From contig CAJTUM010000004.1 in the NCBI GenBank assembly GCA_910579575.1, positions 80,839 through 112,838 on the forward strand: a DNA stretch of 32,000 bases, read 5' to 3'. Below, in pieces: positions 1 to 32,000 of the stretch. Within the stretch, counting starts at the first letter, position 1. The number at the start of each line of letters is the position of its first letter. The position numbers and the translations under genes are program-made. The DNA comes from an uncultured Eubacteriales bacterium (GTDB lineage Bacteria; Bacillota; Clostridia; Oscillospirales; Butyricicoccaceae). The notes under the pieces are model-generated. The model saw only the letters and a list, made by a program, of their open reading frames with translations. It did not search any database and was not told the DNA's origin.

Positions 1-343
1 GGCTTGCTTCGTGGGTTATTGTGAAGTTCCTTCGTCCCGTCTGCTCTACATCGTCCCTCAGATCACTTTCAATCAGGATCGTTTTTCCATCCAAAAAGTA
101 GACCTCACCGGTTTCCTCATTCCCCGGCAGTTCAACACCTATACTTTCAAAAGATGTCAGTCCAAGGATTGTCCCATCTATCGAGAGATGCTGATAATCA
201 ATTTGCAGACCCAGCAGGCTCTTGACAAGGATTTCAGGATAAATCCGATATACCGGCTGTCCCTTAACCTCTGGCAGCTTCATGTACGCTCGAATCACCC
301 GTTCACCGATTGCTTCAAGGTCATTCCGAGATAAACGCTTCAA
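1..343 (-). CDS. ImmA/IrrE-family (DUF955-like) metallopeptidase, N-terminal part; gene continues beyond left edge
   Basis: Absent from the ORF track because it is open at the edge. The reverse complement of 1..343 reads TTG-KRLSRNDLEAIGERVIRAYMKLPEVKGQPVYRIYPEILVKSLLGLQIDYQHLSIDG...GRRNFTITHEAS without a stop and ends inside an HExxH-type motif. An AAGGAGGA Shine-Dalgarno lies 5 nt upstream of the TTG at 343-341. Confidence 0.6.
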   Translation of the reverse strand, partial: MKRLSRNDLEAIGERVIRAYMKLPEVKGQPVYRIYPEILVKSLLGLQIDYQHLSIDGTILGLTSFESIGVELPGNEETGEVYFLDGKTILIESDLRDDVEQTGRRNFTITHEAS

Positions 344-354
344 TGTCGTCCTCC

Positions 355-600
355 TTAGTTAAACTTTGCCTCTACAAACCAGCGTCCATTCTGCTCGTCG
401 AAAAGATGGGTCTCGCTGTGTCCTATCCTGATGGTATATCTGACGCCACGACCTCCGACCATAGAGGCTGCACGACATACCTGAAGAACTTTGTCTATCT
501 CATACTCAGCCTCGTCAGCTATCTTTATTGTCTTTGGACAGCACGAACCGTCCGGTTTATGTTCGGCATTTACAGTCACATAAACCTTTCTTCTACCCAT
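355..600 (-). CDS. Hypothetical 81-aa protein, first gene of the leftward operon
   Basis: ATG ORF preceded by GAGGTG. Its stop at 355-357 lies within the SD of the downstream ImmA-like gene. The overlapping + strand ORFs 11..334 and 310..657 have no RBS and look like shadows. No family recognised. Confidence 0.5.
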   Translation of the reverse strand: MGRRKVYVTVNAEHKPDGSCCPKTIKIADEAEYEIDKVLQVCRAASMVGGRGVRYTIRIGHSETHLFDEQNGRWFVEAKFN

Positions 601-636
601 CTCAGCACCTCATTTCGCAGAAAACATAAAAAAGGC

Positions 637-665
637 TTGACGAAAACCTATTCGTGATGTAAGAT
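637..665 (+). promoter_or_regulatory. Candidate sigma-A promoter for the XRE-ImmA-polymerase operon
   Basis: TTGACG (637-642), 17-nt spacer, TAAGAT (660-665). The -35 box overlaps the first operator-like palindrome. Confidence 0.4.
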
Positions 666-753
666 ATATTCACGAAGCTGATTTCGTGTTTTGAGCAGAT
701 TATATCACGAAGCCGATTTCGTGTCAATAGTTTTTTGCGAAGCCAGTTTCGTA
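639..753. promoter_or_regulatory. Array of four operator-like palindromes (consensus CACGAA-N6-TTCGTG) in a divergent intergenic region
   Basis: GACGAAaacctaTTCGTG 639-656; CACGAAgctgatTTCGTG 671-688; CACGAAgccgatTTCGTG 706-723; GCGAAgccagtTTCGTA 737-753. Centre-to-centre spacing is 32, 35 and 30 bp. Confidence 0.6.
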
Positions 754-792
754 TCCTTGGATAGACACATACATAGTTGAAGGAGAATCATT

Positions 793-1209
793 ATGACATT
801 CAATGAGCGGCTCAAAGAAATCAGAGAAAAAAAGGGATTAACACAGGAGCAGCTTGCCAAGCTCTCGGGGCTTTCTACCCGTATGATTCAAAACTATGAA
901 AAGAATAGCCGTCCGCAGTTTGACAACGCTAAAAAGCTGGCAACCGCACTGGAAGTCTCGGTTTATGATATTCTTGGCGAGAGCGGAACACTTATAGCTG
1001 AAGCAGGAGAAAGGTATGGTGCAAGGGGCGCAAAACAGGCTGAACAACTCATGGCAGAGGTTACCGGCCTGTTTGCCGGCGGAGAAATGGCTGAGGAAGA
1101 TATGGATGTGATGATGAAAGCCATCACAGACGCATACTGGATTGCCAAGGAGAAGAACAAGAAGTATGCTCCTAAGCGTTATAAGGAGCAGGACACAACT
1201 CAGGGCTAA
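793..1209 (+). CDS. XRE/Cro-C1 family HTH transcriptional regulator (ImmR-like)
   Basis: N-terminus MTFNERLKEIREKKGLTQEQLAKLSGLSTRMIQNYEKN is a classic HTH_3 signature. A GAAGGAGA RBS is present, and the gene lies directly upstream of an ImmA-type peptidase gene. Confidence 0.9.
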   Translation: MTFNERLKEIREKKGLTQEQLAKLSGLSTRMIQNYEKNSRPQFDNAKKLATALEVSVYDILGESGTLIAEAGERYGARGAKQAEQLMAEVTGLFAGGEMAEEDMDVMMKAITDAYWIAKEKNKKYAPKRYKEQDTTQG

Positions 1210-1271
1210 GTCCCGTTTATGGTACATAGACCAGTTTATACTTTACACAGTGTGGAAAGAGGTGAGGGTCA

Positions 1272-1796
1272 ATGTATGCCTCCACTTCCGAGATCGTTCG
1301 CAAGGCCAACCATATTGTACGACAATGTGGGACTCGTGACCCCCACAAGATAGCAGACGAACTCGGTATTGAGATTCTCTATTGTCCTTTTAAGGCTCAG
1401 CGTGGTGCCTACAAGGTCATCATGCGAAACCGTTTTATGTTCGTGAAAGAGGATTTGCACCCTGTTATGGAGAACATTGTGCTTCTCCATGAGCTGGGAC
1501 ATGACACTCTGCACCGAGAGGAAGCCACCCAAGTTGGCGGCTTTGAGGAGTTTAATATCTTTGATATTCGGGACAGCAGAATGGAATATGAAGCTAATAT
1601 CTTTGCCACGCAGATTGCACTCCCAGACGACGACTTTTTAGACTTGGCAGAGCAAGGCTACGATGTGCAGCAGATAGCCGCTGCCTTACACTCCGATGTG
1701 AACCTTGTCGCTCTAAAGGCGGACACTCTTATCTCACAGGGGTACAGGCTCAGACCGCAGGAACATCGGAACGACTTTTTACGGTTCGATAAATAA
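1272..1796 (+). CDS. ImmA/IrrE family metallo-endopeptidase (DUF955)
   Basis: HELGH zinc-binding motif in VLLHELGHDTLH. Size and position after the XRE gene match the ImmR/ImmA arrangement. GAGGTGAGGG RBS. Confidence 0.85.
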   Translation: MYASTSEIVRKANHIVRQCGTRDPHKIADELGIEILYCPFKAQRGAYKVIMRNRFMFVKEDLHPVMENIVLLHELGHDTLHREEATQVGGFEEFNIFDIRDSRMEYEANIFATQIALPDDDFLDLAEQGYDVQQIAAALHSDVNLVALKADTLISQGYRLRPQEHRNDFLRFDK

Positions 1797-1819
1797 AACA
1801 TGGGAGGACAACGAAGCGT

Positions 1820-3343
1820 ATGCAGAAGCAGTATATAGCTATCGACTTAAAATCGTTTTACGCTTCGGTGGAGTGCGCCGAAAGAGGTCTCGATCCCCTT
1901 GACGCCAACCTTGTTGTTGCGGACGAAAGCAGAACAGACAAAACCATCTGCCTTGCCGTCTCTCCCGCCCTGAAAGCGCATGGCATATCCGGTCGAGCAA
2001 GGCTCTTTGAAGCCAAGCAGCGTATCAAGGAAGTAAACAGGGAAAGGCAAAGAAAAGCTCCCGAACACCGGTTCAGGGGCAAATCAATCTATGGCTCGGA
2101 GCTGGCAAAAGACCCGACGCTGGAACTTGACCTTGTTATTGCGCCGCCACGAATGGCTTATTACATGGACTACAGCAAAAGCATAGTTGAAATCTATATG
2201 CGCTATGTCTCCTTCGATGATATCTTGGTCTACTCTATCGACGAGGTTTTCATCGACGCCACACCGTATCTCTCAACCTACAACATGAGCGCCCACGATT
2301 TTGCTATGATGTTGATTCAAGAGGTCTTGAAGGAGACTCGAATCACCGCCACCGCTGGAATTGGCACGAATATGTACCTTGCGAAGATTGCGATGGACAT
2401 TGAGGCAAAGCATATCCCCGCCGACAAGGATGGCGTCCGTATTGCAGAGTTGAATGAAACGAGCTATCGGGACAAACTCTGGACACACCGACCGCTTACA
2501 GACTTTTGGCGGGTGGGCAGAGGAATTGCCCGTAAATTGGAGCAAAACGGTCTTTTCACTATGGGCGACATCGCCCGCTGCTCCGAGGGAAAGGATACAG
2601 ACTACTATAACGAAGATCTGCTTTACGAACTCCTCGAAGTAAACGCCGAGCTGCTCATAGATCACGCTTGGGGCTGGGAACCCACTGAAATAGCAGACTG
2701 TAAGGCGTATAAGCCAGAATCAAAAAGTCTCAGTCAGGGGCAAGTGCTATCTTGTCCCTATGACTTTCATGCGGGCAGGATCGTTGTCCTTGAAATGGCA
2801 GACCAACTCTCTATGGACTTGGTTCGGGCAGGTCTTTTCACCGATCAGGTGGTGCTTGATGTTGGCTACGACATTGAGAATCTGACAGACCCAAAACGAG
2901 CTGCCAAGTATAAGGGCTCAATCGTAACAGACCACTATGGGCGGCAAATCCCGAAAGGGGTTCATGGCTCAAAGAGCTTGGGCAGGCAAACATCCTCCAC
3001 CAACAAAATCATGGATGCGGTTGCCGCCATTTATGACAGCATTGTGGATAAGAGCCTTTTAGTCCGGCGCTTCACAGTCGCCGTTACCCATTTGATACCA
3101 GAGGGTGAGGCAGAGTCCGCCATTCAGGTGGGCGAGCAGCTCGACCTTTTCACAGACTATGAGGCATTGGAGCAGCAGCGGAAGGCCGAAGCAGAAGCGC
3201 TTGACCGTGAACTCAAAATGCAGAAGGCGATTATCACCATTCGAGACAAGTTCGGAAAAAATGCCATTGTTAAAGGGCTTAATATGCACGAAGGCGCTAC
3301 TGCTATAGAGCGCAACAAACAAATCGGCGGTCACAAGGCGTGA
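1820..3343 (+). CDS. Y-family DNA polymerase (UmuC/DinB/UvrX-like translesion polymerase)
   Basis: N-terminal IAIDLKSFYASVE and YSIDEVFIDAT catalytic Asp/Glu motifs typical of the IMS/Y-family. 507 aa. GGGAGGA RBS. Confidence 0.9.
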   Translation: MQKQYIAIDLKSFYASVECAERGLDPLDANLVVADESRTDKTICLAVSPALKAHGISGRARLFEAKQRIKEVNRERQRKAPEHRFRGKSIYGSELAKDPTLELDLVIAPPRMAYYMDYSKSIVEIYMRYVSFDDILVYSIDEVFIDATPYLSTYNMSAHDFAMMLIQEVLKETRITATAGIGTNMYLAKIAMDIEAKHIPADKDGVRIAELNETSYRDKLWTHRPLTDFWRVGRGIARKLEQNGLFTMGDIARCSEGKDTDYYNEDLLYELLEVNAELLIDHAWGWEPTEIADCKAYKPESKSLSQGQVLSCPYDFHAGRIVVLEMADQLSMDLVRAGLFTDQVVLDVGYDIENLTDPKRAAKYKGSIVTDHYGRQIPKGVHGSKSLGRQTSSTNKIMDAVAAIYDSIVDKSLLVRRFTVAVTHLIPEGEAESAIQVGEQLDLFTDYEALEQQRKAEAEALDRELKMQKAIITIRDKFGKNAIVKGLNMHEGATAIERNKQIGGHKA

Positions 3344-3353
3344 GGTGATAAGA

Positions 3354-3794
3354 ATGGCCAGTGGGAAAAAAGAATACAGCGACATTTTTGACCGTCCTCA
3401 TCATGTGTCCTCCAAACGGCCTCAAATGTCGAGAAGCAACCGAGCTGCACAGTTCTCACCCTTCGCCGCCCTTACCGGCTATGACAGTCTTGTTGCTGAA
3501 TCCGCAAGAGTTACAGATCAAAAGGTCAAGCTTTCAGATGAGGAATACGAGGTATTGAACAAACGGCTCAACTACCTGCAAGACCACCTTTCAGAATTGC
3601 CTATTATTCAGGTTCTCTACTTTGAACCTGACAAGAAAAAATCCGGCGGCTCCTATGTTGAATTTTCAGGAACAATAAGGCGAGTACGGCAGCACGAAGG
3701 TTTGCTTCTCACGACCACCAGCATTGAAATCCCCTTTGAGAGTATTGCAGAGCTGTCCGGCGACTTTTTTGCCCCTCTCGATTCCCTTTCATGA
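3354..3794 (+). CDS. YolD-like protein (proposed UmuD-equivalent partner of Firmicutes Y-family polymerases)
   Basis: Lies immediately downstream of the polymerase gene. RAAQFSPFAALTGY resembles the conserved YolD-like core. ATG at 3354 with TGAGGTGA 5 nt upstream is preferred over the GTG at 3345. Confidence 0.6.
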   Translation: MASGKKEYSDIFDRPHHVSSKRPQMSRSNRAAQFSPFAALTGYDSLVAESARVTDQKVKLSDEEYEVLNKRLNYLQDHLSELPIIQVLYFEPDKKKSGGSYVEFSGTIRRVRQHEGLLLTTTSIEIPFESIAELSGDFFAPLDSLS

Positions 3795-3833
3795 CAAGAA
3801 CTCCGATAGTCATTTGACTGTCGGAGTTCTTGT
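3794..3833. terminator. 13-bp perfect hairpin between convergent operons
   Basis: ACAAGAACTCCGA (3794-3806) pairs with TCGGAGTTCTTGT (3821-3833) around a 14-nt loop, followed by CTTT on the + strand. It sits between the yolD-like stop and the res stop. Confidence 0.5.
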
Positions 3834-3835
3834 CT

Positions 3836-6800
3836 TTACATTGCGCTCATAATGTTTAGCAAGCTCTGGTAGCTATCCACATCATGGTATTTCACCTTGC
3901 TTGTTGACATCTCATTAAACAGCTTTTTAGCACAGGAGATTTTAGCCTGCTCTATTGGCCTTAGATTCAAACTCTCCATCGTACCCTTTGTTTCAGCGAC
4001 AAAGAAGATATGCTTGACTTTTCCCTCATAAAAGGCGATTGCCCAATCCGGCGAGTAGTTGCCCACTGGGGTGGGAATCTGAAATGTCCTTGGGAGCTTC
4101 GCATAAACACAAACCTCTTCGGCTGCATCCAAATCCTCAGCAAATCGCCTCTCCACACTCTTTTCAGCAGAACCATCCGTAAACACATAGTCCTGAATTG
4201 CCTTCTTTGCCAGAAAAGCTTTTTCAAAGGGCTGTGTGTTTTTCTCTGCGGTGAAAATGTCAGAGTCATATTGCCCTTCAATCGTGTCGTAGGAGATATG
4301 CTCTACAATCATAGTTGCCTTTTGTTCGTTTATGAGCCTTACGACCTTGGAGATAAACTCTTCAGGATTATTCCTGAACATATAAAGCTTGTCCATCCGA
4401 AGTCCTTGCAGAATGGCAGAGGCGGTTTTACGAGTCAAAACAGTACCGGACGCAATCTTGCCAATCAGGTCATACTTGATTTGGCTGGTTTCTGCGTGTC
4501 TGAGCGTCTGCGTCCTCGTCTTTTCCCCAGCGAAGGACTCTCCACGCTCCACCTCATAGGCATTCATTTCGGACTTTTGAGCGCCGATCGTGGCTGTGTA
4601 CTGAAGCTCTGAGACAAAGAGCTTTTCATTGATATGGTCGATAGCCTTCTCTATCAACTCATCAGAATCAAAATCCACGGTGTAGGCGTATTTGTGATTG
4701 ATCTCCTTCCAAAGGGCTTGGAACTCCTTTTTGGCGAAGTTCTCATTGAGCGGATTATCTTTCACCTTAGTTTCATGCCCGTCAGTGAACATATCCTTGA
4801 GAACACTGTCGTCGTAGACGGACTGAATCAGCGCATGGACACCCTCCGCCATCGGCTTCAGCTCCTCCGGCAGCTCCGCAACCGTATTCATTGCCACTTC
4901 GTTCCGGTATTTGTCAGTGACCTTGCGCTTCATATCAACATAACCGTTCTGAATCAGATAGAACTCAATCGCATTTGCGGCGTTGTCATCTATCAGCGTC
5001 GGTACACCATCCACCTTGACATATTTTCCCTTGAAATACTCGCTGGTTGCAACCGTCGGTCTGTCATAAAGGACGGTCTTGATATCGGACTGCAAATCGG
5101 TCACAAAGTCCTTATAGCTTTCACTTGCAATGACCGTCAGCATGTTCACATCATGAATCGAATCCCCGCAGCTCTGGACATCCATTCGGTTTCCGTCCTG
5201 ATTGACACACAGTCGCAGGCCACGACCAACTTCCTGCCGTTTGGCGGTGTTGCTGTCAGAGTGCTTCAGGGTGCAAATCTGGAACACATTGGGGTTGTCC
5301 CAACCTTCCCGCAGGGCAGAGTGGGAGAAAATAAACCTTGTGGGTTCTCCAAAGGAAAGCAGCCGCTCTTTGTTCTTCAAAATCAAGTCATAGGCAGAAA
5401 TGTCGTCTGAGAACTCGCTGCCTCGCTTGAGCTGACTGTCAACACTTCTGCCGGTCTTTTTGTCGATGCTGAAGTATCCCTTATGTACTGCGTTTACATC
5501 ACTGCAAGTGGATTTCAAGTATTTCTGATAGGGCGTGTCAAAGAGCTGGACATAATCGTTCAGAACACTGACATACTCCTGCTCAAACATCTGCCCATAC
5601 TCGCCCAGCACCTCATTGCCATCTTCGTCATACTGGCGGTATTTCGCCACCTCGTCGATGAAGAACAGGGACAGGCACTTGATGCCCTTGTTATAAAGCC
5701 TTTCCTCTTTCTCAAAATGGGAAAGGATCGTCTCACGAATCTGAATCTGGCGCATATCCTTTTCAGAAACATCGCCCACCACATCGCCGGTTTTGATTAC
5801 ATCGCCGTTCGTAAAGGTGACTGTGCCTTGCAGCGGGTCAATCTCAGAAACGGTATAGCCTTTATATTGCTCCATCTCCTGAGACACATAGAATAAATCG
5901 TCCCCCACGCCGAGAATACGGGTCTCACGGTTAATGGACTTGTTGTAGGCAATCTCCAGCTCTATCTTCGCCATAGGCGGCTTCTTGGAAGAGAGCATGA
6001 TTTGCTCCAGATACAGATAGCTGTCTGTGCCTCTGAAGTTCTTGACTTCAAAACCTTTGACTTCAATCTTCTTAACCAGCTTCTTGTTGAAGGCGTCCAG
6101 CGCATCCAACACATAAATCAGGTTGTGCTGCTTTGCATGGGTGGCTGAGTAGTTCAAGCAGAAAAGAGGGTTGAAGTTCTTGAGTGCCTTTTGCGTAACC
6201 TCACCGCCCATTTTCTGCGGCTCGTCCAAAATAATAATGGGTCTGTTTGCTTTGATAACATCAATAGGTCGGCGGGAGCCGAACTCATCACGCTTGGAAT
6301 ATATGATTCTGGCTTCTTTGCTTTTTCCGTCCTCCTTCAGCGAGGAAGCAAACGCCTGGGTGTTGATAATCATCACATTGATGCCGGAGCTGGAAGAGAA
6401 GGTATCCAGTTGATTGAGGTTGGAGCTGTTATAGATAAAGAATCTCGCCTTTTTGCCGTAGTGTTCCATGAAGTGGTCGGCGGTGATCTCAAATGATTTC
6501 TTCACGCCTTCACGAATCGCTATGCTGGGAACGACCACGATAAACTTGCTCCAGCCATACTTCCGGTTCAGCTCGAACATGGTCTTGATATACACATAGG
6601 TCTTTCCAGTGCCGGTCTCCATTTCAATGTCAAGGCTGCACCGGCCCAGGTTCTTCACAAGGGAGGGCGACAGCTTGATGTTGTTCTGGCTCTGTAAGGT
6701 CTGGATATTTTTCAATAGCTGCTCGTCGGACAACTCCACCAGCTCATTTTTATAGCCCGTATCGTTCAGGGGGTCAAGCAGCTCAGAATCCTCCTGTGCC

Positions 6801-6955
6801 ATGTCAAGCGTGATCTGATAATTCTGCGGCTCCGTTTTCTTTCCGAGGTCACGGATATAGCTGATTTTGTCGTGAAATCCCTGACCCTGAAAGACTTTTA
6901 CCACAGCATCAACGGCATCAGTTTGGTATTGTTGGATTTTGAAGTTGAATTTCAT
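3836..6955 (-). CDS. res: Type III restriction endonuclease Res subunit (SF2 helicase plus C-terminal PD-ExK nuclease)
   Basis: Walker A GTGKT (6599-6613), motif II IIILDEPQ, motif VI QEVGRGLRL. C-terminal YSPDW...FFVAETKG is a PD-(D/E)xK motif (Asp codon 4046-4048). The start MKFNFKIQQYQ at 6955 forms an ATGA overlap with the upstream stop; the track start at 7009 is less likely. Confidence 0.9.
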   Translation of the reverse strand: MKFNFKIQQYQTDAVDAVVKVFQGQGFHDKISYIRDLGKKTEPQNYQITLDMAQEDSELLDPLNDTGYKNELVELSDEQLLKNIQTLQSQNNIKLSPSLVKNLGRCSLDIEMETGTGKTYVYIKTMFELNRKYGWSKFIVVVPSIAIREGVKKSFEITADHFMEHYGKKARFFIYNSSNLNQLDTFSSSSGINVMIINTQAFASSLKEDGKSKEARIIYSKRDEFGSRRPIDVIKANRPIIILDEPQKMGGEVTQKALKNFNPLFCLNYSATHAKQHNLIYVLDALDAFNKKLVKKIEVKGFEVKNFRGTDSYLYLEQIMLSSKKPPMAKIELEIAYNKSINRETRILGVGDDLFYVSQEMEQYKGYTVSEIDPLQGTVTFTNGDVIKTGDVVGDVSEKDMRQIQIRETILSHFEKEERLYNKGIKCLSLFFIDEVAKYRQYDEDGNEVLGEYGQMFEQEYVSVLNDYVQLFDTPYQKYLKSTCSDVNAVHKGYFSIDKKTGRSVDSQLKRGSEFSDDISAYDLILKNKERLLSFGEPTRFIFSHSALREGWDNPNVFQICTLKHSDSNTAKRQEVGRGLRLCVNQDGNRMDVQSCGDSIHDVNMLTVIASESYKDFVTDLQSDIKTVLYDRPTVATSEYFKGKYVKVDGVPTLIDDNAANAIEFYLIQNGYVDMKRKVTDKYRNEVAMNTVAELPEELKPMAEGVHALIQSVYDDSVLKDMFTDGHETKVKDNPLNENFAKKEFQALWKEINHKYAYTVDFDSDELIEKAIDHINEKLFVSELQYTATIGAQKSEMNAYEVERGESFAGEKTRTQTLRHAETSQIKYDLIGKIASGTVLTRKTASAILQGLRMDKLYMFRNNPEEFISKVVRLINEQKATMIVEHISYDTIEGQYDSDIFTAEKNTQPFEKAFLAKKAIQDYVFTDGSAEKSVERRFAEDLDAAEEVCVYAKLPRTFQIPTPVGNYSPDWAIAFYEGKVKHIFFVAETKGTMESLNLRPIEQAKISCAKKLFNEMSTSKVKYHDVDSYQSLLNIMSAM

Positions 6956-8250
6956 ATCCCCACATCCTTTTCCAAGAACATAATCGCCACAGAAACCAGG
7001 GCAAGACACCGTTTATAGAAATATTCTATCTGCCGTTCATCTGTAAAGTTAATCTTTGTTGTTTCGTGGTGACGGATTCTGAAATCGTTTCCCATAGTGG
7101 TCAACGCCCTAAACTCGGTCTCATACAAAGTTTTGAAATGAGTTTCAGAAGCGCTCATATCATCAATGATTTTGTTCGCTGATTCAGACTTGTTAAGTGC
7201 CGGAGAATAGTAAGTTTTTAATCTCTCGAACGCATCCCATAGCTTCTCGACTGCGATTTGCATATTGCCTTTACGATAGTAGTTGTCTGCCTCCAGAAGC
7301 AGATCTTTCAACCCCTGCTCTGAAATAATAGATATGTTTCCTTTATCTATAGATATTTCAAAAGTGCTTTCAATCCGTCCCTGCTCAAGTCTATATGATA
7401 TGCCATTGAGTTTGAGCAAAGCATTGATTTGATCTGCAAAATCGTTATCGGCGTTATATTTCTCGTAAAACTCAATCGCATCAAAAACGGAGAACGGGGA
7501 TGTGCTTAACACGAACTGTTCCATATCGCTTGTCTTTGCGTATTGCCTTTTTTCATTATAACATTTCGGCTCGTAGAATTGAGAGATATCTCGGAACACA
7601 TATTCACTTGTGGAAATGTGTTCTTGCCAGCCAGTGTCACTGGTTTCAAGATAAGCATCTGTATGTCTTTCAAGGATGGCATATATCTGCTTCCGTGCCT
7701 CACGACTGATTTTCTGAGTTAGATGGCGTGATTTAATTTCTGCTTTATGTCTTTGTGAAAACGGAATAAATAAAGCGCTTTCGCTCGGGTCGTACTTTCT
7801 CCAACCATAGACATCCCGACCGGAGATTTTTGCTTCGGGGTGCAATTCATATCCGTCTTTCCGGAGAAGTTCGTTTGCCGCATCTAAAAATCTCTTCCAA
7901 TATCCTCCCTCGTCTCTAACTGCTGGGTGGAACACAGAACATAGAAATCTTAGGAGGGTTTCATCTTCTCCGTTCATCAACCCAAAGCGTTCGTCCTCAA
8001 ACACCCATCCATCTTCATAATCATTGTTGTTCACAGTATGTTGCAGAATATCGCCCTCAGCATCATCAAAACGGCTATCAAAGCTCGGGAGTTCTTTGAG
8101 ATTGTAAATTCTCTTCAAAAAATCCAGCTCGCTTAGCCTTCCACAAAAGGCATACCTAACTCGCTTGCTTTCAAAGAATTCTTCTATGTCCAGACCGCAT
8201 ATAAACAATGAGAAAATGTCTCTTCTGGTTATTTCTGAGATATGCTTCAT
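6952..8250 (-). CDS. Uncharacterised 432-aa protein; possible AbiJ-like architecture with a C-terminal HEPN-like domain
   Basis: Clean ORF coupled at both ends (TAATG with mod, ATGA with res). C-terminal helical region carries GNDFRIRHHE (7063-7080), resembling the Arg-His core of HEPN/AbiJ-type domains. The segment FDAIEFYEKY...QINALLKLNGISYRLEQGRIES resembles my memory of AbiJ N-terminal domain signatures. Family call is unverified. Confidence 0.5.
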   Translation of the reverse strand: MKHISEITRRDIFSLFICGLDIEEFFESKRVRYAFCGRLSELDFLKRIYNLKELPSFDSRFDDAEGDILQHTVNNNDYEDGWVFEDERFGLMNGEDETLLRFLCSVFHPAVRDEGGYWKRFLDAANELLRKDGYELHPEAKISGRDVYGWRKYDPSESALFIPFSQRHKAEIKSRHLTQKISREARKQIYAILERHTDAYLETSDTGWQEHISTSEYVFRDISQFYEPKCYNEKRQYAKTSDMEQFVLSTSPFSVFDAIEFYEKYNADNDFADQINALLKLNGISYRLEQGRIESTFEISIDKGNISIISEQGLKDLLLEADNYYRKGNMQIAVEKLWDAFERLKTYYSPALNKSESANKIIDDMSASETHFKTLYETEFRALTTMGNDFRIRHHETTKINFTDERQIEYFYKRCLALVSVAIMFLEKDVGI

Positions 8251-10127
8251 TACAATACCTTCCTCACGGTCTCAGGGCTATACGCAGCAAAAATCTGCTC
8301 AAAGTTCGTGGCTACGCTGTCGCTGGCCATGGAACTGTCCCGCATAACGAAATAATAGGGTTTTTGCTTTGCAATTTCGGTGATTACCTCATCGGTCACA
8401 GCCTCGTCAAAACAGGCAATCAGGTAGTTGCCCTCCACTTTGAACACTCGCTTGCCGGCAATGGCGCTTTCCTCAATCTTACTGGAGAGCAGTACGCCCA
8501 AATCCAGCATGACTTGGAACAGTAAATCCTCCGGTGTTCTATCCTCTTTGATGTTATCCTCAAGGCTGCTGAACAGAGAGGCTTCATAATCGGCGGGGTT
8601 GTAGTAGACATCTTTCATGTTGGAACTATCGCATTTCAGCACACGGAAGCCGATATCAAGGCCATGTGCGGTGAGCCCGGCTTCTTCCTTGATTTTCGCA
8701 CCGGCACGACGAATACGCTCTTTGCCGATTTCGCAGATATTCTTGTAACCGGCTTTATAAGCCTCGCTTTTCTCATCTGTTTCTTCGGGAAGCTGAACCA
8801 TAATAAACTTGCGGTGTCCACCATCCTCAGCGTTGAGCTGCATAACTGCGTGGGCTGTGGTGGAAGAACCAGAGAAGAAATCCAACACAATAGAATCGCT
8901 GTTAGCCGCAATTCTAATCATCTGCTTAATATACTCTACCGGTTTCGGAAAATCAAACAACTTCTCATCGTCAAAAAGTGCCTTAACTTCTCTTGTTGCC
9001 GACTGATTATGTCCCACTTCTTCTGCAAGCCAAAGTGTGCTTGGTGTTCTTCCATCTTGGACATCGGAAAGAAATCTCTTTTTTCGTGGAAATGAATTCC
9101 CATCGCTCCCAAACCAAATTTGCCCATCTACGACCAGCTTCTCCAAGTTTTCTTTAGAATAGACCCAATGCTTCCCAGCCGGGACATCAAATTCCTTCCC
9201 CGTCTTGGGGCTTCTAATAATAAAATGACCGTTGCTTCTTTCTCCGCTCGCAACCAAATCTCCCGATTGCCAAGGCCCTCTTGGATCACCATCAGGATTT
9301 TTATATCGGTCATTCATTTCATTTGTTCGTGGAAGAAGATTTATGTGAATCTGGTTAATACTTTTCGAGTAAACGACTGCGTACTCATGATTCTCAGATA
9401 GATACTTAGCGTCATTTTTTATGCTGTGGATTTTTTGCCAAACAATTGTTGCAACAAAATTGGCCTCACCGAACACATCATCACACAGAACTCGCATATT
9501 TCTTAACTCGTTGTCATCAATACTGATAATAATGATTCCATCATCTGTCAGTAAATCTTTTGCGAGTTTCAACCGTGGATATAGCATATTCAGCCAGTCT
9601 GTGTGAAAGCGCCCATTACTTTCGGTGTTCTGCACCAGCCGGTTGCCGTCCTCGTCAAACTGCCCACTGTCTTCAAGGTACTCGTCCACACTCTCGGCAA
9701 AGTCATCGTTGTATACAAAGTCATTGCCGGTGTTGTAGGGCGGGTCTATGTAAATCATTTTGATTTTGCCCAGATAAGTCTCCTGAAGCAGCTTCAGCAC
9801 TTCCAGATTATCGCCCTCAATATAGAGGTTTTCTGTGGTATCAAAGTCCACGCTTTCCTCTCTGCAAGGTCTAAGCGTCTTGTTAATCGGAGCATTGGCA
9901 AGCAGGACAGACTTCCTCTTATCTGGCCAGGTAAACTGATAGCGCTCCTCCCGACCCTCCACTACCTTGGTGGAAATCTCCTGCATCAGCATATCCTTAT
10001 CAATGGCTCGGACGACCTCGCCGGTGGCCTCGTCAATGGTTTCCGTCACTGCATTGGGAAACAGCGCCGCCAGCTTCTTGAAGTTTTCATCCGCTCTATT
10101 TGCAGTCATCATCTTAAGCTTGTCCAT
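8250..10127 (-). CDS. mod: Type III DNA methyltransferase Mod subunit (N6-adenine/N4-cytosine, beta-class)
   Basis: Motif IV DPPY (9735-9746) in KMIYIDPPYNTGNDF. AdoMet motif I VLDFFSGSSTTAHAV lies C-terminal to it, as expected for the beta permutation. Start MDKLKMMTANRAD at 10127 follows a GGAGGAG RBS; the track start at 10208 is less likely. Confidence 0.9.
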   Translation of the reverse strand: MDKLKMMTANRADENFKKLAALFPNAVTETIDEATGEVVRAIDKDMLMQEISTKVVEGREERYQFTWPDKRKSVLLANAPINKTLRPCREESVDFDTTENLYIEGDNLEVLKLLQETYLGKIKMIYIDPPYNTGNDFVYNDDFAESVDEYLEDSGQFDEDGNRLVQNTESNGRFHTDWLNMLYPRLKLAKDLLTDDGIIIISIDDNELRNMRVLCDDVFGEANFVATIVWQKIHSIKNDAKYLSENHEYAVVYSKSINQIHINLLPRTNEMNDRYKNPDGDPRGPWQSGDLVASGERSNGHFIIRSPKTGKEFDVPAGKHWVYSKENLEKLVVDGQIWFGSDGNSFPRKKRFLSDVQDGRTPSTLWLAEEVGHNQSATREVKALFDDEKLFDFPKPVEYIKQMIRIAANSDSIVLDFFSGSSTTAHAVMQLNAEDGGHRKFIMVQLPEETDEKSEAYKAGYKNICEIGKERIRRAGAKIKEEAGLTAHGLDIGFRVLKCDSSNMKDVYYNPADYEASLFSSLEDNIKEDRTPEDLLFQVMLDLGVLLSSKIEESAIAGKRVFKVEGNYLIACFDEAVTDEVITEIAKQKPYYFVMRDSSMASDSVATNFEQIFAAYSPETVRKVL

Positions 10128-11913
10128 TATGGTCTCCTCCATTATTCCAGAAGTGGTATATTGGGAATTGCTTGAATTTGCTTTGAATAGCAGCAGGCAA
10201 CTTCTCAAAGTGAATCTCAGCGGCAGTTTGTTGCTCTAAAAGGAGATATGCTCCAACGATTGTTTCTTCTCCGACGCCAGGTGTCTCTATAAGACGATAG
10301 AGTTCTTTTTTCTCCTCTTCTTCCAGTTCCCTTTGCCGCTTCTTAATCTGCAAATCATTCAAAGTCCTTATTGGGTAAGGCAGCTCTTCTTCCGAGGCTG
10401 TCTTTATCCAGTCGGAAAAGGATATAGCTGTAGCAAGCATTTCAGGCTTTGAGCTTATATCATAGGCATTCAAAATTTCCAGCAAAAGATAATTTGCTCG
10501 TGTCATCGTTTCTTTGTTACGCTCAGTCTTTTGAAAGGATGGCAGTAGAACATCATATCGAATATTATCCGCTTCAAGGAAATCCTTGGCTCTGAGATTG
10601 AAATACTGAGAAGTTGTCAATTTTTCACCTTTCTTGTCCTCGTAAACACAGAGCAACTCTGTTGTAAAGAAATCCGATATTCTGTACGCATCACCCTCGT
10701 CTCCGTCCTTGAACAGGCATACAACAAATCGCAAATTGCCAACTTCCAATGTCAAGACAGGTGGCAGATCTTTTTTGAGACCACCTACCGGTTCATTATC
10801 AATTATCCCTTTTATTAAAATATTAATATTATTCCAATCCTTAGCCTGTAATGACTTCAGGTCAATATCTCTCTCACACCCGAACCGGTCGAGCAATTGG
10901 ACAATCTTTTTAAAGTAGACCAATCGTCCTCTCATTTCATCTCTTGGGAAGTTGGAAAAATCAGCGCTATCAATATTAAAGGGGAAAGATGCTCCATTAT
11001 ATGTGAAGCTTTTATTATCTATCAGAGCCAGAATAAAGCTCAGGTCAACTGTAAGTGCTCTTAGATTGTGAGTGCCTTTATAATTGAACTTAACCGCTTT
11101 ACTCTCCACTTGAGTAGTAATTGAAAAACTTTCTCCAAAGAGAGTTCTGATTGTTTTACCATCTCGGACAACTCTTACTCTTGTATAGAAAAGTTGCTCT
11201 CCCACCATGATGCGAGCATCCTTTTCTTCATGTACCACCAATCTTTGCGGAATTGCCTCAATCGGTTGTGGAATCACTCCTCCTTTGATATTTGCATACA
11301 GATAAACCTCATTTGTTAACAGGGCTGTTTGTGGATCAACGCCACCAACGCTTGTAACTGAAAGAGTAACACTTTCTAATGTACCCTGTTGCTCAAGCTC
11401 CTCAATTGAGTAAAGATTTGCTTTAGCAAAGCTTGCCTGGCGTCGGCAATCCTCCCAGCAGTTAATGACAATCATCTCTTTTTTATTATTGTCCGACGGG
11501 AATCTGTTAAGTTTGATGCTCTTTGATGCTTGTCCCTTCGCTTCTTCAAGGAGCATCCTGATTTTGATGGGAGTTAAGCTCGCATAATATATCTGAATGT
11601 TTTGTCCGCTATGCCCAATATAGACTACAAAAAAGATAACACCGCCATCGTCAAGGTAGCTATTGAGTTCGATGATAGAAACAGGAAACGATATCTCTTC
11701 CTTTGAAAGATCATCCTTTTCCGTTCCTTTAACCTGAACCGGAATCCTTCTTACTCCATCCTTCGTTTTACGCTTATCTCTGTAAATATAGATATGACCA
11801 TCCCATGTTGGCTCCTTATCGTTATCATTTATAAATGGACTAAGAAGTTCGCACACAGTTATGCTATTTTTTACCGCACTAATTGCAAGGTCTTCTATCG
11901 CTTTCTTGTCCAT
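10114..11913 (-). CDS. 599-aa protein with a DUF4365-like PD-(D/E)xK nuclease-fold N-terminus and a large uncharacterised C-terminal region
   Basis: N-terminus has E..(x)..PTWDGHIYIY..(x)..RIPVQVKGT (Asp codon 11800-11802, QVK ending at 11728), the D...QxK pattern of DUF4365/restriction-endonuclease-like domains. GAGGTGA RBS. The stop overlaps the mod start by 14 nt. Markedly AT-rich. Confidence 0.6.
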   Translation of the reverse strand: MDKKAIEDLAISAVKNSITVCELLSPFINDNDKEPTWDGHIYIYRDKRKTKDGVRRIPVQVKGTEKDDLSKEEISFPVSIIELNSYLDDGGVIFFVVYIGHSGQNIQIYYASLTPIKIRMLLEEAKGQASKSIKLNRFPSDNNKKEMIVINCWEDCRRQASFAKANLYSIEELEQQGTLESVTLSVTSVGGVDPQTALLTNEVYLYANIKGGVIPQPIEAIPQRLVVHEEKDARIMVGEQLFYTRVRVVRDGKTIRTLFGESFSITTQVESKAVKFNYKGTHNLRALTVDLSFILALIDNKSFTYNGASFPFNIDSADFSNFPRDEMRGRLVYFKKIVQLLDRFGCERDIDLKSLQAKDWNNINILIKGIIDNEPVGGLKKDLPPVLTLEVGNLRFVVCLFKDGDEGDAYRISDFFTTELLCVYEDKKGEKLTTSQYFNLRAKDFLEADNIRYDVLLPSFQKTERNKETMTRANYLLLEILNAYDISSKPEMLATAISFSDWIKTASEEELPYPIRTLNDLQIKKRQRELEEEEKKELYRLIETPGVGEETIVGAYLLLEQQTAAEIHFEKLPAAIQSKFKQFPIYHFWNNGGDHNGQA

Positions 11914-11918
11914 TCATA

Positions 11919-12518
11919 TCACCTCAACAGTCCCTTTAGCTTGTTTACCTGCTGCACCAACTCAAACTTCTTCTTCGGCTGCTTCTCAGCCCTTGCCAGC
12001 TTTTCCAGCCTTGCTATTTCCTTTTCTAGTTTCTGCCTCTTCTCATCTTCCACAATTTGCTCATCCAGAGAACGGCCTTTCTCAACCGTCACATCACCAA
12101 CAGTGACAACAACATTTTCCCAAACCCTGTCGAGGTCAAGACCATGAAGTTCTATCTGCTGGGTAGCAGTAGTTTTCCACTCCGACTGCATCAGCTTTGT
12201 ATGGTAGATTGCAAGCCTGCTCTGTCCATCGTGTTCAAGGACAAAAAGGATATTCTGTGGAATCAGCTTTGAGAGCATCCCTATTGTCCGTTCCTCATAG
12301 TCCTTTCTTTTGAGGGACACCAAAAGGACAAAAAAGCTCTTTACTTCCTCCCCCGCAGGAATGTTGACCTTTGACGGCGTAATCTCATTGACAATACTGA
12401 TTTTTGAAATGTCAGCGTCTATCTTGGCTTTTGCTGCTGTGTTCATCTGAAACTTGGCATAGATCGCTTTCTTGGGAAGCTGTTTATTCATTTCTGTTGC
12501 CTTTGGCAGCCCAAGCAT
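11919..12518 (-). CDS. DUF4391-like protein with a C-terminal coiled-coil tail
   Basis: About 200 aa. MLGLPKATEMNKQLPKKAIYAKF...ISKISIVNEITPSKVNIP...FVLLVSLKRKDY...IPQNILFVLEH matches my memory of DUF4391, a family usually found next to SNF2 helicases and methyltransferases. Lies 4 nt after the helicase stop with a GGTGAGGTGA RBS. Confidence 0.6.
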   Translation of the reverse strand: MLGLPKATEMNKQLPKKAIYAKFQMNTAAKAKIDADISKISIVNEITPSKVNIPAGEEVKSFFVLLVSLKRKDYEERTIGMLSKLIPQNILFVLEHDGQSRLAIYHTKLMQSEWKTTATQQIELHGLDLDRVWENVVVTVGDVTVEKGRSLDEQIVEDEKRQKLEKEIARLEKLARAEKQPKKKFELVQQVNKLKGLLR

Positions 12519-12522
12519 GGTT

Positions 12523-15500
12523 TCACCTCACCACTAAGAAACATATCAATTCAAAATCATCGAGTCCTTTAATTTCATTGGAGAGGAAGCTCACTTGACC
12601 GCCGCCCAGGAAGCTGTCAATGTCGCTCTCTTCCTTCACTTCTATGATGGAGGCTATCGCCTGCCCAAGCAGTTTTGAAAGCTGGGACATATCTCTGCCG
12701 TCCCGAGTTTCCTTGTTAAACTGCCGGTACACTTCGGGAATCGGCTCTGTCTTTCCCTTACACAGCAGGCGCATCTTGTCCAGCATCTGTTTAGGGGAGA
12801 GGTGGTCACAAATCACTTCACCATCGTTACTGATATACACCATGTAAAACGGGTGGAGCCTGTTCTGGTTATCAATATTCACGCTGTCCGAACGGTTTTT
12901 TAGAACATAGACTACGCCTGCCGGAGCATCCTCGGTTGCTGGAACCACCGCATTGAGGCCGAAGGGGGCCTTTTCAATATCAGGATGGTTTTTTATATAC
13001 TCCAACAGGTCAAGGCGAAACTCATTGAGACCCAAATCCATAATAGAAATGCCGGAGGTCATATCCTCAATATCAACGACCTCATCTTGCAGCTTCCGCA
13101 GCTGCGCCTTTCGATACTCCAGATCGGTCTTTTCCTCATCGCTCAAAATGTTATCGTCACCGGTCGCTGTCATGTCCACGATTTTCATTCGTGTCTCGAC
13201 CTTGGCTTTCAGGTTTATGTAGTCATCAAGCGTTACATTAGGCCAGAAGTTTACAAGCTGAATCACATTGTTTCTGCTGCCGATACGGTCGATTCGCCCA
13301 AACCGCTGGATAATACGGACAGGATTCCAGTGTATATCGTAGTTTATTAGGTAGTCGCAATCTTGCAAGTTCTGACCTTCCGAAATACAGTCTGTAGCAA
13401 TGAGAATATCAATATCCTCTTTGGGTATGCTTTCAAAAAGGTCTCTGTCCTTGGAGATGGGCGAGAAGCAGGTCAGAACTGTATTCAAATCGCTTCGGAG
13501 TTTCGGACATGTGGTTCGTCCGTCAACGGTGCCGGAGACCATTGCCGTATTGATATTGTATTTTGCTTTTGCATACCCGCTGATATTGTCATAGAGATAC
13601 CCTGCTGTGTCCGCAAAGGCCGTGAAGATAATAATCTTTCTATTCCCTTCATTGATGGGATGTGCAATTTTGTCATCAATCACGCTGAGTAGCTTTTGCA
13701 GTTTAGAGTCATGCTCAGGGGTAATGTCTCCTACCATGACAGTGAGCAGCTCCAGCACCTCGGCGTCTTTGGACAGGCTGTCTCTCCATGACAGATAATC
13801 CATATCCACAAGGTCAATCTTCACTTTCCGGCCAAGGGAAAACAAATCCTCGGTATTCTGATCCTCGTCGTCAAACTCGTCGATATCAGAAATATCCGTC
13901 AGGTCAAGGTTCAAGCCGGATTGCTTGTCAAATTGGTCGATTGTGCTGATCGTGCTCTCAATAAGCTGCTTTATGCGCTTCAGCGTCAGGTTAAAAGAGA
14001 AAACCGAACTCTCCATGCGTTTCATCAAATTGATTGCTGTCAGCCGCCGGATGCCCTGTTCACGGTTGGCCTGCGTGAAGCCCACATTGACTTTGTTATC
14101 CCCATACAGCTCAGCATATTTGTCCATCTTGCTCGGGAGGATATAGTGCGTCGGCGTGTAGATCGTCAGCGTGAGAAGCATAAGTTGCTCGAATATCTCA
14201 TTGTAATTGATGGCCGACTCTAAATCCGTGAGGTTCGGTCTATGGGAAATCGGGATAAGTCTTGTGGGAAATGTGCCCACATCGCTGGTGTCATAATACT
14301 TCTGAATATGCTTTCTGGAACGGGCAATGGTAACGCTGTCCAGAACCTCGAAAAAATCAAAGTCCAGCATTTTAAGCAGGTTTTCTGTTGTCCGATCCTC
14401 CGGTGCCCATTTGCTCCAGGTGTTAAATGCCCGCTGAGCGTTTCTGAATATCTCATCAATGGAGCGTGAAGTATTGAGCTTATCGTCTATAAAGTCAGTG
14501 TGGCCCTCGTAGGCAAGCGCAAGCTGGTTCTTCAGGTCAAGAAACTTGTTGTTGACGGGGGTAGCCGAGAGCATGAGGACTTTTGTCTTGACGCCGGCCC
14601 TGATTACCTTTTTCATCAAAGTGACATAGCGGTTATCTCTATCGCTCTCATCGGGATTCTCGATGATCTTGCCGCCGTTTCTGAAATTATGAGACTCATC
14701 AATGACTACGAGATCATAATTGCTCCAGTTGATTCTGTTTAAATCTATTCCGTTGGAGAATCCACTCGTTCTGTTGAGATCAGTATGGTATAGGACATCA
14801 TAACGGAGCCGGTCTGCGGCAATTGGGTTATTGATATAGTTGTCCTTGTATGTATTCCAGTTGTTAGCAAGTTTTTTCGGGCATAAAACGAGAACTGTCT
14901 TGTTGCGATTTTCGTAATACTTGATTACCGAAAGTGCCGTAAAGGTTTTTCCCAAGCCAACGCTGTCTGCCAAAATACAACCGTTGTACTTTTCCAACTT
15001 ATTGATGATTGCCAGGGCAGCATCCTTTTGGAAATTGTAGAGCATATTCCAAATCTTACTGTCCTTGAACCCCGTTGCTTCATTTGGTAGCACATCTTCG
15101 GATACATCTTCAAGAAACTCATTAAAAATGTTATAGAGGGTAACAAAGTAAATGAAATCAGGGGAGTTTTCGTTATAGGCAGCGGTAATGCTGTCGATAA
15201 CCTCCTCTGTCACATCCTGTAACACTCGTTTGTCATTCCAGATTTCATTGAAGTCCTTAATAAGTGTTTGCGCTAAGGATTGATCCTTTACGATTGTCGT
15301 GCTAATGACATTTCCTTTTTCACAGCCGAGTTCAACGGTTGTAAAATTGTTGATTGGAGTATAGCCGACATCGCCTACAACCATCTGCCCTTGAATGGAC
15401 TTATCACTGACATTTGATTTGAATGTAACTTTGTTTCTGATCCAATCTGCACATTCTTTTGCAATCGCCTTCTGAGTCAGTTCATTTCGCAGTTTAATTT

Positions 15501-15762
15501 CAAACTCAGTTCCATACAAACTCCGCTCTCGGTTTAGACGGGGAATATAAAACTCCCGCTTTTCTTTCCTTGCTTTTTCTGCTACGAAGGTCGGAGAGGT
15601 AAATATGAAGCGCAACTCGTTTATGGAGCTGAGCTGTGCTTTCAGCTCCTCAAAAGCATAGATTGAGAAGCAAGCCGCTGCAATAGAAAGTTTGCTCCCT
15701 GGTTTTATCTCGACGGACAAATCATCTTTTAGCGTTTTTGTCGTATTATTGATTAGCTCCAT
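12523..15762 (-). CDS. SNF2-family (SF2) helicase/translocase with an N-terminal extension of about 240 aa
   Basis: Motif I ADSVGLGKT (GLGKT 14944-14958), motif II VVIDESHNFRN (DESH 14689-14700), motif III MLSATPVNN, motif VI QRFGRIDRIGS. AGGAGA RBS 7 nt before the ATG at 15762. No HxK(x)4D motif seen in the N-terminal extension. Confidence 0.9.
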   Translation of the reverse strand: MELINNTTKTLKDDLSVEIKPGSKLSIAAACFSIYAFEELKAQLSSINELRFIFTSPTFVAEKARKEKREFYIPRLNRERSLYGTEFEIKLRNELTQKAIAKECADWIRNKVTFKSNVSDKSIQGQMVVGDVGYTPINNFTTVELGCEKGNVISTTIVKDQSLAQTLIKDFNEIWNDKRVLQDVTEEVIDSITAAYNENSPDFIYFVTLYNIFNEFLEDVSEDVLPNEATGFKDSKIWNMLYNFQKDAALAIINKLEKYNGCILADSVGLGKTFTALSVIKYYENRNKTVLVLCPKKLANNWNTYKDNYINNPIAADRLRYDVLYHTDLNRTSGFSNGIDLNRINWSNYDLVVIDESHNFRNGGKIIENPDESDRDNRYVTLMKKVIRAGVKTKVLMLSATPVNNKFLDLKNQLALAYEGHTDFIDDKLNTSRSIDEIFRNAQRAFNTWSKWAPEDRTTENLLKMLDFDFFEVLDSVTIARSRKHIQKYYDTSDVGTFPTRLIPISHRPNLTDLESAINYNEIFEQLMLLTLTIYTPTHYILPSKMDKYAELYGDNKVNVGFTQANREQGIRRLTAINLMKRMESSVFSFNLTLKRIKQLIESTISTIDQFDKQSGLNLDLTDISDIDEFDDEDQNTEDLFSLGRKVKIDLVDMDYLSWRDSLSKDAEVLELLTVMVGDITPEHDSKLQKLLSVIDDKIAHPINEGNRKIIIFTAFADTAGYLYDNISGYAKAKYNINTAMVSGTVDGRTTCPKLRSDLNTVLTCFSPISKDRDLFESIPKEDIDILIATDCISEGQNLQDCDYLINYDIHWNPVRIIQRFGRIDRIGSRNNVIQLVNFWPNVTLDDYINLKAKVETRMKIVDMTATGDDNILSDEEKTDLEYRKAQLRKLQDEVVDIEDMTSGISIMDLGLNEFRLDLLEYIKNHPDIEKAPFGLNAVVPATEDAPAGVVYVLKNRSDSVNIDNQNRLHPFYMVYISNDGEVICDHLSPKQMLDKMRLLCKGKTEPIPEVYRQFNKETRDGRDMSQLSKLLGQAIASIIEVKEESDIDSFLGGGQVSFLSNEIKGLDDFELICFLVVR

Positions 15763-15825
15763 TTTATTATCTCCTAAATTGTTAGATAATTTGGAATATC
15801 ACAAATACAAATCTATATAGCTGAC

Positions 15826-16035
15826 TCAATCTGCTCGGAACTCCATAATATCATCAGCACGACAATCTAATGCCCTGCATATTTTACCCACCACCTCTGT
15901 AGATACTGCTTCGTCTCTACCCAGCTTCTTTACTGTATAGGAAGTGAGTCCGGCAAGCTCTGCCAAGTCTTTCTTTTTCATATCCCTATCCAAGAGAATA
16001 TGCCAGAGTTTCTTATAGCTAACAGCCATCTTCAT
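15826..16035 (-). CDS. Small XRE-type HTH DNA-binding protein, candidate controller (C-protein-like) of the downstream operon
   Basis: KKKDLAELAGLTSYTVKKLGRDEAVSTEVVGKICRALDC is an HTH_26/HTH_3-like signature. 69 aa, or 67 aa if the second ATG at 16029 is used, which has better spacing from AAGGAGAG. Lies 63 nt upstream of the SNF2 gene on the same strand. Confidence 0.8.
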   Translation of the reverse strand: MKMAVSYKKLWHILLDRDMKKKDLAELAGLTSYTVKKLGRDEAVSTEVVGKICRALDCRADDIMEFRAD

Positions 16036-16061
16036 CTCTCCTTAGCGATTGACATGGGCTA

Positions 16062-16090
16062 ATTATAGCATATTACAGTCGAAACAACAA
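16062..16090 (-). promoter_or_regulatory. Sigma-A type promoter reading leftward into the HTH gene and the defence operon
   Basis: On the minus strand: TTGTTG (16090-16085), 17-nt spacer, TATAAT (16067-16062). This is about 25 nt upstream of the HTH start codon. Confidence 0.5.
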
Positions 16091-16134
16091 CCTCACAGTC
16101 AGTATTTCGCCCCTTTGGGTCGAAAAAAATGAAC

Positions 16135-16599
16135 CTATGGCTCCAAATACTTTGGATGGAGAAGTCTGCCGTTGCGATATACGGCGTGTGTATAGTAATC
16201 AAGGTTAAGCTGTATCTTAAATCCATTTATGTTTGGCTCGACAGAAATGCAGTCTGCCATTTTGATAATTGGCATAAGCATGAGTAGCTCTGGGCCTCCA
16301 TCAAAGAAATAGTAAACCATAATGTTGCAGTCGCTTTGAAGGATTTTCGTATCAAGCTCATATGCCTCACCCGTTCTGATTGCAAGCTGGATAAAAGCAC
16401 CTGCTTGCTCAATGCGCTCTGGCAAAGGCACAAGGACAGTGTTTTCGACTAACTCCCTATAAAACTCTTCAAATGTTGGTGTTGGGCTTGGCACATAATC
16501 GGGTAAGCTTTCCAATTCCTTTTGATATTCTTCTAACCCCTTCATTTCCTCTTCAAAGCTCTTATGCGGGTAGTGCTTCTCATAGATTATTTCAGACAT
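16135..16599 (-). CDS. Hypothetical protein (about 154 aa), no family recognised
   Basis: ORF directly follows the SLOG gene. ATG at 16599 (MSEIIYEKHY) lies 8 nt after GGTGG; the GTG at 16611 abuts the upstream stop. Confidence 0.65.
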   Translation of the reverse strand: MSEIIYEKHYPHKSFEEEMKGLEEYQKELESLPDYVPSPTPTFEEFYRELVENTVLVPLPERIEQAGAFIQLAIRTGEAYELDTKILQSDCNIMVYYFFDGGPELLMLMPIIKMADCISVEPNINGFKIQLNLDYYTHAVYRNGRLLHPKYLEP

Positions 16600-16611
16600 A
16601 CTTCTTACCAC

Positions 16612-17100
16612 CTATCCATTTATGTATTGAACCTGAACGCCACATCTGGCAGCATAATCAATCGTGTTCTTTGTTCCGCTTTTCTCGCCGTTGAATACTG
16701 CGATAACAAGGGCAGAATGGTCTACCATCCATTCGTTTCGTCTCTGATATGCTCCCGCATGATAGGCAGGGCATATATACCGAATCAAGTCAGCTTTACC
16801 AAGCAGTTCAGCATATCGTTCCTTCCATTCCCTCGACCACCGGCTCTCAAAGCCGTCAAAAGGCACAGCAGCAATCAAATGCAACTCTGGATTTTCTTCT
16901 CTCAACCGGACAACAACTTCGCCAGCCCAAATATCTACACCGTAAGCCATCCCCGTTATGAAGGTCGTGTACCCAGCCTCTATTGCCTTGACAATGACTT
17001 TTTCCAAGTCATGCCTGATTGCGCCCTCTGAGCGAGTGAGTTTCTGTGGCCTATGACCTGTGAAGCAGCACCGCTTTTTTCGTTTTTCCTTCTCTGTCAT
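16612..17100 (-). CDS. SLOG-superfamily protein, DUF1273/YpsA-like
   Basis: CCFTGHRPQKL near the N-terminus, FITGMAYGVDIWAGE, and a C-terminal SGTKNTIDYA segment match the DUF1273 (YpsA) Rossmann-like signature. AGGTGG RBS. Confidence 0.75.
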   Translation of the reverse strand: MTEKEKRKKRCCFTGHRPQKLTRSEGAIRHDLEKVIVKAIEAGYTTFITGMAYGVDIWAGEVVVRLREENPELHLIAAVPFDGFESRWSREWKERYAELLGKADLIRYICPAYHAGAYQRRNEWMVDHSALVIAVFNGEKSGTKNTIDYAARCGVQVQYING

Positions 17101-17236
17101 CTGAAAACCACCTATCGCCTATACCTGTTTCTTATTCAAAGTCATTATATCGTGTATTGTGGATTTTAGTCAACAACACACGCTTAATTTTCTCGCCTGT
17201 TGTGGATATAATTTAACGAGAAGGCGAGGTGAGAAA

Positions 17237-17572
17237 ATGGCGGATACCGAGCTAAGTCTGATAGAAATAGGGAATAGAATCACAGCACGCCGAAAACAGA
17301 TGGGTCTAACACAAGAAGCTCTTGCTGAAAAGGGTGACATGACCACACAGTTTGTCTCCTATGCAGAAGCAGGAAAGAGAGCCATGAGACCCGAGAACCT
17401 CTTGAAGATTTCATCTGCTCTCGGTGTCAGTGCCGACTACTTGCTTACCGGAGATATTGTTGATAAAGACCTCCTTATCCTCTCCGACAAGATGCGTTCT
17501 CTCACACCAGAGCAGCTACGAATTGTTGAAAATGTGATTGACGAATGCAACCGACTTTTCAATAACACCTGA
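17237..17572 (+). CDS. XRE family HTH transcriptional regulator
   Basis: IGNRITARRKQMGLTQEALAEKGDMTTQFVSYAEAGKRAMRPENLLKISSALGVSADYLL is a typical HTH_3 sequence. ATG at 17237 after GAGGTGAG is preferred to the track start at 17159. Confidence 0.85.
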   Translation: MADTELSLIEIGNRITARRKQMGLTQEALAEKGDMTTQFVSYAEAGKRAMRPENLLKISSALGVSADYLLTGDIVDKDLLILSDKMRSLTPEQLRIVENVIDECNRLFNNT

Positions 17573-17580
17573 TATGTACT

Positions 17581-17609
17581 ACTGCCACCCTGACGGGTGG
17601 CAGTTTTTT
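17581..17609 (+). terminator. Rho-independent terminator
   Basis: ACTGCCACCC (17581-17590), loop TGAC, GGGTGGCAGT (17595-17604), then a T-run through 17609. It lies immediately after the XRE stop. Confidence 0.8.
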
Positions 17610-19602
17610 AGTATTGTGGTACTCCGTAGCCAAAGATCACGCTGGCACCAACCGTATAAGAGTTAATTCTCACACTGTCGCCGGAGTTGCCCTCCACAGT
17701 GTAAACAAGACCGCCTTCGACCTTCTGCACAATGCCTGTGTGGTCTGTTTCACCGTCTCCTTCCCAATCGAAAAAGATTATCATGCCGGGCGAGGGTTCG
17801 GCGGCGTTGTCCATCCACTGCCCTCTGTCCTTGAACCACTGAGAACCAAGGGTGCATCCGGCGTACTTGGGGATGACCCCTGTGTCAATATAGCCGCACT
17901 CGTTGGCACACCAGCTTACAAAGCAGGCACACCACTCAACACGAGAACCAAATCCGTACCAGCTCCAATAAGGCGCTCCGCCGTAGTTTCCGATCTGGGA
18001 CAAGGCGACGGTAACAATCTGATCGTCGCTGTAACCAATCCCATAAAGAACAGCCGACCATAGGGAGTTGTTCTCATCTTGCAGCAACTCGGCAAGGTAG
18101 TCCTTCTGCTCCTGCGTAAAACCGTACTGTGCCGCCATCTCATCTACCGTCTTATGGCTTACAACGATATAGAGCGTCGTATAGGTTTCCGTTGTCTCGG
18201 TTTCAATAATGTTCCCTTCCCCATCGTCTGTCTCCGTTGTAAAGGTGGTGCTGCTCGTCTCTGTGTGCGACGATATTGAGTTCATCTCCCAGAAGATGTC
18301 GGATAAGAGTTGCTTCTTGCTATCGTCCATTGTGGCGACTTCCTGTGGATTATCAGGGTCGGTATTCACCTTAACCGCATAGACTGCAAGCACCTCTTTC
18401 CAAACCGCTCTACTTCCACTCATCTCAAGGGAATCATAGGACACAGCGTTTTTCTCGGCTTCCAGCCGGGCGTCATAGTCCTCATTGATCTCCTGTACGA
18501 CCGTCCGCATACTCATACCTGTTCCGGAATCCTCGCCGGAAAAGAATATTCCGAAAATGGAGCTGACAAGTAGACCTATCATACAAATTACGACAATTAC
18601 GAGAAGCGCTACCCAGCCACCAGCAATAATTGCACTGACAAGAGCCTTTGTTGCGGCAATAATGGCTTTGATGGTCGCAACAGTGACCTTCACAGCAGCT
18701 TTCACTCCTTGCGCTGCCGCTTTCGCCGTTGCCTTTGCCGCCTGAGCCGCTTTCTGTGCAGACTTGGCGGTAGCCTTAGCCGCTCTCTCCGTTGCTTTCG
18801 CAGCTTCTTTCGTGGTCTTAACCGTTGTTTTCGCTGTCCGCTCTGCGGTTTTAATAGATTTCTTCGTAGTTTTTGCCGCAGCCCGCTGTGTTGTCTTAAT
18901 GGACTTCTTACCGGCTGACTTTGCAGATTCATTTACCCGCTTTTCTGACCGCTCAACAATGCGGTGAGATTTGCTTCCAGCAGATTGTGAGCGTATATTG
19001 GATTTATCATGCCCCGTTATTCTCTCTGGGAAAACATCGACACTCTTTTCCATATTGTGCCTCTGCTTTGACCGAATCATCTGCTCGGCTCTTTTCTTTC
19101 CCTGCTCATACACACGCTTGGATGGCTCCTCCTGCCTCCCTGAGCGCTGTCTCGTTCCACCCCTTGGAGATGATGGGCTATACTCTTTACCCCTTGTATG
19201 GGTGATTGGTTCAGATGGAGCGTAGTTCTCTGTCTGAACCGCCTGTTCAATCTGAGATTCACGGGTTTTTATCCCCTTGCCCTTTTTTGATTGCTCGACT
19301 TTTACCGCTTTGAAGTTCTCGACCGCCCGCTTTGCTTCGTGAACATCCTCCTTGACATGAGAAACACTGTTTCTGCCTATCTTCTGAGCTTGATGTCCTG
19401 TCTCATGCGCTACTGTCTCCGCTCCGGCTTCCATACGAGAGGAAGCATATTCCTCCACGCTTCCCTCTGTGGGATTTGTGGAAGTCTCCGCTTTCTCTTT
19501 GGTTTGGATGAATGCCCTACGCATACGGTCAGAGGCAATCGCTGCTCGGTCGAGTTGCTTTATCGCGCCTTTTATGGCGTCCTTGGTCTTGATTTTCCCC
19601 AT
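17608..19602 (-). CDS. Conjugation-associated cell-wall hydrolase: long charged/Ala-Lys-rich N-terminal region, one TM segment, C-terminal CHAP (NlpC/P60-like) domain
   Basis: C-terminus has VEWCACFVSWCANECGY (catalytic Cys) and ETDHTGIVQKV...YTVEGNSGDSV (His, EGN), the CHAP signature. Hydrophobic stretch GGWVALLVIVVICMIGLLVSSIFGIFF. GAAAGGAGGG RBS. Confidence 0.85.
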   Translation of the reverse strand: MGKIKTKDAIKGAIKQLDRAAIASDRMRRAFIQTKEKAETSTNPTEGSVEEYASSRMEAGAETVAHETGHQAQKIGRNSVSHVKEDVHEAKRAVENFKAVKVEQSKKGKGIKTRESQIEQAVQTENYAPSEPITHTRGKEYSPSSPRGGTRQRSGRQEEPSKRVYEQGKKRAEQMIRSKQRHNMEKSVDVFPERITGHDKSNIRSQSAGSKSHRIVERSEKRVNESAKSAGKKSIKTTQRAAAKTTKKSIKTAERTAKTTVKTTKEAAKATERAAKATAKSAQKAAQAAKATAKAAAQGVKAAVKVTVATIKAIIAATKALVSAIIAGGWVALLVIVVICMIGLLVSSIFGIFFSGEDSGTGMSMRTVVQEINEDYDARLEAEKNAVSYDSLEMSGSRAVWKEVLAVYAVKVNTDPDNPQEVATMDDSKKQLLSDIFWEMNSISSHTETSSTTFTTETDDGEGNIIETETTETYTTLYIVVSHKTVDEMAAQYGFTQEQKDYLAELLQDENNSLWSAVLYGIGYSDDQIVTVALSQIGNYGGAPYWSWYGFGSRVEWCACFVSWCANECGYIDTGVIPKYAGCTLGSQWFKDRGQWMDNAAEPSPGMIIFFDWEGDGETDHTGIVQKVEGGLVYTVEGNSGDSVRINSYTVGASVIFGYGVPQY

Positions 19603-19645
19603 TGAAGCCCTCCTTTCTCATTGACAGATAAAGGCAAAGCGAGGG

Positions 19646-21979
19646 TTATGCCCCCTCGCCCGGCTTTGTTGTCATAAGCTGATAAAGTTTGGTGTTTCTG
19701 GGGAACTTGTTTGCAAAGGGCACCAGCGAACTGCCTACCTTGATAAGCCCATGGCCGGCTTCCACATTGGTGATATAGCTCATCTGAAGGTCGGAGATAT
19801 TCAGCAGCTTCGCCAGCTCCAGCCTGTCTGTGGACGCCTGATTGAGCATAATGATAAACTCAGAGTTCGCCAGCATAGTGCGGGCGGTGTGGCTCTGGAG
19901 CAGATCGTCCACATTCTGCGTAATGCCGGTGGCATAAGCGCCGTACTTTCTCACACGCTTCCAGAGAGTGAACAGGAAGTTGGCGCTGTACTCATGCTGG
20001 AACAGCAGATAAATCTCGTCGATGAAGATATAGGTGTTCTTGCCCTTGGCTCTGTTCTGGGTAATGCGGTTCAGGATAGAATCCAGCACTACCAGCATAC
20101 CGATGGGCATGAGCTGCTTGCCAAGGTCAAGAATGTCATAGCAAATCAGCCGATTATCGGTGTCCACATTGGTCTCTTTCGCAAAGGTGTTCAGAGAGCC
20201 GTTGGTGAACAGCTCAATGGCAAGGGCAATCTCCTGTGCCTCCGGCTCGTCCTGCTTGAGCAGCTCCTGCCGGAAGTCCTGCAAAGTCGGAGCCTTACCC
20301 TCATAATTGTTTTGCTGATACCCTCGGTACACAGAAGCGGTGCAGCGGTCGATAATGGACTTTTGCTTTGCGCCGAGGTTGCTGCCGCCGATGAGTTGCT
20401 CACACAGGGACATGATGAACTCAGATTTCAGGATAACAGGGTTTGCCCCGTCGCCGTAGTCCTTATTCATATCCATAGCGTTAATGTGGCTGGGAGAGGT
20501 TGCGGAGATATTGATGATCTCGCCGCCCATAGCGTTTACAAGGGGCGAATACTCTCGCTCAGGGTCGATAATGATGATGTCAGCGTTGCTGGCAAGCACC
20601 TGATTGATGATCTCCCCCTTAGCGGCAAAGGACTTGCCGCCACCGGAAACGCCCAGAATAAAGGCGTTTCCGTTCAAAAGCTGCTTGCGGTCAGCAATAA
20701 TCATATTCTTGCTGATGACATTTTGACCGTAGTAAATACCGTTTTCGTGGTAGATGTCCTGCACCCGAAACGGGATAAAAACCGCAAGGCTCTCCGTTGT
20801 CAGCGTTCTGAAAGCGTCCACCTTGCGGACGCCAAAGGGCATGACCGTATTCAGCCCGTCCATCTGCTGGAACTTCAAGACACCAAACTGGCAGAGGTGC
20901 TTTCTGGCGGTAGTAAGCAGCGCTTCGGTGTCGTTGTCGAGCTGCTCTTTGGTGTCCGCCGTGTGAACCATCGTCAGGACGGCAAACATCATGCGCTGGT
21001 CTCTGGTGGTCAGATCGTCCAGAAACTCCTTCATTTCCCGCTTCTGTTGCTCCATGTCGTAGGGCACAGTGGCGGAGAAATTGTTATTCTGATTCTGTTT
21101 GCGCTGCCAGTTGGTGATGTTGGTCTCAACGCCCAGCAAGCGGTTCTCCGCCTCCTTAACCGCTTCGTCAGTGGGAACCGGCACCACATCAATGCTCATC
21201 ATCAGATTGCGGTTCATGTCGGTCAGCTCTGTCACCATGCTGTCCTTGATATAGGACGCATACTCACGCAGAAACAGCACCCTGCCATAACGATCTCCCA
21301 GCTTGAAATAGTCCTTCTCGAACTCCATCGTATCAGGGCAGATGAAATCCTTGAAGCTGTGACCCTTCTGGCGAGTCTCCTTCAGGTCAAAGCGGAAGTT
21401 GGTTTCTTCTCCCACACGATAGAAGTCGTGAAAAATGCGGAGCCTTTCTTCAGTCTCCAGCTCCACGCACTTGCTGCCCAGCCGCCCAAAGTGAGCAATC
21501 AGGTCTGCACCCACTCGTGCAAAATAGGTTCTCGCATCCTCTACCGACTTCTTATTGACCGAGATCGTCATATACTTGTCCTGCACGATGGAATTAGCGC
21601 CAGTCGCCTTTTCCAAGAGCATTTTGTTATACTCTTCTCGGTACTCGTCCAACTCGTCGCCCTTCAGGGGAATAAGAATGGTTTTCTCAAAGTCCAGCCG
21701 GTTCAGGCGGCGGTTGTTGATGGTGATTTTGGTTGTAGCGCCGCTGTCAAGGGAGTTGAGAAGCTCAGAGTATTCGAGGAACATCGCTTCCTTATCCTCC
21801 CGACTGGCAACAGCATAATTGATGTCTGAGAACTTAAAGGTTTTAGAGAACTTGTCCCTGCCCACCTGAAAGATACCATCATCGTAGATGGCGGTGATGG
21901 GGATCACATCCTGAACGCCCCTCGGTACAACAAACTTTTCTTTATCCTGCTTAAACAGGTTGGATAATGTCTTAATCAT
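19646..21979 (-). CDS. virB4: VirB4-like conjugal transfer ATPase (Firmicutes CD1110/TcpF-type)
   Basis: 777 aa. Walker A GVSGGGKS. N-terminus FVVPRGVQDVIPITAIYDDGIFQVG..DKFSKTFKFSDINY is typical of this family. Its start overlaps the PrgI-like gene by 8 nt. Confidence 0.9.
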   Translation of the reverse strand: MIKTLSNLFKQDKEKFVVPRGVQDVIPITAIYDDGIFQVGRDKFSKTFKFSDINYAVASREDKEAMFLEYSELLNSLDSGATTKITINNRRLNRLDFEKTILIPLKGDELDEYREEYNKMLLEKATGANSIVQDKYMTISVNKKSVEDARTYFARVGADLIAHFGRLGSKCVELETEERLRIFHDFYRVGEETNFRFDLKETRQKGHSFKDFICPDTMEFEKDYFKLGDRYGRVLFLREYASYIKDSMVTELTDMNRNLMMSIDVVPVPTDEAVKEAENRLLGVETNITNWQRKQNQNNNFSATVPYDMEQQKREMKEFLDDLTTRDQRMMFAVLTMVHTADTKEQLDNDTEALLTTARKHLCQFGVLKFQQMDGLNTVMPFGVRKVDAFRTLTTESLAVFIPFRVQDIYHENGIYYGQNVISKNMIIADRKQLLNGNAFILGVSGGGKSFAAKGEIINQVLASNADIIIIDPEREYSPLVNAMGGEIINISATSPSHINAMDMNKDYGDGANPVILKSEFIMSLCEQLIGGSNLGAKQKSIIDRCTASVYRGYQQNNYEGKAPTLQDFRQELLKQDEPEAQEIALAIELFTNGSLNTFAKETNVDTDNRLICYDILDLGKQLMPIGMLVVLDSILNRITQNRAKGKNTYIFIDEIYLLFQHEYSANFLFTLWKRVRKYGAYATGITQNVDDLLQSHTARTMLANSEFIIMLNQASTDRLELAKLLNISDLQMSYITNVEAGHGLIKVGSSLVPFANKFPRNTKLYQLMTTKPGEGA

Positions 21980-22337
21980 TCGACTTCATAGCCTCCTTTG
22001 TCTTTTTCTCCATGCTGGGCTTCATCAGCTCATAGTAGGTGTTGGTCGCTCGGAAGGTCAGCTTCTTCGGCATAATGAACTCGGATTTCACCCAAGTGCA
22101 AATAAACTTCTCCGCCGTCATGCCGTTATACTTCAAGAACCCAAGTGCCGCAAAGGGTGCTGCGCCCAAAATGCAAACCCACGATACCGTTTCCGTCCCA
22201 AGATGGGGTTTCAACAGAAAATAGAGTCCGACAGCCACCACACAAGCACAGGCAGAAAAAATGAACTGTCGCAGAGACAGTCCGAAAAACATGGATTCGG
22301 TGTAGTTGCGAATCTCTCGATTAATCTTTACTTCCAT
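21972..22337 (-). CDS. PrgI/TcpE-like small T4SS membrane protein
   Basis: MEVKINREIRNYTESMFFGLSLRQFIF followed by two hydrophobic helices. Lies directly upstream of virB4. AAGGAG RBS before the ATG at 22337. Confidence 0.7.
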   Translation of the reverse strand: MEVKINREIRNYTESMFFGLSLRQFIFSACACVVAVGLYFLLKPHLGTETVSWVCILGAAPFAALGFLKYNGMTAEKFICTWVKSEFIMPKKLTFRATNTYYELMKPSMEKKTKEAMKSND

Positions 22338-22503
22338 TTTCGCTCCTTTCTCGGAGGGCAGCTTCACGAAGTTCCGCCTTGCAGACACATTCATCAGCAA
22401 GGCAGTTTATCTCGCCTTTTCGTTGCCCCCCGTAGTAAAGACAATATTTGCAGTCACAGTCGGCAAGCGTGTAGCCCTGCCACCTGTTGTAGATTCTCTT
22501 CAT
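22321..22503 (-). CDS. Small cysteine-rich protein (Cys_rich_VLP-like)
   Basis: 60 aa with 7 Cys (DCDCKYCLYYGG...INCLADECVCK). AAGGTG lies 6 nt before the ATG at 22503. This position is conserved in such T4SS operons as I recall them. Confidence 0.5.
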   Translation of the reverse strand: MKRIYNRWQGYTLADCDCKYCLYYGGQRKGEINCLADECVCKAELREAALRERSENGSKD

Positions 22504-22513
22504 GGCGCACACC

Positions 22514-23350
22514 TTACAGTCCCATCATCTCACGAATAATCCGGTCTGCCATTTTCACGCTTCCAACCAGCACGAGCATATTAAAAACCAGCTCTCCGAT
22601 ATAAGACCATACCTGCGTGACAGCCGCTGCGTCAGGATTCACGACGGGCGGCGACGAAGCAAACAGAGAGAAGATGATACACGCCAAAACAATAACCGCA
22701 CCTTCAAGGCATACCGCACAATAGCTCTTGATGAACGACTTGCCCACATTCTGCGAGGGTTCTCCCGCAAATGTTGAAAGTGGAATTGGGGCTAACGCCG
22801 TATACATATAGAGCTTAAAAAAGCGGCCATACACAGTCATAATCAGGATAAATGACAACACTGTGATGAACAGCCCGCCGATGAGCGTCACCGCCCATAA
22901 GGGGATAGATTCAAAGAAGCCGCAGTCCTCGATGGTAGTAATCATCTCCAGTGGGAGAACCGTCTGCGAGGCAGAGCTAAATCCAGCCGCCGTCATAATG
23001 GTCGAGATGGTTCCCTGCACAATGTTGAACAGCGCCAGCATTAGTTCCATGCCATAGGTGATAGCCCCTTTTGCAATAGCAAAGCGCACAAAGAGCTTCA
23101 GAGCGTGCTCCGGTTTTTTCACATCTGTATAGCTGCCGCAGGTCTTAACCATACCTACGACGAAAAACAGGACAAGCAGGGCAAGCCCGATTGCCTGAAC
23201 CGCTCCGTTAATGTTCACGATGACGCTCCATATCCCGCCGCCCTTGAATTCCTGTGGGGTCGTTGTTATGAGCGTCCAGATTTCAGCCAGCTTGTCATTC
23301 CATGTCTCAAGGGCATTTTCAATGTTTTGAACAACCCAGTTATCACTCAA
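22514..23350 (-). CDS. Polytopic T4SS membrane protein (TrbL/VirB6-like, CD0415/CD1112-type)
   Basis: Multiple hydrophobic helices (GLALLVLFFVVGMV, LWAVTLIGGLFITVLSFILIM, GAVIVLACIIFSLF). Probable TTG start at 23350, 8 nt after AGGAGG; the GTG at 23359 abuts the SD. Confidence 0.7.
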   Translation of the reverse strand: MSDNWVVQNIENALETWNDKLAEIWTLITTTPQEFKGGGIWSVIVNINGAVQAIGLALLVLFFVVGMVKTCGSYTDVKKPEHALKLFVRFAIAKGAITYGMELMLALFNIVQGTISTIMTAAGFSSASQTVLPLEMITTIEDCGFFESIPLWAVTLIGGLFITVLSFILIMTVYGRFFKLYMYTALAPIPLSTFAGEPSQNVGKSFIKSYCAVCLEGAVIVLACIIFSLFASSPPVVNPDAAAVTQVWSYIGELVFNMLVLVGSVKMADRIIREMMGL

Positions 23351-23374
23351 TCTTCGCACCTCCTCCTATAAACG

Positions 23375-23409
23375 AAAAAATGGGGTGTTCCTCGCTGGGA
23401 ACACCCCAT
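23375..23409 (-). terminator. Rho-independent terminator inside the transfer operon, just after the Maff2 gene
   Basis: Minus strand reads ATGGGGTGTTCC-cagcga-GGAACACCCCAT followed by TTTTTT. The 12-bp perfect stem is at 23380-23391 and 23398-23409, and the T-run corresponds to the A-run at 23375-23380. Confidence 0.75.
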
Positions 23410-23440
23410 CCTGAGTGTTTCGATTTTGGATTTGAGTGTA

Positions 23441-23803
23441 TCAGCCGACGATCAGGGTCAAAATCTCCTTTGCAAAGGTGATGATAACGCCGCCGGCAAG
23501 GGTCAGAAAGCCGTTAGCCCGCTGAGAGGGGTCGTGAGATTTCAGGGACAAGCCCACCTGCACAATGCCGAAGCCCAGCAGGATCATACCTACCGCTCGA
23601 ATCAAGCCGAAAATGAAATCGGACAGATTGTTGATAACGGTCAGAGGGTCGCCCGCCGCATAAGCCGGAGCAGCCATGCTCACTGCCATAGTGAGGGCAA
23701 GCACCAAAGCGCAGTAGGTGCGGTAGCCTTTGCCAACCTTGCCCTTCATGGGCAGCTTGGTGGTCTCCTTATTGGCGTTCTTGTTCTTGTAAATAATTTT
23801 CAT
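23441..23803 (-). CDS. Maff2 family small membrane protein
   Basis: Signal/TM-like ALVLALTMAVSMAAPAYAAGDP, then GMILLGFGIVQVGLSLKSHDPSQRANG, as in the Maff2 family. GGAGGA lies 7 nt before the ATG at 23803. Confidence 0.7.
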   Translation of the reverse strand: MKIIYKNKNANKETTKLPMKGKVGKGYRTYCALVLALTMAVSMAAPAYAAGDPLTVINNLSDFIFGLIRAVGMILLGFGIVQVGLSLKSHDPSQRANGFLTLAGGVIITFAKEILTLIVG

Positions 23804-23818
23804 TGATATTTCCTCCAT

Positions 23819-25609
23819 TCATTGATTGTCTGCTTCAAAGTCCTCATCGGACAGAAGCTCGTAGTTTGTTTCAGTGAGTTCCATCTCAGGGACAAGCTCA
23901 GGGTCGAGCCAATCCACAAGGATGGTCGCAACATCGGACTTCACAGTGCCATGCCGGTAGATCTCCCCGTCACCGTCGGCAGTCAGCTTCACATCAGGAT
24001 GTTTCAAGATATCATACTTGAAATCCATAACAGGGCGCTCCCCTCGGATAAAGAGGATTGCATACTGATTGTCCAGCATACGCACTTCATCAGGGGTCCA
24101 AAGTTCTCGACCGCTGATCTGGTAGTTGGTGGAATAGTTGCCGCTCCGCCCCGAACTCTTACCAAAGGTGTTCGTGTCAATCGTTTCCTTGCCCAGCAGC
24201 TCCGACACATATTTGTGCGTTGATTGCTCGTTGCCACCCAAATAGAGAAACTCATCGCAGTTACCCACGATGGACTCCCACTGTTTTTCAAACAGTGCCT
24301 TGAGCTGCGCCAGATTTTGCAGGATAATCGAAACCGATACCCCTCTGGAACGCATGACGGATAGAATCTTGTCAAAGTCATCGGGTAGCGAGACATTCGC
24401 AAACTCGTCCATCAGGAAATGAACCGGCATCGGCAGCGAACCGCCATGCACATGGTCAGCGGAATAGAATAATTGCTGGAATAGCTGGGTGTATAGGATT
24501 GACACAAGAAAATTGAAGCTGGAATCGTTGTCAGGAATCAAGGCAAACAGCGCAACTTTTTTCTCACCCATCGAGGGCAAGTCCAGCTCGTCCGTCTGCG
24601 TCATCGACGCAAGGCTTTCCAGATTGAACTTCTCCAGCCTTGCCGCAAGGGTGATCTGGATCGACTGAATGGTCTTAGCGCTGCCGGAGTGGTAGTTGTG
24701 ATAATACTTCACAGCGATATGGTCTGGATTGTCCATCTCCAAATCGGAAAACAGATTGTCCAGCGGTGAAGGCCGGTTGTCCTCCTCGTCCTCAATAGCG
24801 CCCGCCCTGAGCATTTCCATCACCATCGGGAAGTTCTGTTCCTCCGGTGGCGCTTCATAGCGCAGATAGAATATCAGCGCAAGCAGCAGCATGGAAGCCG
24901 CCGTATCCCAAAAGGGGTCTTGCGCCTGTGAGCCTTTCGGCGTGGTGCTTTTGAACAGATTGGTCACAAGTCGCTGCACATCATTGTCGCTCTGCAAATA
25001 GACAAAGGGATTGTAGCAATGGCTCTTTTCCATAGAGATCAGGTCAAGGACTCGGATTTCATATCCTTTCGCTTTTAGCAGCCCTCCTGTATCCCGCAGG
25101 ATTTCTCCCTTTGGATCGAGGATAACAAATGATGTGTTTGCCTGCATGAGATTGGGCTTGCAATAAAATCTCGTCTTACCGGCACCGCTGCCGCCGCACA
25201 CCAGCGTGTTCAGATTGCGACGGTGTTTCTTGGCATTCAAGCCAATCTTCACATTCTGGGTCATCAGCTTGTTTTGCTGGGGCGGCGATTGCTGATACTT
25301 CCTGCTTATCGCCCTTGCGTCCCCCCACTTAGCGGAACCGTGTTCTTCCCTGCGCCGGTAATTCCGTCGTGTAGAAAAATAAATCCCGATACCCATTCCG
25401 TAGCTCAGGAGCAAGACGAGGACAGTCCGCAGACTGTCCTCGCACAGCTCAATTTGAAACGGGTTGTTAAACACTGTCGCCAGTTTGGGAAGAATCTCTG
25501 GAAGCCCGCCTGAGACAGAGGGCGCAATCAGAAGCGCAGCCCACACAACAGGAATCACACCGACGATGGAAAGGATAATGGCGCTCTGCCGGTCATTATC
25601 TCTCGTCAT
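23819..25609 (-). CDS. virD4: VirD4/TraG-type type IV coupling protein (CD1115-type)
   Basis: Two N-terminal TM helices, Walker A VCGGSGAGKT, Walker B-like VHFLMDEFAN. ATG at 25609; the alternative TTG at 25630 cannot be excluded. Confidence 0.9.
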   Translation of the reverse strand: MTRDNDRQSAIILSIVGVIPVVWAALLIAPSVSGGLPEILPKLATVFNNPFQIELCEDSLRTVLVLLLSYGMGIGIYFSTRRNYRRREEHGSAKWGDARAISRKYQQSPPQQNKLMTQNVKIGLNAKKHRRNLNTLVCGGSGAGKTRFYCKPNLMQANTSFVILDPKGEILRDTGGLLKAKGYEIRVLDLISMEKSHCYNPFVYLQSDNDVQRLVTNLFKSTTPKGSQAQDPFWDTAASMLLLALIFYLRYEAPPEEQNFPMVMEMLRAGAIEDEEDNRPSPLDNLFSDLEMDNPDHIAVKYYHNYHSGSAKTIQSIQITLAARLEKFNLESLASMTQTDELDLPSMGEKKVALFALIPDNDSSFNFLVSILYTQLFQQLFYSADHVHGGSLPMPVHFLMDEFANVSLPDDFDKILSVMRSRGVSVSIILQNLAQLKALFEKQWESIVGNCDEFLYLGGNEQSTHKYVSELLGKETIDTNTFGKSSGRSGNYSTNYQISGRELWTPDEVRMLDNQYAILFIRGERPVMDFKYDILKHPDVKLTADGDGEIYRHGTVKSDVATILVDWLDPELVPEMELTETNYELLSDEDFEADNQ

Positions 25610-25799
25610 AGCTTCGCCTGTCTTTCTCAATCACTCGGAACTTTTTGCTGGGGGCATTGCCGATCTTGATAATAAGTTCGTCAACAGCGTCGGTGGACTT
25701 ACCCTCGCTCCGAAGCTCGGTTTTCTTGTCGTTCAGAGACCGAATGACAACCCCATGCTCGTAATCGTCCAGAGCGACAAAATACTGTCTCTCTTTCAT
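25596..25799 (-). CDS. Hypothetical 67-aa protein
   Basis: TAAGGAGGG RBS. Packed between the ArdC-like gene and virD4. No family recognised. Confidence 0.55.
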   Translation of the reverse strand: MKERQYFVALDDYEHGVVIRSLNDKKTELRSEGKSTDAVDELIIKIGNAPSKKFRVIEKDRRSYDER

Positions 25800-25811
25800 C
25801 GACTGCCCTCC

Positions 25812-26699
25812 TTATCGCTCCCTGTCTCGGCTCCGCTCCTGCTTTTGGCGGTAAAGCTCATCAGATACCTTGGAGCAAATCTCGCTCATCGCTGTACGGG
25901 TCTTGGACAGGATATCCCGCTGCTCCTTCGGCTCGGCTTTGGCAAGCTCATCAGGCACTCGCCCAATAGCGAAGTTCTGCGTGTCCACGCCGTACTTCTT
26001 GCAGACCATATACCCAATGCACACCGCCTGAAAGCCGGAATCCCTGCGACTGTATGCCTCACTGTTGATGGCAAGCTGGGCGTGTCCAAGCTCCTGCGCC
26101 ACACACTGGCACAGAGCAACGCTGTCGCCGATATCCCGCTTTACATAGAGCGTCTGCTTTTCGTTGTTGTAGAACGCTCCCATCTCAGGAAAGGGCAGCT
26201 CATCGGCAAGCTCCACCTTCACAGGGGCGGTATCCAGCATGATTGCTACAAGCTGCTGCGGGTCTCGGTTCACGCTGGGCGCAGGCAGACGCTTCCCATT
26301 GGTCTGCGCCACATCAAAAACCTTCTTCACATTGTAGGCAATCCCCGGTGTCCCGTCCTTCTTGGTGTACTCCACCGGTTCAAGGATGGAAAGGCTCTTT
26401 TCACCCTTGTTGATCTTCACATTCTCTTCACCCCAATCGCCAAAGCTCTTGAGCTGCGTAGCGCTGGGATACTGCTTGAAAATCAACAAGGCATTCGCCG
26501 CCGAATACCGATCCATTCGGCTCTGCGTGTCGAGGAACCCCTGCAACTTATTGGGATCAGAGAACACCTCTTGTGCCGTCTTGTCAATGACTGCGTAGAT
26601 CTCCTCTTTCTCCGCCTGTTTCTTTGCCATCCACTCTTCGGTGGAAAGCTGCGGACGCTGGCTCTGCTCCGTCCGCTTGGGCTTGAAATTGTTTGTCAT
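25812..26699 (-). CDS. ArdC-like protein: N-terminal ssDNA-binding (ArdC_N/DUF1738-like) domain plus C-terminal peptidase-like domain with a QELGH variant motif
   Basis: RYSAANALLIFKQYPSATQLKSFGDWGEENVKINKGEKSLSILEP matches the ArdC N-domain pattern (YS..N.LLI..Q.P.AT....W....V.KGEK). The C-terminal VAQELGHAQL (26082-26096) occupies the place of HExxH. Confidence 0.55.
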   Translation of the reverse strand: MTNNFKPKRTEQSQRPQLSTEEWMAKKQAEKEEIYAVIDKTAQEVFSDPNKLQGFLDTQSRMDRYSAANALLIFKQYPSATQLKSFGDWGEENVKINKGEKSLSILEPVEYTKKDGTPGIAYNVKKVFDVAQTNGKRLPAPSVNRDPQQLVAIMLDTAPVKVELADELPFPEMGAFYNNEKQTLYVKRDIGDSVALCQCVAQELGHAQLAINSEAYSRRDSGFQAVCIGYMVCKKYGVDTQNFAIGRVPDELAKAEPKEQRDILSKTRTAMSEICSKVSDELYRQKQERSRDRER

Positions 26700-26705
26700 C
26701 CCATA

Positions 26706-27518
26706 TTACCTCTCTTTCGGCTTTTTCTTCTTTGCGGCTGGCTGCTGGTGGACAGTCTGACGGGGCTTGCCCTTTGCCCCCACCTTCTCTTTGCCGCTCT
26801 CAGGCTCGACACGCTCTGCTTCCTTCTGCTTCGCCGCCTGTCTCTTGTACCCCTCCAACTTCTCTTTCACAGAGGGCTTACGCTGGGGTGGCGTGGCAGC
26901 ACCCTTATCAGTGTGCGTACCGTCCTGCTCTAAGTGCTGCTCGGACAGAGGGCTTTTGTCTGTCTTTGCGGCAGTAGGGTTTTCCTGTTCGTTTCGCTCC
27001 CTTTGCTTGGCTTTGCCCATCGCTTCTTCCACAATGCGCTGCCCCATTGTTTTCGAGGGAACCTCACGCTCCTTTGCCTCACGCTCGGCAACATCCCGCT
27101 CTGCTTCAGAGACGATGGAAGCCTTGTCCACAGTGCCAAGCTCAAAGCGATCCACAATGCGCTGGATTTTAGAAGCGTCCTCGGCTCTTGCGATAATGTC
27201 CACTTGAGCGTCAGGAGCGTTGGTGTTCCGGTCACGAAGGACGCAGTACAGTACGCCGTATCGCTTGGCGTGCTCTGTAAACTTCTTCAAGTCTTTCTGT
27301 GGGAGGGAAAACACTTTCAGCTCCTTGCCGGACTTTATCATGCTGGTCAGTCGTGCCTTGCCACGGGTTTTGCCAGACTGTGATACTTCCTGCTTCAAGA
27401 CCGACGCCAGTAAGATGGCAACCTCCTTTGCCGCTGAACCGGTCAGCTTTGCGGCAACCTCGATGCCCTCAAGGGATAGTCTGACTACCTGTTCCGCTGC
27501 GTCACCGCTGCTTGTCAT
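26706..27518 (-). CDS. PcfB-family (DUF3801) conjugation protein
   Basis: GKARLTSMIKSGKELKVFSLPQKDLKKFTEHAKRYGVLYCVLRD resembles the DUF3801 core. Strong AAGGAGAGGAGG RBS. Overlaps the relaxase 3' end by 17 nt. Confidence 0.65.
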   Translation of the reverse strand: MTSSGDAAEQVVRLSLEGIEVAAKLTGSAAKEVAILLASVLKQEVSQSGKTRGKARLTSMIKSGKELKVFSLPQKDLKKFTEHAKRYGVLYCVLRDRNTNAPDAQVDIIARAEDASKIQRIVDRFELGTVDKASIVSEAERDVAEREAKEREVPSKTMGQRIVEEAMGKAKQRERNEQENPTAAKTDKSPLSEQHLEQDGTHTDKGAATPPQRKPSVKEKLEGYKRQAAKQKEAERVEPESGKEKVGAKGKPRQTVHQQPAAKKKKPKER

Positions 27519-28878
27519 GGAACCTCCTCTCCTTTCTGTGCATGATTTCTTCCTCTGCGATAACCTTCTCCAGCTTCTCTTGAATCACGCCGGAGCGCTC
27601 CGCTATTCCATCGCAGAGCTTTATTTCCTTGCGGAGCGATTTTAGCTTTTCGGAGATTTCAGAAATCTCTGCCTTTGCTGCCAACAGCCTGTCATCTGAT
27701 ACATCCACTCTTCGGATTTCGTTTCGGAGATGTGTTCTGTTGGCAGTAAGCGCTTTGATTTCTTCCTCTACCGAGTCTCGATACGAAAAAAGCTGCTCGG
27801 CAGTACCAATACGGTGTCTGCATAGCAGCGTTGTCTGTGCGCTCAATTCGTCCAGCCTCATCAGGTCATCCCTCAACAGGTAATGCACCTTGGTAGGGCT
27901 TCGCTTCTTGTAGTTCGGCAGATAGCCCAGCTTGTAGCAATAATAAAGGTAACGCCCCTTTAGTCCAGAGACCTTGCGGATACGCTGCTCACGAGTGACA
28001 AGCGCATACTGGCGTGGCTTGGGCGCTTCACGCTGGAACGACCTGAGTAAAACTTTTCCCTGATTTTCTCTGAGCCGCTCCATGATCCGGTCGTTCGCAT
28101 ACTCGTCACCGAGCCGGTACAAACGGATCGGCTTCTTGCTTCCTTTGGGCAGGATCGTCCAGTATTTGTGACGGTCGTTGAAATCGAACGAGTAGCCCAT
28201 CTCCTTCAGGGCATACTCAAGCTGTTTCCTGTTGGAGCTTTGAGAAATGGCTTCATCGAGGGCAGCCCGCACCACATTGTATCTTGTGGGCATACCCGCT
28301 TTGTCCATCACAGTCAGGTGAGCAGACGGGAGATTTCGCTTAGGCTCTCGAATCACATGGAGCTTGTGCTTTTCACAAATCCGATCCGCAACCTTCCTGA
28401 ACTTGAACCATGAAGTATCACGACATCGTTTCCCATCCACAAAGGAAACCGAGTTGATGACAAAGTGACAATGAAGGTGTTTGGTGTTCAGGTGCGTTGT
28501 CACCACCACCTGAAACCGCTCGCCCCATACCTCATTGGCAAACTCCATGCCAATCTTCTGGGCCAGCTCCGGTGTGATGTCCTGCTCCTTGAAGCTCAAG
28601 TAGCCATGATAGGCTTGGATTCCGTCCGGTTTTTCGAACTGCTCTTTGACAGTGACAAACTGCTCTCGTGCTGTCGCCACATTGCAGTTGATCCCCTCGC
28701 AGAAATACTCATGCTCGGTTTTTTCCTCGTCCTTTGCATAGGCAAGCACATCTCGCAGGGCTTGGTAATCATTGAGTGAGTAGTCCCGCAGTGTTTTGTC
28801 TGTCTTTTCGGGATTGGTGGCATAGTCCAGCACTGCTCCAAGCCTGACCGTCACTGGCCACAGCTTTGTTACTGCCAC
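27502..28878 (-). CDS. Relaxase/mobilisation nuclease (MobA/VirD2 family, MOBP-like)
   Basis: N-terminal AVLDYATNPEKT with a candidate catalytic Tyr. His-cluster VVTTHLNTKHLHCHFVINS. C-terminal coiled coil. GTG start at 28878 overlaps the mobC stop. Confidence 0.9.
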   Translation of the reverse strand: MAVTKLWPVTVRLGAVLDYATNPEKTDKTLRDYSLNDYQALRDVLAYAKDEEKTEHEYFCEGINCNVATAREQFVTVKEQFEKPDGIQAYHGYLSFKEQDITPELAQKIGMEFANEVWGERFQVVVTTHLNTKHLHCHFVINSVSFVDGKRCRDTSWFKFRKVADRICEKHKLHVIREPKRNLPSAHLTVMDKAGMPTRYNVVRAALDEAISQSSNRKQLEYALKEMGYSFDFNDRHKYWTILPKGSKKPIRLYRLGDEYANDRIMERLRENQGKVLLRSFQREAPKPRQYALVTREQRIRKVSGLKGRYLYYCYKLGYLPNYKKRSPTKVHYLLRDDLMRLDELSAQTTLLCRHRIGTAEQLFSYRDSVEEEIKALTANRTHLRNEIRRVDVSDDRLLAAKAEISEISEKLKSLRKEIKLCDGIAERSGVIQEKLEKVIAEEEIMHRKERRFHDKQR

Positions 28879-29207
28879 TTCAAGCCGCTATGCTCCGGTC
28901 GCAGGAACTCACGCTCCACATCAGCCTGAAACCTGTGCCAGCGCTCCGCCTCCTTCGCAAGCGCCGGAGCGTCGATGAAGTTCAGGGCATTCGCCTTTGT
29001 GGACAGTTGGTGAATGTTGTTGCCGATGGCAGACAGCTCCCGCATGACATCATAGAACCGGTCATCCGGCTTCTCTCTGGGTTCGTATCCTTTCAGCAGC
29101 AATCGGACAAGCGCAGCTTCCGTCAGGCAGGTGCGCTTGGCTTTCTTCTGCAAGTCCTGTGCTTCCGATTTGGAAAACCAGAACTGCTTTTTAATAGTTC
29201 GCTTCAT
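28869..29207 (-). CDS. mobC: MobC-family relaxosome accessory protein
   Basis: FWFSKSEAQDLQKKAKRTCLTEAALVRLLLKG plus ELSAIGNNIHQLSTKAN matches the MobC signature. AAAGGAGAG lies 7 nt before the ATG at 29207. Confidence 0.75.
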   Translation of the reverse strand: MKRTIKKQFWFSKSEAQDLQKKAKRTCLTEAALVRLLLKGYEPREKPDDRFYDVMRELSAIGNNIHQLSTKANALNFIDAPALAKEAERWHRFQADVEREFLRPEHSGLKWQ

Positions 29208-29213
29208 GGGCAA

Positions 29214-29339
29214 ACTCTCCTTTCATTGATTGGGGTATTAGGGGGAACCCCTAACGAGGTGTTTTTCGACGGTAGGAGTAAAAACGCACTGCTCGTTAAG
29301 ATGATGCAGTCTCTCTCAAGCCCGCCGTTCTCTCGCAGA
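29214..29339 (-). other. Candidate oriT region
   Basis: 126-nt non-coding gap immediately upstream of mobC-relaxase. It contains the perfect inverted repeat TTAGGGG-gaa-CCCCTAA (29238-29254). The nick site was not identified. Confidence 0.35.
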
Positions 29340-30410
29340 TTATCGCTCCATTTCCTTCGAGACCGGCTTATATGGGACGGCTGCGATACCGCTTTCGGTG
29401 CGGAAAAAGCGCTCAGGATTCTTGAACTTCTCCTGATACTTTTTCACCTGTTTGGGAGACAGGCTCTCGAATCTTTCGCTCTCTATGGGAGCTGCAACGA
29501 TAAAAAAATCCCCCGCAATGATGTCGATCATTTCACGAGAGTCGTTTTTCATATAGCACCGCTCAACCTTCCAACCGTCTTTGCCGCCATGTTCGTCTGC
29601 CATATACTGTTCCAGACGGACGCCCTTATCTGTCCCGTCAAGGGCTTCTGCAAAGATGGAGTAGCCGCCCATATTAGGCCGAAACGCCTTGTTGTCGCTG
29701 GACACCACATAGGTTCTGGATTCCAACGAATAGGGCTTAGTGAAGCTGTCCTGCGAGAAAACAATATAGCCGGTAACATGACCGCCGTACTCTTTCTCGA
29801 CCTCCCGAAAAAGGTTTTTCATCTCCTGATAGGTCATGTCAACCTCAACCGGCTCGGCATAAATAGCCCGATTCAGCGGCAGTCCATTGACCTTTCCCTC
29901 CTCGTTGCAGATGAGCGCCACCTCATCCGCAAAGGGCATATATTCCTCAATGTCGCCGCCAACAACCGCCTGCATTGCCGACAAGCTATCCTCGATTTTG
30001 ATAAGCCGGGGTATTTTATCCGGCTGCACAAGAAGCACCTCAATGGTCTTGAGCTTGTCGAGATCACAGAACCGTTCGCTTTTCTGTGCCTTGCTGGGGT
30101 CAAAGGAAACCTCCTTAAATCCAAAGCTGTCACAGAAATAGAAGCCCTTTTCCACCTTTTCCGCCTCTATCACTTCCACCACATCGGAGACGGACAGCGA
30201 CCGAGCTTTGTAGCCGGTGGGATGGCTTTGGTTGAACACTTCGTACACATCTTCAAGGCTCCTGCACCCGACAGTCCCCTCAAAAACACTGTCATAGACT
30301 GAACTGTCAAGGCTCATGTCCCCATGCTTTTTCATCAGGAAATCGCTCCCCATGAAAGCGAGATTTTCAGAATCCCGCTCCATGTTTACCTGATAGATTT
30401 TGATTTTCAT
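29340..30410 (-). CDS. YodL-like plus DUF3846 domain protein
   Basis: N-terminus KIKIYQV...LEDVYEVFNQSHPTGYKARSLSVSDVVEV is YodL-like. Middle IEVLLVQPDKIPRLIKIEDSLSAMQAVVGGDIEEY...ALICNEEGKVNGLPLNR is DUF3846-like. 1-nt overlap with the upstream stop. Confidence 0.65.
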   Translation of the reverse strand: MKIKIYQVNMERDSENLAFMGSDFLMKKHGDMSLDSSVYDSVFEGTVGCRSLEDVYEVFNQSHPTGYKARSLSVSDVVEVIEAEKVEKGFYFCDSFGFKEVSFDPSKAQKSERFCDLDKLKTIEVLLVQPDKIPRLIKIEDSLSAMQAVVGGDIEEYMPFADEVALICNEEGKVNGLPLNRAIYAEPVEVDMTYQEMKNLFREVEKEYGGHVTGYIVFSQDSFTKPYSLESRTYVVSSDNKAFRPNMGGYSIFAEALDGTDKGVRLEQYMADEHGGKDGWKVERCYMKNDSREMIDIIAGDFFIVAAPIESERFESLSPKQVKKYQEKFKNPERFFRTESGIAAVPYKPVSKEMER

Positions 30411-31372
30411 CAGCGTTCTCTTCTCCTCTCATTGCTTTTTTCTCTGGATAATCCTAGCTTCCGGCAAAGGAAATCGTTATAGTCCTTGCCGTACTGCGGC
30501 GGGCAATCTTCTATCTCATACCTGTCTGCCAGCTTCGCTCTGAGCGCCAAGCTCGCATTTCTCCCTGCTGCGTCATTGTCAAAATGAAGCGAGATTTTTC
30601 TCATCGAAGGATTCTCAGAGAGAAACTGTGACAATGCCATAGGTGTCTTGCTGTCCTCCGGTCGCTTCTTTGACAGGTACACGCCAGAAAGAGAAACAAG
30701 GTTATTTGCCCTCCAGTCTCGCCCTGCCATGACATCCAAGGTTGCATAGGAAAGCAGGTCAATAGCACACTCGAACAGGTGCAACTCTTCGTTTCTGCTT
30801 TCCGCTATCCGAAAGGAATAGTGCTTGTCGCTGCCGGAACAGTCACCCATAATGCGGGTGCTGTTTGTTGCCCGAAACGCCGCATATCTGGGCTTATGCT
30901 CTCGGTCATAGCCTACAAAAACGGCATTGTGATACGGAAGGTTCTCAAAGATCAGCTCATGGGAAATGCAGTATTCAATGACGCCATAGTCGATTCCTCT
31001 CCCGAAAAGGTACTCTGTGACCTTATCCGTTGAGGGGCTTTTCTCTGGCAAGAGCAAAACCTTCGGCACATCCTCTTTTGGCTTGGCGCACACCATCGTA
31101 GGCATGACAGCCGCCCTTCCCATCAGCGTCTCAACGGCTTCGATAAAAGAAACGCCCCTGACCTTCACGAGATAGTCAAGGGCATTGTAGCCGCCGATTC
31201 GCTGCGACCACCACATCCATTTTCCGTTGGAAATCTTTAAGCTGTCGTGGGTTCTGGTCGTGTAATTGTTCGGAGAAATCCGAACAAGCTCATCCGGTTC
31301 ACACGCTTGCAGATAGGTCAGAAGGTCTATTCTCCTTGCCTGTTCGATTACCTCCGGTGCAATATATGGCAT
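30410..31372 (-). CDS. DUF3991 plus Toprim domain protein (primase/TraC-like)
   Basis: N-terminus IEQARRIDLLTYL...HDSLKISNGKWMWWSQRIGGYNALDYL. Toprim Glu in LHLFECAIDLLS and the DxD motif in HFDNDAAGR. Confidence 0.8.
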   Translation of the reverse strand: MPYIAPEVIEQARRIDLLTYLQACEPDELVRISPNNYTTRTHDSLKISNGKWMWWSQRIGGYNALDYLVKVRGVSFIEAVETLMGRAAVMPTMVCAKPKEDVPKVLLLPEKSPSTDKVTEYLFGRGIDYGVIEYCISHELIFENLPYHNAVFVGYDREHKPRYAAFRATNSTRIMGDCSGSDKHYSFRIAESRNEELHLFECAIDLLSYATLDVMAGRDWRANNLVSLSGVYLSKKRPEDSKTPMALSQFLSENPSMRKISLHFDNDAAGRNASLALRAKLADRYEIEDCPPQYGKDYNDFLCRKLGLSREKSNERRRER

Positions 31373-31378
31373 ACTACA

Positions 31379-31708
31379 TCACCGGCTTTCCTTTGCGTGT
31401 TCCCGCTTGATAACCTCATCGGCTCGGCTCTCAATGCAGTCACGAACCACATCCATGCGGTCTGTATCCCTCTTGTCGAACTCTTTATAGAGGTCGGCAA
31501 GCGGAGTGGGAGACTTCAAAAGCGCCTTTGCCCGCTTGGGCGAAAGCTCAAGAACATCCATCTCCATCAGAATGTCCTCCCGAACAGTGTACTCGTTTGT
31601 GTGGCTCAAAATCTCGCTGGGTTCCTGTTGCAGCAACCAGTCACGATAGCTGTCCTGCTCCGCTTTCATCTTCTCACACAGCTCTGTTCGATAGTCCCGC
31701 TGGGTCAT
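31379..31708 (-). CDS. DUF3848-like small protein
   Basis: AAGGAGGTG RBS. EPSEILSHTNEYTVREDILMEM...ALLKSPTPLADLYKEF resembles DUF3848, which usually precedes the Toprim gene in these elements. Confidence 0.5.
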   Translation of the reverse strand: MTQRDYRTELCEKMKAEQDSYRDWLLQQEPSEILSHTNEYTVREDILMEMDVLELSPKRAKALLKSPTPLADLYKEFDKRDTDRMDVVRDCIESRADEVIKREHAKESR

Positions 31709-31771
31709 ATCGACACCTCCTTTGAATAATTCATAGCCGGAAAAACAGCGGATTGGTTCTTTCGGCTATGT

Positions 31772-31799
31772 AAAACAGCACGAGAAAATCTCGTGCTGT
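31772..31799 (-). terminator. Rho-independent terminator after the truncated upstream gene
   Basis: Minus strand reads ACAGCACGAG-attttc-CTCGTGCTGT followed by TTTTAC. The stem is about 10 bp. Confidence 0.6.
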
Positions 31800-31814
31800 C
31801 TGGTGTTGGCTGTC

Positions 31815-32000
31815 TTATCTTTCCCTCGACCGGTCTCGCTCCGGTGTCAGATCCTCTCCCTCGTCGAGTTCATCACCAGCCATCTCATTCTCCCTCTTAT
31901 CGAGGTTCAACAGAATATCTAACTCGTTCAGCCTTGCGGTCATCCGCTGTAGCTCTTCGTCTTGAGGGAAGGGCTTTTCCACCTCCGCTTTGGCGGTTTG
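31815..32000 (-). CDS. C-terminal end of a protein whose gene starts beyond the right edge; function unknown
   Basis: Not in the ORF track. The reverse complement from 32000 reads QTAKAEVEKPFPQDEELQRMTARLNELDILLNLDKRENEMAGDELDEGEDLTPERDRSRER then TAA (31817-31815), with no internal stop. Confidence 0.55.
   Translation of the reverse strand, partial: QTAKAEVEKPFPQDEELQRMTARLNELDILLNLDKRENEMAGDELDEGEDLTPERDRSRER

Follow-up and report, generated by a model that had tools for sequence, protein, structure and literature searches.

Gene content and transcription signals of the locus

The stretch of DNA analysed here (the window) is 32,000 nucleotides long. Seven of its genes, all on the minus strand, form one tightly packed operon around type III mod and res genes, according to the list of open reading frames (ORFs) and to direct reading of the sequence. 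The first gene of the unit codes for a small HTH protein (15826..16035, 69 aa). It is followed by the genes for a SNF2-family ATPase (12523..15762, 1079 aa), a DUF4391 protein (11919..12518, 199 aa), a DUF4365-like protein (10114..11913, 599 aa), the type III methyltransferase Mod (8250..10127, 625 aa), an AbiJ-like protein (6952..8250, 432 aa) and the type III endonuclease Res (3836..6955, 1039 aa). The SNF2, DUF4391, Mod and Res genes constitute, in this order, genes 1 to 4 of a conserved core. Comparative genomics defines two gaps in it: slot 1 separates DUF4391 from Mod, and slot 2 separates Mod from Res. Here they hold the DUF4365-like and the AbiJ-like gene as cargo.

An earlier sequence-only reading had given the order and coordinates of the last six genes of this minus-strand operon, and its ORFs are confirmed. 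The junctions that it described are all found in the sequence: a gap of 4 nt between SNF2 and DUF4391 (12519-12522), a gap of 5 nt between DUF4391 and the DUF4365-like gene (11914-11918), an overlap of 14 nt between the latter and Mod (10114-10127), a TAATG junction with a 1-nt overlap at 8250 between Mod and the AbiJ-like gene, and an ATGA junction with a 4-nt overlap at 6952-6955 between the AbiJ-like gene and Res. With the start codons of that reading the frames are clean, and a GGAGG-like ribosome-binding site lies 5′ of each.

The HTH protein matches Pfam HTH_26 (E = 6.7e-18), is of the Cro/C1 type and probably has a role like that of a controller (C) protein. A homologue is found 5′ of the SNF2 gene in at least 12 of the surveyed loci (see below), and also in loci L105-L109 and in the Escherichia coli loci. 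Both this gene and a promoter had been noted just upstream of the six genes; the promoter is represented by a candidate extended -10 element, TGcTATAAT, on the minus strand 5′ of the HTH gene (16062..16070). It was found by reading the sequence, and a consensus promoter scan did not flag it at 16070-16062 because the -35 element is weak. A short terminator-like hairpin with a T-run at 16131-16143 belongs to the preceding gene. At the other end, an unstranded hairpin with a 19-bp stem (3793..3834) lies between the convergent Res gene and a 149-aa ORF; it is likely to stop transcription from both sides and so to close the unit. Within the operon, no strong terminator was found. The flanks encode a relaxase, a coupling protein, a VirB4-like ATPase and a CHAP hydrolase, which indicates a mobile context. 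The region is likely to be a single transcription unit, carried as cargo by a conjugative element in a gut Clostridia bacterium.

The type III methyltransferase and endonuclease

The type III Mod/Res core recognized in the sequence-only reading is borne out by profile searches. Mod matches Pfam N6_N4_Mtase (E = 5.7e-38), with DPPY at residue 128, and PADLOC MTase_III over its full length (E = 1.8e-243); it is a beta-class N6/N4 methyltransferase with DPPY, as expected for type III. Res contains ResIII (E = 5e-16) and RE_endonuc (E = 2.4e-30) domains, with the motifs GTGKT (residue 115), DEPQ (244) and PD...ETK (969-990), and matches PADLOC REase_III over its full length (E = 1e-290); it has the type III architecture, in which an SF2 helicase-like ATPase carries a PD-(D/E)xK endonuclease at its C-terminus. 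Against the NCBIfam equivalog for type III endonucleases, PRK15483, Res scores 384 bits, below the cut-off of 564, and therefore represents a divergent clade. Identity to homologues is 58-90% for Res and 43-81% for Mod, which is less conserved than SNF2 and Res; the target-recognition region of Mod is variable and has been exchanged between strains of Ruminococcus bromii.

In type III systems, an asymmetric site is methylated by Mod on one of its strands; the Mod2Res complex cleaves DNA that lacks the modification, once ATP has triggered sliding between two sites in inverse orientation. By this established biology, Mod of the window would methylate one strand and Mod2Res would cut unmodified DNA. 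We infer the methylation, restriction and cargo activities discussed here from sequence.

The SNF2 ATPase and the DUF4391 protein

The SNF2 protein contains the Pfam domains SNF2-rel_dom, Helicase_C and ResIII, and its helicase motifs are intact (GLGKT at 269, DESH at 355, SATP at 399 and QRFGRIDR at 819). DESH here and DEPQ in Res are the signatures of the two SF2 motors previously noted at this locus. The protein is 62-92% identical to its homologues across phyla. Its N-terminal domain of 240 aa is strongly conserved, contains no histidine in any of 67 homologues (67/67) and, taken alone, has no PLD, Pfam or PADLOC match. No recognizable nuclease was found in the protein by inspection of motifs and of Pfam and PADLOC matches.

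The DUF4391 protein matches Pfam DUF4391 (E = 7.5e-32), a family of 1,648 clusters at 50% identity (E <= 1e-3), and has no PADLOC or NCBIfam match. An AlphaFold2 model built from a 96-sequence alignment (pLDDT 93.2) predicts an alpha/beta domain with a C-terminal helical hairpin. Foldseek searches with the model against PDB and BFVD gave no match at E <= 0.001. The protein shows no conserved acidic or catalytic residue, and DUF4391 is therefore probably a non-enzymatic adaptor.

Comparison with named defence systems

In PADLOC, Pfam and NCBIfam searches, no tool placed all six genes in a named system. The hallmark proteins of BREX and DISARM had been reported as lacking in the six proteins, and the searches agree. 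With the HTH protein included (seven proteins), neither the PglZ phosphatase nor the BrxC ATPase has a match in PADLOC, Pfam or NCBIfam, which excludes BREX. DISARM, which comprises the helicase DrmA, DrmB (DUF1998), DrmC (PLD) and a methyltransferase, was rejected because there is no DrmB or DrmC match and DrmA gives a weak match to the helicase core (E = 1.5e-20); DrmD matches the SNF2 protein in the helicase core only (151 bits, cut-off 610). Hma is defined by HmaA (SNF2 + NOV_C), the methylase HmaB and the ATPase HmaC. It was rejected since the HmaA match is partial (E = 2e-24, residues 543-844) and Mod and Res fit type III, not HmaB and HmaC.

The PADLOC model 'HKD+Snf2' (PDLC01075) matches the SNF2 protein with E = 3e-126, and the C-terminal part by itself with 2.5e-18. 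MANTIS (Gao_RL) consists of MtsA (a DUF499 AAA+ protein), MtsB, the methyltransferase MtsC and MtsD, whose HKD (PLD) nuclease is active. The SNF2 protein of the window, unlike MtsD, has no HKD motif. MANTIS was rejected since neither MtsA nor MtsB is encoded and the HKD+Snf2 match covers only the helicase core and the C-terminal domain.

Distribution of the four-gene core

The core was surveyed through DUF4391 relatives sharing two peptide patterns. The survey comprises 80 loci among the matches listed, mostly from gut metagenome-assembled genomes, and its frequencies are rough. About 100 related loci share (HTH)-SNF2-DUF4391-Mod-Res as their conserved unit. This unit is present in Bacillota, Bacteroidota, Sphaerochaetaceae, Gilliamella, Snodgrassella and E. 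coli, where at least 208 of 5,426 complete genomes carry it. In E. coli, HTH-helicase-DUF4391-Mod-Res is found on chromosomes, integrative elements and plasmids and is free of cargo, as are the cores of Gilliamella and Snodgrassella; the Proteobacteria examined thus have the core without extra genes.

The order SNF2-DUF4391-...-Mod-...-Res is kept in every locus with sufficient flank, visibly degraded loci aside. The sequence-only reading had proposed a survey of gene order around DUF4391 and SNF2 homologues; what is conserved is the order of the four-gene core, not the six-gene order as a fixed unit. SNF2 and DUF4391 are co-inherited with mod/res in every locus long enough, whereas the DUF4365-like and AbiJ-like genes are replaced by alternative cargo. 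That reading had itself named a lack of co-inheritance of the four extra genes as grounds for refutation; two of the four are not co-inherited, and the six-gene reading therefore fails on its own terms.

The classical type III systems EcoP1I and EcoP15I also have Mod followed by Res in one operon. In contrast, the clade of the window always has the SNF2 ATPase and DUF4391 upstream, and an inserted gene usually separates its Mod and Res. A possible relative, from its published description, is EcoR22I of E. coli ECOR22, in which a SNF2 gene adjoins mod/res (Silas et al., bioRxiv 10.1101/2023.04.06.535777). It shares the combination of SNF2 and type III genes, and the loci of the present analysis from E. 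coli have the arrangement helicase-DUF4391-Mod-Res; the paper describes three genes and mentions neither DUF4391 nor embedded cargo. The catalytic residues of EcoR22I Res lie at 1024 and 1043, and this protein is consequently longer than Res of the window (1039 aa) and of L098 and L099 (1012 and 1025 aa).

One might suppose that SNF2 and DUF4391 form an independent two-gene defence module, an old cargo fixed on the 5′ side that does not partner Mod/Res. The SNF2-family proteins HmaA, DrmD and MtsD are stand-alone or effector components elsewhere, and mod and res of EcoR22I alone suffice to restrict lambda-vir and cause Ocr-triggered death, for which transposon insertions were obtained only in mod and res (bioRxiv 10.1101/2023.04.06.535777). 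However, among DUF4391 loci with adequate flanks, only the visibly degraded L005, L017, L028 and L055 have no Mod/Res. Moreover, the identities of SNF2 and Res to the window co-vary (r = 0.92, 59 loci; r = 0.61 for SNF2 and Mod). The SNF2 protein has no recognizable nuclease and DUF4391 no conserved catalytic residues, so that no effector belonging to the pair itself is apparent. We consider such an independent module rather unlikely. SNF2 and DUF4391 would instead be accessory partners that evolve together. They most likely form a DNA motor without nuclease activity and its adaptor, which may modulate or extend restriction and would not be needed for basic cutting.

The SNF2-DUF4391-Mod-Res core is conserved, widespread and little studied. 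In our opinion HTH-SNF2-DUF4391-Mod-Res is probably a distinct, horizontally mobile clade of type III restriction–modification (R-M) systems, of which, judging from the sequence comparisons, DUF4391 is the signature.

Exchangeable genes in two gaps of the core

Among the non-redundant loci listed, both slots are filled in 53 of 62 and both are empty in seven. The cargo ORFs (80 aa or longer, called mechanically and with uncertain start codons) are co-oriented with the operon in 161 of 162 cases. Cargo clusters found in several loci are confined to one slot, with a single exception (25/26). The cargo includes known defence families: SIR2+HerA, ThsB/TIR, SpbK, Shedu (SduA), PtuA, AbiH, Abi_C, AbiU2, RhuM, SLFN_AlbA_2 and KAP NTPase, together with the PADLOC candidates PDC-S05/S19/S66.

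Replacement of cargo can be followed at short evolutionary distance. In R. bromii strains with backbones about 98% identical, the differing block extends exactly from the Mod stop codon to the Res start codon, and the strains differ independently in the target-recognition region of Mod. The backbone nearest to that of the window (92, 91 and 90% identity in SNF2, DUF4391 and Res) has different cargo in both slots. The DUF4365-like copies are only 42-56% identical while their backbones are 78-90% identical. A recombination signal was looked for at the slot edges and was not found; the mechanism of exchange is deduced from the breakpoints alone. Cargo would most likely be swapped by homologous recombination in the conserved flanking genes, which would also account for the confinement of each cargo family to a single slot.

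Embedded defence genes are known in Hma, BREX, DISARM and type I R-M systems, where 96.7% are co-oriented (Payne et al., bioRxiv 10.1101/2024.01.29.577857). The genes described here are likewise diverse, co-oriented and nested in a multi-gene methylation-based system; they vary between homologous loci, are swapped at the strain level, and many of them are known defences. Payne et al. drew their candidate set from genes nested in BREX, DISARM and type I R-M systems (bioRxiv 10.1101/2024.01.29.577857); several of their PDC models, PDC-S32 among them, match cargo of this clade. That survey did not cover type III, whereas the host here is the SNF2/DUF4391 type III clade, with two defined slots and slot-confined cargo families. 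A pattern previously described in other systems is thus found in a type III clade. Of the undescribed composite system suggested by the sequence-only reading, the link between SNF2 and type III (EcoR22I) and the embedding of genes had precedents.

Going by the comparison of loci, slots 1 and 2 are bays in which defence genes, transcribed together with the core, can replace one another. Their cargo would provide a second layer of defence, by abortive infection or by other nucleases, which moves and is expressed along with the R-M system. In the window, the protein encoded in slot 1 is DUF4365-like, with a candidate nuclease fold, and the one encoded in slot 2 is an AbiJ-like putative HEPN effector.

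The DUF4365-like and AbiJ-like genes

The DUF4365-like protein matches Pfam PF14280 weakly (E = 1.5e-4; 22.3 bits, cut-off 24.3), and a precomputed PF14280 match is present in many of its homologues. Its N-terminus carries a PD-(D/E)xK-like signature, E7/D38/Q60-x-K62, and these four residues are invariant across 30 homologues. The remaining ~480 aa have no recognizable domain, and the protein has no PADLOC or NCBIfam match. Among the surveyed loci listed, the gene occupies slot 1 of only seven systems, plus L105. The family also occurs outside such embedded positions, stand-alone and away from any R-M operon. It is probably an autonomous defence gene, with a candidate nuclease fold.

The six proteins had been viewed as one obligate machine of fixed stoichiometry, with two motors, two nucleases, a methyltransferase and an RNase. 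Every junction of the operon is indeed tight or overlapping, and L105 repeats the arrangement of six genes, as does L047 with an additional gene in slot 1. However, packing is tight in these operons whatever the cargo, and thus offers no argument for a six-part complex. At least 77 unrelated cargo sequence clusters occupy the same two positions in the surveyed loci, and seven loci, as well as the E. coli loci examined, consist of the four-gene core only. The DUF4365-like gene is found with five different slot-2 partners and the AbiJ-like gene with four different slot-1 partners; the different cargo of the nearest backbone and the stand-alone DUF4365-like genes also argue against an obligate assembly. 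Comparative genomics has already largely refuted this machine, which we regard as highly improbable. The DUF4365-like and AbiJ-like genes are probably swappable defence genes in two fixed gaps instead.

The AbiJ-like protein has AbiJ N-terminal domains (AbiJ_NTD3, E = 7e-53; AbiJ_NTD4, E = 1.2e-11), and its C-terminal domain matches the PADLOC candidate PDC-S32. The C-terminus has no Abi_C or HEPN match in Pfam; taken in isolation it matches PaREP1 weakly (E = 1e-3), a family which we take to be HEPN-related. A RIRHHE motif is invariant, and the spacing in RIRHH differs from the canonical HEPN Rx4-6H. The earlier label AbiJ/HEPN-like therefore holds for AbiJ and is tentative for HEPN. The protein is probably an abortive-infection effector.

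Among its best 120 homologues, all sampled contexts (11 distinct ones) are slot 2. The sampled members of the subfamily are 63-72% identical, and each lies between Mod and Res of a SNF2/DUF4391 system. In these systems the gene consistently abuts the Mod stop codon and overlaps Res by 4 nt, whichever gene fills slot 1. Other slot-2 families (Abi_C, AbiU2, RhuM and AlbA_2) are also typical of abortive infection. These observations are consistent with a guard function, in which Mod/Res would keep the effectors, at least the AbiJ-like one, inactive until anti-restriction proteins of a phage or plasmid, such as Ocr-type DNA mimics, disable the complex and so release them. PrrC, Ronin and the Ocr-triggered cell death by type III EcoR22I are precedents. 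On the other hand, exchange by flanking homology alone would also confine the AbiJ-like gene to slot 2, the contexts cover the best 120 homologues, PDC-S32 is a single-gene candidate in PADLOC, and the SIR2-HerA, Shedu and SpbK cargoes are known autonomous systems. We therefore put guarding forward tentatively, as possible at less than even chances.

In PrrC-EcoprrI and Ronin, an abortive-type effector gene is similarly located inside an R-M operon; here the host system belongs to type III instead of type I, and another family of effectors is involved. Guarding of the kind seen for PrrC with EcoprrI would be compatible with exchangeable cargo in two slots and would refine it for some of the cargo. 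The restriction of the AbiJ-like gene to slot 2, together with the joint filling of the slots, hints at a coupling tighter than hitch-hiking.

Organization of the operon

The unit on the minus strand at 3836-16035 consists of seven ORFs lying where the sequence-only reading had placed them, with clean frames from the starts that it chose (for Mod the ATG at 10127, for Res that at 6955) and a GGAGG-like RBS ahead of each. The tight junctions that it described are exact when read from the sequence: gaps of 4 nt (12519-12522) and 5 nt (11914-11918), a 14-nt overlap at 10114-10127, a TAATG overlap at 8250 and an ATGA overlap at 6952-6955. Profile searches agree with the proposed identities of the SNF2 helicase (SNF2-rel_dom and Helicase_C), the DUF4391 protein (E = 7.5e-32), the AbiJ-like protein (AbiJ_NTD3 and AbiJ_NTD4) and the small upstream HTH gene, an HTH_26 regulator. 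The type III Mod and Res match the PADLOC models MTase_III (E = 1.8e-243) and REase_III (E = 1e-290), respectively, the latter also RE_endonuc. The match of the 599-aa protein to DUF4365 is weak (22.3 bits for a cut-off of 24.3). Expected motifs are intact in SNF2 (GLGKT, DESH, SATP, QRFGRIDR), Mod (DPPY) and Res (GTGKT, DEPQ, PD...ETK). The preceding gene has a small hairpin resembling a terminator, just past which lies an extended -10 element, TGcTATAAT (16070-16062), and a hairpin with a 19-bp stem (3793-3834) closes the unit; no strong internal terminator was found within the operon.

A four-gene core with two cargo slots

The sequence-only reading saw in these genes a composite defence system acting as one coupled six-gene unit. 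The composite is indeed undescribed in detail, but a fixed six-gene machine was not borne out: the locus is a four-gene core (SNF2, DUF4391, Mod and Res) with two swappable passengers, and the positions that these occupy hold 77 clusters of cargo sequences in related loci. The DUF4391 family comprises 6698 homologues at 90% clustering and 1648 clusters at 50% identity (E <= 1e-3). Two neighbourhoods of DUF4391 homologues have the order SNF2-DUF4391-x-Mod-y-Res with different contents: SIR2 plus DUF87 or three unknown ORFs at x, and 23S_rRNA_IVP, DUF4145 or unknown ORFs of 197 and 242 aa at y. The backbone genes were placed with phmmer in 80 loci on one-genome-per-species contigs, and the gaps between DUF4391 and Mod (slot 1) and between Mod and Res (slot 2) were both measured, a gap being counted as filled when it had 250 nt or more of additional sequence. 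In the 62 non-redundant loci spanning DUF4391 to Res, both slots are filled in 53, neither in seven and only one in two. The seven cargo-free loci, mostly from Proteobacteria, include Gilliamella, Snodgrassella and three Bacillota.

Among cargo ORFs of 80 aa or more, 161 of 162 run in the direction of the operon, and 25 of the 26 clusters found in several loci are confined to a single slot. Comparison of cluster representatives with Pfam and PADLOC identified SIR2-HerA, a ThsB-like TIR protein, SpbK, SduA (Shedu), PtuA (Septu), AbiH and Abi_C, together with AbiU2, RhuM, SLFN_AlbA_2 with HATPase_c_4, a KAP NTPase, DUF4145, 23S_rRNA_IVP and several PADLOC 'PDC' candidates; for many clusters neither database offered any annotation. 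The two slots of this one clade already provide dozens of uncharacterized candidate defence genes, which makes DUF4391 a cheap anchor for finding more.

The backbone is well conserved across phyla, with 62-92% identity to the window for SNF2 and 58-90% for Res (the two co-vary, r = 0.92); Mod is more variable (43-81%). The core is present in many gut Clostridia and Bacteroidota. In Escherichia coli it occurs in plain four-gene form behind an HTH gene, in chromosomal islands, an integrative mobilisable element and plasmids, where RefSeq labels the genes, in order, 'helicase-related protein', 'DUF4391 domain-containing protein', 'site-specific DNA-methyltransferase' and 'type III restriction-modification system endonuclease'. 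CES94_RS22000-22015 of ABWA45 and N5859_RS22610-22625 of pHNAH968 are two such native loci. When the Gilliamella core served as blastn query, at least 208 of 5426 complete E. coli genomes gave a match. A tblastn search of PLSDB plasmids with DUF4391 gave no match, yet E. coli plasmids in RefSeq carry it. Neither PADLOC nor NCBIfam has a model covering DUF4391.

In some E. coli records (locus L110, 8932-9111; RefSeq H37-H40), the small HTH gene ahead of SNF2 is annotated as the MADS protein MAD1, which points to related regulators at the head of different methylation-based defence operons. Two loci (L032 and L082) have two Mod genes each; the order in L082 is Mod, Res fragment, Mod, Res, an arrangement suggestive of duplication or stacking of specificity modules.

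The cargo of the window locus

The six-gene set of the window is one combination among many, since its DUF4365-like gene is found in only some of the surveyed systems, its AbiJ-like gene has differing slot-1 partners and its nearest backbone carries other cargo: in loci L007-L010, SNF2, DUF4391 and Res are 92, 91 and 90% identical to those of the window, and both slots hold unrelated genes. The same six-gene layout, including the neighbouring UmuC-like gene, recurs in locus L105.

The DUF4365-like family occupies slot 1 in only seven surveyed systems, plus L105. These copies are 42-56% identical to that of the window, and their backbones 78-90%. Homologues with 47-49% identity also stand alone, beside an Abi_C gene in one case, at the border of an element bearing ParAB in another and within a defence-like island in a third. 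Residues E7, D38, Q60 and K62 are invariant, a pattern compatible with a PD-(D/E)xK site. The C-terminal 479 aa gave no match in Pfam, leaving about 480 aa devoid of a detectable domain, and neither the DUF4365-like nor the AbiJ-like profile had a significant match among PDB sequences.

In the survey of genome contigs, the AbiJ-like protein was found in slot 2 of the window and of L029, L047 and L069, with four kinds of slot-1 partner: a TIR protein, a 379-aa unknown, a pair of 172 and 281 aa, and the DUF4365-like protein. In the sampled contexts of the best 120 homologues, its subfamily was seen only in slot 2. The C-terminal domain has an invariant RIRHHE motif and matches PADLOC PDC-S32 and, weakly, PaREP1, a HEPN-related family. 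Lactococcal AbiJ is regarded as HEPN-containing (PMC13064643). Seemingly confined to the gap between Mod and Res, the subfamily offers a concrete candidate for an abortive effector guarded by restriction, here in a type III setting.

Exchange of cargo within a species

Variation of slot 2 can be followed within one species, Ruminococcus bromii, in contigs whose identity is 94-95% in Res and about 98% over SNF2, DUF4391, SIR2, HerA and most of Mod. They differ in a block whose ends coincide with the Mod stop and the Res start, and independently in a segment of about 0.7 kb in Mod, the presumed target-recognition region. Within loci L001-L006 the Mod segment (about 14735-15470) and the slot-2 cargo (about 16120-16790) have been swapped independently. 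Such a pattern could arise by replacement of cassettes through homologous recombination in the conserved flanks, which would also hold each cargo family to its own slot with no need for a functional constraint. One R. bromii locus, L005, breaks off within Mod; beyond the break lie an m5C methylase, a SacI-like endonuclease, an HTH gene and an AAA_13 gene.

The slot edges were also searched for microhomology or an insertion scar. The slot-1 gene of the window is bracketed by an imperfect direct repeat of 21 nt (10119-10139 and 11905-11925, 16 of 21 positions identical), composed of the RBS plus ATGGACAAG of both the Mod and the DUF4365-like gene. Across 53 further loci, the slot-1 edge matches the Mod start at a mean of 12.6 of 21 positions, against 12.7 of 21 in shuffled locus pairs. 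As these loci give no comparable signal, the repeat was judged coincidental, a shared RBS and Met-Asp-Lys start, and an insertion scar was rejected.

The SNF2 and DUF4391 proteins

The SNF2 protein matches the PADLOC model 'HKD+Snf2', of the Gao_RL/MANTIS effector type, with E = 3e-126 (2.5e-18 for its C-terminal part alone); the match is carried by the helicase core and the C-terminal domain, and the protein differs from that type in having no HKD nuclease. Its N-terminal 240 aa are highly conserved but devoid of histidine in all 67 homologues compared, and therefore of an HKD motif. The full-length match had suggested an inactive PLD; this was dropped, as the isolated N-terminal domain matches nothing in Pfam, PADLOC or PDB, and no PLD fold is claimed. 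In E. coli ABWA45 (L098, 6715-7461) the domain is far more divergent (30% identity) and lacks the segment EKxKKEKREFYIPRLxRER present in all other aligned homologues.

An AlphaFold2 model of DUF4391 from 96 aligned sequences (pLDDT 93.2) has an alpha/beta domain and, after it, a long helical hairpin; a first model from 21 close sequences was poor (pLDDT 64.6) and its Foldseek matches were meaningless. The better model has no structural match in PDB or BFVD at E <= 0.001, only scattered, insignificant ones to Hjc, SPARDA and restriction-endonuclease-like chains, and the sequence profile found nothing in PDB. No acidic or catalytic residue is conserved in the 96 diverse sequences. Longer DUF4391 ORFs, of about 371 aa through an extra 170 aa or so at the C-terminus, occur in L017 and L036 (both 9992-11107), which were uninformative, and in L035 (5070-6197), all of them degraded or short loci; representatives of 379-394 aa were also found in the family search.

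With no HKD nuclease in the one and no conserved catalytic residues in the other, SNF2 and DUF4391 look, from alignments and the model, like a motor plus adaptor having no effector of their own. For this reason, and given their strict linkage to Mod and Res, an accessory role in type III restriction is more likely than an independent system, and the two would then form a widespread, previously unstudied accessory pair of type III restriction enzymes. A further reading, which we regard as rather improbable, is that the four genes constitute a distinct class of restriction system and a modular immune chassis, in which the motor would alter target finding or cutting, for example by relaxing the inverted-site requirement or stripping protective proteins off DNA, and the slots would be dedicated docking sites for effectors controlled by Mod/Res and firing when restriction is blocked.

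Relation to known defence systems

The hallmarks of BREX and DISARM are absent, as the sequence-only reading held, and so are the defining components of MANTIS and Hma; the locus therefore belongs to none of these four. Embedded defence genes have been described by Payne et al. in Hma, BREX, DISARM and type I R-M systems, with 96.7% co-orientation, and were discussed in terms of co-transfer, co-regulation and PrrC-type backup defence (bioRxiv 10.1101/2024.01.29.577857); individual cases in type I operons include TgvAB and DarTG2 (PMC11411939, PMC12255303). The window locus shows this phenomenon in a clade of type III systems outside that survey, and 'guilt by embedding' is now extended to type III systems. 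Peculiar to this clade are the obligate SNF2/DUF4391 pair, the two defined slots with families confined to them, the both-or-neither occupancy and the AbiJ-like subfamily seen in slot 2 only.

The nearest published statement on the core concerns EcoR22I, a type III system of E. coli and possible member of the DUF4391 clade, beside which an SNF2 gene lies; with its mod and res alone, lambda-vir is restricted and Ocr triggers cell death (Silas et al., bioRxiv 10.1101/2023.04.06.535777). Literature searches returned nothing on EcoR22I beyond the Silas preprint and, in full text, nothing relevant for 'DUF4391'.

Mobile context

One flank of the unit carries conjugative-transfer genes on the minus strand (17608-28878), encoding a CHAP cell-wall hydrolase, a VirB4-like ATPase, a type IV coupling protein and a relaxase, and the other an ImmA/IrrE peptidase and a UmuC-like polymerase. 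A replicon of Monoglobus pectinilyticus is 77% identical to the transfer region at the DNA level, over the VirB4 region. From these transfer genes and their relative we conclude that a conjugative element of a gut Clostridia bacterium carries the R-M unit as cargo. As the core rides on conjugative and integrative elements, such systems are relevant to what limits gene flow in gut communities.

Between the conjugation genes and the R-M unit, a YpsA-type SLOG gene (16612-17100, minus strand) abuts a 158-aa ORF (16135-16611, minus strand) with no Pfam match; the two are perhaps a further small pair with a role in defence or anti-defence. At the opposite end, the ImmA/IrrE peptidase, the UmuC-like Y-family polymerase and a 149-aa ORF (793-3794, plus strand) converge on the Res terminator. 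In L105, the locus sharing the window's layout, an S24/HTH repressor and a UmuC-like gene (12441-14574) lie immediately past Res.

Follow-up and report, generated by a model that had tools for sequence, protein, structure and literature searches.

An AbiJ-related gene between mod and res in a type III-like restriction–modification operon of a conjugative element

The locus and its host operon

The window, that is, the whole 32,000-nucleotide stretch of DNA that was analysed, encodes a relaxase, a T4SS coupling protein, a VirB4-like ATPase and a CHAP hydrolase, and it is a conjugative element carrying a restriction–modification (R-M) operon. Plasmids gave no match to the operon by megablast and none to its DUF4391 gene by tblastn. 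The operon consists of six genes in the order SNF2 helicase – DUF4391 – variable gene – Mod – cargo – Res, where the cargo is an AbiJ-related gene, here called AbiJL. The features are, in the direction of transcription:

12523..15762, minus strand: SNF2-family helicase (DrmD-like), first gene of the operon (SNF2-rel_dom and Helicase_C; PADLOC C3a139 "HKD+Snf2", E=3e-126)
11919..12518, minus strand: DUF4391 protein, a core gene of the operon (PF14335, E=7.5e-32)
10114..11913, minus strand: 599-aa second-slot cargo in the DUF4391/Mod interval, with a weak DUF4365-like N-terminus
8250..10127, minus strand: type III Mod methyltransferase (PF01555, E=8e-38; PADLOC MTase_III, E=1.7e-243; the mechanical ORF runs to TTG 10208)
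8248..8252, minus strand: TAATG junction, one-base overlap of the Mod stop TAA and the AbiJL ATG
6952..8250, minus strand: AbiJL, 432 aa, ATG start; NTD3, NTD4 and a helical effector-like C-terminal domain
6952..6955, minus strand: ATGA junction, AbiJL TGA overlapped by the Res ATG
3836..6955, minus strand: type III Res of 1039 aa, an SF2 helicase with a C-terminal endonuclease (ResIII and RE_endonuc in Pfam; REase_III, E=1.1e-290)
3793..3834: hairpin with a 19-bp stem, directly 3′ of the Res stop

The presence of Mod and Res in one operon is what characterizes a type III R-M system; the SNF2 and DUF4391 genes are atypical for the classical form, and the host operon is here termed "type III-like." The NCBIfam model PRK15483 scored 384 bits on Res, below its cut-off of 564. 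A DUF4391 gene is conserved in every related operon of sufficient length, and the slot between it and Mod holds TIR or KAP NTPase genes, unknown proteins, or nothing.

The initial annotation had described a 432-aa ORF that overlaps the mod stop (TAATG) and the res start (ATGA), and both overlaps can be read directly from the sequence of 6952-8250 on the minus strand. The plus strand is "catta" at 8248-8252, equivalent to TAATG on the minus strand, with the Mod TAA at 8252-8250 and the AbiJL ATG at 8250-8248; at 6952-6955 it is "tcat," equivalent to ATGA, with the Res ATG at 6955-6953 and the AbiJL TGA at 6954-6952. The 4-nt overlap of AbiJL and Res recurs in six of eight intact related loci, all six of these being called gene tables. 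The ORF list takes Res back to GTG 7009; its homologues all begin MKFNFKIQQYQTD, which corresponds to ATG 6955. Judged from homologues, the Mod start is most likely ATG 10127 (MDKLKM...) rather than TTG 10208. The hairpin beyond Res is likely, from its sequence, to be the operon terminator. Around AbiJL no internal promoter or terminator signal rose above the shuffled background, and no strong terminator-like hairpin was detected within the operon. Since a search at E<=1e-3 yields 1229 homologues of AbiJL, including many full-length ones, and 390 stretches were confirmed by tblastn in a collection of species-representative genomes, it is, on homologue numbers, a real gene far beyond chance expectation.

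Domains of AbiJL and the C-terminal signature

The protein can be divided into two N-terminal domains and a helical C-terminus:

7777..8241, minus strand: AbiJ_NTD3 (aa 4-158; PF18860, E=7.1e-53, 178.9 bits, cut-off 32.5)
7369..7764, minus strand: AbiJ_NTD4 (aa 163-294; PF18863, E=1.2e-11, 45.7 bits, cut-off 34)
6955..7344, minus strand: C-terminal five-helix domain (aa 303-432; AF2 models, Foldseek, PaREP1 match, PDC-S32)
7063..7092, minus strand: signature GNDFRIRHHE (aa 387-396; column counts in 123 representatives)

The AbiJ-like upstream segments of the initial annotation are thus AbiJ_NTD3 and AbiJ_NTD4, both above the Pfam gathering scores, and the absence of an ATPase domain was also correctly noted: Pfam, NCBIfam and PADLOC reveal no P-loop or ABC domain. 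AbiJ N-terminal domains have been reported joined to non-AbiJ effectors (PMC3710099), and fusions to the Shedu protein SduA were found here; therefore, these domains alone do not define AbiJ.

The C-terminal domain belongs to the PDC-S32 or "AbiJ-NTD4 domain-containing protein" C-terminal family, a helical module of approximately 130 aa with 793 cluster representatives (50% identity clusters). The family shows two architectures, NTD4 plus C-terminal domain (~300 aa) and NTD3 plus NTD4 plus C-terminal domain (~430 aa). PADLOC model PDLC04995 (PDC-S32) matches AbiJL with E=4.3e-49, residues 251-426 aligning with model positions 118-300 of 301, while PDLC04997 (E=4e-7) covers NTD4. None of the PDC-S32 models matches the first 162 residues, and NTD3 is in this sense an extra. 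Searches of PDB sequences with the AbiJL protein and with the family profile returned chance-level matches only, none of them relevant.

The motif GNDFRIRHHE had been placed at 7063-7080; it is indeed present, but those coordinates cover RIRHHE only (aa 391-396), the full signature extending over 7063-7092. Among the 123 representatives G387, N388, I392, R393, H394, and E396 are invariant, with N388, R393, H394, and E396 conserved in 99-100%. The proposed "Arg-His core" RIRHH is not the conserved part, since only 57% of representatives retain R391 and 73% retain H395. The canonical HEPN motif Rx4-6H is absent from AbiJL: R391 and H395 form Rx3H and neither is conserved, and the invariant R393 and H394 are adjacent. 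In both AF2 models the signature lies in the loop between the final two helices, which agrees with the location expected of a HEPN motif, after the penultimate core helix. Some accepted HEPN families deviate from Rx4-6H, among them PaREP1, which lacks the R (PMC3710099).

The claim that the C-terminus is HEPN-like fared unevenly. The region is helical, and HEPN structures head the Foldseek results, but all at E>0.3, and no HEPN Pfam model matches above threshold. With the full-length model Foldseek returned noise apart from 2q00, and the search was rerun with the C-terminal domain alone (AF2 model: pLDDT 82.5, pTM 0.79). Against PDB this recovered 4nqf, a HEPN domain protein (prob 0.96, TM 0.53/0.50), and 2q00, the PaREP1 HEPN-T structure (prob 0.92, TM 0.48/0.52); 2jpu was also matched, 2hsb ranked 12, and a designed helical bundle/binder ranked 3. 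The top HEPN matches have E=0.35-0.84, so that all lie at E>=0.35 and are not significant. On the isolated C-terminus PaREP1 (PF05942) gave E=1.1e-3 and a score of 19.3 bits, which falls short of its 24.4-bit cut-off; a PaREP1 match was seen in five of 123 family members and is sub-threshold in AbiJL itself. Abi_C matched neither the isolated C-terminus (E<=10) nor any of the 123 representatives, and the PADLOC AbiJ model was silent on AbiJL. The hhalign comparison of the C-terminal family with Abi_C, for which the Abi_C side comprised first six close sequences and later ten diverse ones, returned a probability of 0.8% and found no relationship; since Abi_C profiles of 6-10 sequences are shallow, this is a weak negative. 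A HEPN identity for the AbiJL C-terminus is thus weakly supported, and a divergent HEPN-like RNase is one possible reading of the domain.

Occupancy of the Mod–Res junction and stand-alone relatives

The description of the gene as wedged between type III mod and res was confirmed, and the order is kept in every relative of at least 63% identity. These relatives occupy 14 loci (L001-L014), all with AbiJL between Mod and Res inside SNF2–DUF4391–X–Mod–AbiJL–Res operons. The same arrangement with abutting or overlapping junctions is found in the window and at L192/L193 as well as at these 14 loci, in which the Mod/AbiJL junction is similarly tight. By comparison, 73 of the 80 best genome loci hold relatives of 43-58% identity without adjoining type III Mod or Res; the call is based upon tblastn with the Mod and Res of the window together with Pfam on the ±1 neighbors, a search that a more distant R-M system of another type could escape. 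These stand-alone relatives equal AbiJL in length and in invariant residues and have mobile or defense surroundings, being situated beside recombinases, ParA, and relaxases.

Among the embedded proteins AbiJL diverges faster than its neighbors, with a mean pairwise identity of 70% versus 79% for Res and SNF2. Its pairwise identities correlate weakly with those of Res and SNF2 (Spearman 0.41; Res versus SNF2, 0.84), and co-evolution of the AbiJL clade with Res as a subunit was rejected on this weak correlation.

Related operons were recovered through Res. Both Mod and Res are present at 16 loci from a virus collection and at 70 metagenome loci, and of these 86 operons 45 have an empty Mod–Res junction. 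Since the Res-based samples include redundant gut contigs, the slot frequencies are rough. Of the virus-collection loci seven are empty, three carry AbiJ/Abi_C, two RhuM, one AbiV, one SoFic, and two carry unknown proteins. The metagenome loci comprise 38 empty junctions, 15 with RhuM, one with Abi_C, one with a distant AbiJL followed by YhcG, and 15 with other genes. Pfam analysis of ten metagenome insert genes identified Schlafen/AlbA_2 (three), the YhcG/DUF1016 nuclease (three), and an ABC/SMC ATPase; one of the YhcG/DUF1016 inserts is the second gene of L173, the distant operon in which the distant AbiJL (38% identity) sits in the Mod–Res slot. Bona fide HEPN Abi genes, namely AbiJ/Abi_C and AbiV, therefore do occur at this junction in related operons, canonical Abi_C genes being found in the identical slot of sister operons L095, L100, L111, and L123. 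The AbiJ, AbiV, and SoFic cargo is recognized by PADLOC models as known anti-phage genes. A junction that is empty in about half of the operons and elsewhere filled with structurally unrelated toxins is more readily explained by autonomous cargo that can be exchanged than by a dedicated partner bound to Mod and Res.

Interpretation and relation to known systems

From sequence comparison we surmise, with a probability of roughly 0.6, that AbiJL is a self-contained Abi-type defense protein, related to AbiJ and PDC-S32, carried as cargo in the Mod–Res slot of an operon on a conjugative element. Autonomous cargo is the most likely reading because the distant relatives lie outside type III systems and the junction is empty or variable. 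The comparison of operons shows that the content of this slot is exchanged between them, and the junction would then act as a recombination slot. AbiJL presumably shares a transcript with Mod and Res and is translationally coupled to them, so that a second defense layer would be made whenever the R-M enzyme is made. Infection may be sensed through the protein's own N-terminal sensor-type domains, which would unleash the C-terminal domain and lead to cell arrest and abortive infection; phages escaping restriction would be caught in this way without physical control by Mod and Res. The tight coupling and the exclusive embedding of the clade of at least 63% identity would fit a functional interaction with Mod/Res just as well.

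Such an interaction is the essence of a guard arrangement of the PrrC type, in which a latent toxin is bound and silenced by the type III Mod/Res enzyme and freed when a phage anti-restriction factor disables it. The overlapping codons at mod and res, kept in all relatives of at least 63% identity, would suit this idea, as would the distant AbiJL in the equivalent slot of L173, and precedents exist in PrrC within EcoprrI (PMC12707154) and in HEPN genes within R-M operons (PMC3710099). PrrC and AbiJL are both toxin-type genes that lie codirectionally within an R-M operon, and both are proposed to form a second line once restriction fails. PrrC, however, combines an N-terminal ABC (Rad50/SbcC-like) ATPase with a canonical HEPN anticodon-nuclease domain, whereas AbiJL lacks the ATPase, has a non-canonical motif, and retains two sensor-type N-terminal domains of its own together with every invariant residue of the stand-alone relatives. 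PrrC resides in the type Ic hsd locus of EcoprrI and AbiJL in a type III-like operon; masking of PrrC by the R-M complex and its release by T4 Stp have been shown, while masking of AbiJL is hypothetical. The frequently empty slot and the unrelated folds found there (RhuM, Fic, Schlafen, YhcG, AbiV) argue against a specific Mod/Res interface, as do, against the guard reading in general, the weak co-variation with Res and the 73 of 80 best genome loci outside type III R-M. The comparison thus makes latency imposed by the R-M complex less likely, and we consider it improbable. A further reading takes AbiJL as a toxin-like gene that landed in a permissive "genomic sink" (an idea discussed in 10.1101/2024.01.29.577857) and persists, as a selfish hitch-hiker or addiction module, by linkage and co-transfer with the R-M operon and the element; any benefit would then lie in element stabilization rather than phage defense. 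The conjugative nature of the window, the recombinase, ParA, and relaxase neighbors of stand-alone relatives, and the frequent turnover of slot cargo accord with it; but no antitoxin partner is evident, other cargo consists of known anti-phage genes, and the ORF is intact and of equal length across hundreds of relatives, which leaves it quite improbable. Least plausible by far is a non-toxic accessory or regulatory type III subunit acting in assembly, in the timing of Res expression, or in specificity: the location between mod and res, the coupled translation, and the known translational control of res in type III systems (PMC12707154) are in keeping with such a role, yet about half of the closely related operons have an empty slot, the family occurs mostly outside R-M contexts, and its domains are tied to Abi-type proteins.

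A bolder combination holds that the C-terminal domain is an unrecognized HEPN-derived nuclease family with its catalytic Arg shifted beside the His (G-N-x3-I-R-H-x-E), that the embedded clade is gated by Mod2Res, and that the Mod–Res and DUF4391–Mod junctions of this SNF2–DUF4391 type III family are dedicated, translationally coupled cassette sites for exchanging Abi-type effectors. Jointly this is a long shot; if true, a HEPN-derived and Mod2Res-gated AbiJL sensing anti-restriction would give PrrC-EcoprrI its first counterpart among type III systems.

Returning to autonomous cargo, the AbiJ/SadR proteins (Abi_C, PF14355 HEPN RNases) have a layout in common with AbiJL, a sensor N-terminus followed by a small helical C-terminal effector, and those combining NTD3 with Abi_C share the AbiJ_NTD3 domain. 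SadR, a canonical AbiJ homologue, is a phage-defense RNase (PMC13590631). Both proteins have the N-x5-H spacing (SadR RNEYGDAH, AbiJL GNDFRIRH), but the Arg of the SadR R-N-x5-H is replaced by the invariant G387 in AbiJL, where the invariant R393 directly precedes H394, and the RNase motif R-[polar]-x3-5-H of SadR (PMC13590631) is not present. AbiJL further differs in its additional NTD4 and in matching neither Pfam Abi_C, the PADLOC AbiJ model, nor Abi_C by hhalign.

The C-terminal 176 aa match PDC-S32, a PADLOC phage-defense candidate, and the embedding in a multi-gene defense system is likewise shared: PDC families are by definition genes nested within BREX, DISARM, or type I R-M systems, and genes nested inside defense systems are usually defense genes themselves (Payne et al. 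2024, 10.1101/2024.01.29.577857). RhuM (PDC-S05), another cargo of the Mod–Res slot, is from the same catalogue. The systems surveyed in that work were Hma, BREX, DISARM, and type I R-M, a set without type III mod–res junctions. TgvAB and BrxU, located in type I R-M and BREX, are autonomous nested defense genes, protective alone and complementary to the system around them; as type IV restriction nucleases they target modified DNA, whereas AbiJL is an Abi-type sensor–effector protein.

HEPN genes within R-M operons and the PrrC analogy (Anantharaman 2013, PMC3710099) and guilt-by-embedding (Payne 2024, 10.1101/2024.01.29.577857) have already been published. In the literature searched, no paper describes an SNF2–DUF4391 type III operon or genes nested between type III mod and res; nothing relevant appeared on DUF4391, and nothing on PDC-S32. 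Because the junction in related operons carries other toxin-type genes or nothing, AbiJL adds a new case to the known nesting of defense genes inside other defense systems; it opens no new category, the concept and the candidate family already being in the literature and in PADLOC. If AbiJL is an autonomous Abi effector, the operon would combine DNA restriction with this effector and with a second cargo gene, and would thus be a compact immune module of two or three layers on a gut-bacterial conjugative element. The effector family is a widespread candidate whose sharply defined signature lends itself to mutagenesis. A clean natural experiment is available at the Mod–Res junction, where one scaffold either lacks cargo or carries AbiJ, AbiV, RhuM, SoFic, Schlafen, YhcG, or AbiJL, and comparison across this scaffold could separate mere co-regulation from real cross-talk with restriction.

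An AbiJ-related gene at the Mod–Res junction

AbiJL, an AbiJ-related protein of 432 aa, is encoded on the minus strand at 6952..8250 (ORF listing of the window), and is flanked by a type III Mod (PADLOC MTase_III, E=1.7e-243) on one side and a type III Res (Pfam ResIII helicase and RE_endonuc; PADLOC REase_III, E=1.1e-290) on the other. The initial annotation had the ORF overlapping the mod stop and the res start, and both TAATG and ATGA are read in the sequence; a Shine-Dalgarno-like GGAAGG lies 8 nt upstream of the AbiJL ATG. The sole strong terminator-like hairpin is found 3′ of Res, and is probably a bidirectional terminator; since it comes after Res, AbiJL would be co-expressed with the R-M enzyme on one transcript.

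Junctions and terminator-like hairpin
8248-8252, minus strand: TAATG junction (plus strand 'catta'); one-base overlap of the Mod stop TAA and the AbiJL ATG
6952-6955, minus strand: ATGA junction (plus strand 'tcat'); AbiJL TGA overlapped by the Res ATG
3793-3834: perfect terminator-like hairpin, 19-bp stem, flanked by Res and the convergent ORF 3345-3794 (plus strand)

Pfam reveals AbiJ_NTD3 at aa 4-158 (E=7e-53) and AbiJ_NTD4 at aa 163-294 (E=1e-11), so the initial annotation was right that the upstream segments resemble AbiJ N-terminal domains; as it also noted, no ATPase domain is present. Residues 251-426 match the phage-defence candidate PDC-S32 (PADLOC, E=4e-49), which belongs to the series of 145 PDC candidates added to PADLOC by Payne et al. 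(10.1101/2024.01.29.577857); neither the PADLOC AbiJ model nor NCBIfam matched the protein. Among the 1229 homologues returned by a sequence search, many are full-length proteins of 63-72% identity, and the UniRef name of one is "AbiJ-related protein." With the C-terminal domain as sole query, 793 cluster representatives were recovered, mostly of ~300 aa (NTD4+C) or ~430 aa (NTD3+NTD4+C). Plasmid matches to the C-terminal half are "AbiJ-NTD4 domain-containing proteins," e.g., a 295-aa Clostridium butyricum protein. The NTD4 exemplar of Anantharaman et al., from C. butyricum, is described as "fused to AbiJ" (PMC3710099), from which we infer that these authors probably counted this type of C-terminus as AbiJ-type HEPN.

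The C-terminal domain and its invariant residues

AlphaFold2 models the C-terminus as a five-helix domain (pLDDT ~82; pTM 0.79 for the isolated domain), with the conserved motif in the loop joining the last two helices. Foldseek comparison to the PDB points to a possible HEPN-like fold: the top match is 2q00, the PaREP1 HEPN-T structure (PMC3710099), followed by 4nqf ("HEPN domain protein"), the reference by which a 2026 review termed Lactococcus lactis AbiJ HEPN-like (PMC13064643), with 2jpu at rank 5 and 2hsb further down. The matches are, however, weak (TM-scores ~0.5, E=0.35-0.84; rank 3 is a designed helical bundle), Pfam yields only a sub-threshold PaREP1 (E=1e-3), and hhalign of the C-terminal family against canonical Abi_C sequences found no relationship. 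AbiJL may plausibly act as an RNase.

The initial annotation proposed an Arg-His core, RIRHH, and 7063-7080 does code for RIRHHE. This is half right because, across 123 diverse family representatives, R393 and H394 are (near-)invariant, as are G387, N388, I392, and E396 of the motif, but R391 (57%) and H395 (73%) vary; the canonical Rx4-6H motif is absent. Also (near-)invariant are W338, D339, E342, R343, K345, T346, K354, S357, E379, Y410, and R414, and a density of polar residues this high among the invariant positions is suggestive of an active site or a site of ligand binding. Canonical Abi_C, exemplified by RNEYGDAH in SadR, a canonical AbiJ homologue (PMC13590631), and by LRNPYGSGHG in Abi_C genes of this survey, has the same N-x5-H spacing, which may be taken as a lead, short of demonstrated homology; its motif Arg is Gly in AbiJL, whereas AbiJL has an invariant Arg adjoining the His.

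Relatives of AbiJL and contents of the Mod–Res slot

Every relative of at least 63% identity is embedded alike (the window and comparison loci L192/L193 and L001-L014), in the order SNF2 (~1080 aa), DUF4391 (~200 aa), variable gene(s), Mod, AbiJL, Res, with overlapping or tightly abutting junctions. The hosts are Ruminococcus, Lachnospiraceae, Oscillospiraceae, Holdemania, Phascolarctobacterium, and a Treponema. In contrast, of the best 80 genome loci, 73 others encode proteins of the same length at 43-58% identity and lack an adjoining type III Mod/Res; the family is therefore basically stand-alone, with one clade residing inside a type III operon.

Stand-alone genes follow a TRAM/U5 RNA methyltransferase (RlmD-like) gene in 14/62 cases, with a gap of ~77-105 nt (e.g., L029-L048). 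This recalls Staphylococcus aureus SadR, downstream of rlmH (PMC13590631), and suggests that insertion hotspots adjoin rRNA methyltransferase genes. In six genomes a canonical Abi_C gene (~266-271 aa, LRNPYGSGHG) abuts or overlaps the AbiJL start (L019:9196-9993, L041:9199-10011, L052:5589-6383, L054:3372-4166, L055:4238-5050, L059:9199-10011); the two may constitute a cassette, or their products a heteromeric HEPN pair. This Abi_C subtype (N-terminus MPxLSQxE.G.F.KL.N..G.VL.FS) is also Mod–Res cargo in L100 and L111. Other neighbors include Schlafen/AlbA_2 and recombinases upstream and ParA downstream; R-M genes are few.

The Mod–Res junction was surveyed with Res, not AbiJL, as query. Both Mod and Res were present in 16 of 17 virus-collection loci and 70 of 80 metagenome loci, "empty" in the latter meaning under 200 nt.

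Contents of the Mod–Res slot
Virus collection: empty, 7/16; AbiJ/Abi_C (L095, L100, L111), 3/16; RhuM (L097, L105), 2/16; HEPN_AbiV (L099), 1/16; SoFic (L107), 1/16; 255-aa membrane protein, 1/16; 118-aa protein, 1/16
Metagenomes: empty, 38/70; RhuM, 15/70 (five with an accompanying DUF2971 gene); Abi_C, 1/70; distant AbiJL (38% identity, motif IGNQYQIRHFE) with YhcG nuclease (L173), 1/70; other, 15/70

Ten otherwise unassigned insert genes were scanned with Pfam: three encode Schlafen/AlbA_2+HATPase_c_4, three YhcG/DUF1016 (one of these from L173, where it comes second in the slot), and one each a RhuM-accompanying DUF2971 protein, a deoxyribosyltransferase-like protein, and a 1017-aa SMC/ABC ATPase (SMC_N, AAA_21; L158:2308-5358); one had no match. 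The architecture class of the L158 ATPase is that of PrrC/RloC.

Whatever the cargo, the slot gene overlaps or abuts Mod and Res. AbiJL evolves faster than Res and SNF2 and tracks them loosely (rho 0.41 vs 0.84 for Res–SNF2). The window AbiJL shares only 63-67% identity with every other embedded copy, against 84-86% between the window Res and several of its counterparts; this suggests that the cargo allele was replaced or that its evolution accelerated.

We consider it probable (roughly 60%) that AbiJL is exchangeable cargo, an autonomous Abi-type sensor-effector that would supply a second defense layer on the conjugative element. The guard arrangement originally proposed, in which Mod/Res keep AbiJL latent as in the case of PrrC, appears unlikely: AbiJL keeps its own sensor domains and lacks an ATPase, its stand-alone relatives are of the same length and share every family-invariant residue, and the slot is elsewhere empty or filled by unrelated folds. 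The initial observation is confirmed and its interpretation partly supported. For TgvAB, inside a type I locus, autonomy was shown experimentally (PMC11411939). HEPN and other toxin genes in R-M operons, including "AbiJ solos in R-M operons" and RhuM/DOC, were set out with the PrrC analogy in 2013 (PMC3710099); new here are the host operon, type III-like and equipped with SNF2 and DUF4391, the use of precisely the Mod–Res junction as slot, and the non-canonical effector signature.

Second variable site and the conjugative element

Variable content is also found at a second site, the DUF4391–Mod junction. Since the SNF2 protein matches C3a139 and DrmD models, the operon is as similar to DISARM-like modification systems as it is to classical type III R-M. 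It is located on a conjugative element (16612-31372 and 1272-3343).

Other genes of the operon and element
10114-11913, minus strand: second-slot gene, DUF4365-like, 599 aa (same type in L011)
12523-15762, minus strand: SNF2 protein; best PADLOC match C3a139 'HKD+Snf2' (E=3e-126, full length), also DISARM DrmD models
16612-17100, minus strand: YpsA/SLOG protein
17608-19602, minus strand: CHAP hydrolase
19646-21979, minus strand: VirB4/TraG-like ATPase
23819-25630, minus strand: T4SS coupling protein
27502-28878, minus strand: MobA/VirD2 relaxase
1272-1796, plus strand: IrrE/M78 peptidase
1820-3343, plus strand: ImpB/MucB Y-family polymerase

Elsewhere the second site holds TIR proteins (L005-7, L009, L012), a KAP P-loop NTPase (L013), or several proteins without family (among L001-L014 and L095-L111), and is empty in L102. 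In Dysgonomonas, the gene L083:111-1898, immediately upstream of a stand-alone AbiJL, codes for a homologue (33% identity) of the 599-aa protein.

Follow-up and report, generated by a model that had tools for sequence, protein, structure and literature searches.

The gene ORF599, lodged between the DUF4391 and mod genes of a type III restriction-modification operon in the 32,000-nucleotide stretch of DNA analyzed here (the window), most likely codes for an embedded defense nuclease rather than for an additional effector serving the type III enzyme. To judge from domain profiles and structural models, its product is probably an enzyme that cuts DNA, with a large additional region whose fold is not recognized. 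The observations below establish how the protein folds at its N-terminus, that its catalytic residues are intact and its two-part architecture fixed, and that the gene occupies a variable slot and is independent of the restriction core. As one of many interchangeable anti-virus genes occupying a variable operon slot, ORF599 is on sequence grounds a reasonable new candidate for a defense function.

The gene and its host operon

The operon is carried by a conjugative element and comprises the following features, with two positions of variable gene content, slot 1 (DUF4391 to mod) and slot 2 (mod to res):

3793..3834, no strand: hairpin with a 19-bp stem, ending the operon after res and resembling a bidirectional terminator
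3836..6955, minus strand: type III Res with a C-terminal endonuclease domain, core gene
6952..8250, minus strand: AbiJ_NTD3/NTD4 protein (PADLOC PDC-S32), occupying slot 2
8250..10127, minus strand: type III Mod methyltransferase, core gene and right border of slot 1
10114..10140, minus strand: downstream junction, a 14-nt overlap of ORF599 with the mod ATG (10127)
10114..11913, minus strand: ORF599, ATG start, 599 aa, with an N-terminal DUF4365/DREN nuclease domain and an uncharacterized C-terminal region
11914..11926, minus strand: upstream junction, a 5-nt spacer after the DUF4391 stop (TGA, 11921-11919), with the ribosome-binding site GAGGTG upstream of ORF599
11919..12518, minus strand: DUF4391 gene, core gene and left border of slot 1
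12523..15762, minus strand: SNF2-family helicase, core gene

The original prediction gave a 5-nt gap to the DUF4391 gene and a 14-nt overlap with mod, and both are exact. The ribosome-binding site of mod, GGAGGAG (10134-10140), sits within the 3' end of ORF599; the gene is probably co-transcribed with the rest of the operon, and translational coupling is likely. The true ATG of res lies at 6955, where it overlaps the stop of the AbiJ-like gene as ATGA. A scan of the operon for promoters and terminators gave counts not above those of shuffled controls, with only the hairpin at 3793-3834 standing out. The reading frame of ORF599 is intact over its full length in the window copy. It was also said to be AT-rich relative to its neighbors, and its base composition (GC 0.399, GC3 0.378) agrees, as against GC3 values of 0.546, 0.53, 0.518 and 0.605 for SNF2, DUF4391, Mod and Res, respectively. 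The other inserted gene, coding for the AbiJ-like protein, is likewise low (GC3 0.423).

An N-terminal nuclease domain of the DUF4365/DREN type

Two features define the N-terminal part of the protein:

11419..11913, minus strand: DUF4365/DREN-type PD-(D/E)xK nuclease domain of ~165 residues, from Pfam DUF4365, AF2 and Foldseek
11728..11802, minus strand: catalytic motif from D38 (beta-2) to Q60-x-K62 (beta-3), with E7 (helix 1) at 11893-11895

The pattern E...WDGH...PVQVKG, from which a nuclease had been suspected, is present as E34-P-T-W37-D38-G-H40 and P58-V-Q60-V-K62-G63, with D38 to K62 spanning 11802-11728. E7, D38, Q60 and K62 are invariant both in an alignment of 30 close sequences (A1) and in one of 27 more distant sequences reaching down to ~29% identity (A6). 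The Pfam DUF4365 family (PF14280) scores 22.3 bits against full-length ORF599, under its cut-off of 24.3, and 25.6 bits (E 1.4e-5), over that cut-off, against residues 1-165 in isolation; it is matched by 24 of 27 relatives, with a best E of 1.1e-8. The AF2 model judged for this fold (pLDDT 89.4) has the expected order of secondary-structure elements (H3-19, E24-27, E38-43, E55-65, H80-88, E92-100), and its top Foldseek matches in the PDB are the DREN-APAZ chains of SPARDA systems (9jsz_J, 9vx6_T, 9jt2_B and 9qcc; best E 1.4e-3, prob 0.96), which vanish once residues 1-165 are deleted from the model. Sequence searches of the PDB with a full-length profile or with an N-terminal profile returned chance matches only and no SPARDA chain; the link to SPARDA thus rests on Pfam and fold rather than on direct sequence similarity. 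By profile and model, then, the N-terminal domain is a predicted DUF4365/DREN PD-(D/E)xK nuclease fold with intact catalytic residues. The restriction-endonuclease-like fold first proposed for the N-terminus, a proposal that was to fall if no PD-(D/E)xK fold were predicted, is thereby borne out by Pfam, AF2/Foldseek and the catalytic motif, with a DUF4365/DREN fold found for residues 1-165.

A conserved C-terminal region of unrecognized fold

The rest of the protein forms a single further feature:

10114..11418, minus strand: C-terminal region, residues 166-599, with a beta-rich middle followed by a helical-repeat tail and no known relative

Nothing had been recognized in these ~430 residues at the outset, and the same verdict comes from Pfam, the PDB (by fold and by sequence) and BFVD. 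At E<=1, Pfam yields no family common to more than 3 of 14 members; the AF2 model of the region (pLDDT 85.5) has no significant fold match in the PDB (best E 0.18) and no recognizable relative in BFVD, with the helical tail giving only weak TPR-like matches (E > 0.1) in both. No SRA, YTH, EVE, winged-helix or other DNA-reader fold and no NTPase motor was found in residues 166-599 by PDB fold, BFVD or Pfam.

The C-terminal part alone matches 1361 clusters at 50% identity, and in almost all of the best 150 of these an N-terminal stretch of ~165-175 residues, matching the nuclease domain in length, precedes it. The two-part architecture of nuclease and C-terminal region is thus fixed across the family, and the near-constancy of this N-terminal part in the best 150 of 1361 lends no support to other fusions of the C-terminal module. 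The shorter entries among these 150 look like fragments, and one 793-aa protein among the listed relatives carries an extra N-terminal extension. With these 1361 clusters and 520 full-length homologues (46-94% identity in one search), ORF599 is a genuine conserved gene and not a chance ORF.

Spread and genomic contexts of the family

The family is found mainly in gut Clostridia and in some Bacteroidales, with copies on plasmids and phages; a megablast of the gene against E. coli genomes gave no match. In the source records the homologues bear only uninformative names ("hypothetical protein" or "DUF4365 domain-containing protein"), and no PADLOC 2.0 or NCBIfam model matches ORF599.

About 36% of the genome homologues lie in operons of the SNF2-DUF4391-Mod-Res type and about 60% elsewhere, for instance beside BREX brxL/pglZ, MmeI, GmrSD, AbiEii and Mrr genes. 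At one locus (L143), the homologue has only an antitoxin and an Abi_C gene beside it, and no restriction gene lies within 10 kb. That ORF599 is a conventional type II nuclease with Mod as its partner is ruled out, because homologues occur without a nearby methyltransferase.

The same independence from a cognate methyltransferase, impossible for a conventional restriction enzyme, would suit a modification-dependent, type IV-like endonuclease, in which modified phage DNA would be recognized by the C-terminal region and cut by the N-terminal domain, and which would complement the type III system as BrxU does BREX. The architecture of ORF599 would suit it too, with a nuclease domain, a large non-catalytic region and no NTPase; GmrSD and Mrr genes adjoin some homologues, and restriction and BREX loci often have type IV enzymes embedded in them (10.1101/2024.01.29.577857; PMC12707154). 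However, none of the reader folds sought above appears in residues 166-599, although the region might be a reader of a new type, and the DUF4365/DREN nucleases characterized to date are collateral nucleases without specificity (PMC10810196, PMC12205087); this account is regarded as quite improbable.

A variable slot between DUF4391 and mod

The original prediction proposed a survey of homologous loci for variation in the position ahead of mod, and this position proves to be highly variable. In a sample of 70 related operons, seeded with DUF4391, at least 18 distinct sets of genes occur in slot 1; the slot is filled in 69 operons, with one locus lacking a called ORF, and ORF599 is the occupant in just 7. 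Elsewhere its place is taken by Pfam-supported families including TIR/PDC-S66, KAP NTPase/PDC-S20, AAA_13/PDC-S06 (PrrC-like), SIR2+HerA, SieB-like and DUF6680 proteins, the SIR2 (E 2e-155) and HerA (E 7e-255) genes standing together. Homology between sister operons picks up again exactly at the mod ATG. A more distant sample of 18 operons (the IMG/VR set) includes 8 in which DUF4391 abuts Mod directly and 1 with ORF599; SNF2-DUF4391-Mod-Res is therefore a complete four-gene core. Furthermore, the identity of ORF599 is nearly uncoupled from that of the backbone (rho 0.33; the value for DUF4391 against SNF2 is 0.85). There are pairs of operons with SNF2 proteins 91% identical and ORF599 proteins only 31% identical.

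These patterns give no support to the proposal that ORF599 is a second nuclease effector, or that the slot is where the type III enzyme swaps its effectors: the self-sufficient SIR2-HerA pair and, in other sister operons, candidate defenses of one gene each share the slot, the slot may be empty, ORF599 itself is an infrequent occupant, and most of its homologues lie outside such operons. The constant presence alongside Mod and Res expected of a type III subunit is not seen (7/70 and 1/18), while the marks of an embedded cassette are: same-orientation nesting, known defense systems at the same position and homologues outside the host system. In its behavior, ORF599 hence resembles an embedded cassette and not a subunit. 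It had also been suggested that absence from all related operons, together with dispensability, would mark the gene as a passenger; that description holds in part, because most related operons lack ORF599 and the core exists without it.

A passenger in the full sense would be an insertion, selfish or decaying, that plays no part in immunity. While the deviant GC3, the absence from most sister operons and the lack of a match in curated defense libraries might be taken to favor such an origin, the frame in the window is full-length and intact, with only a few relatives (L039, L041 and L049) frameshifted, and the catalytic residues and many in the C-terminal region are invariant among relatives only 25-60% identical overall. 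The family is also large and of fixed architecture, the context of its members is consistently defense-related, and its integration into the operon is as tight as that of known defense cassettes. A non-defense passenger or degenerate gene is accordingly very unlikely.

A closer tie to the core deserves more weight. The near-constant filling of slot 1 in the close clade (69/70) and the exact, coupled junctions mean that the slot gene could cooperate with the core. One form of this would be a guardian or back-up effector on the paradigm of PrrC, a nuclease embedded in a type Ic locus (PMC12707154): Mod/Res or SNF2/DUF4391 would hold ORF599 latent, a phage anti-restriction factor would release the nuclease, and slot 1 would be a true swappable effector position. 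The exact fit of ORF599, translationally coupled, between the stop of DUF4391 and the ATG of mod, the toxic, abortive-infection-type character of other slot occupants, including the PrrC-like AAA_13 protein, and the share of homologues (over a third) in this operon type are all in keeping with it. Yet obligate association with a restriction system is not observed: the majority of homologues lie beside unrelated systems or none, as at L143, the autonomous SIR2-HerA system shares the slot, the core is found without any slot gene, and the exchange of ORF599 alleles without regard to the backbone speaks against protein contacts that have co-evolved. Such a guardian is thus unlikely, if still worth bearing in mind. 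A broader and decidedly speculative version, which is given little credence, has SNF2-DUF4391-[slot 1]-Mod-[slot 2]-Res as a modular immune platform, in which the genes of the slots (ORF599, TIR, SIR2-HerA, the PrrC-like ATPase and others) would serve as suicide effectors that can replace one another, checked or licensed by the core and freed when a phage disables it. If this were true, ORF599 would represent a restriction-system guardian of a new type, whose sensor fold, likewise new, would read the state of the type III enzyme.

Proposed mode of action and significance

The variable slot, the empty slots and the occurrence of homologues beside BREX, MmeI or GmrSD genes or without restriction genes indicate that ORF599 is most likely self-contained. 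The favored reading, to which somewhat better than even chances are given, is of a single-gene defense cassette embedded in the SNF2-DUF4391-Mod-Res operon, not a subunit of it, with a nuclease switched on by oligomerization. We infer its nuclease activity, trigger, activation by oligomerization and defense phenotype as follows. The N-terminal DREN/DUF4365 domain would be a Mg-dependent PD-(D/Q)xK nuclease and the conserved 430-residue C-terminal region a sensor and assembly module. Upon an infection cue, the C-terminal region might drive oligomerization, bringing the nuclease domains together for indiscriminate degradation of DNA (possibly also RNA), whereby the phage would be stopped or the cell killed. 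Activation of DREN by tetramerization has been published (PMC12205087, PMC10810196); the trigger and the oligomerization step in ORF599 are proposed purely by analogy with SPARDA, since its C-terminal region has no recognizable sensor, NTPase or DNA-binding fold.

If active, the family would constitute a widespread stand-alone defense nuclease (over 1300 clusters at 50% identity), in which the DREN domain of the Argonaute-linked SPARDA systems has been re-used with a different, structurally new control module, and it would provide a second, Argonaute-free setting for studying how DREN nucleases are switched on. The type III operon with SNF2 and DUF4391 on conjugative elements, for its part, offers two exact cassette slots, which are a ready source of further defense candidates because several of the slot gene families lack any annotation.

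Comparison with known systems

Among characterized systems, the SPARDA DREN proteins (NbaSPARDA, TmuRE and XauSPARDA) are the best PDB fold match of ORF599. Its D38/Q60/K62 stand at nearly the same positions as the catalytic D41/Q60/K62 of NbaSPARDA (PMC12205087), the catalytic positions of TmuRE being Q62/K64 (PMC10810196), and in both cases an N-terminal nuclease domain is followed by a large regulatory region. In contrast to SPARDA, ORF599 lacks an APAZ domain, because its C-terminal model has no SPARDA match; an APAZ identity for this region was rejected on the same ground (model pLDDT 85.5). It also lacks a sequence-level match to SPARDA chains, even by domain profile, and an Argonaute partner gene: it sits, not in a pAgo operon, but between DUF4391 and the Mod methyltransferase in a restriction operon. 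Piwi is likewise absent among the most frequent neighbor families of 30 other loci with homologues.

A parallel might also be drawn with Divona, a validated single-gene anti-phage system with an N-terminal DUF4365 domain from Vibrio integron cassettes (10.1101/2024.07.02.601686). Both are stand-alone DUF4365 nuclease proteins with a non-nuclease C-terminal part, and both reside in mobile cassettes. They differ in that Divona has a C-terminal crr6 (PF08847) domain, none being detected in ORF599 by Pfam, and in that Divona is an integron cassette whereas ORF599 is embedded in an operon.

PrrC of the EcoprrI type Ic locus resembles ORF599 as a toxic nuclease inside a restriction-modification operon (the activity of ORF599 being predicted), and a PrrC-like AAA_13 protein fills the slot of ORF599 in a sister operon. 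Neither an ABC-ATPase nor a HEPN-like anticodon nuclease domain is present in ORF599, however, nor is it confined to one restriction system.

Genes embedded in defense operons are usually independent defenses, a principle termed "guilt-by-embedding" (10.1101/2024.01.29.577857). The host of ORF599, a type III Mod/Res operon with SNF2 and DUF4391, falls outside that survey, and PADLOC 2.0 has no model of the ORF599 family. [quoted passage not shown]

The operon and its setting

ORF599 lies between the DUF4391 and mod genes of a type III restriction operon, a single unit of six closely spaced minus-strand genes.

Features of the operon and its flanks
1272-3343, M78 peptidase and ImpB/UmuC-type polymerase, opposite flank
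3793-3834, perfect hairpin with a 19-bp stem, between the convergent res and a plus-strand gene ending at 3794
3836-6955, minus, type III Res with endonuclease domain
6952-8250, minus, AbiJ_NTD3/NTD4 protein of 432 aa (PADLOC PDC-S32, GC3 0.42), in slot 2, the mod-to-res position
8250-10127, minus, type III Mod
10114-11913, minus, ORF599, ATG start, 599 residues, in slot 1, the DUF4391-to-mod position
11919-12518, minus, DUF4391
12523-15762, minus, SNF2 helicase
16612-17100, YpsA, flank
17608-19602, CHAP-domain hydrolase, flank
19646-21979, VirB4-like ATPase, flank
23819-25630, VirD4/TraG coupling protein, flank
27502-28878, MobA/VirD2 relaxase, flank

The hairpin is likely a bidirectional terminator at the operon end. 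The relaxase, VirD4-type, VirB4-like, CHAP, YpsA and ImpB-type genes in the flanks show that a conjugative element carries the operon as cargo. A 692-aa ORF antisense to the VirB4-like gene (19751-21829, plus) is most likely a non-coding shadow ORF.

ORF599 starts 5 nt after the DUF4391 TGA, with the ribosome-binding site GAGGTG, and its final 14 nt overlap the mod ATG at 10127, the ribosome-binding site of mod (GGAGGAG) sitting within the ORF599 3' end; downstream, mod and the AbiJ-like gene overlap at TAATG and the latter and res at ATGA. The gene is AT-rich (GC 0.399, GC3 0.378) against core GC3 values of 0.546 (SNF2), 0.53 (DUF4391), 0.518 (Mod) and 0.605 (Res), and the AbiJ-like gene is also low at 0.423. 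Its product carries E34-P-T-W-D38-G-H and, further on, P58-V-Q60-V-K62-G, the D38-K62 stretch corresponding to 11802-11728. Thus, the ORF call, junction reading and GC3 comparison confirm the motif, position and AT-richness of the original prediction.

Over its full length the SNF2 helicase fits a PADLOC candidate model, C3a139 'HKD+Snf2' (E 3e-126), and it is always accompanied by a DUF4391 gene. The SNF2-DUF4391-Mod-Res core, for which a published characterisation was not found (DUF4391 itself being named in just 2 papers), was encountered here mostly on human-gut metagenome contigs.

Two variable slots in a four-gene core

Whether the position ahead of mod varies across related loci had been asked at the outset, and it does: 80 metagenome loci were retrieved with a DUF4391 alignment, and the 70 having both DUF4391 and mod display 18 distinct slot 1 gene sets, with DUF4391-mod intervals of 436-3491 bp. 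In the one remaining locus of the 70, slot 1 yielded no ORF of 90 aa or longer.

Slot 1 occupants
TIR protein (PADLOC PDC-S66), 18 loci, with a second small gene in 7 of the 18
DUF6680, 8 loci
ORF599, 7 loci
SieB-like proteins, 4 + 3 loci
Unannotated 166-aa protein, 5 loci
Second TIR family, 4 loci
Unannotated protein of ~360 aa, 4 loci
ThsB-like TIR, 2 loci
KAP NTPase (PDC-S20), 2 loci
SIR2 plus HerA, a known two-gene system, 2 loci
AAA_13 ATPase with PrrC-like C-terminus (PDC-S06), 1 locus
DUF2513, 1 locus

Slot 2 is equally variable, holding Abi_C, 23S_rRNA_IVP, RhuM, DUF2971, AbiJ-like or unannotated proteins, and is sometimes empty. The borders of slot 1 are exact: all cassettes have their start between -4 and +25 nt relative to the stop of DUF4391, and homology restarts at the mod ATG, the Mod product opening with the conserved MDKLKMQTANKADEN. 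In distant IMG/VR operons DUF4391 directly abuts mod (8 of 18) and mod directly abuts res (10 of 15); therefore, the four genes SNF2-DUF4391-Mod-Res are by themselves a complete core, and neither slot has to be filled.

Several recurrent slot 1 families of 166-358 aa have no Pfam match, and those compared with PADLOC have none there either. By the logic of embedding, they may be seen as further candidate defence genes.

Slot 1 families without Pfam match (fetched locus, with its own coordinates)
L092:11482-12054
L112:6741-7238
L022:8915-9988
L083:10622-11128
L087:5615-6457
L119:2747-3376
L108:6048-6791
L128:7410-8135

Mobility of ORF599

Across 22 ORF599-bearing operons, the identity of ORF599 shows a weak correlation with that of SNF2 (Spearman 0.33), as against 0.85 for DUF4391 and SNF2, and in some operon pairs ORF599 is only 31% identical while SNF2 is 91% identical. 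Judged from such sequence comparisons, ORF599 moves independently of the core. An 86%-identical copy also occupies slot 1, yet there the AbiJ-like gene is swapped for a different 235-aa gene, and a 63%-identical copy (72 assembly-index blocks) has two extra small genes alongside it in slot 1. The core operon surrounds the ORF599 homologue in about 19 of 56 genome loci; in the remainder, homologues follow BREX brxL/pglZ, precede an MmeI-type enzyme, or lie near GmrSD, AbiEii, Mrr, a type I R subunit, caspase-like or other defence genes. An abundant variant is surrounded by metabolic genes, an Abi_C gene and a Phd-type antitoxin being the only exceptions close by. At one locus (L034:12685-16564) two tandem Mod genes occur, each about 55% identical to that of the window, with an extra 271-aa gene downstream of the ORF599 homologue.

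These promiscuous contexts, and the empty slots of other operons, speak against ORF599 being a guardian of the restriction system in the manner of PrrC, a role that its exact translational coupling and the near-constant filling of slot 1 in the close clade would favor but that is on balance unlikely.

Conservation of the family

A single homology search recovered 520 full-length homologues of about 600 aa (46-94% identity), all of them uninformatively named. A search with just the C-terminal 434 residues matches 1361 clusters at 50% identity (889 with E<=1e-10); for nearly all of the best 150 of these the aligned part starts at residue 160-180 of a ~600-aa protein, so that the two-part architecture looks fixed. 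Among species-representative genomes, most members of the family come from gut Clostridia, and some from Bacteroidales, Treponema and Desulfovibrionaceae. Clostridium botulinum and Priestia plasmids carry distant full-length relatives (23-27% identity) annotated 'DUF4365 domain-containing protein', and a Clostridium phage carries another distant relative, annotated 'hypothetical protein'. By this record ORF599 is a real, conserved gene, and the strength of its conservation makes an inert passenger highly improbable. Homologues at three loci (L039, L041, L049) are broken into two ORFs by frameshifts or stops, suggesting occasional inactivation that would fit a potentially toxic gene.

A DUF4365 nuclease domain with a novel C-terminal region

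The DUF4365/restriction-endonuclease-like N-terminal fold originally proposed is supported by Pfam, an AlphaFold model and PDB fold matches. Whole ORF599 scores 22.3 bits against Pfam DUF4365, under the 24.3 cut-off; residues 1-165 alone score 25.6, and 24 of 27 diverse relatives match as well. Relatives down to about 29% identity in the domain all share E7, N31-D-K-E-P35, W37-D38, Q60, K62 and G63. The model (pLDDT 89.4) has a helix (3-19), three strands (24-27, 38-43, 55-65), a helix (80-88) and a strand (92-100). The closest PDB folds are those of DREN-APAZ chains in SPARDA complexes (9jsz_J, E 1.4e-3, probability 0.96); these matches are lost once the N-terminal domain is taken off and are therefore due to it. 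In SPARDA, DUF4365 (DREN) acts as the collateral nuclease; its catalytic residues, D41 of strand beta-2 and Q60 and K62 of beta-3 (PMC12205087), are closely matched by D38, Q60 and K62 of ORF599. TmuRE is inactivated by Q62A/K64A (PMC10810196). The predicted nuclease domain is presumably enzymatically active.

Residues 166-599, modelled on their own (pLDDT 85.5), have a beta-rich part and, after it, a tail of helical repeats. The claim that nothing recognisable follows the N-terminal domain was upheld: neither PDB (best E 0.18) nor BFVD gave a significant fold match, a PDB sequence profile search found nothing, and no Pfam family at E<=1 was common to more than 3 of 14 members. An APAZ identity was considered for this region and rejected. 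It is under selection, since many of its residues are invariant among relatives. A modification-dependent type IV enzyme would be compatible with the architecture and with relatives that can live without a methyltransferase, but a reader fold was not found in residues 166-599, and this alternative is quite improbable.

Comparison with known systems

The best-supported reading is that ORF599 is a self-contained embedded defence gene. The nesting of usually independent defence genes within operons of Hma, BREX, DISARM and type I restriction is a described phenomenon that has been partly validated (10.1101/2024.01.29.577857), and Divona is a single-gene anti-phage DUF4365 system (10.1101/2024.07.02.601686). 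The DREN of SPARDA works as a tetramer, its monomer having no activity (PMC12205087); by analogy, the C-terminal region of ORF599 might sense an infection cue and assemble the protein, whereupon the nuclease domains would oligomerise and break down nucleic acids without discrimination. The host systems covered by the embedding study (10.1101/2024.01.29.577857) do not include the type III/SNF2/DUF4391 operon with its two slots, and the ORF599 combination is absent from PADLOC 2.0. ORF599 joins a nuclease domain of a known family to its C-terminal region in an uncharacterised combination, and may be seen as a solid defence candidate with a putative control region that is, by its model, structurally novel, and as one of many such candidates.
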